Of a stretch of 64,000 nucleotides of DNA, positions 1 through 64,000 are shown in pieces; positions within the stretch are counted from its first letter, which is position 1, and each line of letters begins with the position of its first letter. Origin of the DNA: a virus. Position numbers and translations under genes: made by a program. Location: positions 1 through 64,000 of the IMG/VR virus record IMGVR_UViG_3300046714_000360; one strand, 5' to 3'. The notes under the pieces are model-generated. The model made no database searches. It worked only from the letters and a program-made list of their open reading frames with translations, and was not told the origin of the DNA.

Positions 1-27
1 CTGAAGACCTAGGAGGTTAGCCAGGTA

Positions 28-201
28 ATGATCAGACCGCGTGCTCTTACACAGCGAGAAAATAGAATGGTCAACATGTATGTTGCTGGAAGTTTTAGTG
101 CAACGCAGTTGAAAGATTCTTTAGGGTATCTTGCACGGTTCAAGAAGTACAACAATGCCATTAGATTCCGTCGGTGGCAGAGGAGACATTTTCGTGGATA
201 A
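28..201 (+). CDS. small hypothetical protein, 57 aa (below ORF-track cutoff), weak HTH-like pattern
   Basis: Hand-read ATG28..TAA199-201 (MIRPRALTQRENRMVNMYVAGSFSATQLKDSLG..); AGGAGG at 11-16; stop overlaps GTG194 of next gene. Confidence 0.35.
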   Translation: MIRPRALTQRENRMVNMYVAGSFSATQLKDSLGYLARFKKYNNAIRFRRWQRRHFRG

Positions 202-1198
202 TTTTCCTATTATCGGTCAGCAGCATGAGACGTTTGAACACAACGTTGGCCAGGAGTTCAAGAAGCTTCCCGCCATCTATCAGATCGAGGCTAGCTCAGC
301 CTGCAATCTGAAATGTCCGATGTGCCTGCGCACAACAGATGTAACGCGGCCAGATCAGTTGCTCAATATGAAGTTGTTGCTGCTCATGAAAGAGCGTGGC
401 GACTTTCAAGGCTCAGCCTACATCGAGTTGCAGATGTCTGGTGAACCTACGCTACATCCACATCTAGGAGAAATCATTGCGTTTCTCAAAGATGATATCG
501 GTGTGCTGGTTGGTTTGTCCACTCACGGACTGAACATGAAGGCACCACGCGGGCGTAAAGGTGATGTAGCCCGTGATCTTATGATGTTGGATGCCTTGAC
601 TATCTCAGTCGATTCTCTCGACCCTGAGATCTATCACAAGATGCGCTATCCTGCTAAGGTAGAACGCCTGATAGAAAATCTTGACTACTTCTTTGAGCTC
701 GTTGCGTTGCGCGCCAGTCACGGGTATCCGACAACAGTTCCATTCATCGAGCTACAGCTTGTTGTCACCGATCTCGTGAAAGGCTCTGGTAATGTAGAAC
801 AGCTGCAAGATATGATGATATTGAAAGGCTGGGACAAATACGCCGAGATCAGAACCACAGGCGATTGCTTCTCAGAGATGCAAGGCCGTGTAGCCCCAGG
901 TACTCGCGAAAGGAATACCAGTCTGTGCATCAATCCATGGACAACAGTCTCTGTGGCGCAGAATGGTGATGTGACATCGTGTTGCTTCATCTTCGAGCCA
1001 AAGAAAGACGAGATCAACTATTACGGCAACCTGTATGAGCAGTCGCTTGCCGAGATCTGGTCTAGCGAGCGCGTCCAAGAAATGCGGGAGAGTCATATGA
1101 CACGCGCTACCAAAGATCAGTGTACGAAATGCTATCTCAAGTCACCGTATTTGATTCACCAGAACATAATTAGTAGGCTAGTTAGACTAGGGAGGTAG
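194..1198 (+). CDS. radical SAM enzyme with SPASM-type C-terminal Cys-rich domain
   Basis: CNLKCPMC (CX3CX2C), SGEPTLHP, STHG, SVDSLDPEIY; C-terminal CINPW..NGDVTSCCF..GNLYEQSLAEIW..CTKC. Start uncertain: TTG131 (track), ATG155 or GTG194 (AGGAGA 7 nt upstream). Confidence 0.85.
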   Translation: MDNFPIIGQQHETFEHNVGQEFKKLPAIYQIEASSACNLKCPMCLRTTDVTRPDQLLNMKLLLLMKERGDFQGSAYIELQMSGEPTLHPHLGEIIAFLKDDIGVLVGLSTHGLNMKAPRGRKGDVARDLMMLDALTISVDSLDPEIYHKMRYPAKVERLIENLDYFFELVALRASHGYPTTVPFIELQLVVTDLVKGSGNVEQLQDMMILKGWDKYAEIRTTGDCFSEMQGRVAPGTRERNTSLCINPWTTVSVAQNGDVTSCCFIFEPKKDEINYYGNLYEQSLAEIWSSERVQEMRESHMTRATKDQCTKCYLKSPYLIHQNIISRLVRLGR

Positions 1199-1199
1199 T

Positions 1200-2006
1200 A
1201 TGGCGCCGCCGTCAATTGCCAAGAAAGTAGCTATTGGCTTACTCAAAGGGATACTAGATCAAACCGAAGAAGATAAAGTATCCGTAGTGATTGCGTATCT
1301 TGAGACTTATGCGACCCATTGGCGTCTCCACCACTTCCCCGCACCCCAGGTGGCAGGGCCGAGCGCGCAGCCGAGTTGCCCAAAGTGCGGCGGGAAAATA
1401 GCGAGCGGTATCAATCTGCCCGGTAATTCTCTGGTAGCTAAATGCTGGGATTGCGAGTATTCCGTTATAAGTGCGTGGCTGCCTGACTTCGCCCAGTTCT
1501 TCCGTGGCACACCCGAAGTCAACATCACAGGAGAGCAGTTCCTGGCACGTCGCGGATTCGCGGACAGTCGCAACTATTCATCGACACAGCTAGGCCCCTT
1601 GCTTGAGGAGTATGCCCGTGGTGGCGTACCCGCAGAGACCCCGTCGAGCCCCTATGAGTCACGACTGAGGCGCATTACAAGCGACATGCTATTAGCTGCA
1701 AGCTGCGTATCGGAGGATTCAGCAGAGGAGATGGCGTTGGCCGTGCTGCGGAGTGAACTGAGCGGGCTGCTGGAGAAGTTACGGCAAGACGGTTGGATGG
1801 TCGCGGTTCACAACACCCCGGCCCAGCCCGCAGCAGAGGGGAGCGCGGACCAGCGGCGTTGTCAATCGCTTCATCCGTACAATAAGAAAATACAGTGCGA
1901 ATTGCCGGATGGGCATAAAACAGTTGACGGTTCACACTTGAGAGGTGAATTTATCTGGCACGAGTCAACCGGGGCCACACAACCAACTGAAGGAGAAACC
2001 AAATGA
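1200..2006 (+). CDS. hypothetical protein, 268 aa, zinc-ribbon-like CPKCGG..CWDCEY
   Basis: ORF track; GGGAGG SD; starts 1 nt after radical SAM stop. Confidence 0.6.
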   Translation: MAPPSIAKKVAIGLLKGILDQTEEDKVSVVIAYLETYATHWRLHHFPAPQVAGPSAQPSCPKCGGKIASGINLPGNSLVAKCWDCEYSVISAWLPDFAQFFRGTPEVNITGEQFLARRGFADSRNYSSTQLGPLLEEYARGGVPAETPSSPYESRLRRITSDMLLAASCVSEDSAEEMALAVLRSELSGLLEKLRQDGWMVAVHNTPAQPAAEGSADQRRCQSLHPYNKKIQCELPDGHKTVDGSHLRGEFIWHESTGATQPTEGETK

Positions 2007-2153
2007 AATTTTAGAGCAACTGAAAGCACAGAAGGAAGCATTGAGTGTGATGCCGAAGGAGTCCAGAATCCGCTGGCCTTTTGTGCTGCTAGAGAAGACG
2101 CTTGAAGCTTTAGAATTGAGTGCCAGGGCCAACTGAGAAAGGTGAGTGGAGAT

Positions 2154-2393
2154 ATGTTAAAACGAGATGAGTGTGCCGTCAGGACAAGTTATCTCAATAA
2201 GGCTGATGATGATGAGATGATGTTTGTTCTGCTCGCACGTGATAGAGCAGCACCAGATACTATTCGTGGTTGGTGCATCAAGCGTATATCTCTTGGTTTA
2301 AACACTATGAATGATGAACAGATCATTTGCGCACTCCAATGTGCTACAGATATGGAGATCCATCAGACACAGAAAAGGAAGAAGGTGAAATAA
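2154..2393 (+). CDS. hypothetical protein, 79 aa
   Basis: ORF track 2142-2393; ATG2154 preceded by GGAG; co-directional. Confidence 0.5.
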   Translation: MLKRDECAVRTSYLNKADDDEMMFVLLARDRAAPDTIRGWCIKRISLGLNTMNDEQIICALQCATDMEIHQTQKRKKVK

Positions 2394-2908
2394 TGTACAT
2401 CTGCATTTATGGTGCGCGGGAACGTGTAGAGGCGCGTGATATTGACCTAGTTAACAAGTTACTTACTACGTTGAATCAGATCTACGGTTCCGCACTTGTC
2501 ATAGTTACTGCAGCCACAGATAAGGGTGTTGGTTGCTTTGTCAAAGATCGTTGCCTACGTGACAAAGATAAGTTCAAGCTAGTTGATGTCTCTACAAGGA
2601 TATTTGGAGAGATGCCTGCTGCGAGAATGGCTCAAGTGTTTAAATGCAGGAATGCGACTATTGCTGAGCTTTGTATGAAGTTTTACATCTTCGATACAGC
2701 GACAGGTAAAGGGATCACTGAGGATTTGATCACGCGCGCACAGAATGCAGAGCTTCCAGTGTTCGTATTCAAACCTGGCGATATTGAGCCTATAAAGCTT
2801 CCGCCTAAGTTTAAGGCTCCAATCCCTGTGGAAGACGCTGCGACTGCGTCTAAACCCAACCAAAGCACAACAGAGCACTGGCTAGCAGCACAAAACAGAG
2901 ATGTCTAG
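2393..2908 (+). CDS. hypothetical protein, 171 aa; possible Rossmann-like SLOG/DUF2493-type fold (weak)
   Basis: ATG2393 overlaps the upstream TAA stop (TAATG); pattern ICIYGARE..VIVTAATDKGVG..CRNATI..GKGITEDLITRAQ..PVFVF recalled from the family, not searched. Confidence 0.5.
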   Translation: MYICIYGARERVEARDIDLVNKLLTTLNQIYGSALVIVTAATDKGVGCFVKDRCLRDKDKFKLVDVSTRIFGEMPAARMAQVFKCRNATIAELCMKFYIFDTATGKGITEDLITRAQNAELPVFVFKPGDIEPIKLPPKFKAPIPVEDAATASKPNQSTTEHWLAAQNRDV

Positions 2909-2969
2909 CTTGGCCGTGGAAAATGCAGGGCCAGGGATCGTTGCCAGAGCGGGAGCAGGAGAGTCATAA

Positions 2970-3188
2970 ATGGCAGATGATACACACTATACGGATTTAC
3001 ATTTAACTCAGCGTGGATCAAGCGTTGACATCATCGAGCGCTGTGCCGCCTTTATTCGCCAATGTGGAGACTTTGAGGGCATGTTGGATTACGCGGAAGA
3101 TGAGGATGAACCGGGGAAATATCAAAACTTTCTGCATGATCTTACGAAGAAGGCAATGGCGATAATTGCCAAAGAGTCTAAATTCTGA
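2970..3188 (+). CDS. hypothetical acidic protein, 72 aa
   Basis: ORF track; GGAGAG SD. Confidence 0.55.
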   Translation: MADDTHYTDLHLTQRGSSVDIIERCAAFIRQCGDFEGMLDYAEDEDEPGKYQNFLHDLTKKAMAIIAKESKF

Positions 3189-3212
3189 GCCGAAGCAGCA
3201 GGGGAGGGCGAT

Positions 3213-3452
3213 GTGAGCAAGTGGCGGCGATTTTACTTCGATAAGGCGGCGACCAATAAGCATGGCACTGAGAAAAAGGGGCAGCCGTGGAATGGAGAAA
3301 CGCGGCGAGGGCCAAAGCTAGTTCTGGTGACGCTCGAAGGCCATGACGCCAAGGGTAAATTCCGTACTCATGTTGGCTGGAGATTCATTTTCTATTTCCC
3401 CAGCGGTGCATGTTGGTATTTTGACATTTGCAAGAAAGCGTCGCGGCTGTGA
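3213..3452 (+). CDS. hypothetical protein, 79 aa (GTG start)
   Basis: ORF track; GGGGAGGG upstream; competes with overlapping frame 3343-3666. Confidence 0.3.
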   Translation: MSKWRRFYFDKAATNKHGTEKKGQPWNGETRRGPKLVLVTLEGHDAKGKFRTHVGWRFIFYFPSGACWYFDICKKASRL

Positions 3453-3477
3453 CCCAGCCCACGCAGAGGAGGAAGTA

Positions 3478-3666
3478 ATGGCTGAACAGGTAAGAGATCA
3501 TAAAAAATCAAAGTTGTGGGTAAAGCACGAAGAGAAGCAACCTGAATGGACGCCTGTTGCTATTTTAAATAATGACACACTTGAGGAAAATGCCAAGTGG
3601 TGGGAAGCAAAAGGTTATAAAGTCTTAATTAGTGAGGATGGAAAGTTGCCTGCTAATGCTATGTAG
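3478..3666 (+). CDS. hypothetical protein, 62 aa
   Basis: ATG3478 preceded by GAGGAGGAAG; internal start of track ORF 3343-3666. Confidence 0.5.
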   Translation: MAEQVRDHKKSKLWVKHEEKQPEWTPVAILNNDTLEENAKWWEAKGYKVLISEDGKLPANAM

Positions 3667-3688
3667 TTGATGTAGGAGCAAACCTTTT

Positions 3689-3889
3689 ATGCGTTACTTA
3701 GTACAGTCATCTAGATATGGTGGCGGTGAGTATGATGTATGGGATGTGCGCAAACAGAATTTTGAAGCTACTGGTCTCAGTCTTAGTGAAGCTGAAGAGT
3801 TAGCAGATAGAAAAAACGCCGCGAATAAAAAAGAGACAGAAGAGACCATCGCTCAGGTAAACATTCCTAAGAAGGATGAAAAGAAATGA
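3689..3889 (+). CDS. hypothetical protein, 66 aa
   Basis: ORF track; AGGAG upstream. Confidence 0.55.
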   Translation: MRYLVQSSRYGGGEYDVWDVRKQNFEATGLSLSEAEELADRKNAANKKETEETIAQVNIPKKDEKK

Positions 3890-4074
3890 AATACTTCAAA
3901 GCATTATTCCTTTGTGCAAACATGATGTTTCTCGGCTATGCAGCAGCCTATGTCGTGTGTAAGTCTCATGCTATGCAACTACATTGGTCAGCAGATATCG
4001 TCGTTGACTTAGTTCTTTGTGGTACATTCTTTGTAGGCGCTGTCTACGGCTTCGCCAGTAAGGAAATGAAATGA
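3886..4074 (+). CDS. small membrane protein, 62 aa
   Basis: ATGA overlap with upstream gene; two hydrophobic segments; ends KEMK. Confidence 0.6.
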   Translation: MKYFKALFLCANMMFLGYAAAYVVCKSHAMQLHWSADIVVDLVLCGTFFVGAVYGFASKEMK

Positions 4075-4289
4075 GATATCTAACTTTAGTGCTTTGTTTG
4101 TTGATGAGTAGTGTCTTAGTCTTTGGTGCAGTTCGCGGATGGCCGTTGAATCCAAATTTCTTTATTGGCTGGTTGTTTCCATCCATTATGTTGTATGCTA
4201 CCATTAGGATTTGGAAGGCAAAAGTGTTTGTGTCTCAGACAATGACGAAGCAGCAGAGCAATAGGCGCTCAGTAAAGGAAATGAAATGA
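4071..4289 (+). CDS. small membrane protein, 72 aa (apparent paralogue of 3886-4074)
   Basis: Junction AAGGAAATGAAATGA matches the next junction; hydrophobic segments; ends KEMK. Confidence 0.6.
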   Translation: MRYLTLVLCLLMSSVLVFGAVRGWPLNPNFFIGWLFPSIMLYATIRIWKAKVFVSQTMTKQQSNRRSVKEMK

Positions 4290-4558
4290 AGTACATCATG
4301 TTCAGTATCACCATTGGTAGTATTCAGTTCAAGGTGCCTATTATCTTCCCTAATAATCTGGTGCATAGTGAAATAGCGCAGGCAATGCTTCCAGTCTTCC
4401 AGCGGCATTTCGGTGAGTGCAGTCCTGTAGTCATATCAGCCGGTGACTATGATCCAATAGACAGTGTCTGCTATGGAAAATCTGAGACACTCAAAGTCAG
4501 TGCAAGTCCTGACGATGGCAAGATCATTTTGACCTATGCATACACGCATGGCGTGTGA
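4286..4558 (+). CDS. hypothetical protein, 90 aa
   Basis: ATGA overlap; ORF track. Confidence 0.6.
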   Translation: MKYIMFSITIGSIQFKVPIIFPNNLVHSEIAQAMLPVFQRHFGECSPVVISAGDYDPIDSVCYGKSETLKVSASPDDGKIILTYAYTHGV

Positions 4559-4564
4559 GGTGTT

Positions 4565-4894
4565 ATGAATTTGTACATCTTTGAGCCATCGAAAGATTGG
4601 GAGTATTGTGGTGGTGCTATCGTTGCTATCGCAGCAGACGTCGAAGCAGTAGTCCAGCTCATTGTCGCCAAGCAGGAACAAGGAGAGTATGATCATTTCT
4701 ATATCTCCGACTTTGTGAGTGAAGAATCACAAGCTCATGCAGCATGTAAGCAGCATTACATTCTCGATGAGCAAGATGTAGAATTCTTTGACAAGTACCC
4801 GCATGGTAGTTTTGTGTGGGTGTTGCATCACACGATCCCAGTTGCAGATACGGAGCAGCCGCGTGTGCTGACAGTGAATTTCAATGAGGCGTAA
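4565..4894 (+). CDS. hypothetical protein, 109 aa
   Basis: ORF track; GAGGTG SD. Confidence 0.6.
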   Translation: MNLYIFEPSKDWEYCGGAIVAIAADVEAVVQLIVAKQEQGEYDHFYISDFVSEESQAHAACKQHYILDEQDVEFFDKYPHGSFVWVLHHTIPVADTEQPRVLTVNFNEA

Positions 4895-4904
4895 GGAGGT
4901 TGCT

Positions 4905-5279
4905 ATGCCTGAGCCTAAACTCAGAATCTTCCGCTATAGTACAGGTCATACGTACATTTGCGAAGAAATACTCAAAGGTGACGAGTTGACCAATGCTGTT
5001 GGCGTTGTTGAAAAGCCAGGTAGGATGTGGACGGGCTTATCAGCCTCTCCAACATCTTTGTTGACTGGTTACACCATCAATAGAATCGACTTGACACCAG
5101 ATGGCATTGATATTTACGTTTCAAAGGTAGAGGTAGATGATCCTTGTCCCTCTAGCCGCCCACGAAAAGTCAAGAAGCATACTCCAGCAAACTGCCCTGA
5201 GCTGCATGTCAAGAATTGTCCAGGCTGTGGTCGCAGTTGTGCTTGCTACCCAAAGAAGACACATAAGAGAAAGAAATAG
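4905..5279 (+). CDS. hypothetical protein, 124 aa, basic Cys-rich C-terminus
   Basis: ATG4905 after AAGGAGG; CPELHVKNCPGCGRSCACYPKK tail. Confidence 0.6.
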   Translation: MPEPKLRIFRYSTGHTYICEEILKGDELTNAVGVVEKPGRMWTGLSASPTSLLTGYTINRIDLTPDGIDIYVSKVEVDDPCPSSRPRKVKKHTPANCPELHVKNCPGCGRSCACYPKKTHKRKK

Positions 5280-5280
5280 T

Positions 5281-5490
5281 ATGCATGCCCTCTTAGTTGT
5301 ATTGCTGTTCAACAGTGTTGGCTTTACTGTTGCTGTTGTTTTCCATCTTTACCGAGTCGCTTGCTTAGTGCTTGAGGAAGAAGATGTATTTCGACGTATC
5401 GAGTATCTGATGGTCTCTGCTGAGTTAGTCCTGTGTGGTTCAGGTGTGCATGTGATCACGCTTTGCTTAATGTACTTCTTGTTAAACTAA
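5281..5490 (+). CDS. small membrane protein, 69 aa
   Basis: ATG5281 begins 1 nt after upstream stop; hydrophobic MHALLVVLLFNSVGFTVAVVF.. Confidence 0.5.
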   Translation: MHALLVVLLFNSVGFTVAVVFHLYRVACLVLEEEDVFRRIEYLMVSAELVLCGSGVHVITLCLMYFLLN

Positions 5491-5500
5491 AGAGGAGATT

Positions 5501-5668
5501 ATGTCTAAATGTAAATGTGGTGCTTGCTATCAAGGATACAATGCATTCTTTCATTCACTTCTGTATCAAGTCGATCATGGAAGGTGCTTACCAGAAGAAG
5601 TTAGTGACGAGCACATCCCGTTTTTGATTGCCTATTTGGACTTCGATCCTCATCAGCAAATTAGGTAA
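5501..5668 (+). CDS. hypothetical Cys-rich protein, 55 aa (below track cutoff)
   Basis: Hand-read ATG5501..TAA5668 (MSKCKCGACYQGYN..); AGAGGAG SD. Confidence 0.45.
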   Translation: MSKCKCGACYQGYNAFFHSLLYQVDHGRCLPEEVSDEHIPFLIAYLDFDPHQQIR

Positions 5669-5749
5669 CTCTTGTAGGAAGCTCAGTTCATCATGCCATT
5701 ATAGATAGTGGAAGCATTACCTTTAACGTTTTCGGAAGCTAAAAAGGGC

Positions 5750-5778
5750 TTGACAAACGTAGCCTAGACCTTACTATT
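5750..5778 (+). promoter_or_regulatory. sigma70-like promoter candidate (TTGACA, then TACTAT/TATTAT box)
   Basis: TTGACA 5750-5755; CCTTACTATTAT resembles the CCTATACTATTC box of the conserved cassettes; -10 register ambiguous. Confidence 0.35.
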
Positions 5779-5790
5779 ATAGTCAGTAAC

Positions 5791-5830
5791 CGCTTACCAA
5801 AAGAGCTTGCTATTTGGTAGGCGTTTTTGT
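5791..5830 (+). terminator. intrinsic terminator
   Basis: 11-bp stem CGCTTACCAAA/TTTGGTAGGCG (one G-U), 11-nt loop, then TTTTTGTGTG. Confidence 0.7.
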
Positions 5831-5894
5831 GTGTTCTATGCACCGTGAGTTGGCACTGTAAGATGAAAGAAAAATCATCCAAGGAGTCAACGTC

Positions 5895-6056
5895 ATGCCA
5901 AAGCAAATTCCGAACGTACCTCACACCAGTCCATCACCAGTTGCTAACAGCGCCATCCAGAAGAGCTGGGGACAAGACCAGCCCAAGACCTCAGTTCAAG
6001 ATGCACTTGCAGGATCACCGACCAAGCATCCCGTTCCCTGCGGGAGCGTCAAGTAG
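5895..6056 (+). CDS. hypothetical protein, 53 aa (below track cutoff)
   Basis: Hand-read ATG5895..TAG6056; AAGGAG SD 8 nt upstream. Confidence 0.4.
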   Translation: MPKQIPNVPHTSPSPVANSAIQKSWGQDQPKTSVQDALAGSPTKHPVPCGSVK

Positions 6057-6058
6057 TC

Positions 6059-6355
6059 ATGCCCCGCAGAAAACTCTCAGACGTCGTTCAGATCTCTCCC
6101 AGAATGCTAGCCGGTAAGCGTAACGGTAAGAAGGGAGGCCTCGCCACAGCCTCTAAGTACGGACAAGACTTCCGCACTGAGAGATCTGAACGTGGTGGCA
6201 GAAGAGTAGTCGAGCTCTATGGCAAAGACTTCTATCGCTATATGAGAAGCCTAGTCAAGAACCCAGGGCCAAAGAAAAGGAAAGACAATGGACAACGATG
6301 CGATGTACCAGCAAGTAGCACAACGAATGGCACAGTCAATCCAGCAACAGCTTGA
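6059..6355 (+). CDS. hypothetical basic protein, 98 aa
   Basis: ORF track; GKKGG..ERGGRR..GKDFYRYM; 3' end overlaps next ORF by 68 nt. Confidence 0.5.
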   Translation: MPRRKLSDVVQISPRMLAGKRNGKKGGLATASKYGQDFRTERSERGGRRVVELYGKDFYRYMRSLVKNPGPKKRKDNGQRCDVPASSTTNGTVNPATA

Positions 6356-6470
6356 GAAGCAATTCACCGAGCTAGTTATGACTGGCACCACGACAATAGA
6401 CCCAGCTGATCTAGTGTTAAGCACAGACATCATCATTGACAAAGATGCAGCATCAAAACTTGTTAGGTAA
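6288..6470 (+). CDS. hypothetical protein, 60 aa
   Basis: ORF track; AAAGGAAAG upstream. Confidence 0.45.
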   Translation: MDNDAMYQQVAQRMAQSIQQQLEKQFTELVMTGTTTIDPADLVLSTDIIIDKDAASKLVR

Positions 6471-6482
6471 GAGAGGAAAGAA

Positions 6483-6635
6483 ATGGCCGATAATCATGGA
6501 GAAGGTAAGTTGACAGCCAAACAAGGTGGTATTGAGGTGGAGATATCTGTTGAAGAATGTGCCAAGATGACGGATGAGGAGCTGCGCGAATGGTTGCGTA
6601 AGGAATTGCATCTTGCCCCAGAAAATAAAGCGTAG
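6483..6635 (+). CDS. hypothetical protein, 50 aa (below track cutoff)
   Basis: Hand-read ATG6483..TAG6635; AGAGAGGAAAG upstream. Confidence 0.45.
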   Translation: MADNHGEGKLTAKQGGIEVEISVEECAKMTDEELREWLRKELHLAPENKA

Positions 6636-6644
6636 GAGGAAAGT

Positions 6645-6941
6645 ATGTTAGATGAAGAACAGAAGCTGCCAAAGGTAGAGGCAACGTGGCTAGATCCTGA
6701 GCCAGGTTTGCCAAAGAACGCCTATGCAGTTACGTGCCCAGTCTGCGAAATCACCTTGGTAGAAGGCTTGCCAGAAGAGCAGCTAGATAATCTCAATAAT
6801 ACAGCCTGTTCATGCTGCGGTGATCCAACGCATATGTTCTTGTTGATCACAACTGATTGCGCAGCAGGTTGCCCAGCACGCTTCGAGTTCATTCTCAGGC
6901 GTAAGAAGGACGCACAGCCTAAAGAACTGCCTGTGATGTAG
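6645..6941 (+). CDS. hypothetical zinc-ribbon protein, 98 aa
   Basis: AGGAGG SD; CPVCE..CSCCGD. Confidence 0.6.
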   Translation: MLDEEQKLPKVEATWLDPEPGLPKNAYAVTCPVCEITLVEGLPEEQLDNLNNTACSCCGDPTHMFLLITTDCAAGCPARFEFILRRKKDAQPKELPVM

Positions 6942-6952
6942 GAGGTACAATT

Positions 6953-7249
6953 ATGAATGGTGATCTCGAGATTGACTCGCACGGTGGTACAGTCAAATGG
7001 ACTTGGTTGTGGCTTGGTAAGACAGTGGCGAAGTACCTCCAGTTCTTGCTGCTAAGTAGTGCGCTACTATTTCACATGGTGTGGAACCACTTCTCGCAGA
7101 AGGCGCAAGACATACTAAATGACAAAAGGCACGCAGAAGATGTTCAGACCATGAAAACGCTGTTAGACAATCAAGTCAAGTTGGCGCAGGTCTTAGCTTG
7201 CATGAACAATAATGTGTGTTCAGTGAAGGTTGCAGGAGCTGATAAATGA
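6953..7249 (+). CDS. hypothetical membrane protein, 98 aa
   Basis: AGGAGG SD; hydrophobic YLQFLLLSSALLFHMVW. Confidence 0.55.
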   Translation: MNGDLEIDSHGGTVKWTWLWLGKTVAKYLQFLLLSSALLFHMVWNHFSQKAQDILNDKRHAEDVQTMKTLLDNQVKLAQVLACMNNNVCSVKVAGADK

Positions 7250-7731
7250 ACAGCCACACACAAGATGCAGCATTGGCGATCAAGCTGCCACCAGGCATTT
7301 CAGCACAGGAAGAAGCAGAGCTGACATTTTTCCTTGAGAACAGAACATCTATGGAGTTGCGCTATTACAGCAGCAATCTCAAGATGTTAGTCTTGCTCAC
7401 AGCTCTGTACAATATCCCGACGCTAGACATGATCCATGAGATCTGGATACCTAAAAAGTCAAGCGATGCCATTGACAGGTTTGGTTGGAAAGCAATGCGC
7501 AGTACGTGGAACATACCATTTCTCAGGCGTGGTGAATTGGAGGCAGCAGAACAGAAGATGTTCGGCGATATGATAGTCTCTGCAAAGTCAGCATTCACTG
7601 ATACAAGCAGACCTGCACAGTTGAAGTATCTAACCAGTCAGGTTATAGTTGCACAGAATAAGCAGCATTACGATGAGGATGATCTTTCGTTAGTAGCACA
7701 AGGTATGGTGCTGGCTCATCAGTTCAAGTAA
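7246..7731 (+). CDS. hypothetical protein, 161 aa
   Basis: ATGA overlap; ORF track. Confidence 0.65.
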   Translation: MNSHTQDAALAIKLPPGISAQEEAELTFFLENRTSMELRYYSSNLKMLVLLTALYNIPTLDMIHEIWIPKKSSDAIDRFGWKAMRSTWNIPFLRRGELEAAEQKMFGDMIVSAKSAFTDTSRPAQLKYLTSQVIVAQNKQHYDEDDLSLVAQGMVLAHQFK

Positions 7732-7752
7732 ATTCAAGGTGAGGAGGACGCG

Positions 7753-7989
7753 ATGATTCAAGAACATACGAAGCTTAGTGATATTGGCGACGAGATTGTG
7801 AAGAAGTCCGCTGAGCTAACCAATGCACGTGAGAAGGTGAGGAATGCCAGGCAAAATGTTATGACTACGAGGATGCATCTTCAGAAATGCGAGCATGATG
7901 AGACAGATGCAAGCAACGAGTACACGAAAATCCTCGACGAGCTCAAAGTGCTAACAGATCAGGAGGTATCAGCCAATGCTAAGACGTAA
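7753..7989 (+). CDS. hypothetical coiled-coil-like protein, 78 aa
   Basis: GAGGAGG SD; ORF track. Confidence 0.6.
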   Translation: MIQEHTKLSDIGDEIVKKSAELTNAREKVRNARQNVMTTRMHLQKCEHDETDASNEYTKILDELKVLTDQEVSANAKT

Positions 7990-8668
7990 ATTTCTAGCCA
8001 TGCTCGGTATCGGTACAGGTGTTGCAATCGTCAAGCCCAAGATGCTTTTGGCAGAAGCGCCGCCACAGCCCGACACATTTGCATGGGTCAAGGCGAAAGA
8101 TCTCACAAAGCCTATGACGCAAGCAACAGTACACGTGCCTTTCGTGCCATCAGGTCAAACCATCAGGTGGCCTGAATATCCTTATATGGTGCGCGCTTCT
8201 GAGCTCAAGCAAGGAGATCTTATCGCAGGCCACTACTACCCAGCCATTGATAAGCCAATGCGTGTTGTCTTCATTTCTCAGATGTCGCCAGCCTACGGTC
8301 ATTGGATGGATTACCATATCGCCGACCACGTCAATATGTGGCTGAAGCCTCAGGGTGTGAAAGACCAAGACACCTTCTTTGTACCACTTATTACAACAGA
8401 CGTGCCTCAGATAGAAGAGATGTTCATGCTCTCAGCTGCATATCCCTCAGACGATATGGTGGAGGTAGTTGGGCACGAAGAACCAGAACGCATCTGGATA
8501 AGGCCAGTCATTGATCACGATGTTACGCCTGTCGTCTACAAGCCACGTTCAGAAGGGTTCACAACTGCTTATCCAGGTCCACAGCTCATCCGCACATACA
8601 AGATTCGTGAGACATCGCGGCAAGAGTTGCAGACCGCAATCTTCAAGCTTGTTTACGGAGGTGAGTGA
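7976..8668 (+). CDS. hypothetical exported protein with twin-arginine-type signal, 230 aa
   Basis: MLRRKFLAMLGIGTGVAIVKPKMLLA fits the RRxFL Tat motif plus h-region; AGGAGG SD. Confidence 0.65.
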   Translation: MLRRKFLAMLGIGTGVAIVKPKMLLAEAPPQPDTFAWVKAKDLTKPMTQATVHVPFVPSGQTIRWPEYPYMVRASELKQGDLIAGHYYPAIDKPMRVVFISQMSPAYGHWMDYHIADHVNMWLKPQGVKDQDTFFVPLITTDVPQIEEMFMLSAAYPSDDMVEVVGHEEPERIWIRPVIDHDVTPVVYKPRSEGFTTAYPGPQLIRTYKIRETSRQELQTAIFKLVYGGE

Positions 8669-8859
8669 TGGCGAATGACAATGAGAAGATCATGATCTCC
8701 TGCAAAGACGCCAATGGCAAAGAGCTCCAGCCTGGCGACATCGTGGAAGTCACTGTGAAGTATTGTGTGCTCCGTGTCTATGATGGGCAAGTGCTCGCAC
8801 AGAAGGTGTACGACGTGCCCGCTTCAGCACTCAGGAAGACTGGAGAGACACTTCCATGA
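8665..8859 (+). CDS. hypothetical protein, 64 aa
   Basis: GTGATG overlap; GGAGGTG SD. Confidence 0.55.
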   Translation: MMANDNEKIMISCKDANGKELQPGDIVEVTVKYCVLRVYDGQVLAQKVYDVPASALRKTGETLP

Positions 8860-9590
8860 AGAAGCAGTTGCTCAAGAACATGACGATGAGATACAAGCGT
8901 GAGAAGAAGAAACGGCAGCGTGGCCATTGGGAGGAGATCAAAGGCGGGCGTGGTGCAGTCATGTCCCAGGTCACGGTGTTCATGAATAGCTTGCTTCTAG
9001 TAGAAGGGCACGACTATCAGTTAGACGGCAATGTGTTGCGCTTCAATATGATGCGTGACATCCTGACGCCACCGCGGCAGATCGATTTAAATTCCGCCAC
9101 GCGGCAAGAGTTGTTAGACTGGCATGTGAATGAAGGCGCCAACAAAGAGAAGTACAAGCATTACACCACAGTCAAGCTGCGCACACTTGCCTACAAAGGT
9201 GAGGTGTTGTCAGTAAGTTATCACACTAAGGAGTCTATGAGTACTAAAGTCAACATACACAATTCTGCACAAGAACCTCGGTCTGGTCTAACATTTGTCA
9301 AAGCTACTGCTGCTTTAAGCGGCGCGAAGCAGCAGATCACGCTCACAGATCTATCACAGCGGAATTTCTTACTCACTCTTGGCATCTCTCGGAAGGTGGA
9401 TCTCCTTGAGGCCGTTCTCATTGGCAATGCAGACGGAGAGACCAAAGCAGATGTTCCAAAGTCTATTCGTGGCCATGCAGCCCAAACAAATGCAGAGCTG
9501 CAGGATATCGATAGGCGCCTAAACTTGTTGATGTCTGCTGTTGGGCACTATCCATCGAATGAGGAAAACGAGCAAGACGACGAGGATTAA
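8856..9590 (+). CDS. hypothetical protein, 244 aa
   Basis: ATGA overlap; ORF track. Confidence 0.6.
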   Translation: MKKQLLKNMTMRYKREKKKRQRGHWEEIKGGRGAVMSQVTVFMNSLLLVEGHDYQLDGNVLRFNMMRDILTPPRQIDLNSATRQELLDWHVNEGANKEKYKHYTTVKLRTLAYKGEVLSVSYHTKESMSTKVNIHNSAQEPRSGLTFVKATAALSGAKQQITLTDLSQRNFLLTLGISRKVDLLEAVLIGNADGETKADVPKSIRGHAAQTNAELQDIDRRLNLLMSAVGHYPSNEENEQDDED

Positions 9591-9592
9591 AC

Positions 9593-9784
9593 ATGTTCAG
9601 TTATGTGAGCAAGAAGCAACATCAGTCTTTGGTTAGTAGCATAGACAGGCTTACATCAGCTGTCAATGCTCTCATAGCCAAGCTCAGCGTACCAGGTGAT
9701 ATAACTAACGCTGAGCTACACCAAGCCGCCACGGCACTCAGGGTGAGTAATGAAACACTTGCCTCAGAATTGCCAAAACGTTAA
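9593..9784 (+). CDS. hypothetical protein, 63 aa
   Basis: ORF track; GAGGA SD. Confidence 0.5.
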   Translation: MFSYVSKKQHQSLVSSIDRLTSAVNALIAKLSVPGDITNAELHQAATALRVSNETLASELPKR

Positions 9785-9819
9785 CGCAAGCTAACCCCAA
9801 TCCACAAGGAGCAACAGTT

Positions 9820-10062
9820 ATGAATGCAGCATTTCAAGCTCTGCTTGATGAGATCACTCACACAAAGACCGTCGAGGATAGTGCGAAACAGTTCATTCTC
9901 GACCAAGCCGCGAAGATTGCCGACCTAGCATCACAGTTGACAGACAGTCCAACCAAGGATGCGTTGGAGGCCTTGGCAGCTGACATGAAGACACATTCTG
10001 ATGCAGTCACTGCCGCAATTGTAGCTAATACACCAGCTGCACCACCTGCGCCGGGCGCGTAA
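9820..10062 (+). CDS. hypothetical protein, 80 aa
   Basis: AAGGAG SD; followed by a terminator. Confidence 0.55.
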   Translation: MNAAFQALLDEITHTKTVEDSAKQFILDQAAKIADLASQLTDSPTKDALEALAADMKTHSDAVTAAIVANTPAAPPAPGA

Positions 10063-10096
10063 GCCACAAAGGTTCACGTATTCAAAAAGAGGCAGA

Positions 10097-10130
10097 AAAG
10101 AGCTGCCTTAAGCAAGCAGCTCTTTATTTC
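10097..10130 (+). terminator. intrinsic terminator
   Basis: 10-bp perfect stem AAAGAGCTGC/GCAGCTCTTT, 9-nt loop, T-rich tail. Confidence 0.7.
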
Positions 10131-10157
10131 AAAACAAATCAGGAGCATTTAAAGAAA

Positions 10158-10508
10158 ATGTATATCGCCCAATTCCAGTTGTTAGTTGCCACTGACGGCA
10201 CAGTCACTCTTAACAGAGTCAATCCATCCATCGTGTATGATCCAGTCGGGGAAGGTCTTGTTGAGGCTTCTCAGCTATCAGCTGCCATTCGCGGAGTTGC
10301 TGACATACTCATGTTGAACAAAGGTACCGCGCAGCAGTACCAAATCCTGGTCGATAATCAGAGATCAGTGTCTGTGTCAATAGAGGAGCTCTCTGCTATG
10401 CAGGTTACCATCGACGAGTCAGGGCCTGATGTAGCGGGAGTGATCGCTATTGACACAGCTCTGAGTTCCGCACTCGATCATCTAGCCAGTGCTCTTTACG
10501 CAGTTTAA
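10158..10508 (+). CDS. hypothetical protein, 116 aa
   Basis: ORF track; AGGAG upstream. Confidence 0.6.
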   Translation: MYIAQFQLLVATDGTVTLNRVNPSIVYDPVGEGLVEASQLSAAIRGVADILMLNKGTAQQYQILVDNQRSVSVSIEELSAMQVTIDESGPDVAGVIAIDTALSSALDHLASALYAV

Positions 10509-10523
10509 CCAAGGAGGGCAGTT

Positions 10524-10796
10524 GTGGATCAGAAACTAAAACACAAGATAGAGGATGATGTAAGTAAACGGCTTATGGATTTGTCCACATCTCTTGGTGG
10601 CGTCACAACTGCCAGTGATGTAGTCTTTTTTGACACTGATGCTGGCATCTTGTTCGATAAGGTTGGCCCGCATATGGTGGTGTCCCTTGCCATAGTCATC
10701 CGCCATGAGGACTATATGCAAGTAAATCCCCACATGGTTCCCAAGGTCAATGTACCACCCAAGATCATGCAAAGTGCACGTAGCAAGAAAAGGTAG
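10524..10796 (+). CDS. hypothetical protein, 90 aa (GTG start)
   Basis: AAGGAGGG SD; ORF track. Confidence 0.5.
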   Translation: MDQKLKHKIEDDVSKRLMDLSTSLGGVTTASDVVFFDTDAGILFDKVGPHMVVSLAIVIRHEDYMQVNPHMVPKVNVPPKIMQSARSKKR

Positions 10797-10915
10797 TATC
10801 CGTACTATCTATTGTGGCGAGGATATATGAAAAGACTCTATTACTTAGCTGGTTACATTAGTGGGCGCCTGCGTGGAATCAGAGCGATAGGCGTTTACGC
10901 ATACATCAGCGCAGT

Positions 10916-11518
10916 ATGGCACAAAAAGGAAAGCAAATGATTGCAGGATCAATTGTTCAGCTGAACGCATCACCACAAGATCCGGTGCCGCATCTCGATT
11001 TCCAGGCTGCAGCAGCGTATCTCAGAGCAGAGAAGACGTATATGGTGAAGGAAGTACAGGCAGGCAAGTATGAGACGTATGTGTACTTGAACGAGTTCCC
11101 TGGGCATCCTTTCAACTTGAAGATGTTCAAGGTCTCGAATCTGGAGCACAAGGTTGAAGACATTGCTGTGTTACACACGTCAATAGATGATGGCAGCCCT
11201 AAGACAGCTGTTGCCGATCACGAAAGCAAGCTTGAGGAAGAGCACGCCGATACTATTGAAGCTGCTGCGAAGAAGATAGACCCTGATGGCGCAATCAAAG
11301 TTAAGGTTGCAGAGGCATTAGCAGCTGCACTCGGCTTCAGCATTAAGCATGCACTTACTCCTAGTTTACTCAGCAAGAAGAAACGTAGTTGGGTGCTAGC
11401 ATCGACAAGAGTTGATAGCAGTAAGCTGTCGAATAGGGTCGCTACAGATGAAGAAGTTCAGATGTGGTTCATGCTAGTTGAGCTTCGCTATATCGACGTC
11501 ATGCTCAGATTGAAATAA
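10916..11518 (+). CDS. hypothetical protein, 200 aa
   Basis: ORF track; alternative ATG10937 has the better SD (AAAGGAAAG). Confidence 0.6.
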   Translation: MAQKGKQMIAGSIVQLNASPQDPVPHLDFQAAAAYLRAEKTYMVKEVQAGKYETYVYLNEFPGHPFNLKMFKVSNLEHKVEDIAVLHTSIDDGSPKTAVADHESKLEEEHADTIEAAAKKIDPDGAIKVKVAEALAAALGFSIKHALTPSLLSKKKRSWVLASTRVDSSKLSNRVATDEEVQMWFMLVELRYIDVMLRLK

Positions 11519-11546
11519 GGATCATTGTTAGAATTAAGGAGATGTA

Positions 11547-11873
11547 ATGGAAAGCTTTGATGTAGATGAGAAGACTATCAAGTTCAGTGAAAAGGATGTA
11601 GAGCGCTTTATAGCAGAAGGTAAAGCACTTCAGCTACAAGTTCAGCAAGCAAAAGCTTATGCGGATGCATTACGTGATTTGCACAGTAATGATCGTCGTC
11701 TGTTAATAAAGGCATTGAAGAAACTTCACGCAGTACAGCGTGCAGCAGCTCGTTGGAATGTGCGTATGGCTCCGACGTTCGAGTTCTTAAAGATCGTATG
11801 CAGTATGCTAGACGCCAAAGAAGGCACTGCCACACACGTGGCCTTGGAGGAGAAGGATGACAGAGGATCATAA
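11547..11873 (+). CDS. hypothetical protein, 108 aa
   Basis: TAAGGAG SD; ORF track. Confidence 0.6.
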   Translation: MESFDVDEKTIKFSEKDVERFIAEGKALQLQVQQAKAYADALRDLHSNDRRLLIKALKKLHAVQRAAARWNVRMAPTFEFLKIVCSMLDAKEGTATHVALEEKDDRGS

Positions 11874-12078
11874 ACGAACGGCGTTGTCAATTAGTGACTT
11901 GCTCGATCCTTCAGTATCTTGCCAGCTTTCCTTGCCTACTCAGCCTCCACTAGCTTGGCCGCCTCCCATCGAAGTCGATACTGCCTCAGCTTTGTACCTA
12001 GAACTCATATCAAAAAACATTCGTGAGATCTGTGGCTTCACAGTCATCGCCATCGATCCAAGGAGCTTGACTGTATGA
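11857..12078 (+). CDS. hypothetical protein, 73 aa
   Basis: GGAGGAG SD; overlaps both neighbours. Confidence 0.45.
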   Translation: MTEDHKRTALSISDLLDPSVSCQLSLPTQPPLAWPPPIEVDTASALYLELISKNIREICGFTVIAIDPRSLTV

Positions 12079-12818
12079 GCACTGTTCAGTGTTTTCTCGT
12101 CAAAGAGACCAGCTGGTGTCTGCTTTATGCCAGGCGCTATAGTCAAGGCGAAAGCAAATGCCCGTACAATAACTTTTATCACAATGCCATGGTGCAGATT
12201 GGCTATATGCCTCTCGTGCGCACTCAGAAAGATGGTTATGAGCACGTAGGCGTTGATGTCTCTTGTGAAGTGCCTCCCCTTGATGATCGCTGGCCTACGA
12301 AATGTGACCATTGTGACTATGTGTTTGCAGATACCGACTATCGGCAGAATTTCATCGAGATAATGATGGTACAGGTTGCCACTGAGGCAGAAGATGTCAG
12401 CAATGTACATCTGCCAGTTATCAAGACTGGCGACAAAGTCATGGAGCCTGTTCCTTATTTCGATTTTGGAAATAAGCTCGTGCCAGCTACTTGGTGGCCA
12501 CGGCGTGACTTGCCTGCAGGCGCAATGTTCAGATATCCTTCCAGCTATCGAAAGATGTATTGGGACAATGACACTGAAGATCCGCTAGTTGTTATTGTTC
12601 CCAATAACGCAGGCAGTCCAACAGAGTGGATGATAGATAGCAGGTGTAGCAATTGTACTATGCCAGATGATAGGACTCACAGATGCTGGGTACGTACAGG
12701 TGTTCCACCGCTCATCACAGTTGGTAAAGGTGGTGTCACTTGTGCAGCCGGCGCAGGTTCAATCGCGGCGCCAGGCTATCACGGCATGTTAGAGAACGGA
12801 GTGTTGAGAGAGCTATGA
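12075..12818 (+). CDS. hypothetical Cys-rich protein, 247 aa
   Basis: ATGA overlap; AAGGAG SD; C-terminal CSNCT..HRCWVRTG..TCAAGAGSI..YHG. Confidence 0.65.
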   Translation: MSTVQCFLVKETSWCLLYARRYSQGESKCPYNNFYHNAMVQIGYMPLVRTQKDGYEHVGVDVSCEVPPLDDRWPTKCDHCDYVFADTDYRQNFIEIMMVQVATEAEDVSNVHLPVIKTGDKVMEPVPYFDFGNKLVPATWWPRRDLPAGAMFRYPSSYRKMYWDNDTEDPLVVIVPNNAGSPTEWMIDSRCSNCTMPDDRTHRCWVRTGVPPLITVGKGGVTCAAGAGSIAAPGYHGMLENGVLREL

Positions 12819-12837
12819 TTTGCATAACTGACTCCCC
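12815..12837. repeat. left arm of 23-bp perfect inverted repeat
   Basis: ATGATTTGCATAACTGACTCCCC; exact reverse complement at 13126-13148. Confidence 0.9.
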
Positions 12838-12897
12838 CTGTTGAGTTTTTACCATAACCCGATTTCGAGCTAAGGCCGAAAATCAAAGGAGGAACGT

Positions 12898-13113
12898 ATG
12901 GAAAAGATAACAGCGGAGTTGAGGGTGTTAGGACTCAAAGTACAACCATTTACCGATGTCCAAGGAGAAACGTTAGAGCTGAGGGCGTACGGATTCTGGA
13001 AAGACGAGCAAGGGAACGAGTATCCAGTATCGTTGCACTTGACTACTTATCCTGGACATGGAGTTGTGCCTCACATCGGTGACGATGTGTCCATTTCTGT
13101 AGAGCGTAGCTAA
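12898..13113 (+). CDS. hypothetical protein, 71 aa, bracketed by the inverted repeat
   Basis: AAAGGAGG SD; ORF track. Confidence 0.6.
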   Translation: MEKITAELRVLGLKVQPFTDVQGETLELRAYGFWKDEQGNEYPVSLHLTTYPGHGVVPHIGDDVSISVERS

Positions 13114-13125
13114 GTAGGCTTCGCA

Positions 13126-13148
13126 GGGGAGTCAGTTATGCAAATCAT
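13126..13148. repeat. right arm of 23-bp perfect inverted repeat
   Basis: GGGGAGTCAGTTATGCAAATCAT; reverse complement of 12815-12837. Confidence 0.9.
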
Positions 13149-13164
13149 TTAAGGAGAGTGGACG

Positions 13165-13449
13165 ATGCGTAAGATCAAGCTAGGCAGTTACGTCACCATA
13201 GGCAATCTCGGAAGTGAGTTCAGGAATGAATTGTTCCTAGGTAAGATGGGCACAGTCACAAGGATCATCGAGAAGCCAACAGGCGATGAGTACTGCGTAC
13301 TAGACAGTTGGTTTAAGTTGGAGCAGTTAACGTTAGTCCCAGGAGGACAGCATGGAAGCAGTAGGAGAGCTGACGGGTCGCGCAGAGTATTGTTCAAAAA
13401 GAAACAAGGCCAACGTGCAGTGCCGGAGAATGCCAGACCACCCAGGTAA
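13165..13449 (+). CDS. hypothetical protein, 94 aa, KOW/SH3-like N-terminal half
   Basis: TAAGGAGAG SD; KLGSYVTIGN..GKMGTVTRII; low-complexity tail overlaps next gene by 98 nt. Confidence 0.5.
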   Translation: MRKIKLGSYVTIGNLGSEFRNELFLGKMGTVTRIIEKPTGDEYCVLDSWFKLEQLTLVPGGQHGSSRRADGSRRVLFKKKQGQRAVPENARPPR

Positions 13450-13573
13450 GTGCGACTTCAGTCTAGGCGAAGCATTGCAGGCAGCAGACGAACACGTACC
13501 AAGTAGCCCTCGCGACATTCGTGGGATAGACAGCAAACTCGATCCCGACGACTATCATCCAGACAACGATTAG
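13352..13573 (+). CDS. hypothetical protein, 73 aa
   Basis: AGGAGG SD 5 nt upstream of ATG13352. Confidence 0.5.
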   Translation: MEAVGELTGRAEYCSKRNKANVQCRRMPDHPGKCDFSLGEALQAADEHVPSSPRDIRGIDSKLDPDDYHPDND

Positions 13574-13580
13574 GAGCCTT

Positions 13581-13961
13581 GTGCCACGCATTGGTGATAC
13601 AGTTCGTCATGCATTCGAGCAAGATACGTATATGTTTGCAGCCAATGACGTGCCTTGGGTAGGCTTCGACTTTGATGGTACTCTTGCTCACAGTGAGACT
13701 GCTGAGCCCATTGAGAAGATGGTCGATCTTGCCAAGGCGTTCTTGGCACAAGGTAAGAAAGTTAAGATTCTTACAGCTCGCGTAGCCAGCATCCAGTCTG
13801 CGCAGCATAGGAAGCAGGAACGTGAGTTCATTCAGAAGTGGACGCGCAAACACATAGGCAGACAGCTTGAAGTAACGAGTGAGAAAGATCATCTTATGCT
13901 CAGGCTGTACGATGATCGTGCAGTGCAAATCAAACGCAATACCGGAGAGGTTGTTAGATAA
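13581..13961 (+). CDS. HAD-superfamily phosphatase-like protein, 126 aa
   Basis: GFDFDGTLA (DxDxT), KILTAR, LYDDRA; AGGAG SD, GTG start. Confidence 0.6.
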   Translation: MPRIGDTVRHAFEQDTYMFAANDVPWVGFDFDGTLAHSETAEPIEKMVDLAKAFLAQGKKVKILTARVASIQSAQHRKQEREFIQKWTRKHIGRQLEVTSEKDHLMLRLYDDRAVQIKRNTGEVVR

Positions 13962-14130
13962 CAGTACCTGTTACACTTTGCTTCCCGACGAGGAAGGATT
14001 AAGGCAGTAAACAGGTTAGGGGTCGATGTGAACTGATTGCAGTCTTAATGGTAGAGGAACAGGAGAACTCGAAATCCCTTTACACTTTCGTTGGTCCGTC
14101 AGTGGGAAGAAGGAAGGATGGTTAACTTAC

Positions 14131-14790
14131 ATGACTGGATATATCCCTTATACACTAGCGGTTTGCTTCTTGTTAGCAAGCTTGTATTTCATCTTCTTGA
14201 GCGTTATGAAAAGCATAAAGATGATCAAGAAGACCGAAAGCGAGTTTTACACGATCGTGAACACAGCCACGCGCGAAGGGAGAGTCCGCGCGAAGTATCC
14301 GCAACTGATGAAAGTCATAGACCTAGTCACCAGCACGAAGGCAAGAAGCGTCGTCACTAGAGTAAGTGTACTGGCCGCAGTCTTTAGTCTTGGGTATGCA
14401 TCAGGTGTAATGTCTAATGCAGAAGCTATGACTACAGAAGACATCTCAGCCACAAAGGCTGAGCTTGCCACGCTGCGTGCAGAAGAAATCAGGCGGCAGC
14501 AAAGTATTGATTGGATGTACAATATACATGTACTAGGCTACCTTGGTGCAGGTCGGTATCTTATCGAGGAGCTAGATAGTGGGCATCCACGCAACTGTCC
14601 TTTGAATAGTCCATGCACTATCAAGTTTGTGTCGGAGTATATTCCTGAGTTCGAAACAGACAGCGTCATTGAGTGGATCAAGTACATTCCGACGCCGTCT
14701 GGTTGGGATGTGAAAGACCATGATCTAGGTTTCAAGGTGCGACGAGACAAGACCGGCGAGCCCTTGCGGTTCGCCCAACTTAAACAATGA
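14131..14790 (+). CDS. hypothetical protein with N-terminal transmembrane segment, 219 aa
   Basis: ORF track; YIPYTLAVCFLLASLYFIFLSV. Confidence 0.65.
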   Translation: MTGYIPYTLAVCFLLASLYFIFLSVMKSIKMIKKTESEFYTIVNTATREGRVRAKYPQLMKVIDLVTSTKARSVVTRVSVLAAVFSLGYASGVMSNAEAMTTEDISATKAELATLRAEEIRRQQSIDWMYNIHVLGYLGAGRYLIEELDSGHPRNCPLNSPCTIKFVSEYIPEFETDSVIEWIKYIPTPSGWDVKDHDLGFKVRRDKTGEPLRFAQLKQ

Positions 14791-15053
14791 GGTGTTCCAT
14801 GAGCAAAGCTAATCCCAAACCATCGTCTCAATTTAAGTTCAAGTTCCAGGTAGTGGCGGTGAAGAATGAAGACAACAGCATCGTCCTTCAGGTCAGTAAT
14901 CCTGATGGGCCAGGTACTACCACCGCTGGAGAGATCACGCTGACCACCACTGATGTTAACTTGCAGGCGCACATCGTGGTTGGCCAGACGTACGAGTGTT
15001 ACATCGGTGATCCTCCTCCGCCAGCAGATGGTGGCGATAAACCGCCACACTAA
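14787..15053 (+). CDS. hypothetical protein, 88 aa
   Basis: ATGA overlap; alternative ATG14799 follows GAGGTG. Confidence 0.55.
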   Translation: MRCSMSKANPKPSSQFKFKFQVVAVKNEDNSIVLQVSNPDGPGTTTAGEITLTTTDVNLQAHIVVGQTYECYIGDPPPPADGGDKPPH

Positions 15054-15061
15054 AAGGATGT

Positions 15062-15253
15062 ATGGAGAACGAGTTCAAAGACTTACGCACGTTGTTCGAA
15101 GACGAGGTCAATCAAGTTGACGGCTCTAGGCAACAGCTAGTCAGCGTGGTTGACCTCAGTCAGCCTGATCCCAATTGGAACAAGTCAGCACTCGCCCCTA
15201 AGAAGTTTTCGTTCTGGGAGCGAGTTCTGCTACGTATAGGTGGTTGGCTATGA
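15062..15253 (+). CDS. hypothetical protein, 63 aa
   Basis: AAGGA SD; ORF track. Confidence 0.5.
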   Translation: MENEFKDLRTLFEDEVNQVDGSRQQLVSVVDLSQPDPNWNKSALAPKKFSFWERVLLRIGGWL

Positions 15254-15326
15254 CTGTTTGGTGGCTTACATTTGAAGATAAGTTAATCAAGCTGCACAAA
15301 TGCTCTTCAGCCCAGCCTGATACTAT

Positions 15327-15662
15327 ATGCCTGATGTGGCGTTACAGTCTGCGGAATCTGCTCGTAGCCAAGCTCACTGTGTGGTGGAGGAGCTAATGGT
15401 TCGTGTATATTTCAATAAGCATGCAGCTATTGTTGGTAGTAATTTTGTGTGGTCAATAGATCATGGCACACAGGCGACAGAACAAGTAGTTGGGCGTGTT
15501 GAGCTGTTATGTAATATGAAGACAGACTTTGATCCAAAAGTGAAGCAGCCGAATACAGAAGAGCCCGCAGCATGGTTGTACAGTACGACTGCAGACTTTT
15601 GCATTCGCGATGGTGTTGCATACGTAGGTTTGCCTACGTACATCGCCTCACTTCGCTATTAG
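15327..15662 (+). CDS. hypothetical protein, 111 aa
   Basis: ORF track; no SD at 15327, whereas ATG15396 follows GGAGGAG (88 aa alternative). Confidence 0.55.
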   Translation: MPDVALQSAESARSQAHCVVEELMVRVYFNKHAAIVGSNFVWSIDHGTQATEQVVGRVELLCNMKTDFDPKVKQPNTEEPAAWLYSTTADFCIRDGVAYVGLPTYIASLRY

Positions 15663-15679
15663 GTGTGGGGTGATTGGTG

Positions 15680-16501
15680 ATGAGTAAGCATGTAAAGAAG
15701 CAGAATAAAAAAGTCGGAGCACGTGCCTTCTATCGTCAGGTGAATTGGGCAGAGTGGTGGGATGAGTTCTGTTTCGAGATCACTAAGAACGGTAGTCCTA
15801 AGTACAAGACGGTATGGGCATTTGCTAAAGTCAAAGGGAAGAACAATCAAGAAGCATCAGTCATCTATCAGGCGATAGGCCCTGAGCCACAGAACAAAAA
15901 GCAGCTTGTGGTGCCATGGCAAGGTGATTGGGGATTGCGCCGCGAGAAAGGCTTCTGGCATGATCCCGACGGCTCGAAGTTCGAGATACTGCAGGCAGCT
16001 ATTAAGCAGAAGGCAGACAGTCTCGATACACTCAAGCTGCTTTCAGTCGTGCCAGCTCGGTTGGTCGACTTGTACAAGAACGTGCTCAACAAGATCTTAG
16101 CTCACTATGGTGGCCAGCCTTGTCTAGATTCTTTAGACGAGGAAGAGAACTATGCACGCGCGACGAATCTTCTCAGGCTCATTGATCGATGTCGGCAGGG
16201 AGTATCAGGTAGCATTGATGATCTCGCCAAGACGCTAGGCCTGCATCCAGATGCCCCTGAGAGTTGGACCGAGCTTGCAGTAATCTCAGCGGAGCAAGGT
16301 GCTAAAGCTGCATTGCGCGGGCAAGAGGAAGGCTTGAAGCAAGGCATTGGTGTTGGCGCTTCATATGCACGCACGTTGACCGATATGGTGCACATGTGCT
16401 TACAGAAGCAACAGGCGTTTGATCTTCCAATGCCAGCTGAGCTCGATGAAGGAACGCCAAAAGGTACGCACGCAGGCCAAAACGGAAACAGCAGAGGCTA
16501 A
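15680..16501 (+). CDS. hypothetical protein, 273 aa, Lys-rich N-terminus
   Basis: ORF track 15674-16501; first ATG at 15680. Confidence 0.65.
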   Translation: MSKHVKKQNKKVGARAFYRQVNWAEWWDEFCFEITKNGSPKYKTVWAFAKVKGKNNQEASVIYQAIGPEPQNKKQLVVPWQGDWGLRREKGFWHDPDGSKFEILQAAIKQKADSLDTLKLLSVVPARLVDLYKNVLNKILAHYGGQPCLDSLDEEENYARATNLLRLIDRCRQGVSGSIDDLAKTLGLHPDAPESWTELAVISAEQGAKAALRGQEEGLKQGIGVGASYARTLTDMVHMCLQKQQAFDLPMPAELDEGTPKGTHAGQNGNSRG

Positions 16502-16503
16502 TC

Positions 16504-17577
16504 ATGCAGCTAGGTACATATATCGCGTTGCAGGCAGGCAGTACTGTCATCCAGGCTCGGATTGTGAAGCGCGGTAAGAAGCACTGCGTTGTAAGTGAGG
16601 ATGGTAGCAAGAACCTTGGGTGCTCTCCTAGTCGTGGCGGTGCAGAACGGCGGCTTGAGCAAGTGGAGTACTTCAAGCACAAGGTGAGTGCAGGCGGACC
16701 TGGTAGTGGCTGTAATCCAGCAGTAGGACATTGCGGACGCCCAGCAGGCGCCAAGAACGATCTCGTCAAGTTCAAGAACCCAAAGACGCGCGATCAGAAG
16801 AAGTTTGCTAAGCAGGCGAAGCAGGCAGCAAAGCAAGCTGGCTTCAAAGCACCGCGTGTTGACAAGTCGTTCAAGACACACGTACAGCCATCTATTCAGC
16901 ACCAGCAGCCCTTCGAGCATCAAGATAAAGTCGTGCTTACTGAAGACATCTTCCGTGGTACCAAACGTTCGCGGGCCGGCGAAGAAGCTATCGTAGTGAA
17001 TGCACTACCCAAGGTCGCTCATCAAGAACAGATCTATTCAGTGCGTTTGCGTAATGGGCATGTGGAGTACGTGACACAGAGTCAGATTGCTAGACCAGCA
17101 GTGCTTAAGCCTGACGCACCTAAGCCAGCTCTGCAGCCACTTGAAGGTTCTCGGGTCAAGCAGTCATGGGCACGTGCAGATGGTTCTCGCTATACTGAGT
17201 TTTTCCCGTCGACTAAAGGCACAGATGCTGGTAGAACAGGTCAGCGCGATCCATTCAGTACAGCGCACAGTTTGAAAGGCGGCTTTGATAGACTGACAGA
17301 CGATGTGTATGTGCATGGCTCTGAGAACAGGATCACAAGCATTTACTCTGCCCAAGCTAAGTCGGGTGTGGAAGGTGCAGGCACTACAGTCTTTGTTCAT
17401 CGCTATCCGAGTGACAACAGGGTGAATATTCAAGAGTCGAGGACAGGTCAGTACAACTGGCAGTCCTCGTTGTTGAGGCAGTACAATTTTTCAGGCAAGC
17501 AGGCGATGACTAAAGCCATGACGTTCACCAAGACACGGTATGGCATCTCGCTCAAGCTTCCCAAGATGAGGTTCTAA
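16504..17577 (+). CDS. hypothetical (possibly virion-associated) protein with GGPGSGC..CGRP motif, 357 aa
   Basis: SAGGPGSGCNPAVGHCGRPAG at nt 16690-16749; ORF track. Confidence 0.7.
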   Translation: MQLGTYIALQAGSTVIQARIVKRGKKHCVVSEDGSKNLGCSPSRGGAERRLEQVEYFKHKVSAGGPGSGCNPAVGHCGRPAGAKNDLVKFKNPKTRDQKKFAKQAKQAAKQAGFKAPRVDKSFKTHVQPSIQHQQPFEHQDKVVLTEDIFRGTKRSRAGEEAIVVNALPKVAHQEQIYSVRLRNGHVEYVTQSQIARPAVLKPDAPKPALQPLEGSRVKQSWARADGSRYTEFFPSTKGTDAGRTGQRDPFSTAHSLKGGFDRLTDDVYVHGSENRITSIYSAQAKSGVEGAGTTVFVHRYPSDNRVNIQESRTGQYNWQSSLLRQYNFSGKQAMTKAMTFTKTRYGISLKLPKMRF

Positions 17578-17765
17578 TGCTCAGCCCAGGAGAAATCACA
17601 GCAGTGTTGTCACCAGAACAATATGCGCTATTGCATGAGAAGGTGTTCGAGGATGGTGGCAAAGCGTTTGGCGTCGAACACGTCACTAACAATCCGAATG
17701 CTCACAAAGGACCAATCGTCTCTGTTCGTGTCGATGGTACCAAGTCAAAGACGTACTACTTATAG
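17577..17765 (+). CDS. hypothetical protein, 62 aa
   Basis: TAATG overlap; ORF track. Confidence 0.5.
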   Translation: MLSPGEITAVLSPEQYALLHEKVFEDGGKAFGVEHVTNNPNAHKGPIVSVRVDGTKSKTYYL

Positions 17766-17818
17766 GTGGATGGACGCGATGTATGAAGAAATGAAATCGC
17801 TCTAAGGAGATATCGACA

Positions 17819-18721
17819 ATGTCCACTTTGCTACAAGCTGCTAGCTTAGCTAGCATGCGTGTGAATCCACCGACACGTCAAGCACCCAAGATACAGAGCA
17901 GCAAAGACTTAGTGACTTCACTAAAACACTCAGTCGTTTGGGGGAAAGAATGGCTCACTTCGAAACGCTTCGCCTTGATTGATCTCACTCTAGGCAGTGT
18001 AGCCAATCCTGTTCAGCCAGACCATAACCAGCTGATTCGTGCTATCCGCTTCGCAGCCGATTCTGTTCAGCCCATTGTGGTTGACTTGAACAAGAAAGAG
18101 ATTGGCATCATTCGCAGCTTCTGTCCCAAGGTTGTTGTGGTGCATGGTTCTGAGATCTATGCTGCCGCTGAGATACAAGGCAGGAGCACAGTCAAAGCCT
18201 GGATTGGTATCGATGCCGCTAAAGCATTGAAGATCAACATCAAGGCTGACCACGATATCGGTGTTGAGGAGCTGCGCTCTACTCTCAGCTCTAAGCTCAC
18301 AGGCAAGTTCAAGCCCATTGCCACGAACGGCATCTCAGATGCGTGGATCTCAGACATCTTCCCGTTTGAGAACTACTTTATCTATAAGCGGACTGGTAAG
18401 GATTGGAGGCAGGCGTACTCAGTTGACAGCGGACGCAATATCGCATTCGTGGGTGCTCCTGTTGAAGTGCGTGAGACCTATGTGGATGCCGCTCGCATTC
18501 GCGCTGGTGACAAAGGCATCCGCGTTGCTGCTCCTGCCACAAAGAAAGTCAAGAGGGAAGTGCCTCTCGGTACGCCTGACAATGCCATGGATGCCAAAAA
18601 GCCAAAGAAGGTGAAGAAGATGAAAGCGGATGGAGATGAGGAAGATGAGATGGCAGCAAGTCAAGGCTTGCGGCAACCATTGTATGCATCTGCCGTTATG
18701 GCTCATGGCGTTAGGAGGTAG
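17819..18721 (+). CDS. hypothetical protein, 300 aa; degenerate ParB-N-like segment (weak)
   Basis: TAAGGAG SD; VQPIVVDL..VVVVHGSEIYAAAEIQGRSTVKAWI resembles the ParB N-domain but lacks GxRR. Confidence 0.6.
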   Translation: MSTLLQAASLASMRVNPPTRQAPKIQSSKDLVTSLKHSVVWGKEWLTSKRFALIDLTLGSVANPVQPDHNQLIRAIRFAADSVQPIVVDLNKKEIGIIRSFCPKVVVVHGSEIYAAAEIQGRSTVKAWIGIDAAKALKINIKADHDIGVEELRSTLSSKLTGKFKPIATNGISDAWISDIFPFENYFIYKRTGKDWRQAYSVDSGRNIAFVGAPVEVRETYVDAARIRAGDKGIRVAAPATKKVKREVPLGTPDNAMDAKKPKKVKKMKADGDEEDEMAASQGLRQPLYASAVMAHGVRR

Positions 18722-18724
18722 CTC

Positions 18725-19108
18725 GTGCGTTTCATCGATCAAGCCCAACCAAGCAGCCTGAGTCGTAGGCTAGTGCGTTCGACTGTGCTTCAAACTGAAG
18801 GTGGTGTGAGGTTGTTAGCTAGCACAGCACCACCAACTGTTGTGCCTACGCCTCCCAAGACTCGCGAGGTCGAAGAGCATAAGCCTATCTTTCAGCTTCA
18901 TATAGTGCATGTGGCAGATGAAGTACGCCGCATTCGCAAAGGTGATGCAGAGAAGATTAGTTTGACTAAGGACTATGAACCGTTTCCCAAAGGTGTTGGT
19001 GGTGGCTACAAGACTACAATCTACCATGGCGTTGAGGCCTCCACTAAGAAGACCATTGTAATCACAAATGCCGAGGGCACAAAGGTAGTTAGAACCGAGA
19101 AGCTGTAA
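18725..19108 (+). CDS. hypothetical protein, 127 aa (GTG start)
   Basis: AGGAGG SD; ORF track. Confidence 0.55.
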   Translation: MRFIDQAQPSSLSRRLVRSTVLQTEGGVRLLASTAPPTVVPTPPKTREVEEHKPIFQLHIVHVADEVRRIRKGDAEKISLTKDYEPFPKGVGGGYKTTIYHGVEASTKKTIVITNAEGTKVVRTEKL

Positions 19109-19109
19109 A

Positions 19110-19637
19110 ATGACATTCATTCCTGATCAGCAGAACTTCGGTAAAGGTATGTGGATAGATCGTTTCGCCCCTGCCAGAGTACAAATTGTCATCCAACAAG
19201 TCGGTGGCGGAGGCAGTGGCTCTTCTGAACGGACAGACTTCGTTGAAGTGCCCAACGGTGTTCTACTAAGCTTTACGTTGCCCACGGTTCCCAGTGCCTT
19301 AAATCTTCAGGTGTATAGGAATGGTCAGTTGCTAGATGCACCAGGAGATTACACACTTGTAGGTGCTGTATGCACTTTCGGATTTGCACCAGCTACTGGA
19401 GATGTAATCGTAGCTTACTACGGAGGTGGCACTAGTAGGCAGCTTGTTAGTGGTGTACGTAATGGCACTAATAAAGTGTTCACGTTGCCCTCTGCGCCAG
19501 CTTCTACATCATTGCAGTTCTTTTGGAACGGTCTGCTCCAGCATGAAGGTGTTAGCGATGACTATGTATTGTCTGGAAACCAAATAACAATGACACTCGC
19601 ACCAGGCGCCACTGACTCGCTAGTCGCCTACTTCTAA
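19110..19637 (+). CDS. virion/fibre-associated protein with two tandem ~60-aa modules, 175 aa
   Basis: Internal repeat ..FTLP..P..L..NG.L...DY.L.G....... ..Y; same module at the C-terminus of the next ORF. Confidence 0.6.
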   Translation: MTFIPDQQNFGKGMWIDRFAPARVQIVIQQVGGGGSGSSERTDFVEVPNGVLLSFTLPTVPSALNLQVYRNGQLLDAPGDYTLVGAVCTFGFAPATGDVIVAYYGGGTSRQLVSGVRNGTNKVFTLPSAPASTSLQFFWNGLLQHEGVSDDYVLSGNQITMTLAPGATDSLVAYF

Positions 19638-19648
19638 AGGAGAAGTAT

Positions 19649-20314
19649 ATGTACTCAGTACAAAAGAGATCGACTCCTAATAAGCCATGGATAAGCATGA
19701 TGCATCGCCTCGGCATATTCATCGTTGCTTTGGCTGTCTCGCTTCCGCTGCTTGCCGCTGTTACACAGTTCGACTTGACAACACAGGTCAAAGGCACTCT
19801 GCCATTTGGCAACGGTGGAACAAACGCAACGTCTATTAGTACTGGTGTTGTCCGCTCCAACGGTTCAACATTATCAGGTTCTGAGCTATCAGGCGATGCT
19901 ACTACATCGAGTTCCAACGCAGTGACTGTTGTCAAAGTAAACGGTACGTCTGTGCCTACCAATGCCGCTGCCGATCAGCTTTTACTCACTACTGCTTCTG
20001 CTACAGGAGGGTGGGCAAGTATAACTAATTGCCCGACTGGCGCACTTCAGTATGCTACTGCATCTCATACGTTCGCTTGTGGTACAGTGTTGACAGGCAC
20101 CTTCGTTGATGATGAAACTCCGACTGGTGCTATTAATGGAGCCAATACCAGCTATACGTTAGCTTTTGCCCCGAGTCCAGCAGGTAGCCTTGCTCTGTAT
20201 AAGAACGGCCAGAAGCTAACGCTTACTGGTGACTATACGTTGAGCTCGTTGACCATTACTGCTGTGACAGCTCCGAAGACAGGCGATACACTCACCGCAT
20301 CATACAGACACTAA
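19649..20314 (+). CDS. tail fibre-like protein, 221 aa
   Basis: AAAGGAG SD; VTQFDLTTQVKGTLPFGNGGTNAT (fibre-type N-terminal motif shared with next ORF); Thr/Ser/Gly-rich. Confidence 0.6.
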   Translation: MYSVQKRSTPNKPWISMMHRLGIFIVALAVSLPLLAAVTQFDLTTQVKGTLPFGNGGTNATSISTGVVRSNGSTLSGSELSGDATTSSSNAVTVVKVNGTSVPTNAAADQLLLTTASATGGWASITNCPTGALQYATASHTFACGTVLTGTFVDDETPTGAINGANTSYTLAFAPSPAGSLALYKNGQKLTLTGDYTLSSLTITAVTAPKTGDTLTASYRH

Positions 20315-20328
20315 AAAGAGGAGCAAGT

Positions 20329-23217
20329 ATGAAACGGATTGTTAACGCCATCGACGAGTACCTAAAGACTCATGACATTTGGGGCAGGCGGAAAGTTCCA
20401 GTTGAGCTAGAAGCCTCTCAGGAGCTTGATGAGTATCTTAAGACACACGATATCCATGGGAATCTGTTAATGACTCCCGCTACTCCCGATGTAGGCAATT
20501 CTGAACATGAGGAGAGCCTACCGCTACCTGCAGAATTCTATGAGCCCACTTCCCGTAGGCGCACAAGGAAGCCTACTCTCAGTCAACGTGTCGCTGTGTT
20601 TGTTATTTTGGCTACTTGCTTTTTAGCAGCTTTCACAGTAACACAGTTCGATCTGTCTACACAAGTGAAAGGTAAGCTGCCCCAAGCCAGTTTGCCAGAT
20701 ACACTTGATGCTCCTTATTGGGGTAATGCTCCAAGGTTCGATGCATCAGATGCGAAGTTTGCTGGTGCTGATATGTGTGGCAATCTTGTGAATGTGTTGT
20801 CTGATGCTACTTACCTTGCCGCCACAGCAGCTATCATTGATGCCACAGGTTTTGCAGGCGCACAGAATTGTACTACAAATCCGTTTCCTGCTACAGCTCA
20901 TCCGACAAAATGGATGTTTGGTTCTTCTTTACATGTCAACTTGACTGTTTTAGCGACTACTGTCGCACCACCGCCCACAGCTTCTGTGTTAACTGTTCCC
21001 GGCACACCAGGTTTGTCAACTTCTACTAGTGGTGGTTCTCTTGGTGCCTCTGCAGGCATTGGTGTTAAGACTGAATGGGAGTCTGTCTATAATCCAAGTA
21101 CGCCTTCAGCGGAAGGCACTATCACTACCGGCGCAGGTGCTACCAATAGTGTGACTGTTACATCTCCTACTAGTCCGCCATTTGGTGCTGTATGCTATGA
21201 TGTGTTCTCTGCAACGCCTGTAGGGAGTGGCTGGAAAAAGACAAATACAAATTGTATTCCGCTAGGTACGAATTTCGTTATCAAGACGATAGGGGCTGGT
21301 GCTGTTCCTGCAACCTCTAATAATGCGACCGTAGATACCTTTGAGGTTGACGGTGGTGGGTCTACTTGGTCATTGAATAATTCCGCCGCTGCATTGTCTA
21401 TTGGAACCGATGGCACCTATTTCCATGATTTGAATGTAGTCACTTCAGGTACATCAGCAAATGCTACAGGCTCTGTATACATCAATCAGAACGTGCAGTA
21501 CGCGATGATGGAAAGGATATCGTGTTCAGGTGGTGGTCACTGCATTCGTATGGATGCTAATGACTCTCACATCACGCTTAGAGACATCCACTGTAATGTT
21601 CCTACGACGTCGGCGAGTTGTATAGTCGCTGCCAATGGCAATTCAGATTTACGGATTTATAATGTGTTAGAAGACAATTCTGTAATTGCTACTGGCGGCA
21701 ATCTCCAAGGCGTTATTAATTTGAATGGTGCTACAGACTTTATTGTAGATGGTGTCATTGCCAGAGGCCTAGACTTTTCAAATATTACTAATGCAGCTGC
21801 GATCATTATTCAGAATAGCACTCGTGGCATCGTCACAAATTTTCAGTGTAAGGATCTTGTCAATTCAGATTGTGTTGCCGTACTTGCATTCTCGTCATTC
21901 ATTAACATCAGTAATGGAATTGTTACTGGCACAACTGTAGGTGCAGGTGCAGGTGTTGGTGCAAACAGTAATAACGGTGATGCAATAGATGTGTTCGGCG
22001 CCGGGCCAGTGCAAATCTCTAATGTGTATGCTAGTGGTTTGGGCCTTGTTGGTGGCAATCGTTTCCCGTGTTATGAATTCTACGACTCTAATCAGGTTGT
22101 AGCTACCAACATAACGTGTACAGGTTCTACAGGTGAAGGCGTAAACATGTTCGGCTGTACAGGCTGCAAGATTGATAATTCCACTATGACTCTGAACGGG
22201 AAGTCAGGGCTTTTGGCACAAGATGGGACAGCAACAGTTAGTTGTAATGGGACTACTACAGTCACGCGCACTGCAGGTTTTCCTTTCGGGCCCTGGCCAG
22301 TTGGTACGTCGATTACCATCAATGGCGTTGCACATACCATAGCAGTGGTGCCTACAGTTGATACTGTTCTTACGACAGCTGCTAACTGTACCACTGGTGC
22401 AGGACAGGCATTTATAATCTCTACGCAAGATACATCGCTCGGGAATGATCAGTTCGATGACAATGGAACTGCCTCAGTATCTGCTACGAGTTGTTCAGGT
22501 GTTGATCTTCTTGGCAGTAGCAATGTTAGTGTAGAAGGTGGCTCAGCGAATGATAATCATCCGACTGCCACTAAGAAGCAGTGTTTCGCAATTAACGCGA
22601 GTGGTGCAGGATCTTCTTTCAGTGCTTTTGCTTTTGACCCTTCTGGGAATCTCGGAGGTACTTGCTCTAACGAAGTAGGGCCTGCTGTTGCGGGTGACCA
22701 TTGGTTGTGTGACATTCCAAAGAAGAGTGCATTCAGCCTACGTGATCCAGGATCAGAGACCATCTTTACGAGTAATGTGAAACGTGTTACTGCCAATGTT
22801 ACGAACGGCTCGACGACGATGGCCAATTTGACTGGTATGGTTTGGAGTATAGGCGCTAGTAAGAAGTACAAAATTGAGTGTGATTTTATTTATCAGGCAG
22901 CCTCCACAGGTGGTTTGCAAATAGCCTTTACAGGTCCTGCATCACCTACACAGGTGGAGTACTGTATGCATGCAGACAGTTCTGCTACTGCATTAAATGA
23001 TGGAACTGCGTGTACGCCAGCTGCTAATGCGTCTTTTGCCACTAAGGTAGGTGCAGGTGTAGTGGCCACCATTAATACTAACTTCCCTGCTCGCTTTTCT
23101 GGTGTGATAGAGAACGGTACCTCTGCAGGGACTTTGCAAGTTCAGTTTGCCAGCGCCGCTGCTGTGAACACAATTGTCGAGCGCGGCTCATCTTGCGGTT
23201 TGTGGTCGATCAACTAA
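20329..23217 (+). CDS. tail fibre/tailspike-like protein with parallel beta-helix-like repeats, 962 aa
   Basis: VTQFDLSTQVKGKLP motif; long run of short N/G/T/V-rich repeats (..NVLEDNSVIATGGNLQGVINLNGATDFIVDGVIARG..). Confidence 0.7.
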   Translation: MKRIVNAIDEYLKTHDIWGRRKVPVELEASQELDEYLKTHDIHGNLLMTPATPDVGNSEHEESLPLPAEFYEPTSRRRTRKPTLSQRVAVFVILATCFLAAFTVTQFDLSTQVKGKLPQASLPDTLDAPYWGNAPRFDASDAKFAGADMCGNLVNVLSDATYLAATAAIIDATGFAGAQNCTTNPFPATAHPTKWMFGSSLHVNLTVLATTVAPPPTASVLTVPGTPGLSTSTSGGSLGASAGIGVKTEWESVYNPSTPSAEGTITTGAGATNSVTVTSPTSPPFGAVCYDVFSATPVGSGWKKTNTNCIPLGTNFVIKTIGAGAVPATSNNATVDTFEVDGGGSTWSLNNSAAALSIGTDGTYFHDLNVVTSGTSANATGSVYINQNVQYAMMERISCSGGGHCIRMDANDSHITLRDIHCNVPTTSASCIVAANGNSDLRIYNVLEDNSVIATGGNLQGVINLNGATDFIVDGVIARGLDFSNITNAAAIIIQNSTRGIVTNFQCKDLVNSDCVAVLAFSSFINISNGIVTGTTVGAGAGVGANSNNGDAIDVFGAGPVQISNVYASGLGLVGGNRFPCYEFYDSNQVVATNITCTGSTGEGVNMFGCTGCKIDNSTMTLNGKSGLLAQDGTATVSCNGTTTVTRTAGFPFGPWPVGTSITINGVAHTIAVVPTVDTVLTTAANCTTGAGQAFIISTQDTSLGNDQFDDNGTASVSATSCSGVDLLGSSNVSVEGGSANDNHPTATKKQCFAINASGAGSSFSAFAFDPSGNLGGTCSNEVGPAVAGDHWLCDIPKKSAFSLRDPGSETIFTSNVKRVTANVTNGSTTMANLTGMVWSIGASKKYKIECDFIYQAASTGGLQIAFTGPASPTQVEYCMHADSSATALNDGTACTPAANASFATKVGAGVVATINTNFPARFSGVIENGTSAGTLQVQFASAAAVNTIVERGSSCGLWSIN

Positions 23218-23227
23218 AGGAGGCCCT

Positions 23228-23512
23228 ATGGGCGCCGGAGTATTAGGCGAGTATAATTTTATTTATGCTGACTACTCGCCATTGCAGCAAGATCCATCAG
23301 CACCAGCGACTATCATGTGCAATGTCTCATACACTGAGCCGTCGACTGGTACAGACTTTGGCTTTAAGGCGTTTTACATCACAGTGGCTATCGGTGATAC
23401 TCCTGCTGATACCACTGCCAATATCAGGGCAGAGATTCTCAGAAAGATCAATGAAGACAATGAGACCAGTTATGTCGATGCTGATCTCCAGCTTCGTGCA
23501 AATCTAGATTAA
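23228..23512 (+). CDS. hypothetical protein, 94 aa
   Basis: AAAGGAGG SD before ATG23228. Confidence 0.55.
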   Translation: MGAGVLGEYNFIYADYSPLQQDPSAPATIMCNVSYTEPSTGTDFGFKAFYITVAIGDTPADTTANIRAEILRKINEDNETSYVDADLQLRANLD

Positions 23513-23521
23513 TCCAACGAG

Positions 23522-23977
23522 GTGGCTGTGGACGCTGTTATAGTCAAGAAGACGTTAGTAGAAACGCCTAGCGGTAGGATAGAGATAATTCATAATGGTG
23601 TGTTTACAGTGCTTCAGTACAACACATCTTGTGAAGATGCTCTGCCCTACTGCAAAGGCATGTGTTGTGGTCTTCGTGCTGGCTACAATGTTCTATTAAA
23701 ACCAGGTGAAGAAAAAGAGTTTGAGTCCATTCCTCACCCTATGTACCTTGGACGATACATGCTTGCATCTGACCCAAAAGACATGCACTGTGTCTATCAG
23801 GATAAGATGAACGGATTCTGTACAATACACAGTAACAAGCCGCAAGGCTGCCGCGATTGGCATTGCTCTCCAGGCGGGCAAGGTGAGGACGTTGTGAAGC
23901 GAGATCTCGGTTGGTTCCTAAGTCCGATGCAAGGCAATCTGCAAGACAAGGAGATCAAAGATGCCGAACTTGCTTGA
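23522..23977 (+). CDS. Cys-cluster protein of the YkgJ/FliB (CxxCxxCC-like) type, 151 aa
   Basis: CEDALPYCKGMCCG and HCVYQDKMNGFCTIHSNKPQGCRDWHC resemble the UPF0153 pattern; spacing is not canonical. Confidence 0.45.
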   Translation: MAVDAVIVKKTLVETPSGRIEIIHNGVFTVLQYNTSCEDALPYCKGMCCGLRAGYNVLLKPGEEKEFESIPHPMYLGRYMLASDPKDMHCVYQDKMNGFCTIHSNKPQGCRDWHCSPGGQGEDVVKRDLGWFLSPMQGNLQDKEIKDAELA

Positions 23978-24776
23978 AGCCGTTTCCGCACAGCTTCCAC
24001 AAGATGTTGTGTTACATGCTGTGTCTAACTCGAAAGTGAATGGGAAGGACGACAAAGTCATGCTCACTCATAGTCTCGGTGTGAGTAGAGAGCCTGACGA
24101 TGCTCACAGAGAGTTGAACTCACTCGGTTACACAGTGACACGTGCGTCAACAGTCACACATCAGAACGTTGCCAAGCCTGGCAGTACGCGCCAGCTGACA
24201 CCACAAGGCACACAGACCTGGAAGTACAATCATCCGCAGGGTTACAAGGCCGAGATGAACATGCGGGACAGTGGCGGTACTTCTGTCATGATCAATGGGC
24301 CACGTCATCACCATGAACGCTTTCGGGATCGCATGGACATGAAGCCACATCCTGAGTTCAAGAAGATGGATGCAGACAAAGCCAAGGCCACACAAGACGC
24401 CAAGAAACCAAAGGTGCGTGTTGATGCACGCAGCGATGTTGAGCTTGCCTTATCCCGTAGCCACTTGTATGTGAAAGCAGGCGGGCCTGGCAGCGGGCGT
24501 CATCCAGGTGCTTTAAAAGATGCTGGCTTCAAGAAAGACAACGGTATCAGCCGTCGGGCAAGTTCTGCCACTCAAGAGAATCACTATCAGCATGCGAATG
24601 GTGCTTATTATAAGGTCACTCGCAATGTGGACCAAGCTGGAAAACAGACAGATGTGAAAAGCTGGCGTCACATGAGTCAAGACAGTAAGTCTACTAAAGG
24701 AGATGGCGAGGCTAGTCTAGTTGCCCATATAAAGAACACAGGTAGACAAGGCATCAGTCGTTACGAAACAAAGTAA
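23961..24776 (+). CDS. hypothetical protein with GGPGSGR motif, 271 aa
   Basis: KAGGPGSGRHPG at nt 24477-24509; AAGGAG SD. Confidence 0.65.
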   Translation: MPNLLEAVSAQLPQDVVLHAVSNSKVNGKDDKVMLTHSLGVSREPDDAHRELNSLGYTVTRASTVTHQNVAKPGSTRQLTPQGTQTWKYNHPQGYKAEMNMRDSGGTSVMINGPRHHHERFRDRMDMKPHPEFKKMDADKAKATQDAKKPKVRVDARSDVELALSRSHLYVKAGGPGSGRHPGALKDAGFKKDNGISRRASSATQENHYQHANGAYYKVTRNVDQAGKQTDVKSWRHMSQDSKSTKGDGEASLVAHIKNTGRQGISRYETK

Positions 24777-24777
24777 G

Positions 24778-25032
24778 ATGTCTGTGCTCAAGATCCAGTC
24801 CGTGATAGACAATCGTTACCGGCAGCTTAGGCTGAAGGTGATTCGCGGAGAGATGTCTGTAGAGGAATGCAAGACTAGGCTGCAAGCTAGGTTTACTGCT
24901 TGTGTTAGTCTACAGCGCCAGCGAGGAGACTTGTATCTCTCTTCTGCTGCGAAGAGGAGTTTCGCCTATTCAGCTAAGGTTGAGGCAGCTGCAGATAGAG
25001 AATGGTTAGGAAAGAAGGAGGACAATGAGTAA
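24778..25032 (+). CDS. hypothetical protein, 84 aa
   Basis: ORF track; starts 1 nt after upstream stop. Confidence 0.5.
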   Translation: MSVLKIQSVIDNRYRQLRLKVIRGEMSVEECKTRLQARFTACVSLQRQRGDLYLSSAAKRSFAYSAKVEAAADREWLGKKEDNE

Positions 25033-25801
25033 TCGATTAGCAACGTTCAGTGGGAAGTTTGGAGATATCTTGTGGTCACTTGCCACAGTCCGGCAGCTTG
25101 CACTCCGTTACAACAAGCAGCTCGATTTTGCGTGTATGCCACAGTATGTGTCGCTCATTCCGCTTATCCTTAATCAGGAGTACATTGACCACGCGTTCGT
25201 ATTGAATGAATGGACATGTACTGGTTCTCCGCACGGTGATCAGCCGTGGCAAGCACCAGTTTCGAATTTAGCCTATGAGGAAGTGTTTCACCTAACTTAC
25301 CAGCGGCATCCATCGCCGACGCCCCTAGCGCTGTTTATCGCACAACAAAACGGTGTCCAGTTGGATGGCTCACCCTTCTTAGACACACAACATTGGGAAC
25401 AATGGGCCAAGGGTGTTGCTGCACAGACTCCCTATATTGCTTATGCCTTTAATCCGTTGCACGCCGAGCAGAAGCTACAGTTTCTAGCGCAGCTACAGGT
25501 GCTTTGCAAACAAGGTGGTGAAAGTAATCCGCTTTGGGGATTCGAGTTTCTAGATCTTACTCAGTATGAATGGGTACAGACACCAGCTCTTATAGATAGT
25601 GCGCTTGCCTTTGTCGGGTGCAGGTCTGCGAACTACGTGATCGCTCACGGTGTAGGGCAGAAGGTGGTGTGCTACGAACCAGAACCGTGGCGCACTGAAT
25701 GTACATATGGTTATCCGTATGGTACAGAAAAGCTTTGCATGAATTCAGAAGTAGCCCATGCTCAGTTGCTTGAATGGGTGAAGGACTGGAAACCAATTTA
25801 A
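25025..25801 (+). CDS. GT9 (heptosyltransferase)-like glycosyltransferase, 258 aa
   Basis: GAAGGAGG SD; FGDILWSLATVRQL and C-terminal LAFVGCRSANYVIAHGVGQKVV resemble GT9 motifs. Confidence 0.5.
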   Translation: MSNRLATFSGKFGDILWSLATVRQLALRYNKQLDFACMPQYVSLIPLILNQEYIDHAFVLNEWTCTGSPHGDQPWQAPVSNLAYEEVFHLTYQRHPSPTPLALFIAQQNGVQLDGSPFLDTQHWEQWAKGVAAQTPYIAYAFNPLHAEQKLQFLAQLQVLCKQGGESNPLWGFEFLDLTQYEWVQTPALIDSALAFVGCRSANYVIAHGVGQKVVCYEPEPWRTECTYGYPYGTEKLCMNSEVAHAQLLEWVKDWKPI

Positions 25802-25812
25802 GGAGAAGAAGT

Positions 25813-26259
25813 ATGCGTTTGATGAAGCCGAGTCCAGGAGAGGCGTATGACCGCATTACAATCCTGAGCTTAAAAATTCAAGCTGCACAAGGAAGAGGTC
25901 TGCTAACATCTAAAGCTGTGTTCGAGGAAGAGCACAGCGCATTAGTCGACTACATGATCGAGAAGCATTACACAGTGCCGACTGGTCTCGGTGATGAGAT
26001 GTTCAAGATCAACAGTCGGCTTTGGGACTTGGAGGATCAGCAACGGGAAATTTTAGCTCGTATCACAGATCCCTTGAGATGCGAGGAGCCGTATGCATAC
26101 AGCTTCTTGAACAATGCTATTACTGTCCTCCGGTTGAATGATGCCCGCGCAGAGACAGTGCAGAAGATCAATGCTGCTTGCGGAGTCAACGCACCAGAAA
26201 AACTTCACTACGTGAAGGAGTCTCAGATTGCAAACGCTGATCAAGACCATTCAGGCTGA
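25813..26259 (+). CDS. hypothetical protein, 148 aa (LWDLED motif)
   Basis: TAAGGAG SD before ATG25813; motif is reminiscent of DUF4254 from memory only. Confidence 0.5.
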   Translation: MRLMKPSPGEAYDRITILSLKIQAAQGRGLLTSKAVFEEEHSALVDYMIEKHYTVPTGLGDEMFKINSRLWDLEDQQREILARITDPLRCEEPYAYSFLNNAITVLRLNDARAETVQKINAACGVNAPEKLHYVKESQIANADQDHSG

Positions 26260-26944
26260 GGACCATGAGTTCATCAAGGATGAAGCAGCAGAGATTGCTG
26301 GGGTAGCTACTTCACTCGAACGGCAAGGCATTCGTTGCGATGTAGGACATCCAGAACGCTTTTGGGAGTATGGCTTTGCTCTTCAAACGCTTAGAGGAAT
26401 ATATCCTCAGCTACAAGGTCGTCAGGTTTTGGATGTAGGTGCAGGCTGGAGTCCTTTAGGGCCAACGTTGGCTGGTAGTCGTGTTCTGGTGTCAGAAGTA
26501 GAAATTGATTTTGCATGTTATCCAGAGCGTAAGAAAATCAATGAGCTACTTGGGTACTCAGGTTATAGCGCTATCAATTGGATTCAAGGTACAGCAAGCA
26601 GTATGCAACAACATGCCGAGCTCTTTGATGCAGTGTTCTGTATATCAGTCATGGAGCACGTAGACAGGGCGTACGAGTTGAAGATGTGGGCAGACCTTGC
26701 TAAGCTTGTAGCTCCAGGTGGTTTGTTATTTATCACTTGCGACTGTGTTCCTGACCGTGGACCTAAGGTGTTTGACAATCTGCGACAGACAAACTATATG
26801 ACACAGGATCTTATGGCACGGATAAGTAATCTCGAGTCCAACTATCAGATGGAGCCGTTACTCGGGCAGCCTGATTATGATTATCATGGCAATTTTGTTT
26901 ATGACTACACGTTCTTTATGGCTGCCATGAGGAAGAAGCTATGA
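26228..26944 (+). CDS. class I SAM-dependent methyltransferase, 238 aa (TTG start)
   Basis: VLDVGAGWSPLG (motif I), FDAVFCISVMEHV, VAPGGLLFIT; AAGGAG 8 nt upstream of TTG. Confidence 0.7.
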   Translation: MQTLIKTIQAEDHEFIKDEAAEIAGVATSLERQGIRCDVGHPERFWEYGFALQTLRGIYPQLQGRQVLDVGAGWSPLGPTLAGSRVLVSEVEIDFACYPERKKINELLGYSGYSAINWIQGTASSMQQHAELFDAVFCISVMEHVDRAYELKMWADLAKLVAPGGLLFITCDCVPDRGPKVFDNLRQTNYMTQDLMARISNLESNYQMEPLLGQPDYDYHGNFVYDYTFFMAAMRKKL

Positions 26945-27885
26945 GGGTAGGTCTCATCACAACTTGGGAGGAGCGTTGCGGTATCGCTGAGTATGCTAAG
27001 AATCTCGTTAACAGTGTGACTGCTCTAAACGATGGTGTCACATTTGAGGTGCTTGACGTACGTCAGTCTCAGGCAGCTATTCACGCTGCAACTATTTCAT
27101 GTGATGTAGTCGTGTTCAATTATGAGCCAGGGTTGTATCAGCATCTGCCAATAGTTGAGATGGTGCATCTGTTGAGGCGTACACAGAAAGCTTGTATTTT
27201 AATTCTGCACACGTCACATGCAGGCGACAACAGGAGCGTACTAACAGCACCATTCACCAGAGTTGTTGTGCATGAGAAGACGCAGGACGGTTTTGTCCAT
27301 ATTCCGATGGGCGTGCCAGCGCCGTCGCCTCGTGTAAGGGACGTTGTTCCAAATCTTGTAGGTACTGTCGGTTTTCCATTTCCTTGGAAAGGATTTGACA
27401 TTGTTGCTCAAGCTACAGCGAAGCTAGATCTTATGTGCCTAGTTATCGCACCAGACTCTCCCCATTGGGATACGTATGCAGTTGCTAAATATCTCCGCGA
27501 ACAAAATCCTAACTTGTCTGTAAATACAGCATGGAACTCACAGGAAGATGTTGTAGAGATGCTTAGTCAGTGTGCAGTAAATGTGTTTGCTTACTCAGGG
27601 CACCCAGCAGGGATCAGTGGCGCAGTTAAGCTAGGTGTTGCTGCCCAGCGTCCTTTGGTCATTTCCACATGCAGGCAGTTCAGAGATATGTTAGAGTACT
27701 ATCCAGAAGAGGTGTATGTCGCTGATCCGTTGTCTGTAGATACTGTTGTGGAACAGATCCAGTTAGCGCTGTACACAAGAAAGTTTCCAGTTAGAATGTT
27801 ACAAGAAAATGCTTGGCCTGTGGTAGCTTCCATGTACCGTAACGTTTATCTTGAAGCATTAACTGAGGTGAGAGGATGCTTGTAA
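26941..27885 (+). CDS. GT-B glycosyltransferase (GT4-like), 314 aa
   Basis: ATGA overlap; MRVGLITTWEERCGIAEYAKNL N-terminus typical of GT4 enzymes. Confidence 0.65.
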   Translation: MRVGLITTWEERCGIAEYAKNLVNSVTALNDGVTFEVLDVRQSQAAIHAATISCDVVVFNYEPGLYQHLPIVEMVHLLRRTQKACILILHTSHAGDNRSVLTAPFTRVVVHEKTQDGFVHIPMGVPAPSPRVRDVVPNLVGTVGFPFPWKGFDIVAQATAKLDLMCLVIAPDSPHWDTYAVAKYLREQNPNLSVNTAWNSQEDVVEMLSQCAVNVFAYSGHPAGISGAVKLGVAAQRPLVISTCRQFRDMLEYYPEEVYVADPLSVDTVVEQIQLALYTRKFPVRMLQENAWPVVASMYRNVYLEALTEVRGCL

Positions 27886-29192
27886 AACATTGGACGCATT
27901 GTAGAGTTTGTCAGAGTTCCCCGCTTGCGAGTGTTATTAAGTTCGGTTCTCAGCATATTGTTGGTTTTCCAGAACATGTTGCCTTAGGAGAGAGTGCACC
28001 ACTTGATTTGGTGTTGTGCACGAAATGTGGATTGCTTCAGCTAGAGGATTCCGTCGATGCTTCGTTCTTGTTCAGGCACTTTTGGTATCAGTCAGGTATT
28101 AACGAGCAGATGAAAGCTGCACTGTCTGAAGTTGTTAACAAAGCAGTCCAGATTGCCGCTCCTGTTCAAGGAGATGCTGTGCTTGATATAGGTTCCAATG
28201 ACGGCACATTGCTTAGTTTTTATCCTGCTGGTGTATTGCATAGAGTAGGAGTAGAACCAGCAGAGAATATAGAACAGATCGATAAGTCGTCTGATGTACT
28301 TGTCCATGAGTTCTTTTCCAAAGCTGTTGGTGTGCTTTCTAATTGTCAGTTCAAGATCATAACTGCTATTGCGATGTTCTATGATCTCGATGACCCAGCA
28401 GAGTTTCTACAAGGCGTTAGGCAGGTGCTTGCTCCTAATGGCGTATTGATCATTCAAATGAATGCTCTCAGTGTTATGTTGAAGAACTTAGCTTTCGACA
28501 ATATCTCGCATGAGCATGTGTGTTACTATTCGTTGACCACTCTCAAGTTCCTTGCTGAAATTTGTGGCTTTGACGTAATCGATGTTTCTGAGAACTCTGT
28601 CAATGGTGGTAGTCTTCGAGTTTATTTGATGCAGCGAGGTGCCATGCCTGATGGCATTACTGATGTAGAATTCATGCAAGGCCGTGCACGTGTACATCTT
28701 ATGCTGAAGGAAGAGGCAACAGCTGAGTTGCTGTCACCTGTTACGTATAAAAGGTTCCAAAGTAAGATCACTGCTATACAGACTGAGGTAAATCGCTTTG
28801 TGCATACCGTTGTTGCCAAAGATAAAAAGGTTTGTTTATATGGTGCGTCTACCAGAGGCACTATGTTGATGCAGACTCTCAATATAGCCAATTACGTATT
28901 AGGTGCTGCAGAAAGGGATGCGAAGAAGTACTATCGTACGATGGCAGGCACTGCTGTGAGGATATTCCCAGAAGCGTTACTCAGAACTGTTGCTGACTAT
29001 TTTGTTGTACTGCCATGGCATTTTCTTCCGTCCATTCTCGAACGCGAAAAAGAATGGGGCAAACGAGGAGGACGTTTCGTTGTACCATTACCAGAGCCCA
29101 GGATGTATATGTGCAGTGAAGGTCCTGAAGGAGAGTGGATTTGGAATTCTCTACCGTTGGGCGATGAGTTGTATAATCAAGTAGGACTTTAA
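27876..29192 (+). CDS. NDP-sugar C-methyltransferase-like protein (zinc knuckle + SAM MTase + C-terminal domain), 438 aa
   Basis: CRVCQS..LVLCTKCGLLQL, VLDIGSNDG, TylC3-type three-domain layout. Confidence 0.75.
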   Translation: MLVKHWTHCRVCQSSPLASVIKFGSQHIVGFPEHVALGESAPLDLVLCTKCGLLQLEDSVDASFLFRHFWYQSGINEQMKAALSEVVNKAVQIAAPVQGDAVLDIGSNDGTLLSFYPAGVLHRVGVEPAENIEQIDKSSDVLVHEFFSKAVGVLSNCQFKIITAIAMFYDLDDPAEFLQGVRQVLAPNGVLIIQMNALSVMLKNLAFDNISHEHVCYYSLTTLKFLAEICGFDVIDVSENSVNGGSLRVYLMQRGAMPDGITDVEFMQGRARVHLMLKEEATAELLSPVTYKRFQSKITAIQTEVNRFVHTVVAKDKKVCLYGASTRGTMLMQTLNIANYVLGAAERDAKKYYRTMAGTAVRIFPEALLRTVADYFVVLPWHFLPSILEREKEWGKRGGRFVVPLPEPRMYMCSEGPEGEWIWNSLPLGDELYNQVGL

Positions 29193-29200
29193 GGAGGAAG

Positions 29201-30193
29201 ATGAAAGCATTGATTACAGGCTGTTGCGGACAGGATGGTTACTATCTGAGTAAGTATCTTATGTCACTTGGTTATGAAGTCTGGGGAGGTGCACGGCATA
29301 CGCGTCCTGATCTAACCGTCAATTGGGTATTTCTCGATCTGAAGTTTCATGACACTGTCCAAAGTGCTATTCGCAAAGCCGATCCTGATGAGATTTACAA
29401 CCTAGGTGGGCAGTCATTTGTTCCCCCAAGTTGGATTCGCCCAGATGAGACGTTTGATACGAACACGTCTGGCCTTGCTCGCATTCTCGAGTTTGTTGAG
29501 GGGTATAATCCTAAGATCAAGGTGTACCAAGCATCTAGCTCAGAAATGTTTGGTAATGTCGCTGGCTTCTTGGATGAGGAAGCTAGGATGGCACCAGCTT
29601 CACCGTATGGCATTAGCAAGCTTGCTTCCCATGAACTCTGTCGTGTGTATAGGCAGAAAGGACTGTTCATTGTCAGTGGCATCTGCTTTAATCACGAATC
29701 ACCGGAACGTGGTCCTGAAATGGTGACACGGAAAATCACACAAAAAGTAGCCAAGTGGAAGTTAGGTGATGAGACGCCGTTGCATCTTGGCTCTTTGTCT
29801 CCATATCGTGATTGGGGATTTTCTGGCGACTATGTTAAAGCAATGCACATGATGTTGCAGCAAGCCATACCAGAAGATTATGTGGTAGCCACAGGAGAGA
29901 CGCATACTATTCAGGAGTTTATGGATAAAGCGTGTGCGTATGCTGGTGTGACACCGCGCATTGAGGTTGATCCACGTTTCTTACGAGCTGGTGAGATAAA
30001 GATGCTTTGTGGCAACTCGATGAAAGCGCGTAGGACGTTTGATTGGGCGCCTACTGTCAGTTTTGAGCATCTCGTTCATATGATGGTCGATGCTGATGTT
30101 GCACGAGAGACTGAACGAGTCAGCTCGTTCACTACACAAGAGTGTGTCAATGCAGCGACTGACGCTGTAATAAATTCTTTTGAAAGGAGGTAG
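29201..30193 (+). CDS. gmd: GDP-mannose 4,6-dehydratase
   Basis: ITGCCGQDGYYL, YNLGGQSFV, SSSEMFG, SPYGISKL, FNHESPERG, VTRKIT, RDWGF; colinear with E. coli Gmd as recalled. Confidence 0.9.
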   Translation: MKALITGCCGQDGYYLSKYLMSLGYEVWGGARHTRPDLTVNWVFLDLKFHDTVQSAIRKADPDEIYNLGGQSFVPPSWIRPDETFDTNTSGLARILEFVEGYNPKIKVYQASSSEMFGNVAGFLDEEARMAPASPYGISKLASHELCRVYRQKGLFIVSGICFNHESPERGPEMVTRKITQKVAKWKLGDETPLHLGSLSPYRDWGFSGDYVKAMHMMLQQAIPEDYVVATGETHTIQEFMDKACAYAGVTPRIEVDPRFLRAGEIKMLCGNSMKARRTFDWAPTVSFEHLVHMMVDADVARETERVSSFTTQECVNAATDAVINSFERR

Positions 30194-30196
30194 ACT

Positions 30197-30391
30197 ATGC
30201 CATTGAGTTATCATCCACGCATTCGTGCTTTGCAAGAAGCACAAGAGCTTGCAGGCGTTATTAAGCCTGCGAACAGTGTCGCTGTAGCAAACCTGCTCAG
30301 CGCAGAAGCACAAGGTCAGAAGAAAAAGACTGTGCCTGTTGTCGTGTTCAGTTTCAGCGGCGGCAAGGCAGTCAGATACACAGCAGCATAA
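30197..30391 (+). CDS. hypothetical protein, 64 aa
   Basis: AAAGGAGG SD; ORF track. Confidence 0.45.
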   Translation: MPLSYHPRIRALQEAQELAGVIKPANSVAVANLLSAEAQGQKKKTVPVVVFSFSGGKAVRYTAA

Positions 30392-30400
30392 AGGTGCCAC

Positions 30401-31321
30401 ATGGATCTAGCCGCAGCAGTTGCGTTACAAGGCGCAGCTCACAAGTTGGATGGGCGGACAGAGTTCCAAGGTCTCAAGATCAGTATTGAGAACGAAGTGG
30501 GCTCTGTCCGTCGTGGTGTGAATAAGAAGACTGGTAAAGCCTGGGAGACGCGTATGCGTTATCCGTATGGCTACATCAGGCTCACACAGGGCGTTGACGG
30601 AGATCACGTTGACTGTTTCCTCGGTCCTCATAAGCATGCTCGCTATGCGTATGTGATTCATCAGAATAATCCTAATACTGGCAAGTACGACGAAGACAAG
30701 GTGATGCTCGGCTTCACGTCAGCCACTGCTGCGAAGGCTGCGTACAATGTGCATTATGACCAGCCTTGGAAGTTCTATGGTTCTATGGATGAGGTGCTCA
30801 TGGAGGATTTCATTCGGAAGGTGCTCACTACAAAAGACAGGCCGAAAGTAATCAAGGCTCAGCGGCTAGTGTTGCGTGCAGGTGGGCCTGGTAGTGGTTG
30901 CCACGGTGAGAATTGTGGCAGACCACCTAAGTTTCAAGACGTGATTGATAAGAAGTACTTACGTGCGGGAGAGAAGGCAGGTTACGAAAATGTAAAGCAA
31001 CAGTTTCAGAATTCCACTATCGAATATAAGACTGTAGACAGTGCCAGCATAGAGCGTCAGAATACAGATTTGACACAGTCTGCCGTTGCTCGTTGGGAAA
31101 AGAAGATCAATGATGGTAAGGATATCCCAGCATTCGTTGTTGCTCCTAAAGAGCATGGTGGTTATTTTCTATTAGACGGGCATCATAGGTTAGAAGCTTT
31201 AGGTAAAGATCAGCCTGTTCGTATCGCAGTACTTCAGCCGAAAGTTGGTTGGCATTGGACGCGGCATGTTAGTATGCGTACTCGTGAGATTTGGATGGAT
31301 CTAGAAAGGGAGGAAGTATGA
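30401..31321 (+). CDS. multidomain protein: pyrophosphatase-like N-domain, GGPGSGC..CGRP linker, ParB-like nuclease C-domain, 306 aa
   Basis: YPYGYIRLTQGVDGDHVDCF (family-I PPase-like); RAGGPGSGCHGENCGRPPK at 30878-30931; FLLDGHHRLEAL (ParB/Srx DGHHR). Confidence 0.65.
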   Translation: MDLAAAVALQGAAHKLDGRTEFQGLKISIENEVGSVRRGVNKKTGKAWETRMRYPYGYIRLTQGVDGDHVDCFLGPHKHARYAYVIHQNNPNTGKYDEDKVMLGFTSATAAKAAYNVHYDQPWKFYGSMDEVLMEDFIRKVLTTKDRPKVIKAQRLVLRAGGPGSGCHGENCGRPPKFQDVIDKKYLRAGEKAGYENVKQQFQNSTIEYKTVDSASIERQNTDLTQSAVARWEKKINDGKDIPAFVVAPKEHGGYFLLDGHHRLEALGKDQPVRIAVLQPKVGWHWTRHVSMRTREIWMDLEREEV

Positions 31322-32028
31322 TTGCAGTGCTCACTGCCGTGCTAGGAAGCAAGTTCGGGAAGTACTTTGTTGAATTGGGTGTAGTGGGAGGTCTTGTATT
31401 CGGGGCATATTGGTATGCTGTGAATCATGGTAAGGCTGTTCAGAAGGACGAAGACAACAAGGTGCAAGCACAGGAGCTCGAGAAAGCTCGGCAGGTAGGC
31501 GCTGATGCGAAAGACCTTTTGGTTAAGCAGGCACATGACCACGAGCTAGAAGCAGACCAGCGCGCTCAAGAAGATCGTGCCAAGAACGCTGCACTTGTGT
31601 CTGTTCTGCAAGGGTTAGGTGTAAAAGAAAAAGAAGGAAAGACTCAAGTGAGTCAGTTGCCAGATTCTGAGCTACGGAGTGACATCATACACAAGCTTAG
31701 TGTGCGCGCTGCGAATGATATGACTGCTTGCTATCTGCCTTCTGAGGAACGTGTGCTCGATAATGCGATTACTCAGTACCCTTTATGTGTGCAAGGCAAG
31801 GCAGTACTCACAGAACAGGTGACTACGAAAGAGCACGAGGTACAGGATCAAGTTGTCATGGCCTCTTCTAAGCAGGCGACTATTGATGCTTTGCAGGTGT
31901 ACATCACACAGTTAGAAAAAGATTATAAGGTATTGTACGATCAGCATCCTCCAAAGAAGAGATCGATCAAGTGTTTGTTCATTTGGAAGTGTGCGATTAT
32001 CCCAACCAACATTGTCGTTGCCAAGTAG
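31318..32028 (+). CDS. membrane-anchored coiled-coil-like protein, 236 aa
   Basis: AGGGAGGAAG SD before ATG31318; N-terminal hydrophobic IAVLTAVLG..VVGGLVFGAYWYAV. Confidence 0.6.
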   Translation: MIAVLTAVLGSKFGKYFVELGVVGGLVFGAYWYAVNHGKAVQKDEDNKVQAQELEKARQVGADAKDLLVKQAHDHELEADQRAQEDRAKNAALVSVLQGLGVKEKEGKTQVSQLPDSELRSDIIHKLSVRAANDMTACYLPSEERVLDNAITQYPLCVQGKAVLTEQVTTKEHEVQDQVVMASSKQATIDALQVYITQLEKDYKVLYDQHPPKKRSIKCLFIWKCAIIPTNIVVAK

Positions 32029-32037
32029 GAGGCAGTC

Positions 32038-32253
32038 ATGGATCACCGTACAGCTGTCGCTCTTTATGATCCACCATCTTCAGAGAAGACAGGTCCTGGT
32101 GGTTGACTGATCAAAATAGGCGACCGCGTGACGGTCGATAGTGCGAAGAATCAAACAGGTGTAGTGCTTAGCCGCAAAGGGAGAGAGCTCACAGTACAAA
32201 TGAACCCGTCCGGTGACAAGGTTACCGTTGACCAGCGTGAGGTGCATCTGTGA
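32038..32253 (+). CDS. KOW-like small protein reading frame interrupted by in-frame TGA (32104-32106): recoding, split ORFs or pseudogene
   Basis: AGGAGG SD + ATG32038, 22 codons, TGA, then 48 in-frame codons LIKIGDRVTVDSAKNQTGVV..; no ATG after the TGA. Confidence 0.4.
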
Positions 32254-33158
32254 ATCTCCAAACTTATATGTCATTGTATGCAGGAGGTCCTGGTAGTGGA
32301 TGTACAGGTAGCAACTGTGGCAGACCAGCAGGAAGCAGTTCTTCAAATGAACATAAAGCGGGTGACCATGTGTACTCTGTGCATCAGTACACTGCTGATA
32401 AAGGTGTCATTGAAAAAACGAGTGGCCCTTGGCATCTTATCAGTACTCCTACTAAAGGCAGTCAAGTTTTCCATGATAAGGAGCTTACCAAAGTTCCAAG
32501 GTCTGTTCATAATGTGGAGATGGTTGCACGGCTTAGTACTGTAGTGGATGATGCTATTACTCGGTTTGCTGCTCAACAGCTTCGTGATACAGCGGAGCCT
32601 GTAAAGTATTCCCATCAAGCTAAGGCACAAGCTAGGCAGAATAGGGAGTACAATAATGATATGTTACTGAATAGATACATTGTCGGTAACAGGCTAGTCG
32701 ATGTAGTCCACTCTCTTGCAAAAAGTAATCCTGCTGCGTTTGCACAAGCGCTGAAAGCTAATCAGATCTTTCATAGGGAAGAAGCTCGCCGTTCATCTGA
32801 AGACTCGTTTAGGCACACTGACAATGTGAAGGTGATGGGAGAACAGCTCAAAGGGTTGCAGCTACTTAGAGAAGCGCTTACTACAGTGCAGCATACAAGT
32901 CTTAAGAGCGATGCTGATATTGCTGTTTATCATATGGAAGGGTTCCCTGCCTTTCATCCGCCATCGCTAAAGAATCCACAGCACATACCAGCTGATCAGC
33001 CTGGAGAGACTGACGACCGTTTCTTGGATGTCACCAAACGTAAGTCGCGTGAGAATGCATTATTCAATGACCAGCTAACGAGGAACCAAGGACAGCCTAC
33101 AACGGTGCGGACTACCTTGGTAGAACCCGGCACTTATGTTCCCTTTGATAAGTTATAA
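32250..33158 (+). CDS. hypothetical protein with N-terminal GGPGSGC..CGRP motif, 302 aa (GTG start)
   Basis: YAGGPGSGCTGSNCGRPAG at 32280-32333; GTGA overlap with upstream stop. Confidence 0.65.
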   Translation: MNLQTYMSLYAGGPGSGCTGSNCGRPAGSSSSNEHKAGDHVYSVHQYTADKGVIEKTSGPWHLISTPTKGSQVFHDKELTKVPRSVHNVEMVARLSTVVDDAITRFAAQQLRDTAEPVKYSHQAKAQARQNREYNNDMLLNRYIVGNRLVDVVHSLAKSNPAAFAQALKANQIFHREEARRSSEDSFRHTDNVKVMGEQLKGLQLLREALTTVQHTSLKSDADIAVYHMEGFPAFHPPSLKNPQHIPADQPGETDDRFLDVTKRKSRENALFNDQLTRNQGQPTTVRTTLVEPGTYVPFDKL

Positions 33159-33192
33159 ATAAGAAGAAAAGACTCCGTACAATTCATTGACC

Positions 33193-33849
33193 ATGAACTC
33201 GCATCCTGGGAATCCTATGCAAGGTAAGAAGCACTCTGCTTCTTCTATTCGTAAGATGCAGAAAGCTGCACAACAGCGTTGGAAGGATAAAGATTATAAG
33301 ACACGTTGGGTTGCTGCAGTTAGAAAGCGTTGGAAAGATCCTAGGTTTGCAGCAAGAAGGAGACGTGAGCTCAAAGATCCAGTTAGGTGTTCTAGGATCT
33401 CTGCTGCCCATGTAGGTAAAGTTATGCCGCGTAGCGCTATTGCTAAAATGCGTGCCACTAAGTTGTTGCCAGCAAATCGTCGGGCAGCGTCAGAACGTGC
33501 AAAGAAGCAATGGCTATCTCCAGGTATGCAGCAACGTATGCATGCTAAAGGATGGAATACAAAACTTGAGCAGTTAGTATCTGCAGTGTTGTCTCAGTTA
33601 GGTATCAAGTTTAAACAACAGCCTGATATTCCAGGCGTAAGTTCGGTTCCTGATTTTCTGTTGCCTAGCTTTAATAGAATCGTTGAGTGTGATGGTGCTT
33701 ATTGGCATACACGTCCTGAAGTGCAAATGAGAGACAGACGGTCTACAAGACGATATCGTAAAGCAGGTTATCATGTATCGAGGTGGTCAGACAAGTTTGT
33801 AAAAAGGCAGTCTTTCATATCTCATGTTGTGAGGTTGCTAGGTTTATGA
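33193..33849 (+). CDS. free-standing homing-endonuclease-like protein: NUMOD3-type repeats + Vsr/DUF559-like PD-(D/E)XK domain, 218 aa
   Basis: GKKHSASSIRKMQKA, GKVMPRSAIAKMRAT; VPDFLLPSFNRIVECDGAYWH..RDRRSTRRYRKAGYHVSRW. Confidence 0.6.
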   Translation: MNSHPGNPMQGKKHSASSIRKMQKAAQQRWKDKDYKTRWVAAVRKRWKDPRFAARRRRELKDPVRCSRISAAHVGKVMPRSAIAKMRATKLLPANRRAASERAKKQWLSPGMQQRMHAKGWNTKLEQLVSAVLSQLGIKFKQQPDIPGVSSVPDFLLPSFNRIVECDGAYWHTRPEVQMRDRRSTRRYRKAGYHVSRWSDKFVKRQSFISHVVRLLGL

Positions 33850-34550
33850 CACCACCTACAGATATTGTGATTTGTTTACATTCGACTGCACAATACCCGA
33901 TGATTGAGTACTTCAAACCGTGTGTCGAGACTGTGAGGCAGCACACCCAGGCCGTCCGCTTCATTTTCGTGAGCGATGGTTGTGATGCTGCACATGACCA
34001 GGAGATGCAGGAATACATCAAACGGTTCCCTGAGAGCTTGTATCTCCGGACGCCGAAGCAGTTGTGGTTCACTCGTGCCCATAACTTAGGTCTCCGGTTT
34101 GCCCGGACACCATGGGTCGTGATGCTAAACGCGGACACGGTTGTTGATGCCGGTTGGCTGGAGGATCTTTATGATGTTCGGGATGCCGTATCCGCAGAAG
34201 GATACAAAGTGGGTCTTGTCGGAGTGGAGCAGTCTGGAGAAGAGCAGAGGCGCTACCACAGAACTGCTGAGCCCGGATTTGTCACAGGCCACTGCTATCT
34301 TGCAAGCATGGATGCATTGTATGAAGCCTCAGCTAATAGAGGAACGCCAGGCATCTATCTTGATGAGACACAACAGAAGACGATACATATATATTCCGAC
34401 AACGAGATCTGTTACAGAATGAATCAGTTAGGTTGGACGACTGTAACATCCTTCAAAACTGCTGTTGGTCATCATGGAGGTAAGGCTTGGGGATATGATT
34501 TAAGTGTGTTGGGGCTTCCACTAGATGCTGTTGCCCCAAGATGGATTTGA
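33846..34550 (+). CDS. GT2 family glycosyltransferase, 234 aa
   Basis: ATGA overlap; IVICLHS.., FIFVSDGCD, NLGLRFA..VVMLNADT. Confidence 0.7.
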   Translation: MTPPTDIVICLHSTAQYPMIEYFKPCVETVRQHTQAVRFIFVSDGCDAAHDQEMQEYIKRFPESLYLRTPKQLWFTRAHNLGLRFARTPWVVMLNADTVVDAGWLEDLYDVRDAVSAEGYKVGLVGVEQSGEEQRRYHRTAEPGFVTGHCYLASMDALYEASANRGTPGIYLDETQQKTIHIYSDNEICYRMNQLGWTTVTSFKTAVGHHGGKAWGYDLSVLGLPLDAVAPRWI

Positions 34551-34905
34551 GATCACCGATAATACCGGAGCTGGGTAGTAGCAAGTGTTGCCCTGGCAAC
34601 GTTGCTACGTTGTTCATAGTGGTTGAGCTACTATTTGGTCTCCATGGGAAAAGCTAGGTTCTGCGAAATGCCTGGCATCGGTTGGTATGGTGGAGAGGGG
34701 TGAAATTCGCAGACCTCTCCACCGAGACATTAAGATCAGGTCTGTGGGACGCTTCGCCAGAAATTCACACTGGCCTTTCATGCGACTCCTAACTCGCGAG
34801 ACAGACCTGTAGGGCGGTAAAGGTGGGGCATAAGTTTTGTAGTCCTGTTGCCGATGACAGGTAGTAAGGCATCGGCTGGCGCGTCTTGACGCAATGTTAG
34901 AAAGT
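34551..34905 (+). ncRNA. candidate structured non-coding RNA region (class unknown)
   Basis: 355 nt without a plausible ORF; several perfect 7-10-bp stems and one 12-bp stem with four G-U pairs that only works on the + strand. Confidence 0.3.
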
Positions 34906-34982
34906 GGGTCATTAGCTCAGCTGGATAGAGCGTTTCACTACGAATGAAAAGGCCGGGGGTTCGAGTCCCTCATGGCCCACCA
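34906..34982 (+). tRNA. tRNA-Arg (anticodon ACG), CCA encoded
   Basis: Hand-folded cloverleaf: GGGTCAT/ATGGCCC acceptor, GCTC/GAGC D stem, TTTCA-CTACGAA-TGAAA, GGGGG-TTCGAGT-CCCTC. Confidence 0.9.
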
Positions 34983-35003
34983 GTTTTAAAAGGAGGTATA
35001 GGA

Positions 35004-35363
35004 ATGAACAAGAAGTTGCTATTGACTATGTTGTTGATGTTTACCATTTGCGCATTTGCTCAAGCTGCTCCAGCTCTTGGTGTAACGAATGATGTAGCGA
35101 CAACTGCCATCGTTAAAGCAATAGGTGTGGCAGGTGCTGTCTCTGGCCTCATTCAAATCATCAAGATCAAAGCACCCTATTTGACAGGGAACGCTGCGAT
35201 TACTATTAACGTGCTCGGTGCTTTGACAGGTGCCTGGGCGTTGTCCACTCCAGGGCAATGGAAGACGCCTAGCTTTTGGGTGCAAGTTGCTGCATCTGTA
35301 ATTGGTGCAGCAGGCGTTCATGATCTCGCATCATTCACGAAGATCTTTAAACAGAGTAAGTAG
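35004..35363 (+). CDS. secreted/membrane protein, 119 aa (holin-like hydrophobic pattern)
   Basis: AAAGGAGG SD; signal-like MNKKLLLTMLLMFTICAFAQA then three Gly/Ala-rich hydrophobic segments; the track start 34944 lies inside the tRNA. Confidence 0.6.
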   Translation: MNKKLLLTMLLMFTICAFAQAAPALGVTNDVATTAIVKAIGVAGAVSGLIQIIKIKAPYLTGNAAITINVLGALTGAWALSTPGQWKTPSFWVQVAASVIGAAGVHDLASFTKIFKQSK

Positions 35364-35465
35364 GTTTTCTTAGGGCCTGTAGGTGTCAGGAATTAGTAAT
35401 GCAGGCAGCTAAGCGGGAGGCGATTGCAGCCGCGGCGTTATCGCTTTCGTCTCTCGACACTTTGT

Positions 35466-35547
35466 TGCGGGGTGGTGATGATTCTAGAGGAAACATATCA
35501 GGCCCATAACCTGAAGGTAGCAGGTTCGACTCCTGCCCCCGCAACCA
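35466..35547 (+). tRNA. atypical tRNA with CAU anticodon (Met or Ile2), CCA encoded
   Basis: TGCGGGG/CCCCGCA acceptor, TCAGG-CCCATAA-CCTGA, GCAGG-TTCGACT-CCTGC; unusual C33 and an oversized, weakly paired D arm. Confidence 0.6.
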
Positions 35548-35551
35548 AATT

Positions 35552-35652
35552 TGCGGCGGTGGTGAAGATCAGAGTTACTTCTTAGGGAAACGGACGCAGC
35601 CCGTCCACAAAACGGGCGTGCACGATACTCTGGTCACTTGTTCCCCGCCGCA
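35552..35652 (+). ncRNA. tRNA-derived/tRNA-like structured RNA candidate
   Basis: 8-bp closing stem TGCGGCGG/CCGCCGCA; 5' ~20 nt parallels the preceding tRNA; inner 8-bp helix GATCAGAG/CTCTGGTC; apical GCCCGT-CCACAAA-ACGGGC; no T arm. Confidence 0.35.
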
Positions 35653-35659
35653 TCAAAGT

Positions 35660-35744
35660 GGGCACAGGGAGGCTGTTCAAGTCAGCTGAGGTCAGTGTTG
35701 AGCTGGCCAAAATTGGATTGCCTGTGCCCGGCCTTTAATGTTTT
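35660..35744 (+). terminator. long hairpin plus T-rich tail (possible terminator of the tRNA cluster)
   Basis: 9-bp stem GGGCACAGG/CCTGTGCCC enclosing a 7-bp inner stem; followed by GGCCTTTAATGTTTT. Confidence 0.35.
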
Positions 35745-35777
35745 AAGAAAGGAGTTACCTAAATTGAGGAGGAGTTG

Positions 35778-36383
35778 ATGAAGAAGGTTTTGAGTATTGC
35801 CATTTGTTATTTGTTGTTAGCCTGTTCAGTGAGCTTTACAACAGGTTGCAACCAAACGCCCACTGAGATTGTTCAGTCCGCTGTGAACGGTTTCACTCTT
35901 ACAAAGACGTATGTTGCCGCCGCGAAGAGTATGCTGCCACAGATCACAACACTGAATCCAGAGCTAGCGAAAGAAGTGACAGAATACGCTGCACTCGCTG
36001 ACGCTAATTTGGATAGTCTTATTACGATTGGCAATGCCTGGTTAGCTGCCCCCTCTGGGGACAAATATCAGAATCTGTTGAATGGTCTCGATGCATTGGT
36101 AGCAAATGTAGACGCTAAAGTCCTTGCCGCCGCGAAGATTACAAATACACAGTCACAGGCCCAGGTGCTTGCAGGGTTCACCATCGCATCCGTTGTCTTA
36201 CATGGTGTCCTTGTAGCGTTAAAGAATAAAGCCAGTAGCACTCAGATCAAAGCAATTCCCAAAGTCACAGGGCGCGTGCAGTTTGAGGAGATCAGACAGT
36301 ATCTCGATCGCGAGTATGCTCGACAAGAATTGACCGCGCACGGCGTGGATGCCGGGCAGGTCTTTTCAGCAATTGGTCTTTAG
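35778..36383 (+). CDS. lipoprotein, 201 aa
   Basis: GAGGAGG SD; MKKVLSIAICYLLLAC lipobox LLAC. Confidence 0.65.
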   Translation: MKKVLSIAICYLLLACSVSFTTGCNQTPTEIVQSAVNGFTLTKTYVAAAKSMLPQITTLNPELAKEVTEYAALADANLDSLITIGNAWLAAPSGDKYQNLLNGLDALVANVDAKVLAAAKITNTQSQAQVLAGFTIASVVLHGVLVALKNKASSTQIKAIPKVTGRVQFEEIRQYLDREYARQELTAHGVDAGQVFSAIGL

Positions 36384-36400
36384 TCTTTTTACAGGCCGGC

Positions 36401-36436
36401 ATGGGCGGAGATAGTTTCCGCCCATTAATTTCGTTT
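36401..36436 (+). terminator. intrinsic terminator
   Basis: 8-bp stem ATGGGCGG/CCGCCCAT, 9-nt loop, TAATTTCGTTT. Confidence 0.6.
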
Positions 36437-36449
36437 GAGAGGAGTTGTT

Positions 36450-36896
36450 ATGGGTACCAAAAAAGAAGAAGAAGGCCAATTTTTAGGTCCTGTTGGCTAT
36501 GTGCAAGGTGAAGACTTTAATGGTAACACGACAGAGTCTCTCGCCAAGTTTACGACAGATGCTGTAAATGGTTTAGCATCATTAAAGATGCAGATTGGCT
36601 TATCTGGCCATAGAACTCCTGCCTCTGTAATAGAAGGTGGCCGTGCAGATGATATTGCTGCCGCTCTCGATGCAGGTGACACAGTCCGGGCAGGGCAAAT
36701 TGCTGGTGTACGTACAACACAGACTACTGCTGTTGGTGATGTTTACGCTCGTGGAGATCGGGTGAAGTATTCAGGTTCTCGTGGTAACAAGACTGTCACT
36801 ATTCTTAAAACCAATGTTGGTGAAGTAGGAAAGTTTGAAGTCGCTGATTCGAAAGGCAATAAATGGGTCACAAGAAAAAAGAACCTAAGTCGGTAA
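36450..36896 (+). CDS. hypothetical protein, 148 aa
   Basis: GAGAGGAG SD before ATG36450. Confidence 0.6.
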   Translation: MGTKKEEEGQFLGPVGYVQGEDFNGNTTESLAKFTTDAVNGLASLKMQIGLSGHRTPASVIEGGRADDIAAALDAGDTVRAGQIAGVRTTQTTAVGDVYARGDRVKYSGSRGNKTVTILKTNVGEVGKFEVADSKGNKWVTRKKNLSR

Positions 36897-37081
36897 AGCC
36901 TGATGTTGATCTTAAGATCAAAGAGATGATTGACGATCTTGAGAATGAGACACTTCGCATGAATGATTGGGAACGCGATGAGTTCTTCCCAAGTGTCTCA
37001 GATCAATTCACAAACCGCGGAACGTTGTCAGACAATCAGTACAATTGTCTAGAGAAGATCCACAAAAGGTTGATCAAATGA
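36863..37081 (+). CDS. hypothetical protein, 72 aa
   Basis: ORF track; overlaps the upstream gene by 34 nt. Confidence 0.5.
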   Translation: MGHKKKEPKSVKPDVDLKIKEMIDDLENETLRMNDWERDEFFPSVSDQFTNRGTLSDNQYNCLEKIHKRLIK

Positions 37082-37245
37082 TTGTTTATGTTAAGTGCGT
37101 GACTGGTGTTATTGTTCATAAGGCTTGGAGTGATTTCGGTTTTGCTTTGCGGTTTCCTATCTACGGTAATGTGCGTATCTTGCAGCTCAATTGCATGCTG
37201 CCTGATCCACTACCTATCAATGTAAGCGTTGAGGCTTTGCACTAA
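37078..37245 (+). CDS. hypothetical protein, 55 aa
   Basis: ATGA overlap at 37078-37081; internal start of track ORF 37045-37245. Confidence 0.4.
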   Translation: MIVYVKCVTGVIVHKAWSDFGFALRFPIYGNVRILQLNCMLPDPLPINVSVEALH

Positions 37246-37246
37246 G

Positions 37247-38065
37247 ATGACCAAGCAAGAAGCAAGACGGAATCTTAAAGATGTCCGCAACCGTTTAAAA
37301 GGGTTGCGGGCTGATGTGCGTCGGAACGAGAGCGCAGAACGTAGATACCTCAAAGCCGCCAAGAAGATGAAGCCAGGCGGTGGCAGGAACAAGGGCAATT
37401 CGTTTGAGCGTGTTGTAGCTCACAAGATTGTCACTGCATTTAGTAAAGCCGGCTTTGACTTTGACGATCGCGATTGCTATCGTACACCATCGTCAGGCGG
37501 TCACAGGTATGCGAAGCACGAAGACCCAGGCGATCTTGTCATCGCTCCAAAGCTTCTCAAGGTATTTCCATATTCGGTAGAATGCAAGGACCAGAAGAGT
37601 CTTGAACTGTATCGCTTCTTCATTCCGTTCAGTAGGCATAAGTCATCCTGGCCCGAACATCAGTTCCTTGCACAAGCACTTGCAGCAGCTAAGCTTAAGA
37701 AGAGGCTTGCTCCGATGCTCGTGTTCAAGTATGCTTCTAAGATCTGGTGTGCTTTCCCTTGTCCGATTATGACCTATCCGCCGTCGATGACATTCCTGTA
37801 TCCTGATCAGTATAGTGAAAGGGCACACTGGCAACTGACTTTACTCAGTCGCTTCTTGAAGCGTCATGCAGAGCTGATGAAGAAGATAGGACATTCTAAA
37901 TTTGTGCAAGCACCCGCAGATGAGCGGGCATCTGATATCCACTATCGTGCTCACTGTGAGCCTATTGAGGATGTTGTAGACAAAAAGAAAGCTAAGAAGG
38001 TTAAGAGCAGTTACAAAGATGGCGACTATGGCAAGCTCGCAGACTTCATCATGCAAAGGAAGTAG
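37247..38065 (+). CDS. Hjc/PD-(D/E)XK-type nuclease-like protein (possible Holliday junction resolvase), 272 aa
   Basis: GNSFERVVAHKI..RTPSSGG..PGDLVI..YSVECKDQK fits the archaeal-Hjc-like pattern. Confidence 0.55.
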   Translation: MTKQEARRNLKDVRNRLKGLRADVRRNESAERRYLKAAKKMKPGGGRNKGNSFERVVAHKIVTAFSKAGFDFDDRDCYRTPSSGGHRYAKHEDPGDLVIAPKLLKVFPYSVECKDQKSLELYRFFIPFSRHKSSWPEHQFLAQALAAAKLKKRLAPMLVFKYASKIWCAFPCPIMTYPPSMTFLYPDQYSERAHWQLTLLSRFLKRHAELMKKIGHSKFVQAPADERASDIHYRAHCEPIEDVVDKKKAKKVKSSYKDGDYGKLADFIMQRK

Positions 38066-38665
38066 ATGATCATTCAAAAGAAATATTCGTTCGATTCCAG
38101 TCACATCTTGCCTAGGCACAAAGGCAAGTGTGGTAGGTTGCACGGTCACACGTATGTGGTAGACATCATCATTGAAGGCGAGTTGGATGAAGAAACCCAG
38201 TTCGTTCTTGATTATGGTGATTTGGATGTGTTCTTAAAGCCGCTCATCGAACAGGTAGATCATCGGCATCTGAACACTTTCATCCAATATCCGTCTGCGG
38301 AGAACATCTGTATCTACTTTGCGGACAAAGTCACTGACGCATTAAGATTGCATTGTGCATGGGCACTGCATCGTGATTATCAGCGACTTTGCGTTAGCGT
38401 CTCTGAGACACCAAAGACCAGCGCACATTGGGATTCACACAGCGACTATGATCTCCGCCTTTTGACTTTCGGCACAGGTTGGAAGGCTCCTACATCACCT
38501 TATATTGTTGCTTGCCAAGCCAATGATGTGACAAGGCAAAATGTCGTCATGAGAGATGCAGGTATCATCAATGAACAGCGAGCACTTGCTACTGAAGCAC
38601 TTGCCACTTATACAGCCGCGCTGATCAACATCCAGTTCCTTGAAAGTCTCGTGTTGAAGAAATGA
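38066..38665 (+). CDS. queD: 6-carboxy-5,6,7,8-tetrahydropterin synthase (QueD) with C-terminal extension, 199 aa
   Basis: FDSSHILP..CGRLHGHTYVVDI..VLDYGDL..VDHRHLN. Confidence 0.85.
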   Translation: MIIQKKYSFDSSHILPRHKGKCGRLHGHTYVVDIIIEGELDEETQFVLDYGDLDVFLKPLIEQVDHRHLNTFIQYPSAENICIYFADKVTDALRLHCAWALHRDYQRLCVSVSETPKTSAHWDSHSDYDLRLLTFGTGWKAPTSPYIVACQANDVTRQNVVMRDAGIINEQRALATEALATYTAALINIQFLESLVLKK

Positions 38666-39678
38666 ATACTGAGCCTATTGTCGCGTTTCTCCCCGCAGGT
38701 CTCGATGCGTGTGCGCTTTATCGCATGTTTCAGCCCCACATGCATATGCCACATTCTCGGTTCGTGTTCAGCTATAAGAAGCTGCCCATCGAAGACTTCG
38801 CAGAGGCCAAGGTTGCCGTCGTCCAGCGGCAATGTACGCAAGGCAACTTTATGGCGTTCAAAGTCATGAAGGATCTGGGCATGAAGATCATCTATGATCT
38901 TGATGACAATCTGTGGGCAGTACCAGCGACGAACCCAGCTTCTACGACATTCAAGGCAGTCCGTGAAGGACTCATAGTCATTGCATCGCGTTGTGATCTG
39001 ATTACTGTGTCTACACCTTCGTTGCAGACCGCAGTACGCACAGCTATGGCTCATTCAGGAGTTACAGGCTTACGTATAGAAGTGGTTCCAAATATGATTG
39101 ATCTGAATTGGTTTCATCAGCCACAAGTGCCGAAGGACAAAGAAAAAGTAATCTTAGGTTGGGCAGGTTCTAATACACATGCAGGTGATATTGGTTATGC
39201 TTGGGAAGCCTTGCCAAGTGCTCTTGCTAAAGTGCCCAATTTGTATATGGAGTTTGTTGGCATGGCTCCACCTGCGTCTATTGCTAATCACCCAAGAGTC
39301 AGGCAGCGTGATTGGGTAGGCGTCGGAGAGTTCCCAGCACGCTTCTCAAGTTGGGGATGGGACATTTGCATTGCCCCACTCGAAGATAATCGTTTCAACA
39401 GATCAAAGAGTAACATCAAGATGCTAGAATCAGGAGCAGTAGGTGCTGTATGTTTAGTGTCACCAGTAGGTCCGTATGCTGCCTTCTGCGAAACAGATCC
39501 TGAGATGCAGTATCTTGTCTGCTACAGTAGGCTGGCATGGGAGACCAAGATTGTTGAGCTAGCAAGTGACAGTGCTGTTCGTGCGCACTATGCTCAAGTG
39601 CTCCGGCGTAATGTTGAAGCGCAGTATGAAGTGACGCGTCATATTCATATCTGGAAAGATGTAGTGAGTTCTCTATGA
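38662..39678 (+). CDS. GT-B fold glycosyltransferase, 338 aa
   Basis: ATGA overlap with queD; IIYDLDDNLW, ILGWAGSNTH, IAPLEDNRFNRSKSNIKMLESGAVG. Confidence 0.65.
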   Translation: MNTEPIVAFLPAGLDACALYRMFQPHMHMPHSRFVFSYKKLPIEDFAEAKVAVVQRQCTQGNFMAFKVMKDLGMKIIYDLDDNLWAVPATNPASTTFKAVREGLIVIASRCDLITVSTPSLQTAVRTAMAHSGVTGLRIEVVPNMIDLNWFHQPQVPKDKEKVILGWAGSNTHAGDIGYAWEALPSALAKVPNLYMEFVGMAPPASIANHPRVRQRDWVGVGEFPARFSSWGWDICIAPLEDNRFNRSKSNIKMLESGAVGAVCLVSPVGPYAAFCETDPEMQYLVCYSRLAWETKIVELASDSAVRAHYAQVLRRNVEAQYEVTRHIHIWKDVVSSL

Positions 39679-39923
39679 TAGGACACATACTGTTGTATGG
39701 CTTTTATACGCTTGTGTGTTTAGGTGTTTGTATTGGTGTTTTTTACGGTTATGCTTATCTAGGTGCATATAGTACAGTGAAAACTCTGCCACGGGAGGCC
39801 ATGTTCTTTTGTAGCATTCACGGTTACATGTCGAAGTCTGCAGTTATCACTTTTTATAATGTAGAGTACTGTCCTATCTGTTACAATGCCAGTCTTGGAA
39901 ACGCGGAGCGTATTGATGGATAA
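39675..39923 (+). CDS. small membrane protein with CxxC pair, 82 aa
   Basis: ATGA overlap; hydrophobic N-terminus; CSIHG..CPICY. Confidence 0.55.
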   Translation: MIGHILLYGFYTLVCLGVCIGVFYGYAYLGAYSTVKTLPREAMFFCSIHGYMSKSAVITFYNVEYCPICYNASLGNAERIDG

Positions 39924-40728
39924 GCTGTGTTTTATCATGCCAAAAGATCCTGAAATCTATTTGGTGTCACTTGCTGTATTGCAATCCTATTTCCAAGAAC
40001 GCAAGCAACGTGAAGAAGTTGCAGGTGTGATTACACATCTAGTCGTTTCTGTGGTTACAGATTCTGCTCTACAGTTCTTGTTGGATGCTCTTCCAGTGCC
40101 TTGCCAAGTGCTACCTTTCGACACTGTTCTTATGTGTTCTGATTATGACCTAGTGTTTGCTTTTGATGCCGAAGCTGCATATCCTTTATCTGTTGCCACA
40201 GAGAAGCACATCACACAGACATTTGGTTTGCTTCTTGGTACTGATCCAAAGGCGCTACCAGATCTCTCCGCCCTTGTGGAGATAGAGCAGGCTATCAGCG
40301 GTATCGCAGAAGATATCGATAAGTCGTTGTTCGTTTTCAATGAGCTCAGCTTGTTCACGATCAGTGGTATTGTGCGTGCTTTTGAGGAAGATTATCCAGT
40401 TTTAAAGTGGACAGCCACTAAGTTGTGGAAACATCGTGCCAGTGCTCACGACCGCTTCTGTTCTGTGTTGCATGCTCCAATGGTAATTGGTGAACGGTCA
40501 TTCGAGACAATGATCTCCGCTGCGTTAGGAAAGACCACAGTTGAGTTCTATCCCACAACAATACACAGACGGTGGCTTTCCAAGTGGTCAGCAAAGTCGT
40601 ACCAGATGATTTACGGATTAGAGAACGTCACTCCAGTTAGTGTGCTAACTGCACTGAGGACCGCATGTCATCGTTTGGCTTTAGTAGCACGCCATCCTAC
40701 CGCGGTAGAAACGCGGATGGTACAGTAG
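39916..40728 (+). CDS. degenerate GT9-like protein, 270 aa
   Basis: C-terminal VLHAPMVIGERSFETMISAALGKTTVEFYP parallels the GT9 motif in 25025 and 58278. Confidence 0.5.
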   Translation: MDKLCFIMPKDPEIYLVSLAVLQSYFQERKQREEVAGVITHLVVSVVTDSALQFLLDALPVPCQVLPFDTVLMCSDYDLVFAFDAEAAYPLSVATEKHITQTFGLLLGTDPKALPDLSALVEIEQAISGIAEDIDKSLFVFNELSLFTISGIVRAFEEDYPVLKWTATKLWKHRASAHDRFCSVLHAPMVIGERSFETMISAALGKTTVEFYPTTIHRRWLSKWSAKSYQMIYGLENVTPVSVLTALRTACHRLALVARHPTAVETRMVQ

Positions 40729-41063
40729 AGATTAGATGCCATCTTTGTGGTAAGTTTATTAAGAAGGCGCTTACAAAGTTTATAGCCGTCTGTCTTGAAT
40801 GCGAGCAAAATGTGTCGCCAATAGATAGGCAACCTGTTCAGGAGGAGCCAGTTGTCTCTTTGTACACTGAGGAAGAATTGAAATCAGTTAAGAATGAAGA
40901 TAAGGCAGGCTTCATTCGTACTATCTTTCGTGCATTAGGCTTGCCAAAAGTAATACCGCTTAAGAAGAAAACATCGCAGGTAGTTGCAAAGGCCAAAGGG
41001 AGAATGAAACTGTTCTCTGCTAGAGATGAGAAGAAGGTCGAGGAGACTGAGGAAGATGAGTGA
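40665..41063 (+). CDS. hypothetical zinc-ribbon protein, 132 aa
   Basis: ORF track; CHLCGK..CLECEQ; overlaps upstream gene by 64 nt. Confidence 0.5.
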   Translation: MSSFGFSSTPSYRGRNADGTVEIRCHLCGKFIKKALTKFIAVCLECEQNVSPIDRQPVQEEPVVSLYTEEELKSVKNEDKAGFIRTIFRALGLPKVIPLKKKTSQVVAKAKGRMKLFSARDEKKVEETEEDE

Positions 41064-41868
41064 TAAGAAATACCCTGTGTCAGAAATCTTCACATCGCCA
41101 CAAGGTGAGGGCGTGTGGACTGGTACGTTGATGACTTTCATTCGCCTTGCCGGTTGTTGCGTTGGCAAGCCATTTCCAAAAGAGCGTTATACTGAACTGC
41201 CGCATTGTAAGTTTGAATGCAAAGGTGGAGACCCTGATATAGGCCACGGGCCTACGTGTGCGTATGCCAAGTCAGTCAATGCACATTTGCCTATCTACAC
41301 AGAGCAGTGCACCACGTATGATGGTCGGCACTTCGAGTGTGATACCGATTATCGCACCAAGTCGCTTATGACCAGCGAAGAGATTGTTACCCAGGTTCCA
41401 GAGGGAGTAAAGTACATCTGTCTCACTGGTGGTGAGCCTCTCATGCATAACCTGTGCCCTTTACTGCACGCTCTCACTAAGACTGGCCGCAAGATCCACA
41501 TCGAGACATCAGGCACTCGCATGCCGGTCATTGAGGAAGGCTTTGAGTTGTGGTTTCCTCCTAGCCGTGTTAGTAATCGCTATGATCCTTTGGTGTGGAT
41601 CACAGTCAGTCCTAAGGCCGGCGTCCTCATGCAGATGATAGAGCGCGCAGATGAGATCAAGTTGCTTGTAGACAACGCCTTCAAAGTGGACAAGTTGCCT
41701 TTTTACAATGTGTTCCCTTGGAGCAAAGAAGAGAACGTGTTCATCCAGCCGATCAATCACGAGAACAGTATCAATCAAGCCAACATGAAGCTTGTTCTCC
41801 AGCTCCAGCTTCAGTATCCGCATTGGAAGATATCTACACAGATGCACAAGCTGTGGCAGGTGAGGTAG
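41056..41868 (+). CDS. queE: 7-carboxy-7-deazaguanine synthase (QueE), non-canonical cluster loop, 270 aa
   Basis: VSEIFTSPQGEG, FIRLAGC, CDTDY, LTGGEPL, IETSGT, VSPK, EIKLLV, FIQP, QMHKLWQV. Confidence 0.85.
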   Translation: MSDKKYPVSEIFTSPQGEGVWTGTLMTFIRLAGCCVGKPFPKERYTELPHCKFECKGGDPDIGHGPTCAYAKSVNAHLPIYTEQCTTYDGRHFECDTDYRTKSLMTSEEIVTQVPEGVKYICLTGGEPLMHNLCPLLHALTKTGRKIHIETSGTRMPVIEEGFELWFPPSRVSNRYDPLVWITVSPKAGVLMQMIERADEIKLLVDNAFKVDKLPFYNVFPWSKEENVFIQPINHENSINQANMKLVLQLQLQYPHWKISTQMHKLWQVR

Positions 41869-41871
41869 CCG

Positions 41872-42198
41872 ATGCCTTCCATGGATAGGCCAATCTACAA
41901 ACTCGAATGTACTGAATGCAAAGGCGCAGTAGAAGCAACGTTTCCTGAGCCACGTGTTCATAATGATGTAGACATGATTTCGGTTGGTATTGTCTTGCCC
42001 TCCGTCGAGTGTCCGCACTGCCACAAGGTGCAATTCAAGTTATCCATTTCAGGGATGGCTATGACAGGTGCATCTCGTGATCTACTTGTGATGCAGACTG
42101 TCTGGGTAGCCTGCCCAGTATCACCTAAGTTGGTAGGTGCTACGCAGCTACCTCCATCATTAACACTGCCACCAGGAAAGAAGCAACGACCATTCTAA
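41872..42198 (+). CDS. hypothetical zinc-ribbon protein, 108 aa
   Basis: ORF track; CTECKG..CPHCHK. Confidence 0.55.
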   Translation: MPSMDRPIYKLECTECKGAVEATFPEPRVHNDVDMISVGIVLPSVECPHCHKVQFKLSISGMAMTGASRDLLVMQTVWVACPVSPKLVGATQLPPSLTLPPGKKQRPF

Positions 42199-42207
42199 GG
42201 AGATGTG

Positions 42208-42753
42208 ATGCCCCGTAAAAAGAAAGCCATCCAAGATCAGATAACAGAGCTAGCTCAGAGGGAGTACAGGGAGACAGGACGTTCCTTCCGTCCGTTGTAT
42301 CCTTGGATTCTCGTACGCATACTTCCAAAGGAAGCCTGGAGCTCTTCAGGCAGGATTGTATTGCCTGCCAGTCAAAACAAAGTGTTGTATGAAGGCATTG
42401 TGTTAGAAACATACCAGCCAGTTAAGAAGCTGGTTGACGATGCACATGTCACTGTCACATGCCCACTCAAGCCAGGCGATCAGATTGCGTTCCCACATTG
42501 GGACGGCTTCCCTGTTCCGTTTCTGAACGAACGGACACACAGGTGCATTCGGGAGATCGTGACGGAAGCGTTAGGTGGTGTGCCGTTCAAGATCGAGGCG
42601 GACGATGAAGACACTGTCACTCAGTTAGCAAGGAGGATCCAAGCTAAGAGGAAGTTGAGCTTCCAGAATGCGTACAAGCTCGCTGAGGACATCTTGCTGA
42701 AGTTCACAGTCATACCGACAGGGCAGAAGGCAAAGTTCACGACCAACGCGTAA
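42208..42753 (+). CDS. GroES/Cpn10-like co-chaperonin with C-terminal extension, 181 aa
   Basis: AAGGAG SD; FRPLYPWILVRILPKE..SGRIVLP..YEGIVLE..LKPGDQIAF. Confidence 0.5.
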   Translation: MPRKKKAIQDQITELAQREYRETGRSFRPLYPWILVRILPKEAWSSSGRIVLPASQNKVLYEGIVLETYQPVKKLVDDAHVTVTCPLKPGDQIAFPHWDGFPVPFLNERTHRCIREIVTEALGGVPFKIEADDEDTVTQLARRIQAKRKLSFQNAYKLAEDILLKFTVIPTGQKAKFTTNA

Positions 42754-42795
42754 CTGATGTAACAAGAAAGGCACACCCGTTTCAGGGAGCCTTCG

Positions 42796-44565
42796 TTGCC
42801 GATCACGTTAGTTCGTAAGAGTAAAAGCGCATACCGCGGGCCAGACCCTTACCAGGTAAAAGATCAGCTAGCAGGATTGCAGAATCTTTTACATGTGTGG
42901 GGGTCTGAGGCGTTCATGCGCTATTTCTTCTGGATCCTCCGCAAGCAGGAGAAACCAGATGCCAGTACTAAGGTTAAGGTCTCCCATGGTTGGAACAAAC
43001 GCCTAGTCCCATTCAGCTTAAATAAAATCCAGCGCGACATTAATGATCGTCTGCAAGAGCGCAACATCTGCTTGAAGGCTCGCCAAGTCGGTTATACAAC
43101 TTATTTTATTTTGCGTCGCCTTTGCCTGCCAGCGATCACCGAGCCTGGTGTAGGCTGCCTGCTTATCTCTCAAAACTCCGCATCTGTTGCTAAGCACTTT
43201 GATATCGTCAAGCGCACAGTTCGTTACATGGGTTGCCAAGATCCTTATGACCCAAAAGCTAACAAGGTGCACGATGAGCTGATGCAGCATCTTCTGCATA
43301 CGACCTATTCCAATAGACGAGAGATCATATTCGACCAGCTTGACTCTAGGATCATGACGGAGTCTGCTGAAGTAGAAGAGGCTGGCCAAGGTGTAACGTT
43401 GCACCACGTTGTCGCCTCTGAGGTTGCTCGCTGGGCTACCAGTCAGCAGTCTCGTTCTGGCGCACGCAGTTCAAAGCCAGAAGAAGTCCTAGCTAATGTG
43501 AAAGAGGCTATCGTGCTCGGCGGGACTCTCGATGAAGAGTCTACTGCTGATGGTATGGGTGGCTACTTCTATGAAGAGTGTATGCGCGCACGAGATGGAA
43601 GATCAGAGTTCAATTATTTCTTCCATGAATGGTGGTGGCATGAAGAGTATCGCTCGAAGATCGCTGCAGCACTTGACTCATTAGATGAGCGTGAGCAAGA
43701 GCTGCATGAGAAGATGGGTCTTGATCTATATCAGATCGGCTTCAGGCGTATCAAGCAGAAGTCACTCCGTCACAATTTTGAAGAGAAATATCCTGAAGAC
43801 GACATAACGTGTTTCCTGTTGTCAGGCAATGCGTTCTTTGATCGCGATATTATCGCTGCCAGATATAAAGAGGTCAGACTCGAGCCACCTATCGCTGAAC
43901 TGCGTAATGGTGAAGGTAAGATCTACATCAAACGTAAGAAGGGGCGTCGTTATCTAATCGGTGCTGACCCTGCAACAGGCAGGCAAGTTAACAGTGCTGA
44001 TACTGATTTCTGTGCAGCCGTTGTTATTGATATTGAGTCTGGAGAAGAGTGTGCCTCTTATAGAGCACGGTGTAGTCCTGAAGACTTCGCATATGATCTC
44101 GAGGAGCTCGGACGCACATACAACAATGCACTCATCTGTGTCGAACGTACAGGAGATGGTGGTACGTGTATCCTCACGCTACAGACACAGTGTCAGTATA
44201 CGAACATCTACAAGCACAAGGAGTGGTTCAAGAGGAACCGCGAGAAGCAGGTTGTAGAAGTTGATGGCTTCCCTACGTCCCCGAAGACGCGGCCTATCGC
44301 TCTGAACAAGCTGGCATGGTTCGTGCGGGAATATCCTGAGCTGCTTCATGACCAGACCTTCTTAGAAGAAGCGATGCGCTTCGTTCGCGACGAGAAAGGC
44401 AAACCAGCTGCAGCAGTAGGGAGCCACGATGATACCGTTTCAGCAAGATGGTGTGCGTATTATTGCAGAGAAGTAGTGCTCGGATATTTAGATCCTATGT
44501 CCTCCAAGAAACAGAAATATGGGGAAATTGAGGAGGATCTAGGGGAAGAAGTTGAGGCCGCTTAA
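42796..44565 (+). CDS. terL: terminase large subunit, 589 aa (TTG start)
   Basis: ARQVGYTTY ATPase motif region; LIGADPATG..DFCAAVVID and GSHDDTVSA nuclease motifs; AGGGAG SD. Confidence 0.85.
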   Translation: MPITLVRKSKSAYRGPDPYQVKDQLAGLQNLLHVWGSEAFMRYFFWILRKQEKPDASTKVKVSHGWNKRLVPFSLNKIQRDINDRLQERNICLKARQVGYTTYFILRRLCLPAITEPGVGCLLISQNSASVAKHFDIVKRTVRYMGCQDPYDPKANKVHDELMQHLLHTTYSNRREIIFDQLDSRIMTESAEVEEAGQGVTLHHVVASEVARWATSQQSRSGARSSKPEEVLANVKEAIVLGGTLDEESTADGMGGYFYEECMRARDGRSEFNYFFHEWWWHEEYRSKIAAALDSLDEREQELHEKMGLDLYQIGFRRIKQKSLRHNFEEKYPEDDITCFLLSGNAFFDRDIIAARYKEVRLEPPIAELRNGEGKIYIKRKKGRRYLIGADPATGRQVNSADTDFCAAVVIDIESGEECASYRARCSPEDFAYDLEELGRTYNNALICVERTGDGGTCILTLQTQCQYTNIYKHKEWFKRNREKQVVEVDGFPTSPKTRPIALNKLAWFVREYPELLHDQTFLEEAMRFVRDEKGKPAAAVGSHDDTVSARWCAYYCREVVLGYLDPMSSKKQKYGEIEEDLGEEVEAA

Positions 44566-44618
44566 ATATAGCTCTGAGGACACACTGTTTTCGGAGGATA
44601 ATAATTGCTAGATTTCTC

Positions 44619-44712
44619 TTGACTTGAGGACCGCGAAAACCTATACTATTCTTGGGTAGAGGGACTGTTCAAAAGAGGGTCGTCCAAACGGGCGGCCCTT
44701 TATCCTTTATAT
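44619..44712 (+). promoter_or_regulatory. conserved promoter-leader cassette, copy A
   Basis: TTGACT 44619-24, 17-nt spacer, TATACT 44642-47, ATTCTTGGGTAGAGGGACTG; 9-bp hairpin 44677-44698 then TTTATCCTTTATAT. Confidence 0.6.
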
Positions 44713-44758
44713 ACGTCGCTACATTCCCTGGCCCAATTTCTCCTATGAGGTGTTTCAA

Positions 44759-44977
44759 ATGGCTAAGACAAAATGTGAGATATGTTCTGTGTCTCTCAAG
44801 CGCGGCATGCGAGTCTGCTGCGAATGCAGCGAAGAGGTATGCGTCGTCGCTGACCGGTACAATCTTTCGTTCGCGGAAGGTGTTCAGAAAGTTCTCGACA
44901 TCCGAGAAACAAGTGCAATGGTTTCTCAAATGAATAGTGCCACCGTCCAGCGCCAGATTAAAAGAGGTGTGCGATGA
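44759..44977 (+). CDS. hypothetical zinc-ribbon protein, 72 aa
   Basis: GAGGTG SD; CEICS..CCECS. Confidence 0.55.
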   Translation: MAKTKCEICSVSLKRGMRVCCECSEEVCVVADRYNLSFAEGVQKVLDIRETSAMVSQMNSATVQRQIKRGVR

Positions 44978-45246
44978 ATGAGCAAATCAAGTTCATCGTT
45001 GGTATCGAGACCGTTCAGAAAGTCAGGAACGGTAGACGTTGGCGTGTCATTGGAAAAGGCAAGCCGAAGTTCGTTGCCAGTATGCGCTATGCAGAGACCG
45101 GTACAGATTTCAACAAGATCAGTCTCAGGAGTAAGGAAGAGGCTGCCGCATTCGGTAAGCTCCGCGCTGAAGAGATTGCTACTATCCTCCGCAGCAATCG
45201 TTGGGGCTTCAAGGATGTATTTATCGAAGCAAAGGTAGGTGCGTGA
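44974..45246 (+). CDS. hypothetical protein, 90 aa
   Basis: ATGA overlap; ORF track. Confidence 0.6.
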   Translation: MNEQIKFIVGIETVQKVRNGRRWRVIGKGKPKFVASMRYAETGTDFNKISLRSKEEAAAFGKLRAEEIATILRSNRWGFKDVFIEAKVGA

Positions 45247-45452
45247 TGTTGCATTGTACATGTCGAGCTTGCACTCGTACGTACCGAGAAGACAAAGCAA
45301 CTGCTGATTGGAAGGGCTATTGTAGCCAAAAGTGTATTCGGGAAAAGTTAAAAACTTTCGGGTACAACGCCAGCAAAGTTTTTAAAGAAGGTAAAGTTTA
45401 CAGGGTGCTCAAAGCACATGATGCGATTGGCTCCATTAAGGTAGGTGCATGA
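45246..45452 (+). CDS. hypothetical Cys-rich protein, 68 aa
   Basis: TGATG overlap; CTCRAC..CSQKC. Confidence 0.55.
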   Translation: MLHCTCRACTRTYREDKATADWKGYCSQKCIREKLKTFGYNASKVFKEGKVYRVLKAHDAIGSIKVGA

Positions 45453-45697
45453 TGACTTCCATTTTCGCGAACACACATTGGCTCAGTACGTTTCAAGGTG
45501 TAAAAGTTTCTTCACCACATAAGGCAGGTGCACTTACCGATTTGATGAATCGCGCTAAGCTTACAGATGAGCAGTTAGGCAAGCTAGCCCGTCGCTTATT
45601 TGTACGCGTTCCTCGCAAAGGGCTCGCAGAGATTGAAACTTGTGATTGCACAGACGGCCTTCACGCAGAAGTGAAATCAGAATTCGAGGGAGACTGA
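45449..45697 (+). CDS. hypothetical protein, 82 aa
   Basis: ATGATG overlap; ORF track. Confidence 0.55.
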   Translation: MMTSIFANTHWLSTFQGVKVSSPHKAGALTDLMNRAKLTDEQLGKLARRLFVRVPRKGLAEIETCDCTDGLHAEVKSEFEGD

Positions 45698-45698
45698 T

Positions 45699-45989
45699 AT
45701 GACACCGAGAACAGCAATGAAGAAAATCGCAGCAGCCTGCGTTGAAGTCAGGAAGCACAATCTGTCCGAGCTCAGTCTTCCGTTTGACGTCACTCGTCGT
45801 GAGCTGCAAACCATTAACAGGATAGTAGACCTCAAGATCGTAGATGCTCGGGCAGGTAAAACGCACAAAGGCAGTTTCCATCTAAAAGATGAGGATCTGA
45901 ATTTGTGGAAACTGAAAGCAGACGTGCGCGCATTGGAGCGTGCTTTCCTTCAAGTGCAGACCACCGCACAGTTGATTCACAAGCCGTAG
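45699..45989 (+). CDS. hypothetical protein, 96 aa
   Basis: GAGGGAG SD; ORF track. Confidence 0.55.
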   Translation: MTPRTAMKKIAAACVEVRKHNLSELSLPFDVTRRELQTINRIVDLKIVDARAGKTHKGSFHLKDEDLNLWKLKADVRALERAFLQVQTTAQLIHKP

Positions 45990-46015
45990 AAAGAAAATTC
46001 TCCTTTATTGAGGTC

Positions 46016-46243
46016 ATGGCCATGAAACAAGAATCAAAGCTCACAGTAGCCAATGCGATGGAAGCCGAGCTCAGAACTTATTGCTACATCGTCAGCCACA
46101 GCCGTTCAAACAGTACGCGGGCATTTAATCCCGCACCCAACAAGACAGTGCGGCAGGCTGACTGCAGTCCTGCCCTCACCGAACAGCGGAAGCGTTACGA
46201 ACAGCAATCAGTTCATGACCCCGTCCGCGTGCTGAGGTTTTAA
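46016..46243 (+). CDS. hypothetical protein, 75 aa
   Basis: Internal ATG46016 of track ORF 45905-46243, preceded by GAGG. Confidence 0.45.
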   Translation: MAMKQESKLTVANAMEAELRTYCYIVSHSRSNSTRAFNPAPNKTVRQADCSPALTEQRKRYEQQSVHDPVRVLRF

Positions 46244-46512
46244 TGGAACACACGCACGCAACTTCTCACAGGCTCAGCCCTCGACTGCTGGCAAAAGATT
46301 GTGAGGCAGCCTACACTAATGCAGTGATGGCGTTAGCACTTTATGGTAGCGTAGACGGTTGCCCGTGGTGGGCAGTGCCCGTCGGCGGGAAGCGTTGGTT
46401 GCGTATCACAAACATTCGGAAGAAAGGCTTGCACATTCAAGCTTACTTCCGCAACACAAACATGTGGCGTTACGTTGAAGGCTTCTCTTGTATAAGAGGA
46501 GATGAGGATTGA
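46243..46512 (+). CDS. hypothetical protein, 89 aa
   Basis: TAATG overlap; ORF track. Confidence 0.55.
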   Translation: MEHTHATSHRLSPRLLAKDCEAAYTNAVMALALYGSVDGCPWWAVPVGGKRWLRITNIRKKGLHIQAYFRNTNMWRYVEGFSCIRGDED

Positions 46513-46513
46513 T

Positions 46514-46822
46514 ATGACACAAGAAGAGTTCGATGCCCTTAAGGTAGGGCAGTTTGTAGAACTGCTCAGCCTTGCGTTGCAGCCGACAGGCCGTCGTGGC
46601 AAGATCGTTCACATACCACCACGTGGTGGTATTTACGTTGCGAATCTTTACCCTGATGCATCCAAGCCGCAGTTCATCGATAACCATCGACGAGTTGCCA
46701 TCGCTGTTCCGACAGGTTATGTGCCATCCGAGCTTGATGACTTGTGCAAGCTGTACTGGTCGTTAGATGCGCACAAGCAGCATGTCATTAAGGAGGTACT
46801 ATGCCAGCCAGTCGGGATGTAA
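46514..46822 (+). CDS. hypothetical protein, 102 aa
   Basis: ATG46514 begins 1 nt after upstream TGA; AGAGGAG upstream. Confidence 0.55.
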   Translation: MTQEEFDALKVGQFVELLSLALQPTGRRGKIVHIPPRGGIYVANLYPDASKPQFIDNHRRVAIAVPTGYVPSELDDLCKLYWSLDAHKQHVIKEVLCQPVGM

Positions 46823-46974
46823 TCAAAGTCATCGCCGCCACGCTTATCAAGGAGTTAGGCAAGGATGTCGCTAAGCGAGTTGTCAATAGCATTCACGCTA
46901 AGGTGATGGAAGTGAACGGCTCCAGTTCAGTTGCCAAAACATTCATCGCCTTGTATCGTGAAGTGAAGAAGTAA
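46801..46974 (+). CDS. hypothetical protein, 57 aa (below track cutoff)
   Basis: Hand-read ATG46801..TAA46974; AAGGAGG SD. Confidence 0.45.
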   Translation: MPASRDVIKVIAATLIKELGKDVAKRVVNSIHAKVMEVNGSSSVAKTFIALYREVKK

Positions 46975-46999
46975 TCTTGTAACAAGAAAGGTATCTCCT

Positions 47000-47560
47000 A
47001 TGAATATGCAATCTGGCTTGCACATTTTCCGTGATAAGTATTACACTGCGCGCCACTCAGTTCTGCGTGTTGCAAAATTGTTTGGTGGTCAGCTACCCAT
47101 CCTTGAGATAGTACGCCGTCCCTTCTATGAGGTGACAGAAGGCTTTTTTGGTGAGACATTTCATTATCTCGGGCTACCTATGGTGGTAGCTTGCACTCAC
47201 TGCCAAATGACGCATACGTTCTTTAGCACCTGGGTTGATGAACAAAGACGTTTCTTCTGTACATTTTGTGGGCTTGCTGCTCAGCATGAACACACAATGG
47301 CCCAGCCACCCGCATTGGCTACAGACCCGCGGGTTACTCTCATTGCCAACACGCTGCTCGCTATTCGCAAGCACGAAAGCTTCATCGCAGATGAGATAAG
47401 CGCATTCGATGCACCTAGTGAATGTGCATCTTTGTTGTACAAGACTATAAGGAAAGACATCCTGCAGGCGTTCATCGACAATAAAATGACACAGGAGGAG
47501 TTCGATGCAGGCCTCCGTGCCAAGATCAGTCACAAAGCTGCCTATCAATTAGGCCTTTAA
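47000..47560 (+). CDS. hypothetical zinc-ribbon protein, 186 aa
   Basis: ORF track; CTHCQ..CTFCG. Confidence 0.6.
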   Translation: MNMQSGLHIFRDKYYTARHSVLRVAKLFGGQLPILEIVRRPFYEVTEGFFGETFHYLGLPMVVACTHCQMTHTFFSTWVDEQRRFFCTFCGLAAQHEHTMAQPPALATDPRVTLIANTLLAIRKHESFIADEISAFDAPSECASLLYKTIRKDILQAFIDNKMTQEEFDAGLRAKISHKAAYQLGL

Positions 47561-47570
47561 GGAGAAAGCG

Positions 47571-48275
47571 ATGTCAGAGCAAGCGAAAGTAAAACGACCC
47601 AAACGTACATTCGACATCAGTTCTACTCAAGGTAGCCTCGATGCTGAGGCAGAACGTGGAAGACTTTACAAGTGGATGATGCAGACCTGGTCGCCTACAC
47701 AGCGCTACGAGTATCTCGTACGCTCCGGTTGGCAGCGCTTAGGCAAAACCGTCACAGATGGTCTGCATGTGAAGAAGGCGTTCATTACCATCCAATGGGA
47801 GATGCCTGCAGCCTACTTGCAGAATTTCAGGGCCAAAGACAGGATCTGGAATCAGACGCGCGCAATACTGATCCAGATTTGGTGGGACATGGAAGACAAT
47901 GGGTTTATCACATACCCGGGAAAGGTGCAGATTACTAAGACTGCAAGAGACTTGATGGCTGTCATCAATCCTCGGGAGCCGATGGACAAGGAGCCTATTC
48001 AAGGAGACACACTAGACTTGTTCAGTGTTCTCGACTACAATCTTGCTGATCATCTGCGCGGGTACTGCATGCAGCCGAACACATTCACACAGTTCGATTC
48101 AACGACCGGGAAGTATTACTGGGATTGGGAGAAGGAGGTTGCCACACCTGCTCTTCAGGTCAAAGGCTTTCAGGTGCTAGGTGTTGTGAACTTAGACGCA
48201 GACAGCTTCGGACCATTGGTGCGCGCTTTCATCGTCGAGAAAGAAGGAAGGAAATCAAAATTGGTTTACGGATAG
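47571..48275 (+). CDS. hypothetical protein, 234 aa
   Basis: TAAGGAG SD; ORF track. Confidence 0.65.
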   Translation: MSEQAKVKRPKRTFDISSTQGSLDAEAERGRLYKWMMQTWSPTQRYEYLVRSGWQRLGKTVTDGLHVKKAFITIQWEMPAAYLQNFRAKDRIWNQTRAILIQIWWDMEDNGFITYPGKVQITKTARDLMAVINPREPMDKEPIQGDTLDLFSVLDYNLADHLRGYCMQPNTFTQFDSTTGKYYWDWEKEVATPALQVKGFQVLGVVNLDADSFGPLVRAFIVEKEGRKSKLVYG

Positions 48276-48326
48276 AGTTCAGTCTGAGTACGTAACCCCC
48301 TTGCGTACTTAATACTGGAAGGCGTA

Positions 48327-48441
48327 GTGCTTGATTGCTGCGCCTGCTACTTTGGAGTGTGCCCAACAGTTTCATGTGGGAATGCCGGCGGTAGTCGGAA
48401 CACGTGCTTAGGGAACCAAAGTAGCAGGGACAGCAATCAGC
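48327..48441 (+). promoter_or_regulatory. 5' UTR long-range hairpin (repeat family with 49320-49349)
   Basis: TGATTGCTG-CG-CCTGCTACTTTGG (48332-55) pairs with CCAAAGTAGCAGG-GA-CAGCAATCA (48416-39): 9 + 13 bp around a 2x2 internal loop, 60-nt apical region. Confidence 0.5.
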
Positions 48442-48461
48442 TAGTCCACAAGGAGAAACAA

Positions 48462-49175
48462 ATGAAGACGATGTTTCGCTTAGGTGTAATTATGGCAGCG
48501 CTGTTTGTTGCCTTCAACATTGTGTTGCTTGGTTGTGGCGGTGGACCTGCAGGTCCAGGCAGCGGTGGTGGTGGAGGCACTCCTGGAAAGCCAGCAGCCT
48601 TCTTTTCGTTCAATCCATTGGGCCATCAAGGCGGCCTGCACCCGACAATTGCACATTCGAAAGTGGCGACTACTTATTCCATTCATCATGGTGAGTTGCT
48701 AGTAGAAGCTGCTACAAACTTCTCTGCCGCAGGGAGCTACAACGGCAATTGCGCAAAGATGCCGAATGTCACATTCCCAGGAATGTATATGAATGGCGCT
48801 GGCAGTCCTTTCGGGTCAAACGATTGTGCCGCCAATTTTACTAATAGTACAGCTGCAGGTATTTGCGATACAGTTGTAGGCGACGGTACTTTGCAGAATC
48901 TTATTATCACAGGCTCTGGTGGTGCCTTTAGCAATAGCGGGCACATCCAGGTCATCGTATTTGTTGCCCAGAAAGATGTTGGTGGCAACATTACTGGATT
49001 TGTCAAAACGACGACGCCATTGCAAGCTACTCTTGGTTTGAACCCACGGGTAGATGACGATGTCAATTCCTTTGCAGTGCACGACAAGGACACAGTGTGT
49101 ATGACCATCGATGCACTTAGTAGTGATTCACTTAACAATGTGAAAGCAATGGTGTTCAAAACTGTTGCTCCTTAG
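48462..49175 (+). CDS. lipoprotein, 237 aa
   Basis: AAGGAG SD; MKTMFRLGVIMAALFVAFNIVLLGC lipobox LLGC, then a Gly-rich linker. Confidence 0.7.
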   Translation: MKTMFRLGVIMAALFVAFNIVLLGCGGGPAGPGSGGGGGTPGKPAAFFSFNPLGHQGGLHPTIAHSKVATTYSIHHGELLVEAATNFSAAGSYNGNCAKMPNVTFPGMYMNGAGSPFGSNDCAANFTNSTAAGICDTVVGDGTLQNLIITGSGGAFSNSGHIQVIVFVAQKDVGGNITGFVKTTTPLQATLGLNPRVDDDVNSFAVHDKDTVCMTIDALSSDSLNNVKAMVFKTVAP

Positions 49176-49319
49176 GTCTTGCCTCTCGTAGTCGCTACAA
49201 CCAGATAATGCTGTTGAGCATATACGCGGGAGATCACAAGAGGCACAGATTACTGTGCCTGCTGCAATCAATCGTTCCAGCGACGCCTAGGAGACGTTGC
49301 GCCATCTTAGCCATAGGTG

Positions 49320-49349
49320 GTGCTTGATTGCAGCAGGGACAGTAATCGA
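49320..49349 (+). promoter_or_regulatory. short version of the 48327 5' UTR element, abutting the SD
   Basis: GTGCTTGATTGC + AGCAGGGACAGTAATCGA matches both ends of the 48327-48441 element; 8-bp hairpin with two G-U pairs. Confidence 0.4.
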
Positions 49350-49361
49350 AGGAGGAGATGT

Positions 49362-49661
49362 ATGTCAATATCAGCTACTGAATTAGCAAGTTTACGTAGT
49401 ATCACCGACCGCAGCCTTGGTACCTTATGGAAGGTAGCCATTATGCCAGAGCGTGCAGCAGATACAGATCCTGCTTGGCGGCATGCTGTGTATCTAGAAA
49501 TTAAAAGGCGTTATGGTAGTCTCTCTGAATTTCACCGCAAGATTGAAGCCAGCGGTGTTTTCATCGATCAGCAATTGTACAGGGAAGCAGTAGCACATGA
49601 AGAAGAGGTTAGGAGGTTGTATGAGTCGCATGCTCGACAGGTTGCTTCGTATTATGAGTGA
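49362..49661 (+). CDS. hypothetical protein, 99 aa
   Basis: AAGGAGGAG SD before ATG49362. Confidence 0.55.
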   Translation: MSISATELASLRSITDRSLGTLWKVAIMPERAADTDPAWRHAVYLEIKRRYGSLSEFHRKIEASGVFIDQQLYREAVAHEEEVRRLYESHARQVASYYE

Positions 49662-50613
49662 GGGCGCTTTGAAGCAAGCCATCGCTCAGAAGGATCTCGA
49701 AATCATCGACGGTTCCAATGTGGCTCAGTATATGTGGTCAGGTGTGAAGCCAGGTTGGGATTTGATCGGTGATGTGCCGAACATCGCACCACCGTTCCCC
49801 AGGATGTGGATTGAGTGTAGGGCACCCAACATCGGTAAGACGCCCGATGGCAAGACATTCTCGATTGACAGGACTCACATACCAGGAACGTGGGGCTTGT
49901 ACATTCAAGCGGAGTTGATCGCTGACATCCAGGCGAGGGAAGTATCTTCAACAGAAGGGCAGTATGTGCCAGCTGCCGACGCAGAAGGTGCCAAATGGTT
50001 ATTGTTCTGTGTCTTGTACGCGGAGGCTGAGCACCAACGACCTGATGGTCCGTTGCACGCATGGTGGTTGCCTGTGGGGGCAGATGGTCGCATCATTATG
50101 AAACGCGCAGAAGACGGTTCCACAAGGCCGTATTTCAAGACCTCTATGCTGAATCCTGATGCAACTAATGAGGAGATCAGTGCAGCAGAGTTTTTCTGGT
50201 TGCTGCCTTTCATCACTTGTATGATGACCATTTCATTCATGCATTGCAAGAATGTCAAACAGCTAGTACAGACTCCGCCACCCAAAGCAATGAGGGAGGC
50301 AAAGAAGGCCTATGGACGAGAGTTAGTCGCCTACAAGGTGTTGCAAATCGAACCCATGAAACGCGTGCTATTACATGAGGGTGCAGCAGGTACCAAAGGC
50401 ATTCAGCATGCACTCAGTGTGTGCCGTGGCCACTTCAAAACTTTCGAGCAGAAGGGCTTGTTCGGAAAATATACAGGGACGTTTTGGTGGGCCGACCACG
50501 CACGTGGGCTTGCTGAAAAAGGAACTGTAGTTCATGACTATGAGGTGCATCCACCTAGAGAGGAGGCAACAGTTGCAAAAGAAGCAGCTCCGTTTAGCGG
50601 TCAGGATTACTGA
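49621..50613 (+). CDS. hypothetical protein, 330 aa
   Basis: AGGAGG SD before ATG49621; ORF track 49597-50613. Confidence 0.65.
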   Translation: MSRMLDRLLRIMSEGALKQAIAQKDLEIIDGSNVAQYMWSGVKPGWDLIGDVPNIAPPFPRMWIECRAPNIGKTPDGKTFSIDRTHIPGTWGLYIQAELIADIQAREVSSTEGQYVPAADAEGAKWLLFCVLYAEAEHQRPDGPLHAWWLPVGADGRIIMKRAEDGSTRPYFKTSMLNPDATNEEISAAEFFWLLPFITCMMTISFMHCKNVKQLVQTPPPKAMREAKKAYGRELVAYKVLQIEPMKRVLLHEGAAGTKGIQHALSVCRGHFKTFEQKGLFGKYTGTFWWADHARGLAEKGTVVHDYEVHPPREEATVAKEAAPFSGQDY

Positions 50614-50803
50614 AGCCACTGATGAGGTGCGCCATGCATCTTTGAAACGTAGGAAGAAGCTCGCGCTTGATACTCGAGAAGGACGTGAGAAGTATCTTGA
50701 GGATGTTGTTACACGGCATGACCTCTGGGGTACGAGCGTTGAAAACTATTTCAGGTTGAAAGCACTTTGCCTGATGAAACGAAAGGAGGTCTCGATTGTC
50801 TGA
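50573..50803 (+). CDS. hypothetical protein, 76 aa (TTG start; track start 50534)
   Basis: GAGGAGG 6 nt upstream of TTG50573. Confidence 0.4.
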   Translation: MQKKQLRLAVRITEATDEVRHASLKRRKKLALDTREGREKYLEDVVTRHDLWGTSVENYFRLKALCLMKRKEVSIV

Positions 50804-51059
50804 GCCTCACTTTGTAAAACGTCTTGTGGAGTTGCGGCAAGGTCGTGATTCATTCAGTGGATGGCGTTTGTGTTATAAAGAAGGTTGTAGAATTGTAAAG
50901 TGGTTGAACCCTGCTACATACCCTTATGATAAAGAAGTTAAATGTGTCTGCGGAGAAAAGCTTACGCCGCTGCTTGATCGTGAGTTAGAGTACTATGTTA
51001 AGCAGTACCACGAGATGTGTGATACTGCCCACAAGTTCTTTCAGCTACTTGGGAGATAG
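50796..51059 (+). CDS. hypothetical protein, 87 aa (TTG start)
   Basis: AAAGGAGG SD; ORF track. Confidence 0.5.
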   Translation: MSEPHFVKRLVELRQGRDSFSGWRLCYKEGCRIVKWLNPATYPYDKEVKCVCGEKLTPLLDRELEYYVKQYHEMCDTAHKFFQLLGR

Positions 51060-51110
51060 TTCTTAGTTCAGCAAATCAAAAAGCACTGCGGTGCTATAAG
51101 GAGATGTAAC

Positions 51111-51419
51111 ATGAAAAGCACTACAAAGAAAGTTGTCAAGAAAGCCATCACCAACGCCAGCGGGAAAGTCGCAGGCATTTACCAGCATGACAGCGCCATG
51201 GGTCAGCTTACTCTTGCTCTCAGCGACGAGAAGCCCAAGACCGAACAGCAGTTGAAGAAGGCAGCACAAGGTGCTGACCTCAAGCAGCGGTTGTTCTATA
51301 TCGGTGCCCATGGCAAAGAAAAGAAGCTTTGGGTGCTGACGAAGAAAGATGACAAGGTTCAGCTAAAGTTGACCGCTGCCGGTAAGAAAGCGTTGGCTTC
51401 TAATAAGAAGACAGCGTAA
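51111..51419 (+). CDS. Lys-rich hypothetical protein, 102 aa
   Basis: TAAGGAG SD; followed by 8-bp hairpin TTGCGGGC/GCCCGCAA. Confidence 0.6.
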   Translation: MKSTTKKVVKKAITNASGKVAGIYQHDSAMGQLTLALSDEKPKTEQQLKKAAQGADLKQRLFYIGAHGKEKKLWVLTKKDDKVQLKLTAAGKKALASNKKTA

Positions 51420-51496
51420 CTGTTCACTTTGCGGGCCAGAGAACTAGACTAGCCCGCAAGCCTGAGCAGTTAACTTGTATGTTATGGAGGTAGCAC

Positions 51497-51808
51497 ATGA
51501 CCACTCGTAAGAAGAAAGCTAACAAAAAGAAAGTCAACAAGAAGCCAGCCCCCAAGAAAAAGAAAGGCTCGAAAAAGAAAGCAGTTCACGAACCAAAGCC
51601 GCCAGCAGGCACCGGTGGTGTTCCGCATGGAGCCGGTGCAGGTGCTCTCAGTGGTGATGGAGGCCCTGGTATAAGTGATCCTCCTGTTGAACATGACATT
51701 TCAGAAGAGGATGATGACGAAGAGAATGCACCTTACGCAGGTGATGACTTTGAAGAAGACGAGGAAGAAGAGGACGTTGACTACTCTGGAGATCTTGAAG
51801 ATCTATAA
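51497..51808 (+). CDS. bipolar protein: poly-Lys N-half, poly-Asp/Glu C-half, 103 aa
   Basis: GGAGG SD; TTRKKKANKKKVNKKPAPKKKKGSKKK .. EEDDDEEN..DDFEEDEEEEDVDYSGDLEDL. Confidence 0.6.
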   Translation: MTTRKKKANKKKVNKKPAPKKKKGSKKKAVHEPKPPAGTGGVPHGAGAGALSGDGGPGISDPPVEHDISEEDDDEENAPYAGDDFEEDEEEEDVDYSGDLEDL

Positions 51809-51829
51809 GCATATGGCGCGGTTGCCGCG

Positions 51830-51933
51830 CCTACTGTACTCGATATCCATATAGCCCTCTCCAGCTATGCTGTGCGTTTTTCCTACTGCTGACATACCGG
51901 TAGGTTTAAAAGCAGCCATTCGAGTACAGTAGG
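51830..51933 (+). repeat. 14-bp perfect inverted repeat in the 5' UTR of the 51947 gene
   Basis: CCTACTGTACTCGA 51830-43 and TCGAGTACAGTAGG 51920-33; the right arm abuts the SD GGGGAGG. Confidence 0.6.
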
Positions 51934-51946
51934 GGAGGCAACACGT

Positions 51947-52207
51947 ATGCCAGTAGTCGCATTAGTAAACGCAGCAGGTCCACTTGGCGATGTTCATGTT
52001 AACGAGTTTAGCACATGGTCTACAAAGCCAGAGCTACGAGAAGGAGAGACCATCGATAATCTTGAGGCAGATGGTCTCGAGCTCACAGCAATCTTCAGAC
52101 AGATCCAAGGAGTACCGTTCGCGTTTGACGCTTTCGGTTCTCTTAAGGCAAAGCAAGTCTGGCGCGGAGTTCTCGCACAATTCATTTACGAAAACTTAGA
52201 GCTGTAG
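51947..52207 (+). CDS. hypothetical protein, 86 aa
   Basis: GGGGAGG SD; ORF track. Confidence 0.55.
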   Translation: MPVVALVNAAGPLGDVHVNEFSTWSTKPELREGETIDNLEADGLELTAIFRQIQGVPFAFDAFGSLKAKQVWRGVLAQFIYENLEL

Positions 52208-52216
52208 GAGGATAGT

Positions 52217-53104
52217 ATGTTCAAGCCGATGTTAGCTTGTAAGATCAAGCCGCCTTTCACAGATCTCGCAAAGATCAAGTATCCAGTTCTCGCTAGTAGG
52301 AAGCTGGATGGCATTCGCGCAACTGTTCAAGATGGGCGCCTTCTCAGTCGAAAGTTGAAAGACATTCCAAATCTGCATGTGCAGAAGCTGTTCGGTAAAT
52401 CTGTACTGAATGGTTTGGACGGTGAGCTTATCATGGGAGTTCCTACTGCTCATGATGTGTTCAGGAGAACCAGTAGTGCAGTCATGAGTCATGAGGGAGA
52501 ACCTTATGTCATGTTCCGGGTGTTTGACAAACACTCGTTGCGTTGCTTTGAAGAAAGGCTACAAGCCGCTTGGAAGCTCATAAGGCATTTCCAACCGCGT
52601 GTGCAATTAGTAGAACATACACTTGTGCACTCACGCAAAGATTTGTTGACACTCGAGTCTGAATGGCTTGATGAAGGCTATGAAGGTTTGATGCTTCGTG
52701 ATCCTCAAGGGCTGTACAAGCAAGGGCGCAGTACTCTCAGAGAAGGAGGTCTCATTGCCTTGAAGCGCAGGCTTGATGGGGAAGCTGTCGTTCTTGATAT
52801 TGAAGAACAGATGCACAATGCCAATGAGGCTGAGGAAGACGCTCTCGGACATACAAAGCGCAGTAGCAAAACGGCAGGTATGCAACCTATGGGCGTGCTC
52901 GGCGCTGTTTTCGTTCGCGATCTCAAGACCAAGGTCGAGTTCCGCATCGGTTCAGGATTCGATGCAGCAGACAGAAAGAAGCTTTGGAAGAAGGCAAATA
53001 GGCCGATTGGGAGAATCGTCAAGTACAGTTACTTTCCAGTCGGTGTCAAAGACAAACCGCGGCATCCGGTGTTTGAGGGCTTCCGCGATCCCATAGACAT
53101 GTAG
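52217..53104 (+). CDS. ATP-dependent DNA ligase, 295 aa
   Basis: AGGAGG SD; SRKLDGIRA (KxDG), GLDGELI, YEGLMLRD, IALKRR. Confidence 0.85.
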   Translation: MFKPMLACKIKPPFTDLAKIKYPVLASRKLDGIRATVQDGRLLSRKLKDIPNLHVQKLFGKSVLNGLDGELIMGVPTAHDVFRRTSSAVMSHEGEPYVMFRVFDKHSLRCFEERLQAAWKLIRHFQPRVQLVEHTLVHSRKDLLTLESEWLDEGYEGLMLRDPQGLYKQGRSTLREGGLIALKRRLDGEAVVLDIEEQMHNANEAEEDALGHTKRSSKTAGMQPMGVLGAVFVRDLKTKVEFRIGSGFDAADRKKLWKKANRPIGRIVKYSYFPVGVKDKPRHPVFEGFRDPIDM

Positions 53105-53112
53105 GAGGTCAC

Positions 53113-53295
53113 ATGGACGCAACGTTTCTCGAAGAGCTCGAAAACCAGCATCAAGAGTTCATTCGGCAGCTTGAGGCGCAAGGGAGAGCACTTGCTGTCG
53201 CTCACTTTCATGGTGTCCACGGTTGGGATAACATAACCGCCAAGTCCGAGTTCCAAGACATCATGAACCAGCTACGAGACGAGCGCGGTCACTGA
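53113..53295 (+). CDS. hypothetical protein, 60 aa
   Basis: AGGAGG SD; ORF track. Confidence 0.5.
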   Translation: MDATFLEELENQHQEFIRQLEAQGRALAVAHFHGVHGWDNITAKSEFQDIMNQLRDERGH

Positions 53296-53333
53296 GGTCA
53301 TGCGACCCCTATATAAAGGAGACGAGAAAACTC

Positions 53334-53412
53334 TTGACTCCTGCGCCAAGAAAACCTATACTATTCATGGGTAGAGGGACTGTCCTAAATAGGGCCAGTC
53401 CCTTTATTACGT
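53334..53412 (+). promoter_or_regulatory. conserved promoter-leader cassette, copy B
   Basis: TTGACT 53334-39, 17-nt spacer, TATACT 53357-62, ATTCATGGGTAGAGGGACTG; hairpin GGGACTG/CAGTCCC 53376-53402, then TTTATTACGT. Confidence 0.6.
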
Positions 53413-53431
53413 TCTAAGACGAGGTTCACAA

Positions 53432-53716
53432 ATGGGTACAACGTCGGATGGGAAGTTCAAAGCAGTTGATGTACGCCCAGCGCCAGCTTATATTCTCGAG
53501 TACACAGCTATCGACGGCACTCGAGAACGTTCCAATTTAATGAGGCTTTGCATTCAGCAGGTCAAAGCTTGCAGCCCAGAAGGTGTTATCGAAAGTCTGA
53601 TGGCCACGTTCGTAGAAGACATGGGGCTTAGTAAAGCGCGTGCTGTTGCTGCCTTACAGGCAATGGTGCCTGTTGTCGCGCGCTACTATCGTCCAAAGAA
53701 AAAGAATAAGAAATAG
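53432..53716 (+). CDS. hypothetical protein, 94 aa
   Basis: GAGG SD; ORF track. Confidence 0.55.
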   Translation: MGTTSDGKFKAVDVRPAPAYILEYTAIDGTRERSNLMRLCIQQVKACSPEGVIESLMATFVEDMGLSKARAVAALQAMVPVVARYYRPKKKNKK

Positions 53717-53751
53717 GTCCGCAAAACACGTAAGAAGAAAAAGGAGACAGT

Positions 53752-54186
53752 ATGTCCACAGCAGGTAATCCAATCGAGCAAGGAATCTTTTCTAAGCTCA
53801 GCGCCCACGTCGCCGTTGTCTTTGCCAAGATCAAGAAGCGTCGCAAAGACCTCGCCGAGAAAGAATCGTCGATGGCAGCACAGATCAAGCTGCTGATCGA
53901 GAACGACAAGTTCACCAATGTCAAGAAAACGAAGGACGGTGCCAACGGCACAATCGAGACGCACAGCTATCAGCCACCAGACAGTCCCTTTGCTTTGGTG
54001 ATGACTCGCTACCTCAAGAAGGATGCAGTCGACTACAAGGCAGAGTGTCTTCGCTTGTACAAGAAGATGTACGGAGAAGGCAAGTGGAAGAAACCGTGGG
54101 CAGCGTTCACCAAGAACGTCGACCTGAATCCTATCGAGTCACTCGACGTTGATGTTAACCCAGGCTACATTCACCCGAGGAGTTAA
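53752..54186 (+). CDS. hypothetical protein, 144 aa
   Basis: AAGGAG SD; ORF track. Confidence 0.6.
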   Translation: MSTAGNPIEQGIFSKLSAHVAVVFAKIKKRRKDLAEKESSMAAQIKLLIENDKFTNVKKTKDGANGTIETHSYQPPDSPFALVMTRYLKKDAVDYKAECLRLYKKMYGEGKWKKPWAAFTKNVDLNPIESLDVDVNPGYIHPRS

Positions 54187-54188
54187 AC

Positions 54189-54512
54189 ATGGCCAGACGC
54201 TTTGTACCTGATCCGCTACCACCACCGAACAATAGCCGAGGACTCTTAACTGATGATGAGCTGTACACGTTGCGCAATCCAGATAGTCTGGAGTACGTGG
54301 TCACTATCATCAAAGAAAAACTGCGCAATGCTGAACAGAAGCAGTGGCTCGACGCCAATGACATCAGCATCGAGGAATCGTTAACCGGGCGGTGGGAAGT
54401 TACACCAGCTCGCGATAAGTTCATGCAAGAGATGTTTGCAGATTGGAACAGGAAATGTGGTGAGCACCAGTTTGGTAGATACCACGGTACCAGATTCGAA
54501 AATTCAAAATGA
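54189..54512 (+). CDS. hypothetical protein, 107 aa
   Basis: GAGGAG SD; ORF track. Confidence 0.6.
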   Translation: MARRFVPDPLPPPNNSRGLLTDDELYTLRNPDSLEYVVTIIKEKLRNAEQKQWLDANDISIEESLTGRWEVTPARDKFMQEMFADWNRKCGEHQFGRYHGTRFENSK

Positions 54513-54522
54513 GGGTAGTGAC

Positions 54523-55887
54523 ATGAAAAAGAAAGTATCCGCTCAGAAAACTTCCACGAAGGCTCCCGCAAAGCCAGTAGCCGCTCCCAAAGCAACTGCT
54601 GCCCCCAAGCAGCAAGGTGCTTCCACGCAGCAGGCTCCTATCGAGTCCACGACAGACGAGTGTAGTGACTGTGGCAGCCGCCACTACTTTGAAGTTGGTG
54701 GCGTCAAGTTCTGCGCCGCGGGCTGTGGTGACAAAGGTCGTCATCCAATTCCCCAGGTAGCAGCTACTCCTGTTCGTGAGGTAGTCAAGAATGTTGTTGC
54801 CGTGTTGGCCAATGAGCCCCCAGTTGCAGGCCTAGGCCTTGATGAGGAAATGGTTGCCGGTGAAGTTGCCTCTGGCGATTCATTTATCGTTGCCACTGGA
54901 GAAGATGCCACACAGAAGGAAGCCTACGAGACAGTCTCTGTTGACGCCGGCTCCGGTTCCACTCTCGCAGACATTTACGATCGCGAGATGAAGCTGTGGT
55001 ACGTCGTCGACAATTCGGGTTCCATGGCAGACGGGATGGACAAAGAGACAGATCAGATGGTCAAAGAGTTCCAATGGCCGCCAGAAATGTTGCTCGAGTT
55101 CAGGAAGCGGCTTGCCGATGAGCAAGGTAGTCTACCAACGCCAGCACCTGATGCAGATGCTGATGATGAAGATGAGTTCGACGAAGAGTACGCTGATGCA
55201 GAGCCAATCGTGAATTGGCTAGACTCTGCATCGGTAACAGACCTCCAGCTCCAGATGAAGATCCTGGACGAGCAGTTGAATGACAAGTACAAGATACCGT
55301 TGGTGCCTGTGAAGTCATATGGTGCTGACACCAAGGGCCCGATGAGGAAGTTGGATGTAGTTAAGACAGAGTCCAAATCTTTCGTGCGGGAAAGGTTCCA
55401 GAAGTTTCCGCGAGCGAAGGTTGGTGTCTTCTCATTCAATCAGTCTTGCACATTGCGCGCGCCCGTCGGTAGCTTTGAGGCCAGCGTGTATGAAGCCATC
55501 GACAGTATGTATCCAAATGGTGGCACATCGATCATTCCTGCTATCGAGAGGGTGATGAAAGAATGTGGTCGGCTGAAGAAAGAAATCGGTATGCATCACA
55601 TCGTGCTGATCTCTGATGGTTTTGACAACGGCGCACTTGATGCTGAGAAGCTGATCCCACAAATGAAAGAGATTGGCATCGTCTTCGATTTCATTTTTGT
55701 CGCCAACCGTGCTCTCGATGAAAACGGTTACGAGCGCGCATTGGTCGAAAAGGTCGCTGCTGTCCTCCGCAAAGTTTGTGAAGCTACTGGAGGGGAGTTC
55801 ACCGAAGTCAACAAGGTCTCCGAGTTCAAGCAGAAGTTCCTTTCAGTTTCCACTCGGCTTTGCTTGCCACCCGCAAGCGGAAAGTAA
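54523..55887 (+). CDS. von Willebrand factor A (VWA) domain protein with Lys/Ala/Pro-rich N-terminus and zinc ribbon, 454 aa
   Basis: YVVDNSGSMADG (MIDAS DxSxS), HIVLISDGFDNG; CSDCGS..CAAGCG; acidic linker DADADDEDEFDEE. Confidence 0.75.
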   Translation: MKKKVSAQKTSTKAPAKPVAAPKATAAPKQQGASTQQAPIESTTDECSDCGSRHYFEVGGVKFCAAGCGDKGRHPIPQVAATPVREVVKNVVAVLANEPPVAGLGLDEEMVAGEVASGDSFIVATGEDATQKEAYETVSVDAGSGSTLADIYDREMKLWYVVDNSGSMADGMDKETDQMVKEFQWPPEMLLEFRKRLADEQGSLPTPAPDADADDEDEFDEEYADAEPIVNWLDSASVTDLQLQMKILDEQLNDKYKIPLVPVKSYGADTKGPMRKLDVVKTESKSFVRERFQKFPRAKVGVFSFNQSCTLRAPVGSFEASVYEAIDSMYPNGGTSIIPAIERVMKECGRLKKEIGMHHIVLISDGFDNGALDAEKLIPQMKEIGIVFDFIFVANRALDENGYERALVEKVAAVLRKVCEATGGEFTEVNKVSEFKQKFLSVSTRLCLPPASGK

Positions 55888-55894
55888 AGGCAAT

Positions 55895-56032
55895 ATGTAT
55901 AGACCCTTTACAGAAGAAGAAGCTGCTTATCTTTTTAGGACATATGGTGCTTGGCTCGTCTTTATGTCCTATGAGGATAAAAGGAAAGTAGCAGATCATT
56001 ATACATCCAGCCAGAAAGAGGTGACGAAATGA
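55895..56032 (+). CDS. hypothetical protein, 45 aa
   Basis: Hand-read ATG55895..TGA56032; ATGA overlap with the next gene. Confidence 0.4.
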   Translation: MYRPFTEEEAAYLFRTYGAWLVFMSYEDKRKVADHYTSSQKEVTK

Positions 56033-56433
56033 AATGCTCAGCATGCAAAGGAACAAAGATGATCGGTGACCGTCCTTGCGGTAATTGTGCAGGCACCGGT
56101 GTTGCTAAAGACATTCACCTGTCTGGTGGGCCACATCCAACAGCATTGATCCTCGATCCTGATGACAAGCTTTTCAGGATCAAGATCACTTGCAAATGTA
56201 GTGCTGCACTAGTGTTTGAGATTCCTGAGAAGCTCAAGCACATTGTACGCCACATGGTTCGGTGTAACATGTGCAGCACGCTGTACGTGTTTGACACAGA
56301 TGGTTCACTGGGACGTGTCAGTCCTGATGGATCAGTTAAGATTCTCCAGCCAGCGGAGAAGACTAGTATCAAAGAGACCAAGCCAAGTGCAGATTCCTTT
56401 CAGGCGTCTGCATCTACAAAATGGGTTAACTAA
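56029..56433 (+). CDS. protein with DnaJ-type CxxCxGxG zinc-finger repeats, 134 aa
   Basis: CSACKGTK and CGNCAGTG near the N-terminus. Confidence 0.5.
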   Translation: MKCSACKGTKMIGDRPCGNCAGTGVAKDIHLSGGPHPTALILDPDDKLFRIKITCKCSAALVFEIPEKLKHIVRHMVRCNMCSTLYVFDTDGSLGRVSPDGSVKILQPAEKTSIKETKPSADSFQASASTKWVN

Positions 56434-56467
56434 GCTCAACACAAAAATTCTAGAATGAGGTAATGAG

Positions 56468-57631
56468 ATGCCGTTCAAACGTCGTCGTGTTCATCAAACG
56501 TCTACGCAGCCCAAGGCCCCCAAGCCTGCGCCGCTTCCGAAGCCGAAGTCCTCAGACCTTCGGATGATCCTAAAAGGTTACATATCACCAGACACAACGC
56601 AGAGGATCAATGCACTCTCGTATGCGTTGCAGTTCTATGACAAGGCTCTTGAGTATTGCATGTCCAGGAAGAAGGTAGGTCCTGATCAAGCCAAGACACT
56701 CGACCGCGCGGTCAAGGCTCGCAAGCTCGGACAGCAAGCAGGAACGCTGCCAGAGAAAGACACTTCATACAGGACCGCAGTCACCTTGTACGAGAAGGTG
56801 TGCGCGTTCATTCATCCGCCAGTTGCCAGTGAGTTCTTCAAACGGTTCGACGAGAAGAAAGATGTACTCGAAAAGAAACAGACCAGCATTGGTGAGAAGT
56901 TCGGTGACTTCATCGACCTTATTACCAAAGCCCTGCAGCCTAAGAATCCAGAAGGCAAGGTTCTGCAGATCATCGTTACTGATGCGCAGAAGCCTTTTGG
57001 ATTCGACCCTCTCATTACCCAGGTGAGCTATGACAAGCATGAAGCTCGCCGGGTGAAGGACAAGATCCGCCGCGAAGGCTTGCTGCCTGTTGCCATTGAG
57101 GAAGCTTCTAGGCTTTCACGCGCTGCCGCTTACGAGCCTGCACCAGATGGCTCTGGTAAGTATGTGGTCAATTCACGCAAGATGCTCGAGGCCTATCACA
57201 GCATTCTGCAGACGTTTGTAATCTATGCGAGTACAGATCCTCAAGCTCCTAAGCGGCTTGCGAAGCGTCCAGGACCTGTACAAGCATCCAATGGACAAGC
57301 AGTCCCCTCTGCTACTCCCAAACAGAAAGGGACGCGTCCAGCGGGCTTTGGCGGTACCAAAGGGCCTAAGGTCCTCACACTCTATGTACAGGGTGGTGCC
57401 ATGGCCATCGTGGGCCAGCATCTAGCCACTAACAATGAGGCATGGTTCGAGCAAGCAGATCTTCAGAAGTTGGTTGCTGCTGATGTTGCTGGTCGCCTCA
57501 AAGCAATGCAGAAGCATGGTATCCAGTATGGCATGTGGAAGGTTGAACAGAAAGGATCACAATGGCGCATGGTGCTGCAGACTGCTCCTGCTAGTCAACA
57601 GCCTAGCTCTGGAGCACCTGCCAACCCATAG
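56468..57631 (+). CDS. hypothetical protein, 387 aa, basic Pro/Lys-rich N-terminus
   Basis: GAGG SD; ORF track. Confidence 0.65.
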   Translation: MPFKRRRVHQTSTQPKAPKPAPLPKPKSSDLRMILKGYISPDTTQRINALSYALQFYDKALEYCMSRKKVGPDQAKTLDRAVKARKLGQQAGTLPEKDTSYRTAVTLYEKVCAFIHPPVASEFFKRFDEKKDVLEKKQTSIGEKFGDFIDLITKALQPKNPEGKVLQIIVTDAQKPFGFDPLITQVSYDKHEARRVKDKIRREGLLPVAIEEASRLSRAAAYEPAPDGSGKYVVNSRKMLEAYHSILQTFVIYASTDPQAPKRLAKRPGPVQASNGQAVPSATPKQKGTRPAGFGGTKGPKVLTLYVQGGAMAIVGQHLATNNEAWFEQADLQKLVAADVAGRLKAMQKHGIQYGMWKVEQKGSQWRMVLQTAPASQQPSSGAPANP

Positions 57632-57640
57632 GAGGCGTGT

Positions 57641-57865
57641 ATGTTTGATCGCTTTAAATTGCCTGAAGGAGTTACTCGGTTCAGAGTGTTGCCTCCAACA
57701 GTAATGCAATCTCCGTTTGAGTATCGCTTTGAAGATGCTGTAGCTAGATGGCCATGTACTGGCCCACTCACATGTCCTCTGTGTTTGATGGAAGCAGAGC
57801 ACAAGCTAGACGAAAGACTTCAGCAGCTTTGGGAAGATGACGGAGGCACTATTTCGATGAGGTAG
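57641..57865 (+). CDS. hypothetical protein, 74 aa
   Basis: AGGAGG SD; ORF track. Confidence 0.5.
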   Translation: MFDRFKLPEGVTRFRVLPPTVMQSPFEYRFEDAVARWPCTGPLTCPLCLMEAEHKLDERLQQLWEDDGGTISMR

Positions 57866-57999
57866 TAAAACGATATGGGTGGTCGGGGTGCTACCTCTCC
57901 CGGGAATCAAAGTCGCTTGGGGGCGATCACGATTCTGAACTGCCTGGTGTTCTGAGCCATCAGGCAAGTTCCTGCCCTCCATTTTCTTTAGGAGGTTGT

Positions 58000-58281
58000 A
58001 TGCAAAAGATGTTAGGTGTTTTCTTAGAAGCCGCTGGCCAGTTTGTAGCGATATTGGCAGTCATTTATGTTTCTGCCAAAGTGTTGCAACTTGCTTTAGA
58101 AAGCATTCTAAGAATGCTACGTGCCTACTTGTACTTTTGTGAGTACATCATTCATCGCAAGAGTTTTCGCAAATGGCTCGTAGCAAATTGCGAGCATAAT
58201 AAAGGCCCAGTACTTACGCCGTCCATTCTTGTACGTGACAAGGACGAGTATGAGCCACCACAAGAGGAGCAGCTGTTATGA
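58000..58281 (+). CDS. hypothetical membrane protein, 93 aa
   Basis: AGGAGG SD; hydrophobic N-terminus. Confidence 0.5.
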   Translation: MQKMLGVFLEAAGQFVAILAVIYVSAKVLQLALESILRMLRAYLYFCEYIIHRKSFRKWLVANCEHNKGPVLTPSILVRDKDEYEPPQEEQLL

Positions 58282-59168
58282 GAAAGGTGCTAGTTATTTC
58301 CAAGAACCTTATAGGCGACGCGTTGTATACCAGCTGCGCCATGAAGGCGTACCTTGCCAAATATCCTGATACACATTTCACTGTGCTCACGCTAGACAAT
58401 CATGTGACACAGGTGTACAGGCAGTTTAATTTGCCTATCACAGTCGTTACTGAACCTTTAGATTCTAATCTCGATGAAAGCTTCGACGAGATATTCGAGT
58501 TGGGCGCAGGAGCTGCAGGGCAACTTGCAGATCTCGTTCTCCGAGGAGAAAAGAAATATCTGCACATTGCTCAATGCTTCGGTCGTATGATGGGAGTAGA
58601 AGTTACTGACTTCCGTCCAACATATAGGCCAGTTGGTCAGTTGCCTTTGTATGATGCTTTCCACACGCAGAATGCTATTTTTATTTCACCCTTCTCGATG
58701 AGCTGTACCAGCCGAGATAAGAACAGGCCAGGTATGCCTCCAAATAAGATGCTGCCATGGACAACGTGGGGGCTCATCATCAGGCAGTTGAGGACGTTCA
58801 GTCTTCCAATTCGTTGCCTTGGCGCGAAAGAGGATCGCGCGCCTATGCTTACTCTTTCAGAAGAAGAGTACTATACGGGCGTGCCTCTTAACAATGTAGC
58901 CCTCGCCCTGCAGCAATGCAGGATGCTTGTTACTGTCGATAACGGGATGGGCCATCTTGCCGCAACTTTACACAGACCAATGGTAGTGTTTTATCCGATG
59001 GTGCTACCAGTTAGTTTTATTGGTTCTGTTTATAATCCGCGGAGTGTGATTATACATGTAGACCCAGCTACCACCGCCCCGCTTAACTTGTATCTGAGTG
59101 CAAAAGAAGGTATAGACAAGTGCATCGAACGTGATGCTCAGATTTCCCTTGAGGAGAAGACTCGATGA
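58278..59168 (+). CDS. GT9 (heptosyltransferase)-like glycosyltransferase, 296 aa
   Basis: ATGA overlap; KVLVISKNLIGDALYTSCAMKAYLAKYPDTHFTVLT and LVTVDNGMGHLAATLHRPMVVFYP. Confidence 0.6.
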   Translation: MRKVLVISKNLIGDALYTSCAMKAYLAKYPDTHFTVLTLDNHVTQVYRQFNLPITVVTEPLDSNLDESFDEIFELGAGAAGQLADLVLRGEKKYLHIAQCFGRMMGVEVTDFRPTYRPVGQLPLYDAFHTQNAIFISPFSMSCTSRDKNRPGMPPNKMLPWTTWGLIIRQLRTFSLPIRCLGAKEDRAPMLTLSEEEYYTGVPLNNVALALQQCRMLVTVDNGMGHLAATLHRPMVVFYPMVLPVSFIGSVYNPRSVIIHVDPATTAPLNLYLSAKEGIDKCIERDAQISLEEKTR

Positions 59169-59719
59169 AGACCGTACGTAACAAGAAAGACAAGCCGCCA
59201 GTTGTTATGCCTGGAGTACCTACACCTGATTGCTTTGATGATACGCTGCATCATCAAGCAGTTGCTGTTGAGCGCAATAAACAGTTGTTCGATCACTACA
59301 TTCGCAACAGCCCGCAAGTAGGAGGGCTAATCTGCAGGTGCTGTGTAAAGGATTACAGCATGTTGCAGATGATGAGTGCTAAGCCATTCGCTACTCGGAT
59401 GGCTGCTGCACATCATATCCTCAAGCATCTGGCTGGGATGCCTGTTCCTACGCGGGATGTTCATGCAGAGGTCGGACAGTTACTCCACACTCAAGTGGTG
59501 AAGCATGCAGAGAAGAGAGCAGCTGAGCATTACATGGCACTGGGTGCTGTTGCTATTTCGTTGCTCATAGAGTTAACTACAGCACCCATGGCTCAGCAGA
59601 ATCAGACATACCACCTGATGATGGAGACTGCTATTCGCCAAGCAGATGGTGCTTTTGCGATTCTTGGTTGCCAATTTGGGGCCCGTTGGGAGTCTCCATT
59701 AGGAGAAGGCCATGAGTAA
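59165..59719 (+). CDS. hypothetical protein, 184 aa
   Basis: ATGA overlap; ORF track. Confidence 0.6.
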   Translation: MKTVRNKKDKPPVVMPGVPTPDCFDDTLHHQAVAVERNKQLFDHYIRNSPQVGGLICRCCVKDYSMLQMMSAKPFATRMAAAHHILKHLAGMPVPTRDVHAEVGQLLHTQVVKHAEKRAAEHYMALGAVAISLLIELTTAPMAQQNQTYHLMMETAIRQADGAFAILGCQFGARWESPLGEGHE

Positions 59720-59924
59720 GGTACAGACAACGGTAACGGGGTCAGTAATCGGTGATGCTTTTATGCTTGCTGATGAAGAAGATCTAATAGGCCTCAAGTC
59801 CCAAAGTGAGCTTGCCCTTGCTGATCCTAAGGCTACTCTTACTCAGATAGAAGTAGAAACAGTGAGGAAGCTTATTCAAGCCATCGACCATGAACTTAAG
59901 AGGAGGAAGGATGCCTGCAATTAA
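59712..59924 (+). CDS. hypothetical protein, 70 aa
   Basis: AGGAGAAGG SD; ORF track. Confidence 0.5.
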   Translation: MSKVQTTVTGSVIGDAFMLADEEDLIGLKSQSELALADPKATLTQIEVETVRKLIQAIDHELKRRKDACN

Positions 59925-60567
59925 TGCAATTGAGCAACAGCATATGTACGCTATTTATGGCGTATTGTATTCCTTTCGTTGTGACGATTCAAAATGTCGT
60001 AAAGGTTTCCATGATGTATTGAATACTTACAACGCAGTAGTGCTTGGTGGTCATACGTATTGCCTCTCATGTAAAGAAGATCACATCTTATCGAAGACAG
60101 ATACTGTTGAATGGATTCCAAAGATGTTGCGTCCAACATTTTTAGGGAAGAAGGACAATCCTGAAGTTCCTGAATCATGGACACATTGCGGAGACTGCAA
60201 TGCAGTGCTCAGACCAACTGAGCACAATCTAGCTGCATGTTATATCATAGTCGTGAACAGAATAAGGAAGGCAGTGTGCCACACCTGTTACGATACCAAG
60301 TACAAGCTCGCTACTCCTTCGAGGCAACGTAGTGTAACGACACCTACGACATCTGCTAAGGATGTAGAGAAAATGGAGAAGATGGTTCTCGAGACCATCA
60401 GGATGAATCCCAAGAAGAAGTGGAATGTAGGCGTGCTGTTCGAAGCCATCGGCAAAGAGTATGGCAAGGACAAACTCATTCGCGAGGCCGTCCGCAACTT
60501 GCGGAATGCAGGCACGCTGCTATTCACAGACCATCAGCTCACGCTCAGCAAGAAGCAGGTACAGTAA
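59911..60567 (+). CDS. hypothetical Cys-rich protein with winged-helix-like C-terminus, 218 aa
   Basis: AGGAGGAAGG SD before ATG59911. Confidence 0.6.
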   Translation: MPAINAIEQQHMYAIYGVLYSFRCDDSKCRKGFHDVLNTYNAVVLGGHTYCLSCKEDHILSKTDTVEWIPKMLRPTFLGKKDNPEVPESWTHCGDCNAVLRPTEHNLAACYIIVVNRIRKAVCHTCYDTKYKLATPSRQRSVTTPTTSAKDVEKMEKMVLETIRMNPKKKWNVGVLFEAIGKEYGKDKLIREAVRNLRNAGTLLFTDHQLTLSKKQVQ

Positions 60568-60728
60568 TGTCTGATGATGATTTACTTGAACTTCAATTTA
60601 TGTTGTTTAAACATTTAGTGTTCGTGCATCGTCAGTCAGGTGATGTTGCAGGACCATTTAGCAAACAAGCAGATGCACAAACGAAATGTCCCCACTGCGA
60701 GTTGACTGTAATGCAGCTAACGCACTAA
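60567..60728 (+). CDS. hypothetical protein, 53 aa
   Basis: TAATG overlap; internal start of track ORF 60420-60728. Confidence 0.45.
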   Translation: MSDDDLLELQFMLFKHLVFVHRQSGDVAGPFSKQADAQTKCPHCELTVMQLTH

Positions 60729-60744
60729 CGCTCAGAAGGAACTC

Positions 60745-61647
60745 ATGAATCAAAAACCGTTATTCGCTCAGAACCAAGTGAGGTTAAGACGTGGCATTAC
60801 GAATACACCCATCCATTATAAGGTGCTGTCAGTTAATATGCTCCCCAAGCACCTTAAGGTTGAGCTTGGTGCCACGCTCATGAAGATCAGTACAGGTACA
60901 GAAGCCAAAGCACTTGCAGGACAACCGCCGGGTTGGGGCTATGAGGTACTTGATACCTTAGGCCGCATCGGTGTCTTGCGTATGCGTGGTGTTGACGTTG
61001 CTTTATTTTTCAAGCGTCAATGTCAAGAGGTAGCTGTTGAAGAATGTGATCCTGTTCCCGAAGGTGAGATACAAGACCCTATTGATGTTTGGGTTCGCCT
61101 AGACCTCATGGGTCAGTCAGCTCGCCAAGTCAATCAACGCATCAAGCAGCAGATCAACATCATGTCTGCAGACAATCAATTGAACAATACCCAGCTAGCT
61201 GCCAAAGAACAAATCATCACAGCACACGAAGCAGACATCAAGCGCCTTAAGAATCAGGTACAGGCGCTTGAGGATGAAGCAACGCGCAAGCGCACCGAGC
61301 CTGGTAAGCATCGTGAGATGGGTCAGCGTGATGTGATGGAAGGGTTTCTTGAGCTGCTAGCATCTATTCAGATGGGCGCAGACGATCCGCTCGTTAAAGA
61401 GCCGAAGCTATTTAAGATGCTCGACTCAATGGGCAAGAAAGTGATCGAGCAGTACCAAGGTGAAGTTGTTGCTCCTCATAAAGGCGAGGACTTTGATCCC
61501 AACGTTCATGAAGCTATTGCTCCAGATCCGTTCTACTCTGACGGTAAGATATCAGCTATCGGAGCTGTCGGTATCAAAATGCATGGCGTGCTCGTGCGCC
61601 CTGCTCGGGTAATAGTTGGCACCAGGAAAGACGAGGAGGCCAAGTGA
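60745..61647 (+). CDS. protein with GrpE-like C-terminal domain, 300 aa
   Basis: Coiled-coil region then GEDFDPNVHEAIAPDP..GAVGIKMHGVLVRPARVIVG, which parallels the GrpE C-terminus. Confidence 0.65.
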   Translation: MNQKPLFAQNQVRLRRGITNTPIHYKVLSVNMLPKHLKVELGATLMKISTGTEAKALAGQPPGWGYEVLDTLGRIGVLRMRGVDVALFFKRQCQEVAVEECDPVPEGEIQDPIDVWVRLDLMGQSARQVNQRIKQQINIMSADNQLNNTQLAAKEQIITAHEADIKRLKNQVQALEDEATRKRTEPGKHREMGQRDVMEGFLELLASIQMGADDPLVKEPKLFKMLDSMGKKVIEQYQGEVVAPHKGEDFDPNVHEAIAPDPFYSDGKISAIGAVGIKMHGVLVRPARVIVGTRKDEEAK

Positions 61648-61853
61648 ACAGACAACTTGCCAGTATTTACAAGACGCCTAGTCGGGTGAAGGACTTCAAG
61701 GTCGGTTTTAAGTATGCTATGAAGTGTGCAGCCGAGTTCATTAACACATGGGACGGACAGACATCGCGTTATCGTTTAGGTGATGTGCTGCTTTGTAAGT
61801 TCAACATGAGGAAAACGCCGCCTCGACGTTCTAGGAAGAAGGTGGTCAAGTGA
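61644..61853 (+). CDS. hypothetical protein, 69 aa (GTG start)
   Basis: GAGGAGG SD; GTGA overlap. Confidence 0.5.
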   Translation: MNRQLASIYKTPSRVKDFKVGFKYAMKCAAEFINTWDGQTSRYRLGDVLLCKFNMRKTPPRRSRKKVVK

Positions 61854-61946
61854 GCCCTCAAGAAATTGAGAAGTGGCTAGCCTACTATCGTGAGGCTGTA
61901 GAGCGAGACTTTGCACAGATGATTTACAAGCAATGCGCCAAAGAGG

Positions 61947-62327
61947 ATGCAGATGAAGCAGAAGCAGAAGGCTCTTAACAAACGAGGACCTGCAGTGTAC
62001 GCAAACACAGTTCGGGTGATGGATAAAGATATTGCACGCCTGTCACCCGATCTTGTGATCGCCAACAGTTTTACAACAGGCATCGACACGAGAGGACCAG
62101 AAATTATTTTGATCCCTGCACAAGGAAGAACAGGCAACCTGAAGGTGTGGTTCAGTTCTCCGCGTTCCAAGAGCGGGCTGATCTCACTGACAGGTGCCTT
62201 TTCATATCTTGCCATCCCTAAGCATAAGCGCAAAGGGACGTACAAGGCGCACGTGCTCAAGTCAGGTGACAAAGCCTGTGTAGTGATCGAGCTCTGGCAT
62301 CGTAAACGCAGTCGCGTTCCTGTATAA
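61947..62327 (+). CDS. hypothetical basic protein, 126 aa
   Basis: ORF track; preferred over the antisense ORF 61877-62335; a 42-codon GTG ORF 61851-61979 may precede it. Confidence 0.5.
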   Translation: MQMKQKQKALNKRGPAVYANTVRVMDKDIARLSPDLVIANSFTTGIDTRGPEIILIPAQGRTGNLKVWFSSPRSKSGLISLTGAFSYLAIPKHKRKGTYKAHVLKSGDKACVVIELWHRKRSRVPV

Positions 62328-62385
62328 TTATTCAATCAAGTTTCCTCTAAAATGATGCATGCTGGAAGAAAGGAAGGAGGCTACC

Positions 62386-62466
62386 ATGGCAAGGCAGGCG
62401 CACGCTGTATTTCTCATAGCGTCTGACCTTCTACTGATCATATCTTCCCGTTACCGAGGGAAATAG
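62386..62466 (+). CDS. 26-aa hydrophobic micro-ORF candidate
   Basis: AAGGAGG 6 nt upstream of ATG62386; MARQAHAVFLIASDLLLIISSRYRGK. Confidence 0.25.
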   Translation: MARQAHAVFLIASDLLLIISSRYRGK

Positions 62467-62469
62467 TTA

Positions 62470-62498
62470 GGAGAGCGCTACAGCCGGTAGCGCTCTCC
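62470..62498. other. 12-bp perfect GC-rich hairpin without a T tract
   Basis: GGAGAGCGCTAC-AGCCG-GTAGCGCTCTCC, 11 nt upstream of the copy D -35 box. Confidence 0.6.
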
Positions 62499-62509
62499 AA
62501 CACTCTAGG

Positions 62510-62579
62510 TTGACAGCGTCACTCGCCGTCTTTATACTCTGTCTTGGGTAGGAGGACTGCCCACTAACTTTGTACCAAG
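62510..62579 (+). promoter_or_regulatory. conserved promoter-leader cassette, diverged copy D
   Basis: TTGACA 62510-15, 17-nt spacer, TATACT 62533-38, CTGTCTTGGGTAGGAGGACTGC; 7-bp bulged stem 62543-50/62573-79 next to the SD. Confidence 0.5.
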
Positions 62580-62590
62580 AAAGGAACACC

Positions 62591-62977
62591 ATGTCAGACA
62601 AGAAGAAGGACAAAAAGAAAGGCAAGAAGAAAAGGAATCGCGCTCAGGAAAAGTACAACAGCAAGATGCAGAAGTTCCACAAGAAGCACTACACACTGAT
62701 GGTGCAACATGTTGCTGCCCTTTCAGCCCACGCAGAACGCACAGTCGATTGGCTCTCACATGTTGAGGATCAAGTCCCAGAAGGGCCTACTGAGTTGTCT
62801 GAGATTCCGCAAGCGTTCGATCAGCTCAGTTCATTGGTGGCTTCCGCCAGTCAGACGCTGCAGGTTTGTACAGAAATTGTCGCCAGTTATTCCGAAGCAA
62901 ACAAGGTGGCCGACAAGGTCCACGACAAGGCGTTCGAAAAAGGCTCAAAACCTTTCACCAAAGGTTATCCAAAGTAA
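62591..62977 (+). CDS. hypothetical protein with poly-Lys N-terminus, 128 aa
   Basis: AAAGGAA SD before ATG62591; MSDKKKDKKKGKKKRNR. Confidence 0.6.
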   Translation: MSDKKKDKKKGKKKRNRAQEKYNSKMQKFHKKHYTLMVQHVAALSAHAERTVDWLSHVEDQVPEGPTELSEIPQAFDQLSSLVASASQTLQVCTEIVASYSEANKVADKVHDKAFEKGSKPFTKGYPK

Positions 62978-63003
62978 CCTGTTGCTGCAGCAGCCTAACA
63001 TCC

Positions 63004-63043
63004 AACGGGGGCGCCCGCATTTCCTCCTGCGCCCCGTTTCTTC
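63004..63043 (+). terminator. intrinsic terminator
   Basis: ~10-bp GC stem AACGGGG(G)CGC/GCGCCCCGTT with one bulged G, then TTTCTTCG. Confidence 0.6.
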
Positions 63044-63115
63044 GAGTTCCGAGTACCTGTAGTTCCAGCAGCCTCCCAAGTACCTTTCGCCTTTTATTCG
63101 CCCTTCCGATTTCTC

Positions 63116-63196
63116 TTGACTCACTCGTGCGAAAAACCTATACTATTCATGGGTAGAGGGACTGCTTAAAACAAGGGCAGTCCCTTATTTCACGTT
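63116..63196 (+). promoter_or_regulatory. conserved promoter-leader cassette, copy C
   Basis: TTGACT 63116-21, 17-nt spacer, TATACT 63139-44, ATTCATGGGTAGAGGGACTG; hairpin GGGACTGC/GCAGTCCC 63158-63184, then TTATTTCACGTT. Confidence 0.6.
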
Positions 63197-63207
63197 TGGA
63201 GGATGCT

Positions 63208-63378
63208 ATGTACAAGCAGGGTGATAAGGTCGAGTTTATAAGCGACAGGCCATCAGTCGCTTATTTGAAAGGCAAGCAAGGAGTTGTTTGCGCTGTTGTT
63301 GACTCTAAGAACATAGCCGTGCGGCTTACAGGTAAAACAGGTACTATCGTGCGTGCTGTAGATATCAAAAAAGTTTAG
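63208..63378 (+). CDS. KOW-like small protein, 56 aa
   Basis: GGAGGA SD before ATG63208; YKQGDKVEF..GKQGVVCAVV. Confidence 0.5.
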   Translation: MYKQGDKVEFISDRPSVAYLKGKQGVVCAVVDSKNIAVRLTGKTGTIVRAVDIKKV

Positions 63379-63430
63379 TCGAAAAAACAAACGCGCTGTG
63401 TCGCGTATCTCCTATATGAGGTAATGGCAA

Positions 63431-64000
63431 ATGAAATCGAAGAAAGCAAAAGCTCAGAAGTCCACGAAGAAAACTTCCACCAAGAAAGCAACCAAGGCTG
63501 CCCCCAAGTATGCCGTAGTCAAAACTCCAACAGGTACTGTATTGAATGCGTTGTCCATCGGTACCGCAAACGGCAAGCCGGTGGTATTCGATCTCGACAA
63601 ACTGCGAACCAGCCACCTTATGGTTACCGGTGCATCAGGCTCCGGCAAGTCGTACACGAACCGCGTCATCGCCGAGCAGCTGTACGGGATCATTCCCTTA
63701 TTCATTTTCGACCCTGAGGAAGAATACCTCACGCTGAAAGAGAAATTCAATTTCGTTGTCATCGGTGGAGAGGGAGCCGATGCTCCTATTCATCCACAGA
63801 CAGCCGAGATTACAATCAAGCGGCTGATGGCAGCCAACATGTCAGCTATCTTCAATCTTTACAGCCTGTCGGTTGAAGATCAGTACTTGTGGGTCGAGAC
63901 TGCTATCCACACGTTAATGAATCTGCCCCGCGATGAATGGCATCCAGTTGCAGTGCTCGTTGATGAAGCCCATCTGTGGTGCCCAGAGAAAGGTGAGGGC
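63431..64000 (+). CDS. HerA/FtsK-type P-loop ATPase, 5' partial (runs off window end)
   Basis: Hand-read frame from ATG63431 with no stop to 64000; Lys-rich N-terminus, MVTGASGSGKS (Walker A), VAVLVDEAHLW (Walker B); GAGG SD. Confidence 0.7.
   Translation, partial: MKSKKAKAQKSTKKTSTKKATKAAPKYAVVKTPTGTVLNALSIGTANGKPVVFDLDKLRTSHLMVTGASGSGKSYTNRVIAEQLYGIIPLFIFDPEEEYLTLKEKFNFVVIGGEGADAPIHPQTAEITIKRLMAANMSAIFNLYSLSVEDQYLWVETAIHTLMNLPRDEWHPVAVLVDEAHLWCPEKGEG

Follow-up and report, generated by a model that had tools for sequence, protein, structure and literature searches.

The 64,000-nucleotide stretch analyzed here (the window) belongs to an uncultured phage of approximately 120 kb and contains a sugar gene set immediately 3′ of the putative tail-fiber genes. 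The region from 17819 to 32028 is an array of 18 genes on one strand, with gaps of at most 15 nt and several overlaps; promoter-like and terminator-like sites are not enriched there. All eight open reading frames (ORFs) originally predicted downstream of the fiber were recovered on the plus strand at the coordinates given below, and an independent gene caller concurs. The genes are real, but their description as lying back to back overlooked a 94-aa ORF (23228–23512) between the 962-aa protein and the first of the eight, an 84-aa ORF (24778–25032, plus strand) that overlaps the 5′ end of the GT9-like gene, and a GT2 glycosyltransferase gene 3.6 kb downstream of the island (33846–34550, plus strand). 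The 84-aa product shows 51% identity to its counterpart in the sibling phage L083, and ORFs of 81–84 aa also precede the GT9-like gene in relatives L087 and L088. The eight products are 55–83% identical to those of L083, the island proteins and their structural neighbors being equally conserved. No island protein possesses a TM-like segment; all are soluble. Lipid-carrier machinery is absent from the island, and neither in the block nor in its flanking genes was a flippase, polymerase, ligase, or polyprenyl-phosphate transferase seen.

Upstream lie genes for a 221-aa putative proximal fiber protein (19649–20314, plus strand), which is outside the enzyme set, and a 962-aa putative tailspike or fiber, that is, a receptor-binding protein (20329–23217, plus strand); both are candidate acceptors. 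They are rich in Ser, Thr, Gly, Asn, and Ala (54% and 50%, respectively, against a window mean of 32%) and share the motif TQFDL(T/S)TQVKG.LP, which follows a hydrophobic helix. The 962-aa protein has no direct match in Pfam, PHROG, PDB, or GenBank phages; its homologues carry Beta_helix (PF13229) and Collagen (PF01391) domains which, taken with the composition of the two proteins, make the fiber reading a reasonable one. The 221-aa protein is 65% identical in L083, where a pair of unrelated proteins (448 and 257 aa) replaces the 962-aa protein; the distal fiber thus differs wholly between these phages, while the island is conserved.

The first two of the eight genes had been counted within the sugar island, a membership that proved not to be demonstrable. 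The product of the first (149/151 aa; 23522–23977, plus strand) has a Cys cluster and does match the predicted YkgJ/CxxCxxCC-like family (PF03692), at a value (3e-4) below the cut-off, and its family assignment is weak. Its identity to the L083 counterpart is 83% and to that of L085 47%, with no counterpart detected in L087–L089, and its place in the sugar module is uncertain. The 271-aa protein encoded next (23961–24776, plus strand) has no family match. Its AGGPGSGR motif is common to three other window proteins, its conservation in L083 is limited to the N-terminal 133 aa, and it is probably not a sugar enzyme.

The last of the eight genes (29201–30193, plus strand) is assigned with strong support to a short form of GDP-mannose 4,6-dehydratase (Gmd). 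The predicted product matches GDP_Man_Dehyd (PF16363, 3.8e-89) and, as best PDB entry, the Pseudomonas aeruginosa enzyme 1rpn (8.5e-74); among the eleven best PDB matches, ten are deposited as GDP-mannose 4,6-dehydratase, and the remaining one bears just a target code. The protein retains the catalytic S-x-E, YxxxK, and NHESPxRG. To call it near-textbook was slightly generous, since it scores 257 on the NCBIfam equivalog model, whose cut-off is 415. Immediately upstream (27876–29192, plus strand) is what is, again strongly, predicted to be an NDP-hexose C-methyltransferase of the TylC3/TcaB9/MtmC type. The anticipated three-domain architecture was found, with Methyltransf_13 (7e-11), Methyltransf_23 (1.6e-16), and Methyltransf_14 (3.7e-30) all exceeding Pfam gathering scores, as was the CxxC..CxxC zinc knuckle (C9/C12/C48/C51); the Glu–His catalytic pair E213/H214 aligns with E224/H225 of TcaB9, whose active-site residues Y76, H181, and Y222 are not conserved. 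Among solved structures, its best relatives are the C-3 methyltransferases MtmC and TcaB9 and entry 5t64, a "sugar 3-C-methyl transferase"; full-length matches are to MtmC (4rv9, 3e-42) and TcaB9 (5e-30). We take 4rv9, the best of these, to be the bifunctional TylCIII-type enzyme of S. argillaceus. Specificity for GDP and C3 regiochemistry are not readable from the sequence. A search of plus-strand window ORFs of at least 60 aa with Gmd and seven sugar-enzyme queries (four sibling-phage SDRs, GDP-fucose synthase, a cupin, and a sugar nucleotidyltransferase) matched only Gmd, which agrees with the original prediction that the window holds no recognizable 4-reductase or epimerase.

The expected profile support was obtained for GDP_Man_Dehyd and Methyltransf_13/14, but not for GT9, and only below threshold for the GT4-like gene; the two fold calls themselves are borne out by AF2 models with pLDDT values of 95–96. 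The compact 258-aa GT-B glycosyltransferase with a GT9-like fold (25025–25801, plus strand) has no match in Pfam, NCBIfam, or PHROGs, including the GT9 sequence model PF01075. Its model (pLDDT 96) retrieves with Foldseek WaaF (1psw, 1.7e-6), the Veillonella GT9 protein 3tov, and WaaC on top, followed by TibC. It shares the GT-B fold with the GT9 heptosyltransferases (WaaC/WaaF and the protein heptosyltransferases TibC/AAH), the family of its best structural matches, but is 60–90 residues shorter. Residues G13-D14 align with the invariant Gly-Asp of E. coli WaaC, WaaF, and WaaU, the Asp of which is presumably the catalytic base of WaaC (Asp13). Where these three have DTG/DSG, a motif position which we take to bind the donor, the phage protein has CRSAN, and its donor is therefore probably other than ADP-heptose. 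All of its 98 homologues come from metagenomes, including one from an NCBI MAG, and no Pfam domain is recorded for any of them. An LPS acceptor does not follow from the GT9-like fold: the earlier step from GT9 to host LPS fails on the unmatched GT9 model, the absent D-T/S-G motif, and the presence of TibC in the same fold search.

The second GT-B enzyme (314 aa, GT4-like fold; 26941–27885, plus strand) has a single, sub-threshold Pfam match. Its AF2 model (pLDDT 95) gives TM scores of 0.65–0.73 to GT4-type GT-B enzymes, and its top 50 Foldseek matches are retaining-type GT-B enzymes, among them BGluT (8e-10), a methylmannose-polysaccharide mannosyltransferase, GlgM, GtfA, BshA, AviGT4, SdgB, and WaaG; PglA is also a structural neighbor. 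As modeled, both assignments hold at the level of the fold only. The structural neighbors of the two include the protein O-glycosyltransferases TibC, GtfA, and SdgB. The downstream GT2 (GT-A) enzyme matches Glycos_transf_2 (1.8e-12), has no TM segment, is soluble, and is 80% identical in L083 at an unchanged relative position; it may act as a third transferase in this pathway. A further window glycosyltransferase, phrog_7162 (2.8e-36), lies between QueD and QueE-like radical SAM genes.

Two smaller proteins complete the block. The 148-aa helical "LWDLED" protein (25813–26259, plus strand) is DUF6165/DUF4254-like; its own DUF6165 match is weak, and the family is better supported by Pfam matches across the siblings (best 1.7e-7). 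Of 80 viral loci with the C-methyltransferase, 21 have such a gene, versus 2 of 80 cellular ones; it lies directly upstream of the C-methyltransferase in all ten viral loci whose layout was listed, and is found once in a natural fusion with TPR and Glyco_transf_9. Its product may be a partner of the C-methyltransferase, of the GT9-like enzyme, or of both. The class I SAM-dependent methyltransferase (26228–26944, plus strand) was correctly recognized (Methyltransf_11, 1.2e-6, above the cut-off). It is UbiG-like (2.6e-9), with UbiG O-methyltransferases as best PDB matches, is conserved in all siblings and in L075, and is putatively a sugar O-methyltransferase.

The core block (25025–30193) is kept, in the same place after putative fiber genes, in at least six divergent uncultured phages of approximately 120 kb. 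Its recurrence in five relatives beyond the sibling phage, together with the 55–83% identity to the latter, argues that the clustering is not due to chance. In the window, L083, L087, L088, and L089, it directly follows at least two large ORFs, taken as putative fiber genes, which themselves follow a lysozyme-type gene; L085 and L086 have an expanded version in the same region. In three cases (the window, L083, and L088), an InPase gene lies on the 3′ side of the block. Among IMG/VR viral loci, Gmd is near the C-methyltransferase in 54–58 of 80 (56 within fetched flanks of up to 10 kb; 58 and 54 within 6 kb); of 80 cellular loci, 29 have it within 7 kb. DUF6165-, GT4-, and GT9-like genes accompany the pair far more often in viral loci than in cellular genomes: GT4-like homologues are found in 19 of 80 viral C-methyltransferase loci, and a compact GT9-like gene stands beside a cellular C-methyltransferase in one of 80. 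The order Gmd, DUF6165-like, C-methyltransferase, unknown X, GT4-like recurs in nine unrelated viral loci, and in a tenth whose contig ends upstream before any Gmd. In 29 of the 80 viral loci, Gmd and the C-methyltransferase have no GT9-like, GT4-like, or DUF6165-like gene nearby. On unrelated viral contigs the cassette sits among FkbM, DegT, WavE, and B12-radical-SAM genes (Pfam), and NeuB- and CMP-NeuAc-synthetase-like genes recognized by eye only. The gene set is a recurrent cassette of uncultured viral contigs and not unique to this phage. No description of such phage gene sets was found in the literature searched; the Gmd–C-methyltransferase pair exists in DSL-LC02, a metagenome-assembled Synechococcus phage in GenBank.

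The cluster of DSL-LC02 comprises Gmd, C-methyltransferase, GDP-fucose synthase, FkbM, and eight genes with a glycosyl- or glucosyltransferase annotation. Unlike the window, it has a GMER reductase; it lies away from fiber genes, and its C-methyltransferase is 29.5% identical to the window's. The latter is annotated as a "methyltransferase domain-containing protein" and is undiscussed (PMC10611076). P-SSM2-type cyanophage "LPS-like" clusters likewise combine a phage Gmd with a run of glycosyltransferases and methyltransferases, the functions there and in the window being predicted ones. TylC3, EryBIII, TcaB9, and MtmC have the same three domains, zinc knuckle, and Glu–His dyad as the phage enzyme. 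The route proposed for Coxiella burnetii virenose (Gmd CBU0689, C-methyltransferase CBU0691, GMER CBU0688; PMC3539893) shares the pairing with Gmd, which implies GDP-4-keto-6-deoxymannose as substrate. By comparison with both, the window C-methyltransferase is phage-encoded, approximately 30% identical or less (estimated from alignments), without an adjacent epimerase or reductase, and accompanied by a DUF6165-like gene that is rare beside cellular homologues.

Viruses that glycosylate their virions, treated in work cited in PMC12619734, offer another comparison. Chlorovirus PBCV-1 encodes Gmd/GMER, A064R rhamnosyltransferases, and a methyltransferase and carries methylated deoxy-sugars on its capsid; mimivirus fibrils carry glycans; and mycobacteriophage capsid and tail-tube proteins are reportedly glycosylated (Freeman, 2023). 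Like the window, these viruses have their own soluble glycosyltransferases and a sugar methyltransferase, and the giant viruses also nucleotide-sugar tailoring enzymes. Their glycans are built in the cytoplasm on structural proteins, whereas the acceptor in the window is only a candidate. We know of no C-branched sugar in the three systems, and the fold matches of the window glycosyltransferases to aquatic-virus proteins, one from PBCV-1, are weak.

A C-methyl 6-deoxyhexose is quite likely what the module produces and transfers. Support is good for the biosynthetic half, and the originally proposed logic of Gmd plus a TylC3-type enzyme agrees with domains, motifs, structures, and the recurrent gene pairing (approximately 55 of 80 viral and 29 of 80 cellular loci). 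Gmd, given its strong family assignment, would convert host GDP-mannose to GDP-4-keto-6-deoxy-D-mannose, and the three-domain SAM enzyme would methylate a carbon beside the 4-keto group, most likely C3, where its solved relatives act, to give GDP-3-C-methyl-4-keto-6-deoxyhexose. As no dedicated reductase is encoded in the window, reduction of the 4-keto group is speculatively assigned to Gmd, the C-methyltransferase, or a host enzyme. The reductase step has no explanation in this genome's window, which counts against the pathway. Precedents exist: for virenose, a GDP route through Gmd, C-methyltransferase, and a reductase is proposed in PMC3539893, and bifunctional GMDs and an S. argillaceus TylCIII-type C-methyltransferase with 4-ketoreductase activity are reported in work cited there, making the missing 4-reductase a lesser problem. 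The GT9-like enzyme, with its DUF6165-like neighbor, and the GT4-like enzyme would then build a short glycan, to which the GT2 enzyme may contribute and which the class I methyltransferase would O-methylate.

The soluble island proteins and the lack of lipid-carrier genes favor an acceptor accessible from the cytoplasm. Virion proteins from the same uninterrupted array, for example those of 221 and 962 aa, are tentatively preferred, given the conserved position of the block inside the structural gene array, the equal conservation of island and structural proteins, the Ser/Thr-rich composition of the candidates, and the protein O-glycosyltransferases among the structural neighbors of both GT-B enzymes. 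As the distal fiber differs between siblings while the island is conserved, the acceptor would be a generic Ser/Thr-rich feature or a conserved protein such as that of 221 aa. Somewhat less likely, by our assessment, is remodeling of the host envelope, in which the soluble glycosyltransferases would add the branched sugar at the cytoplasmic face to LPS core, a lipid-linked O-antigen or capsule intermediate, or a surface protein (S-layer, pilin, or flagellin). It would suit the proximity of the GT9-like fold to WaaF and WaaC, enzymes of the cytoplasmic face, WaaG and PglA among the GT4-like neighbors, the WavE-like and other LPS-type sugar genes accompanying related viral cassettes, and the commonness of cellular C-methyltransferase–Gmd pairs, presumably serving surface glycans. 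The β-helix of the 962-aa family is typical of polysaccharide-degrading tailspikes and suggests a glycan receptor that could be masked, and cyanophage Gmd/glycosyltransferase clusters are usually read as host-surface modification (PMC10611076, PMC12801897). Yet membrane proteins, flippases, ligases, and polyprenyl-phosphate transferases are absent from the island; the GT9-like protein lacks both the GT9 sequence signature and the DTG/DSG of the E. coli enzymes; the rarity of DUF6165-like (2/80) and compact GT9-like (1/80) genes beside cellular C-methyltransferases points to virus-specific use; and the place within the structural array is conserved.

The presence of QueD and a QueE-like enzyme suggests that the phage probably modifies its own DNA with a 7-deazaguanine, and with phrog_7162 encoded between them, the island sugar might be attached to a modified base, evading restriction. 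We know of no DNA modification with a GDP-derived 6-deoxyhexose, and the island lies approximately 8 kb from that cluster, inside the structural array; hydroxymethylase, DpdA, QueC, and FolE were not found among those window ORFs that were scanned, the window being about half of the genome. This use is very unlikely, although DNA-glycosylating phage GT-B enzymes are well known, according to work cited in PMC12619734. Diversion of GDP-mannose, or glycosylation of a small molecule or non-structural phage protein, with fiber adjacency incidental, would accommodate the 29 of 80 viral loci in which Gmd lacks the accompanying genes, the antibiotic pathways of the nearest solved C-methyltransferases, and the weakness of synteny as functional evidence in a one-strand genome. 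The conservation of two or three glycosyltransferases and an O-methyltransferase with the synthesis genes across divergent phages points instead to a defined glycoconjugate, and genes for aglycone biosynthesis were not observed; we consider this explanation highly improbable.

Were the host envelope the target, the sugar would block superinfection by competitors or keep progeny from re-adsorbing to lysing cells. Taken as a whole, the reading of the island as a glycan unit within the late module, conserved in a deep-branching lineage of approximately 120-kb uncultured phages, with a virion protein as acceptor, is put forward with some reserve; if it holds, the receptor-binding apparatus of these phages would be coated with glycan.

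The island occupies positions 23522–30193 of the + strand. The eight ORFs first read there are present as listed, and an independent gene caller agrees on Logan SRR26075294_736 (60.5 kb), a public contig carrying this sequence. The island proteins were found again on a 124.7-kb JGI contig. Two small ORFs, at 23228–23512 (94 aa) and 24778–25032 (84 aa), were absent from the earlier list. A run of 18 genes on one strand (17819–32028), with gaps of at most 15 nt and several start/stop overlaps, encloses the island. Promoter-like and terminator-like sites between 15.5 and 35.4 kb show no excess over shuffled sequence, so no operon boundaries are obtainable from such a scan. The GC content of the island (0.45–0.49, against about 0.48 for the window) is unremarkable. 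The window was also considered as a wrapped circular genome; no terminal redundancy was found.

Profile analysis bore out the prediction of Gmd (29201–30193), which matches PF16363 (GDP_Man_Dehyd) at 3.8e-89 (299.9 bits against a cut-off of 27). For ten of its best eleven PDB matches the deposited name is GDP-mannose 4,6-dehydratase, the remaining one carrying a target code only; the top match is the short P. aeruginosa enzyme (1rpn). The protein falls below the NCBIfam equivalog TIGR01472 (257.5 bits; cut-off 415), and judged by its sequence the phage Gmd, short and divergent, resembles P. aeruginosa GMD in form. Alignment to 1rpn reveals that the catalytic T/S-x-E (ASSSEMFG) and YxxxK (SPYGISKLASH) are intact, that the NADP site GxxGxxG reads GCCGQDG, and that the NHESPxRG motif reads NHESPERG. 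The assignment is solid at the sequence level, and by homology the enzyme would make GDP-4-keto-6-deoxymannose.

The neighboring sugar C-methyltransferase (27876–29192) fared equally well, with three Pfam domains above threshold: an N-terminal Cys4 zinc domain (Methyltransf_13, PF08421; 7e-11, 42.6 bits against a cut-off of 31.3) in which cysteines C9, C12, C48, and C51 are all present, a central SAM-binding domain (Methyltransf_23, PF13489; 1.6e-16), and the C-terminal Methyltransf_14 (PF08484; 3.7e-30). Its full-length alignment pairs residues 6–410 with 10–415 of MtmC (3e-42); other solved relatives are TcaB9 (5e-30) and 5t64, the latter deposited as "sugar 3-C-methyl transferase." We take Y76, H181, Y222, E224, and H225 to be active-site residues of TcaB9. 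In a phmmer alignment the E224/H225 pair is kept as E213/H214, Y222 is replaced by S211, and Y76 and H181 are also not conserved. This assignment too can be called solid, and a TylC3-type enzyme would, by homology, methylate an NDP-4-keto-6-deoxyhexose at a carbon beside the keto group.

The proposed biosynthetic logic, Gmd followed by TylC3-type C-methylation, thus appears right by homology and gene context. The two enzymes would act in sequence on a GDP-sugar; this substrate is suggested by their adjacency here and by the presence of Gmd near the C-methyltransferase in 54–58 of the 80 best IMG/VR loci (the counts differ in reach: 6 kb, or flanks extending to at most 10 kb). Such a GDP route has been proposed for virenose (PMC3539893). 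As originally stated, no 4-reductase or epimerase is recognizable: the + strand ORFs of at least 60 aa include no second SDR or cupin when queried with sibling-phage SDRs, GDP-fucose synthase, and a cupin. A TylCIII-type C-methyltransferase of S. argillaceus is reported to have 4-ketoreductase activity, and bifunctional GMDs have been reported from K. pneumoniae, A. thermoaerophilus, and P. aeruginosa (all cited in PMC3539893). Of these, the P. aeruginosa GMD is the nearest to the one encoded by the phage. The closest PDB entry to the C-methyltransferase, 4rv9, is deposited as D-mycarose 3-C-methyltransferase and is presumably MtmC, the bifunctional S. argillaceus enzyme. Given these precedents, the missing 4-reductase would not be fatal; a host reductase might alternatively supply the 4-keto reduction. 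Two or three soluble glycosyltransferases and an O-methyltransferase could then build a short glycan.

The GT9-like and GT4-like labels stand at the level of the fold, where the models are confident, but not at that of sequence profiles, neither protein passing any model. The 258-aa GT9-like protein (25025–25801) has no match in Pfam, including Glyco_transf_9 (PF01075), in NCBIfam, or among PHROGs, and no Pfam domain is recorded for any of its 98 homologues. AlphaFold, working from a deep alignment, returned a compact GT-B with a pLDDT of 96. Foldseek ranks 1–9 are WaaF, WaaC, and a Veillonella GT9 (E 1.7e-6 to 4e-5; TMq 0.53–0.67), followed by the protein heptosyltransferase TibC. An N-terminal G13-D14 is invariant in seven aligned members of the phage family and E. 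coli WaaC, WaaF, and WaaU, as well as in the 50 phage-family members of alignment A1; we take D14 to be equivalent to the catalytic Asp13 of WaaC. Where the three E. coli enzymes have a C-terminal D-T/S-G, presumably the donor-binding motif of GT9, the phage family has G-C-R-S-A-N. Because of this replacement, the modeled protein is described as GT9-like in fold and not as a demonstrable member of GT9, ADP-heptose is an unlikely donor, and the step from GT9 membership to host LPS in the original prediction is not justified.

The 314-aa GT4-like protein (26941–27885) scores 22.6 bits against Glycos_transf_1/Glyco_trans_1_4, under the cut-off of 27, and only two of six siblings match these models at E up to 0.01. 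Its fold was resolved by structure prediction only: the model (pLDDT 95.3), likewise built from a deep alignment, is a two-Rossmann GT-B, and its top 50 Foldseek matches are retaining-type GT-B proteins (TMq up to 0.73), most of which we take to be GT4. Between the two glycosyltransferase genes lie those for the "LWDLED" protein (25813–26259) and a 238-aa class I, UbiG-like methyltransferase (26228–26944). The former reaches 20.9 bits against the DUF6165/DUF4254 models (cut-off 27); DUF6165 is matched by three of six siblings (best 1.7e-7) and DUF4254 by four of six, and the protein probably belongs to this superfamily. Nearly all of the 206 representatives of the DUF6165-like family are stand-alone; one is fused to TPR repeats and a Glyco_transf_9 domain, which fits the adjacency of the DUF6165-like and GT9-like genes in the window. 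When the PDB was searched with sequence profiles of the GT4-like and the DUF6165-like family, no meaningful match came up. The Cys protein (23522–23977) matches CxxCxxCC below threshold only, and no island protein has a TM-like or hydrophobic segment (maximum KD19 at most 1.63).

Megablast of the 16–34.6 kb region against GenBank phages returned zero matches, and TerL (42796–44565) is at most 28% identical to GenBank phages among the best-covered matches, with 31% over one half-length match. By these measures the phage is deep-branching, and with no close relative among GenBank phages, function cannot be borrowed from one. All 98 homologues of the 258-aa protein are metagenomic, several on contigs of about 115–125 kb. 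In the closest sibling phage (L083) the products of the entire block are 55–83% identical to those of the window, in the order Cys protein, a gene marked x, 82-aa ORF, GT9-like, DUF6165-like, methyltransferase, GT4-like, C-methyltransferase, Gmd, and 64-aa ORF; InPase and GT2 genes lie further downstream, and the distal fiber is swapped for unrelated proteins. More distant uncultured relatives (L085/L086, L087, L088, and L089; 37–46% identity) keep the core in the same genome region. In the last three it is preceded by a lysozyme-type gene and two large, presumably fiber, ORFs, and L088 has an InPase protein after the block. In some relatives the core is extended by a Gmd paralogue, a second GT4-like copy, an FkbM methyltransferase, a B12-radical-SAM enzyme, or a sugar nucleotidyltransferase. 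The extra SDR of sibling phages is a Gmd paralogue and not a clear RMD or GMER, and is thus of no help with the reductase step. Since the core is kept across relatives, with additions in some, the module appears to be a stable but tunable part of the phage lineage; a recent horizontal insertion is disfavored by this conservation and by the window-like GC content.

Several other genes in these phages deserve mention. L085/L086 encode a Sigma70_r2 protein (11192–11713; 173 aa) inside an expanded sugar island, next to a sugar nucleotidyltransferase, two extra SDRs, and a B12-radical-SAM enzyme. In the window a Vsr/DUF559/HNH-like endonuclease gene (33217–33849) separates the GT2 gene from those of the InPase region, and a similar one is found in the L085 island (16283–16969); both are probably mobile homing endonucleases. 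The sequence AGGPGSG(C/R), usually followed by x4-6-CGRP, occurs at 16693, 24480, 30881, and 32283 in four different proteins (16504–17577, 23961–24776, the InPase protein at 30401–31321, and 32250–33158) and again in sibling phages. It may represent a module that virion-delivered proteins have in common, serving in processing, targeting, or metal binding; a literature search on GGPGSG found nothing relevant. The 306-aa InPase protein (PF18823, 2.6e-43) has a weak ParB-like C-terminus. In PHROGs its InPase domain aligns with parts of giant polyvalent, DarB-like, and minor head proteins, and the proteins that contain the domain in siblings are larger (464 and at least 909 aa). The window also contains genes for a radical SAM/SPASM maturase-like protein (131–1198), tRNA-Arg (ACG; 34906–34982), a Cpn10-like protein just 5′ of TerL (42205–42753), an ATP-dependent DNA ligase (52217–53104), and a VWA-domain protein (54436–55887).

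An IMG/VR scan with the C-methyltransferase revealed 119 relatives (32–40% identity), the best 80 of which were used for neighborhood counts. Besides Gmd, a DUF6165-like gene is found in 21 of these 80 loci, a GT4-like homologue in 19, and a GT9-like one in 10; the DUF6165-like gene is directly 5′ of the C-methyltransferase in all ten layouts inspected. Nine viral loci possess the operon Gmd, DUF6165-like, C-methyltransferase, 316-aa protein, GT4-like, and a tenth has the same order, its sequence ending upstream before any Gmd. The 316-aa family (e.g., 4925–5875 of viral locus L032) is without a Pfam match, lies directly 3′ of the C-methyltransferase in 17 viral loci, and sits between it and the GT4-like gene where the latter is present; hhalign found it unrelated to either glycosyltransferase family of the window. 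GTDB genomes yielded 204 relatives, from CPR bacteria, DPANN, Bathyarchaeota, Planctomycetia, Methylobacterium, and others. Among the best 80 of these loci, Gmd is near in 29, a DUF6165-like gene in only two, and a GT9-like gene in only one. Compared with the viral counts, these figures suggest that the accessory DUF6165-like and GT9-like proteins are largely virus-associated. The cellular C-methyltransferases are 34–42% identical to the phage enzyme and common in CPR, DPANN, Bathyarchaeota/Micrarchaeota, and Planctomycetia, often with Gmd adjacent, a hint that many cell envelopes in those little-studied groups contain GDP-derived C-methyl sugars.

Only six GenBank phage records contain a C-methyltransferase homologue. 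Metagenome-assembled cyanophage DSL-LC02 resembles the window in possessing Gmd and a C-methyltransferase but has, in addition, its own GDP-fucose synthase and eight genes annotated as glycosyl- or glucosyltransferases; of these, the paper names no more than Gmd and fucose synthase, which it treats as auxiliary genes (PMC10611076). Literature searches on phage sugar C-methyltransferases and on DUF6165/DUF4254 found nothing relevant. The combination had first been read as one not assignable to a described phage system. In place of uniqueness, the IMG/VR and GTDB counts point to a cassette that appears recurrent and largely virus-specific, of which no description was found in the literature searched and which is carried by no cultured phage.

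With respect to the acceptor, we tentatively favor virion proteins, with rather less than even confidence. Wherever putative receptor-binding-protein genes are in view among the relatives, the module directly follows them, packed gaplessly into the same gene array, and in three phages an InPase gene comes after it; going by PHROG matches, polyvalent and minor head proteins contain InPase domains. The adjacent 221-aa (19649–20314) and 962-aa (20329–23217) proteins, the putative fiber or tailspike, are strongly S/T/G/N/A-rich, both glycosyltransferase folds have protein-O-glycosylating relatives, and there are precedents for virus-encoded virion glycosylation. For glycan attachment to capsid, tail, or fiber proteins, as in the mycobacteriophage and chlorovirus systems, the genes offer synteny with putative fiber genes, soluble glycosyltransferases, and S/T-rich candidate acceptors as pointers. 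Against virion proteins stand the distal fiber, which is not conserved where the island is, the occurrence of related cassettes elsewhere in "LPS-like" sugar islands, and the basis of the fiber identity itself, namely Beta_helix/Collagen domains in homologues and weak PHROG matches of a neighbor. The 962-aa protein has no match in the PDB, GenBank phages, Pfam, or PHROGs, and the N-terminal motif TQFDL..QVKG.L is absent from every other locus examined, so no acceptor-motif argument is possible. A strongly hydrophobic 19-residue helix (KD 2.5 and 2.2) directly precedes the shared TQFDL(T/S)TQVKG.LP in the 221-aa and 962-aa proteins, and in the JGI gene call the latter, at 873 aa, starts some 90 residues later, about at the helix. 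In appearance the segment is a signal peptide or membrane anchor, an odd feature for a tail fiber.

The main rival, remodeling of the host envelope at the cytoplasmic face, deserves serious consideration but we regard it as doubtful. The module has no membrane or lipid-carrier components, which favors virion proteins, and unlike Gtr-type seroconversion and LPS-modifying phages, with a GtrA flippase, GtrB, and a GT-C transferase or acyltransferase, the island is without such domains or hydrophobic segments. Glycosylation of DNA, a minor rival, is very improbable; what still speaks for it is a cluster of QueD, GT, and QueE genes located 8 kb downstream of the island. There, QueD (38066–38665; TIGR03367, 2.5e-25) and a QueE-like radical SAM protein (41026–41868; 1.2e-22) flank a glycosyltransferase and two ORFs (280 and 132 aa). 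The start of the glycosyltransferase gene (38662–39678; phrog_7162, 2.8e-36) overlaps the QueD stop, and its homologues lie beside replication genes in phi92-like coliphages. The region 38066–41868 suggests 7-deazaguanine DNA modification, possibly with a sugar; QueC, FolE, and DpdA were not seen among the ORFs scanned in the window.

Giant viruses are established as encoding their own glycan synthesis, as are mycobacteriophages, which draw on host sugars; to our knowledge, the many "LPS-like" sugar genes of most tailed phages are unexplained. With virion proteins as the acceptor, the complete scheme is that a tailed phage makes a C-methyl-branched, O-methylated 6-deoxyhexose, with which virus-specific minimal GT-Bs, one of them GT9-like with a DUF6165-like partner, glycosylate its own tail fibers or tailspikes. 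In its entirety we consider this possible but rather unlikely. If true, it would constitute a widespread, so far unrecognized virion-glycosylation system among uncultured phages of aquatic and other environments, and for the first time a virus would be seen to use a C-branched sugar, bringing branched sugars into viral glycobiology. The module is compact and conserved (six core genes), and its predicted product, a C-methyl deoxyhexose, is chemically distinctive at +160 Da per residue, so that the module is unusually tractable as a test case; the sugar should be makeable in vitro from GDP-mannose, and the candidate acceptors could be co-expressed with the enzymes. Confirmation would place two orphan families, DUF6165/DUF4254 and the compact GT9-like proteins, in a working context and help to tell whether it is the virion or the host that phage sugar islands decorate. 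Decoration of the virion would bear on receptor binding, stability, and immune or defense evasion.

Follow-up and report, generated by a model that had tools for sequence, protein, structure and literature searches.

In bacteriophage T4, gp21 cuts after L/I-x-E within a 10-residue capsid-targeting sequence, the N-terminal part of which targets while the last residues direct processing (PMC9026906). In the giant phages phiKZ and SPN3US, one head protease (gp175 and gp245, respectively) acts through one short motif on many head and ejection proteins (PMC10052503, PMC9026906), gp245 cutting after a three-residue P3-x-P1 motif (PMC10052503). LexA is cut at V-A-A↓G-E-P and UmuD at V-Q-C↓G-F-P (cut positions from PMC9578287 and the UmuD' chain 1umu_A; sequences verified in PDB chains). 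Polyvalent proteins have been predicted to be packaged and proteolytically processed (Iyer et al. 2017, PMC5512222). Together with the MuF toxins they draw on a shuffled repertoire of InPase, ParB-like, ADP-ribosyltransferase, Zeta toxin, zincin peptidase and MuF modules, for which packaging and proteolytic domain release are predicted (PMC5512222, PMC5576092), and neither the polyvalent-protein paper nor the MuF-toxin paper mentions a junction motif. In this study, we describe an apparently undescribed, very conserved short peptide in effector-type proteins of uncultivated large phages.

The window, 64,000 nucleotides of the IMG/VR record IMGVR_UViG_3300046714_000360, is about half of a 124.7-kb source genome. 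AGGPGSG occurs in it exactly four times, always in + strand proteins, against about 1e-4 copies expected from the composition of its long + strand stop-to-stop frames. The motif-bearing ORFs, all on the + strand, are 16504-17577, 23961-24776, 30401-31321 and 32250-33158, and their features are as follows.

16552..16674, + strand: small Cys-containing module upstream of motif copy 1, QARIVKRGKKHCVVSEDGSKNLGC..., found by masked blastp
16684..16749, + strand: motif copy 1, six-residue Cys loop, V-S-A-GGPGSG-C-NPAVGH-C-GRP-AG, by translation
24471..24509, + strand: motif copy 2, Cys-free, V-K-A-GGPGSG-R-H-P-G, by translation
30449..30817, + strand: InPase domain (polyvalent-type inorganic pyrophosphatase), PF18823, E=2.6e-43, residues 17-139
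30872..30928, + strand: motif copy 3, four-residue Cys loop, L-R-A-GGPGSG-C-HGEN-C-GRP-P, by translation
31061..31219, + strand: weak ParB-like (DGHHR) region, PF08857 at E=0.04, below the family cut-off, and phrog_1033 at E=2.8e-4
32250..32282, + strand: 11-residue leader of protein 32250-33158, (GTG start) N-L-Q-T-Y-M-S-L-Y-A
32274..32333, + strand: motif copy 4, four-residue Cys loop, L-Y-A-GGPGSG-C-TGSN-C-GRP-AG, by translation
32952..33155, + strand: C-terminal module of 32250-33158, FHPPSLKNPQxVPxDQPGETDDRFLDVTKRK...RTTLVEPGTYVP, from invariant alignment columns

The original prediction had placed a shared motif at four sites in otherwise dissimilar proteins, and every one of its coordinates translates as claimed: AGGPGSGCNPAVGHCGRPAG at 16690-16749, AGGPGSGRHPG at 24477-24509, AGGPGSGCHGENCGRPPK at 30878-30931 and AGGPGSGCTGSNCGRPAG at 32280-32333. 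The Ala of AGGPGSG is residue 63, 173, 160 and 11 of the respective proteins, in agreement with the positions given there. The four sites hold, but the extent of the motif had to be revised, since the conserved unit reaches three residues further upstream, to an aliphatic one at -3 (V, V, L and L in copies 1 to 4; positions counted from the first Gly of GGPGSG). So defined, the copies occupy residues 61-82 of the 357-aa protein 16504-17577 (profile score 22.4 bits), 171-183 of the 271-aa protein 23961-24776 (23.6 bits), 158-176 of the 306-aa protein 30401-31321 and 9-28 of protein 32250-33158 (22.7 bits). Scanning the window in six frames with a profile made from more than 300 instances outside it returned these four copies alone, at 22.4-23.6 bits, the runner-up scoring 4.9 bits. 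With the motif masked, no two of the four proteins were alike at E<1e-4. Copy 4 follows an 11-residue leader, and copy 3 lies in the linker that joins the InPase domain to the ParB-like region.

Beyond the window, an exhaustive search of 1.84 billion representatives with a profile of the four copies matched 394 protein clusters at E<=1e-3. The outside carriers found are all metagenomic hypothetical proteins, none of them from a cultured phage, with one to eight copies each, and IMG/VR contigs of 55-131 kb hold several copies per genome. A DNA-pattern scan of 185,579 cellular species genomes (GTDB), covering the four-residue Cys-loop form, gave five matches, four of them out-of-context GC-rich sequences and the one true match on a short phage-like MAG contig. 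A cellular origin was rejected on these grounds, and in this form the motif is not common in unrelated cellular proteins, an outcome that would have refuted the original prediction. No Pfam, PHROGs or NCBIfam model lies over the motif in the four window proteins, nor any Pfam or NCBIfam model in 16 outside carriers scanned singly, and a Pfam census of 65 carriers returned known enzyme domains only. No PDB chain carries the motif, the sole match being an expression-tag remnant. The literature search found no GGPGSG or GSGRH in a phage context; its GGPGSG matches include adenylate-kinase and thymidine-kinase papers. Against cultured phages, no match was obtained by megablast with 20 kb of the window, or by tblastn with the 25-aa consensus and the string GNFGHAGRPG, queries which the low-complexity filter probably masks; a word-indexed protein search with the 4-sequence motif alignment gave no matches, its index being unsuited to such short queries. 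The G(H)xGRPG-like string named in the original prediction is represented by one related form (P0248, FFKGGTGSGNHDHAGRLGQVGGS) and by no other instance.

The consensus drawn from these proteins reads [ILVM]-x-[A/G/S/C, or K in some lineages]-G-G-P-G-S-G, followed by C-x-G-x-N-C-G-R-P, by C-N-P-x-x-G-x-C-G-R-P (41 copies in outside proteins) or by the Cys-free R-H-[P/K]. This last variant makes up 148 of 337 outside copies (about 44%) and often shares a protein with Cys variants; copy 2 of the window (GSGRHPG) is this second, equally common variant and not a degenerate Cys version. Directly after the hexapeptide, at +7, 313 of the 337 copies have C or R. The Cys variants have only two invariant Cys, at a spacing of 4 or 6, and His is frequent; an invariant Asn stands before the second Cys of the four-residue loop (x-N-C) and after the first Cys of the six-residue loop (C-N-P). 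Upstream, -3 is I, L, V, M or F in 243 of 247 internal copies and -1 is A, K, G or S, and the same pattern appears in copies retrieved by a DNA pattern that leaves both positions free. The -1 residue is all-or-none per protein, with K in every copy (14 proteins) or in none; K-K pairs at -1 numbered 68 against 8 expected, and none of 5000 shuffles gave as many. This A/K split could come from shared descent rather than from co-evolution with a reader. Codons are scrambled at synonymous positions, the four window copies differing there and related loci using every synonymous codon, both Ser codon families included; the conservation is therefore that of a peptide and not of DNA. Nor is there conservation in the DNA that precedes the N-terminal copies, and a DNA repeat, recombination site or regulatory element is ruled out by these two observations.

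The position of the motif within its proteins is equally constrained. A copy lies within 25 residues of the start in 84 of 149 proteins, and in 43 of these 84 GGPGSG begins at residue 12, a sharp mode. The leader consensus, from a profile of 40 outside proteins, is M-N-L-x-x-T-[IL]-x-[LI]-[YQH]-A, with residues 2, 3, 6 and 7 conserved besides 9 and 11. The window leader at 32250..32282 fits this consensus; GAGG stands about 8 nt upstream of its GTG start, and the gene is called with the same GTG start on a Logan contig. The last copy falls within about 56 residues of the C-terminus in only about 5%, a further module nearly always following the motif. Homology extends to one side of the motif only in 88% of junction-by-subject comparisons. 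The outside protein P0062 is the window protein 32250-33158 with an extra N-terminal module that has its own leader and copy, and the motif is kept in P0155, P0066 and P0062, full-length homologues of that protein. Where the downstream module is missing, a degenerate remnant stands in place of the motif (e.g. ...ALYAQGRPVTGPGG-stop). These comparisons show that unrelated modules have been reshuffled around the motif, each copy of which stands either where two domains meet or directly behind the 11-residue leader of fixed length.

Some of these modules could be traced individually. The module at 16552..16674 recurs in motif-bearing and related proteins (L132, L134, P0053 and P0173), lies directly upstream of a motif copy both in the window and in L134, and matches phrog_3684 weakly. 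The C-terminal module at 32952..33155 is a second shared element, which many InPase and multi-motif proteins have at their C-terminal end or close to it; its blastp matches lie at or near subject C-termini and also in the tails of InPase homologues, it has no Pfam or PHROG match, and AlphaFold2 confidence over it is low. Pfam and PHROGs recognised no domain in 16504-17577, 23961-24776 and 32250-33158. In PHROGs, the InPase of 30401-31321 matches stretches from the interior of large minor-head, DarB-like and virion proteins, and its ParB-like region reads LLDGHHRLEA in a part of low AlphaFold2 confidence.

The original prediction had linked the motif to MuF-like and polyvalent phage proteins, an association backed by the domain content of the motif-bearing proteins. 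Pfam identified NUDIX (10), InPase (7), Zeta toxin (6) and Phage_Mu_F (3) domains in the 65 outside carriers, as well as several ADP-ribosyltransferases, GNAT and an anthrax-lethal-factor-like zincin; the domains named for carriers include ART-PolyVal, DRAT, ATLF, ParB-like and MuF / SPP1 gp7-like. HExxH was present in 23 of 150 outside proteins, where about 5 would be expected. Carriers of 700-2847 aa are clearly multi-domain, the polyvalent range being 2 to 15 domains. Effector domains typical of polyvalent proteins are thus present both in 30401-31321 (InPase) and in the outside carriers, and the modular shuffling is likewise shared. Within the window, the only such combination is the InPase of 30401-31321 with a ParB-like region below the Pfam cut-off, and no plausible HExxH zincin was seen among + strand frames 80 aa or more in length; unlike in polyvalent proteins, the modules here are mostly separate small genes and not one giant protein. 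The motif is not a general InPase or polyvalent feature: it follows the InPase domain in only 15 of 120 close InPase homologues, and true copies are absent from 53 IMG/VR loci that encode InPase homologues, so that it marks a subgroup only. The window motif genes lie in a region of tail-fibre-like genes (19110-23217), and this neighbourhood is the sole hint of virion packaging of the window proteins. ORF clustering across motif loci returned sugar-metabolism genes and more effector-like families, and no protease.

The anatomy of the motif favours a protease site and a capsid-targeting or ejection tag together, functions which the original prediction had offered as alternatives. The peptide marks where each functional module of these effector-type proteins begins, and it would most likely act as a 'cut here / load here' signal. 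That it is read by one phage factor, a maturation protease cutting at [ILVM]-x-A↓G, is a reading to which we give somewhat less than an even chance. One trans-acting factor, most likely a maturation or processing protease, would then read all copies in a genome and cut between -1 and the first Gly, with an aliphatic P3, a small P1, Gly at P1' and Pro at P3'. Cleavage would remove an 11-residue leader, itself acting like the T4 capsid-targeting sequence, and would split multi-module proteins into single effectors, each starting with GGPGSG and a Cys loop or R-H, a conserved N-terminus that may serve a second purpose. Each of the four small window proteins, all with genes of their own, would be addressed and trimmed in this manner. 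The features that speak for this reading are the spread and copy number of the motif, its positions, the site-like -3/-1 pattern, the uniform presence or absence of K at -1 within a protein, as if each lineage had one reader, the low AlphaFold2 confidence around the two modelled copies beside a confidently folded InPase domain, the cargo-type domains of the carriers, the module boundaries and the peptide-level conservation.

The likeness to the T4 capsid-targeting sequence (PMC9026906) lies in a short leader at the N-terminus, of 10 residues in T4 and 11 here, that is common to otherwise unrelated internal or ejected proteins, an ADP-ribosyltransferase included, and that ends in an aliphatic-x-P1 triplet. 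A leader of fixed length common to unrelated proteins was found here (the 43 of 84 above, with 32250-33158 conforming), as were an aliphatic P3 and a defined P1, but the residue types differ, P1 being Glu in T4 and Ala or small here, with Lys in some lineages. T4 also has no conserved P' side, whereas here GGPGSG and the next 9-11 residues are nearly invariant and the element recurs within multi-domain proteins. Sequence similarity to T4 is absent, and no gp21 homologue was found in the window. The P3/P1 layout of the motif agrees with the sites of T4 gp21, SPN3US gp245 and LexA/UmuD. In the giant phages removal is likewise mostly N-terminal and multiple sites per protein occur, whereas the cut is after Glu, the propeptides (20-254 residues) are not of fixed length and there is no conserved downstream element. 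The S24 self-cleavage site (LexA, UmuD, lambda CI), in its LexA and UmuD sequences, shares aliphatic-x-(Ala/Cys)↓Gly-x-Pro with [ILVM]-x-[A/C/G/S]-G-G-P here, but only four positions match, possibly by chance, and it is the C-terminal domain of the S24 protein itself that cuts; neither the window nor the carrier proteins yielded an S24 or S26 domain. Across the 64-kb window and the 7 kb upstream of it, we recognised no gene for a protease (HExxH zincin, prohead protease, S24/S26), and in the window and the adjacent 7 kb none for a major capsid protein or portal.

Conservation is strongest on the would-be P' side, over GGPGSG and the 9-11-residue element, while known prohead-protease sites show little there; a protease site alone therefore does not explain the motif. 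A fuller scheme, which we put forward tentatively as possible rather than probable, is that the leader loads the head, that a co-evolving protease of A- or K-type cuts [ILVM]-x-[A/K]↓GGPGSG and that the exposed N-terminus serves ejection or acts in the host, the whole forming an address code. Short invariant peptides at points of module exchange are known from polymorphic toxins (VENN in CdiA, DPxGL in Rhs), and the Rhs one is also cleaved; unlike the motif, which occurs up to eight times and at N-termini too, they occur once per protein, and their sequences and delivery systems are unrelated.

The same conservation of GGPGSG and the next 9-11 residues, beyond the needs of a protease subsite, would suit an uncleaved docking or hinge handle at the N-terminal edge of each module, in which a short strand, a Gly-rich turn and the Cys loop or Arg-His meet a common partner such as the capsid interior, the portal, DNA phosphate or a metal held between two copies. 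Encapsulin cargo-loading peptides, Gly-rich tags that attach to an HK97-fold shell, set a precedent, each module bears a motif copy of its own, stand-alone proteins included, the lineage-wide A or K at -1 suits any co-evolving partner, and the Cys variants offer two invariant Cys and often His. We nevertheless regard such a handle as unlikely, though to be taken seriously: the -3/-1 pattern, like the fixed leader, would sooner be expected of a processing site, and no solved structure carries the motif. AlphaFold2 gave no local fold either; in protein 30401-31321 the InPase domain (residues 18-143) reached a pLDDT of 91-98, whereas residues 150-200, where the motif showed no regular secondary structure, stayed at 40-46, and residues 1-86 of protein 32250-33158 at 30-38. 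Both modelled copies thus fall at 30-46, values that partly reflect shallow alignments (7 and 43 sequences). The metal knuckle of the original prediction loses force as an account of all copies, since about 44% of them are Cys-free and the Cys variants offer two ligands only, both variants occurring within one protein; a zinc knuckle or ribbon of C-x2-C type with four Cys/His was rejected on the same counts and for want of a PDB match. The surroundings of the motif genes raise the further idea that phage enzymes glycosylate the Ser of GGPGSG or cross-link or otherwise modify the Cys pair: sugar-nucleotide, methyltransferase and glycosyltransferase genes (25025-30193, 33783-34550) are interleaved with the window motif genes, and 9 contigs have a GDP-mannose-dehydratase-type gene in the neighbourhood of their motif genes. 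Such modification is improbable, as the association may be mere synteny in one phage group, no known sequon fits, the R-H variant has no Cys and the fixed leader is left unexplained. A radical-SAM/SPASM gene at 194-1198, which could be counted in its favour, is not among the families recurring near motif genes.

The one-sided homology at 88% of junctions and the low AlphaFold2 confidence would also fit a passive flexible linker or recombination joint, inherited with shuffled modules and read by nothing. This is quite improbable: 7-16 near-invariant residues across otherwise unalignable proteins are not expected of a linker, N-terminal copies have a conserved leader of fixed length, and a degenerate remnant replaces the motif where the downstream module is absent, while the scrambled synonymous codons leave no DNA homology to drive recombination. 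Likeness to the adenylate-kinase Walker A sequence (GGPGSGKGT), in which an identical GGPGSG follows a hydrophobic strand, and a true P-loop, AGGPGSGKTT, in L092 suggest a degenerate phosphate-binding loop, just as the invariant Asn of the Cys-loop variants suggests Asn- or Gly-Ser-based autoproteolysis; we hold either to be highly improbable. Walker A itself (G-x-x-x-x-G-K-[S/T]) was rejected, the hexapeptide being followed by C or R (313 of 337) and never by K-[ST], and no conserved or NTPase fold follows the motif, the AlphaFold2 confidence there being low; the R-H variant lacks the Asn, and known self-cleaving sites need a strained, folded context. Two further leader types were compared and set aside. 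Double-glycine leaders have hydrophobic residues at -4, -7 and -12 before G-G and a C39 transporter nearby, whereas the conserved hydrophobics here are at -5 (and -7 in leaders) with -4 variable in internal copies, and the window has no C39 or ABC transporter gene. The L27/Prp leader of Firmicutes phages (NLQFFA↓S), considered for its similarity, differs in spacing, and its would-be P1 (-2) is variable in internal copies.

Virion-borne injected proteins are central to host takeover and counter-defence, and in uncultivated phages they are unrecognisable from sequence. The peptide flags candidate effectors in hundreds of protein clusters and shows their module boundaries, which allows practical dissection, and the split into A-type and K-type lineages is a natural experiment through which a reader might be found. 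An uncleaved binding handle, if the motif proves to be one, would likewise be a shared adaptor of a new kind. If it is a processing or loading signal, it would provide a route to how multi-domain polyvalent proteins become working parts. If the address code is true, a cargo-loading tag for foreign proteins would be possible, as with the T4 capsid-targeting sequence, and injected effectors and their module boundaries would become readable from the sequences of uncultivated phages.

Translation of the window reproduced exactly the four motif sites of the original prediction, which lie in the following open reading frames.

16504-17577, + strand, motif protein 1, 357 aa
23961-24776, + strand, motif protein 2, 271 aa
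30401-31321, + strand, motif protein 3, 306 aa
32250-33158, + strand, motif protein 4, 302 aa

Amino-acid composition predicts 1e-4 copies of AGGPGSG in the long stop-to-stop frames of the window's + strand; four were seen. A profile of outside instances (>300 sequences) recovered copies 1-4 at 22.4-23.6 bits, and a six-frame scan of the window with it gave nothing else above 4.9 bits. Once the motif was masked, no mutual similarity at E<1e-4 was left between the proteins, which are thus as dissimilar as had been claimed. In protein 3 the motif separates an InPase domain (PF18823, E=2.6e-43) from a weak ParB-like region downstream; proteins 1, 2 and 4 matched no Pfam or NCBIfam model, and among them only protein 1 had PHROG matches, all marginal. 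The four DNA copies are separated by synonymous-site differences, and in 52 copies from related loci each synonymous codon is in use, both Ser codon families included; selection on the motif therefore operates on the peptide.

The window comes from a phage genome in which almost every gene lies on the same strand. It has few PHROG matches and no close relatives among 50,697 deposited phage records. Identical sequence is carried by a 60.5-kb Logan contig, and a 124,662-bp contig is on record as encoding the window proteins too. No head genes were located in the window, in which the following features were recognised.

19110-23217, tail-fibre-like genes
34906-34982, tRNA-Arg(ACG) gene
42796-44565, large terminase subunit
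52217-53104, ATP-dependent DNA ligase
54436-55887, VWA-domain protein
60745-61647, phage-encoded GrpE-like protein

Two adjacent tail-fibre-like proteins (19649-20314 and 20329-23217) have a common N-terminal segment, TQFDL(T/S)TQVKG(T/K)LP, after a hydrophobic stretch; the 962-aa member of the pair has no family match. The cluster at 37229-41868, with a PDDEXK/RusA-like gene, PTPS (QueD-like, 38066-38665), a glycosyltransferase and a second radical-SAM gene (41026-41868), looks like a 7-deazaguanine-type DNA-modification set.

IMG/VR was searched using degenerate DNA patterns, out-of-frame matches in GC-rich contigs being discarded, and contigs of ~55-131 kb were found to hold the full motif in several copies each. 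An exhaustive profile search of 1.84 billion proteins returned 394 cluster representatives at E<=1e-3 (49 at E<=1e-10), a census biased towards the window's own four copies, from which the profile derives. The best 150 of these representatives contained 337 copies, 1 to 8 per protein, with the following forms after GGPGSG.

C-x-G-x-N-C-G-R-[P/K/H], 124/337 copies (window copies 3 and 4)
C-N-P-x-x-G-x-C-G-R-P, 41/337 copies (window copy 1)
R-H-[P/K]-[E/G], 148/337 copies (window copy 2)
Rarer forms, 24/337 copies

The reported absence of the Cys pair from copy 2 stands, and its status is now that of a regular variant, because Cys and R-H forms are combined in single proteins. An exact-sequence look-up of 10 carriers gave only metagenomic records. 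When 185,579 species genomes were scanned for the Cys-loop form with four loop residues, 5 pattern matches came up, of which 1 is a real copy; it lies on a 7.5-kb MAG contig together with three genes bearing the N-terminal leader described below. The motif is absent from solved structures, searches of Pfam, PHROG and NCBIfam reported no model covering it, and it was not found in a phage context in the searchable literature, the two most relevant papers (polyvalent proteins, MuF toxins) leaving it unmentioned. A related string, GGTGSGNHDHAGRLGQVGGS, in the outside protein P0248 belongs to a broader family.

Counting back from the first Gly, position -3 was I/L/V/M/F in 243 of 247 internal copies, and position -1 was Ala in 177, Lys in 45, Gly in 15 and Ser in 5. 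Copies from a DNA pattern leaving both positions unconstrained had the same preference at -3, and Asp, Glu and Cys were occasionally seen at -1. Within a protein, Lys at -1 was all-or-none (14 all-Lys, 0 mixed), a clustering matched in 0 of 5000 shuffles, and A/G/C mix inside contigs. The first copy lay <=25 residues from the start in 84 of 149 proteins, GGPGSG starting at residue 12 in 43 of the 84, behind an 11-residue leader with its own consensus, M-N-L-x-x-T-[IL]-x-[LI]-[YQH]-A. Read from the GTG at 32250, protein 4 has a leader, NLQTYMSLYA, that fits this consensus exactly, with GAGG ~8 nt upstream; the DNA 5' of leader-type starts was not conserved. The median distance between copies was 140 residues (range 39-989), and almost no copy lay near a C-terminus. 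AlphaFold2 gave pLDDT 91-98 for the InPase domain of protein 3, in which residues 150-200, motif included, were mostly coil at 40-46; residues 1-86 of protein 4 were at 30-38; the alignments were shallow for both proteins, so low pLDDT is support, not proof.

Carrier domains included NUDIX, InPase, Zeta toxin, MuF/SPP1 gp7-like, several ADP-ribosyltransferase types, GNAT, topoisomerase IB and zincin HExxH. This supports the MuF-like and polyvalent association suggested in the original prediction, as phage polyvalent proteins, for which packaging and proteolytic processing are predicted (PMC5512222), have the same domain repertoire. When motif-adjacent modules were compared with other 50%-identity representatives, 1,249 of 1,422 cases had homology on a single side of the motif; modules are therefore exchanged there. 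Window modules turn up elsewhere in other combinations; P0062 is protein 4 plus an additional N-terminal module, which brings a leader and an R-H copy of its own. Among InPase homologues, ...K-I-x-A at the domain's C-terminus provides -3 and -1, and GGPGSG follows directly in 15 of 120, whereas proteins without a downstream module terminate in a degenerate remnant, e.g. ...ALYAQGRPVTGPGG, indicating that presence of the motif tracks that of the downstream module.

Stand-alone InPase proteins (P0185, P0187, P0188, P0192, P0213) end in ...PGG just past a leader-like helix, e.g. ...RMEAAMALYAQGRPVTGPGG, which looks like a motif decayed after the downstream module was lost or split off. At the outside locus L143, the large gene after InPase, with one short ORF between, begins with a full leader and motif, a gene order in agreement with window 30401-34550. 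A second shared element, in the C-terminal module of protein 4 (32952-33155, FHPPSLKNPQxVPxDQPGETDDRFLDVTKRK...RTTLVEPGTYVP), is near-invariant, and many InPase and multi-motif proteins have it at the C-terminus or close by; it has no family match and low AlphaFold2 confidence, and may be the true anchoring or packaging part of these proteins.

Several neighbouring genes recur. The family of a 300-aa protein (17819-18721), itself lacking a family match, adjoins motif genes in 9 different contigs, and some members bear the motif themselves (L003, 408 aa; L096, 268 aa). A Cys-rich 151-aa protein (23522-23977) is encoded immediately 5' of, and overlapping, motif gene 2, and its family is near motif genes in three further contigs (L004, L095, L098). 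A large set of genes for sugar-nucleotide enzymes, C-methyltransferases and glycosyltransferases (GDP-mannose-dehydratase type, Methyltransf_13/14, GT2, GT9-like) is interspersed with motif genes at 25025-30193, 33783-34550, 38662-39678 and 58278-59168, and in 9 contigs the dehydratase lies close to motif genes. At 194-1198 is a SPASM-domain radical-SAM enzyme of the peptide-modifying type, followed by a 268-aa protein (1200-2006).

The motif is a short, peptide-level, lineage-coherent and module-initial element in low-confidence segments of effector-type phage proteins. We tentatively favour, at somewhat below an even chance, one trans-acting factor as the reader of every copy; the likeliest would be a processing protease with its cut between -1 and the first Gly. 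The putative cut leaves the very strong downstream conservation unexplained, and the GGPGSG and Cys-loop or R-H end that it would expose probably has a role of its own. An uncleaved docking or metal-sharing handle is unlikely, yet deserves consideration. Improbable is a modification site, suggested only by the nearby sugar and radical-SAM genes; co-occurrence of the radical-SAM/SPASM gene with the Cys-containing motif gave no support for a link. Conservation of the motif, codon scrambling and the conserved leader all speak against a passive linker, which is very improbable, and a P-loop-like or self-cleaving element is hardly credible.

Of three candidate readers of the motif, a prohead protease, a zincin peptidase and a Ser-Lys-dyad peptidase, none was found in the window. 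HExxH occurred in 23 of 150 carriers against ~5 expected, and a zincin peptidase is common in polyvalent proteins. Four small outside proteins (P0100, P0126, P0133, P0150; 214-353 aa) are made up solely of leader (11 residues), motif and zincin-like domain, hhHE(L/F/W)GHxhDYS; thus a candidate processing peptidase bears the tag itself.

The T4 capsid-targeting sequence with its gp21 site, L/I-x-E (PMC9026906), resembles the motif in its aliphatic P3, defined P1 and short fixed N-terminal leader, and the layout likewise parallels the propeptide sites of giant phages (PMC10052503). Local strings resembling the motif occur in LexA (V-A-A/G-E-P) and UmuD (V-Q-C/G-F-P), with sequences checked against PDB chains and cut positions (slashes) taken from PMC9578287 and the UmuD' start in 1umu_A. 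By domain content the window proteins fit polyvalent proteins. Most are single modules, and no peptidase for processing was found in the window. Testing for curated-family membership placed the motif in none. By analogy, its mode of action would be closest to a T4-type targeting-plus-processing signal together with polymorphic-toxin junction motifs; it has no sequence in common with either. Judged from sequence, its putative function is of a known kind, a processing or targeting signal common to virion cargo.
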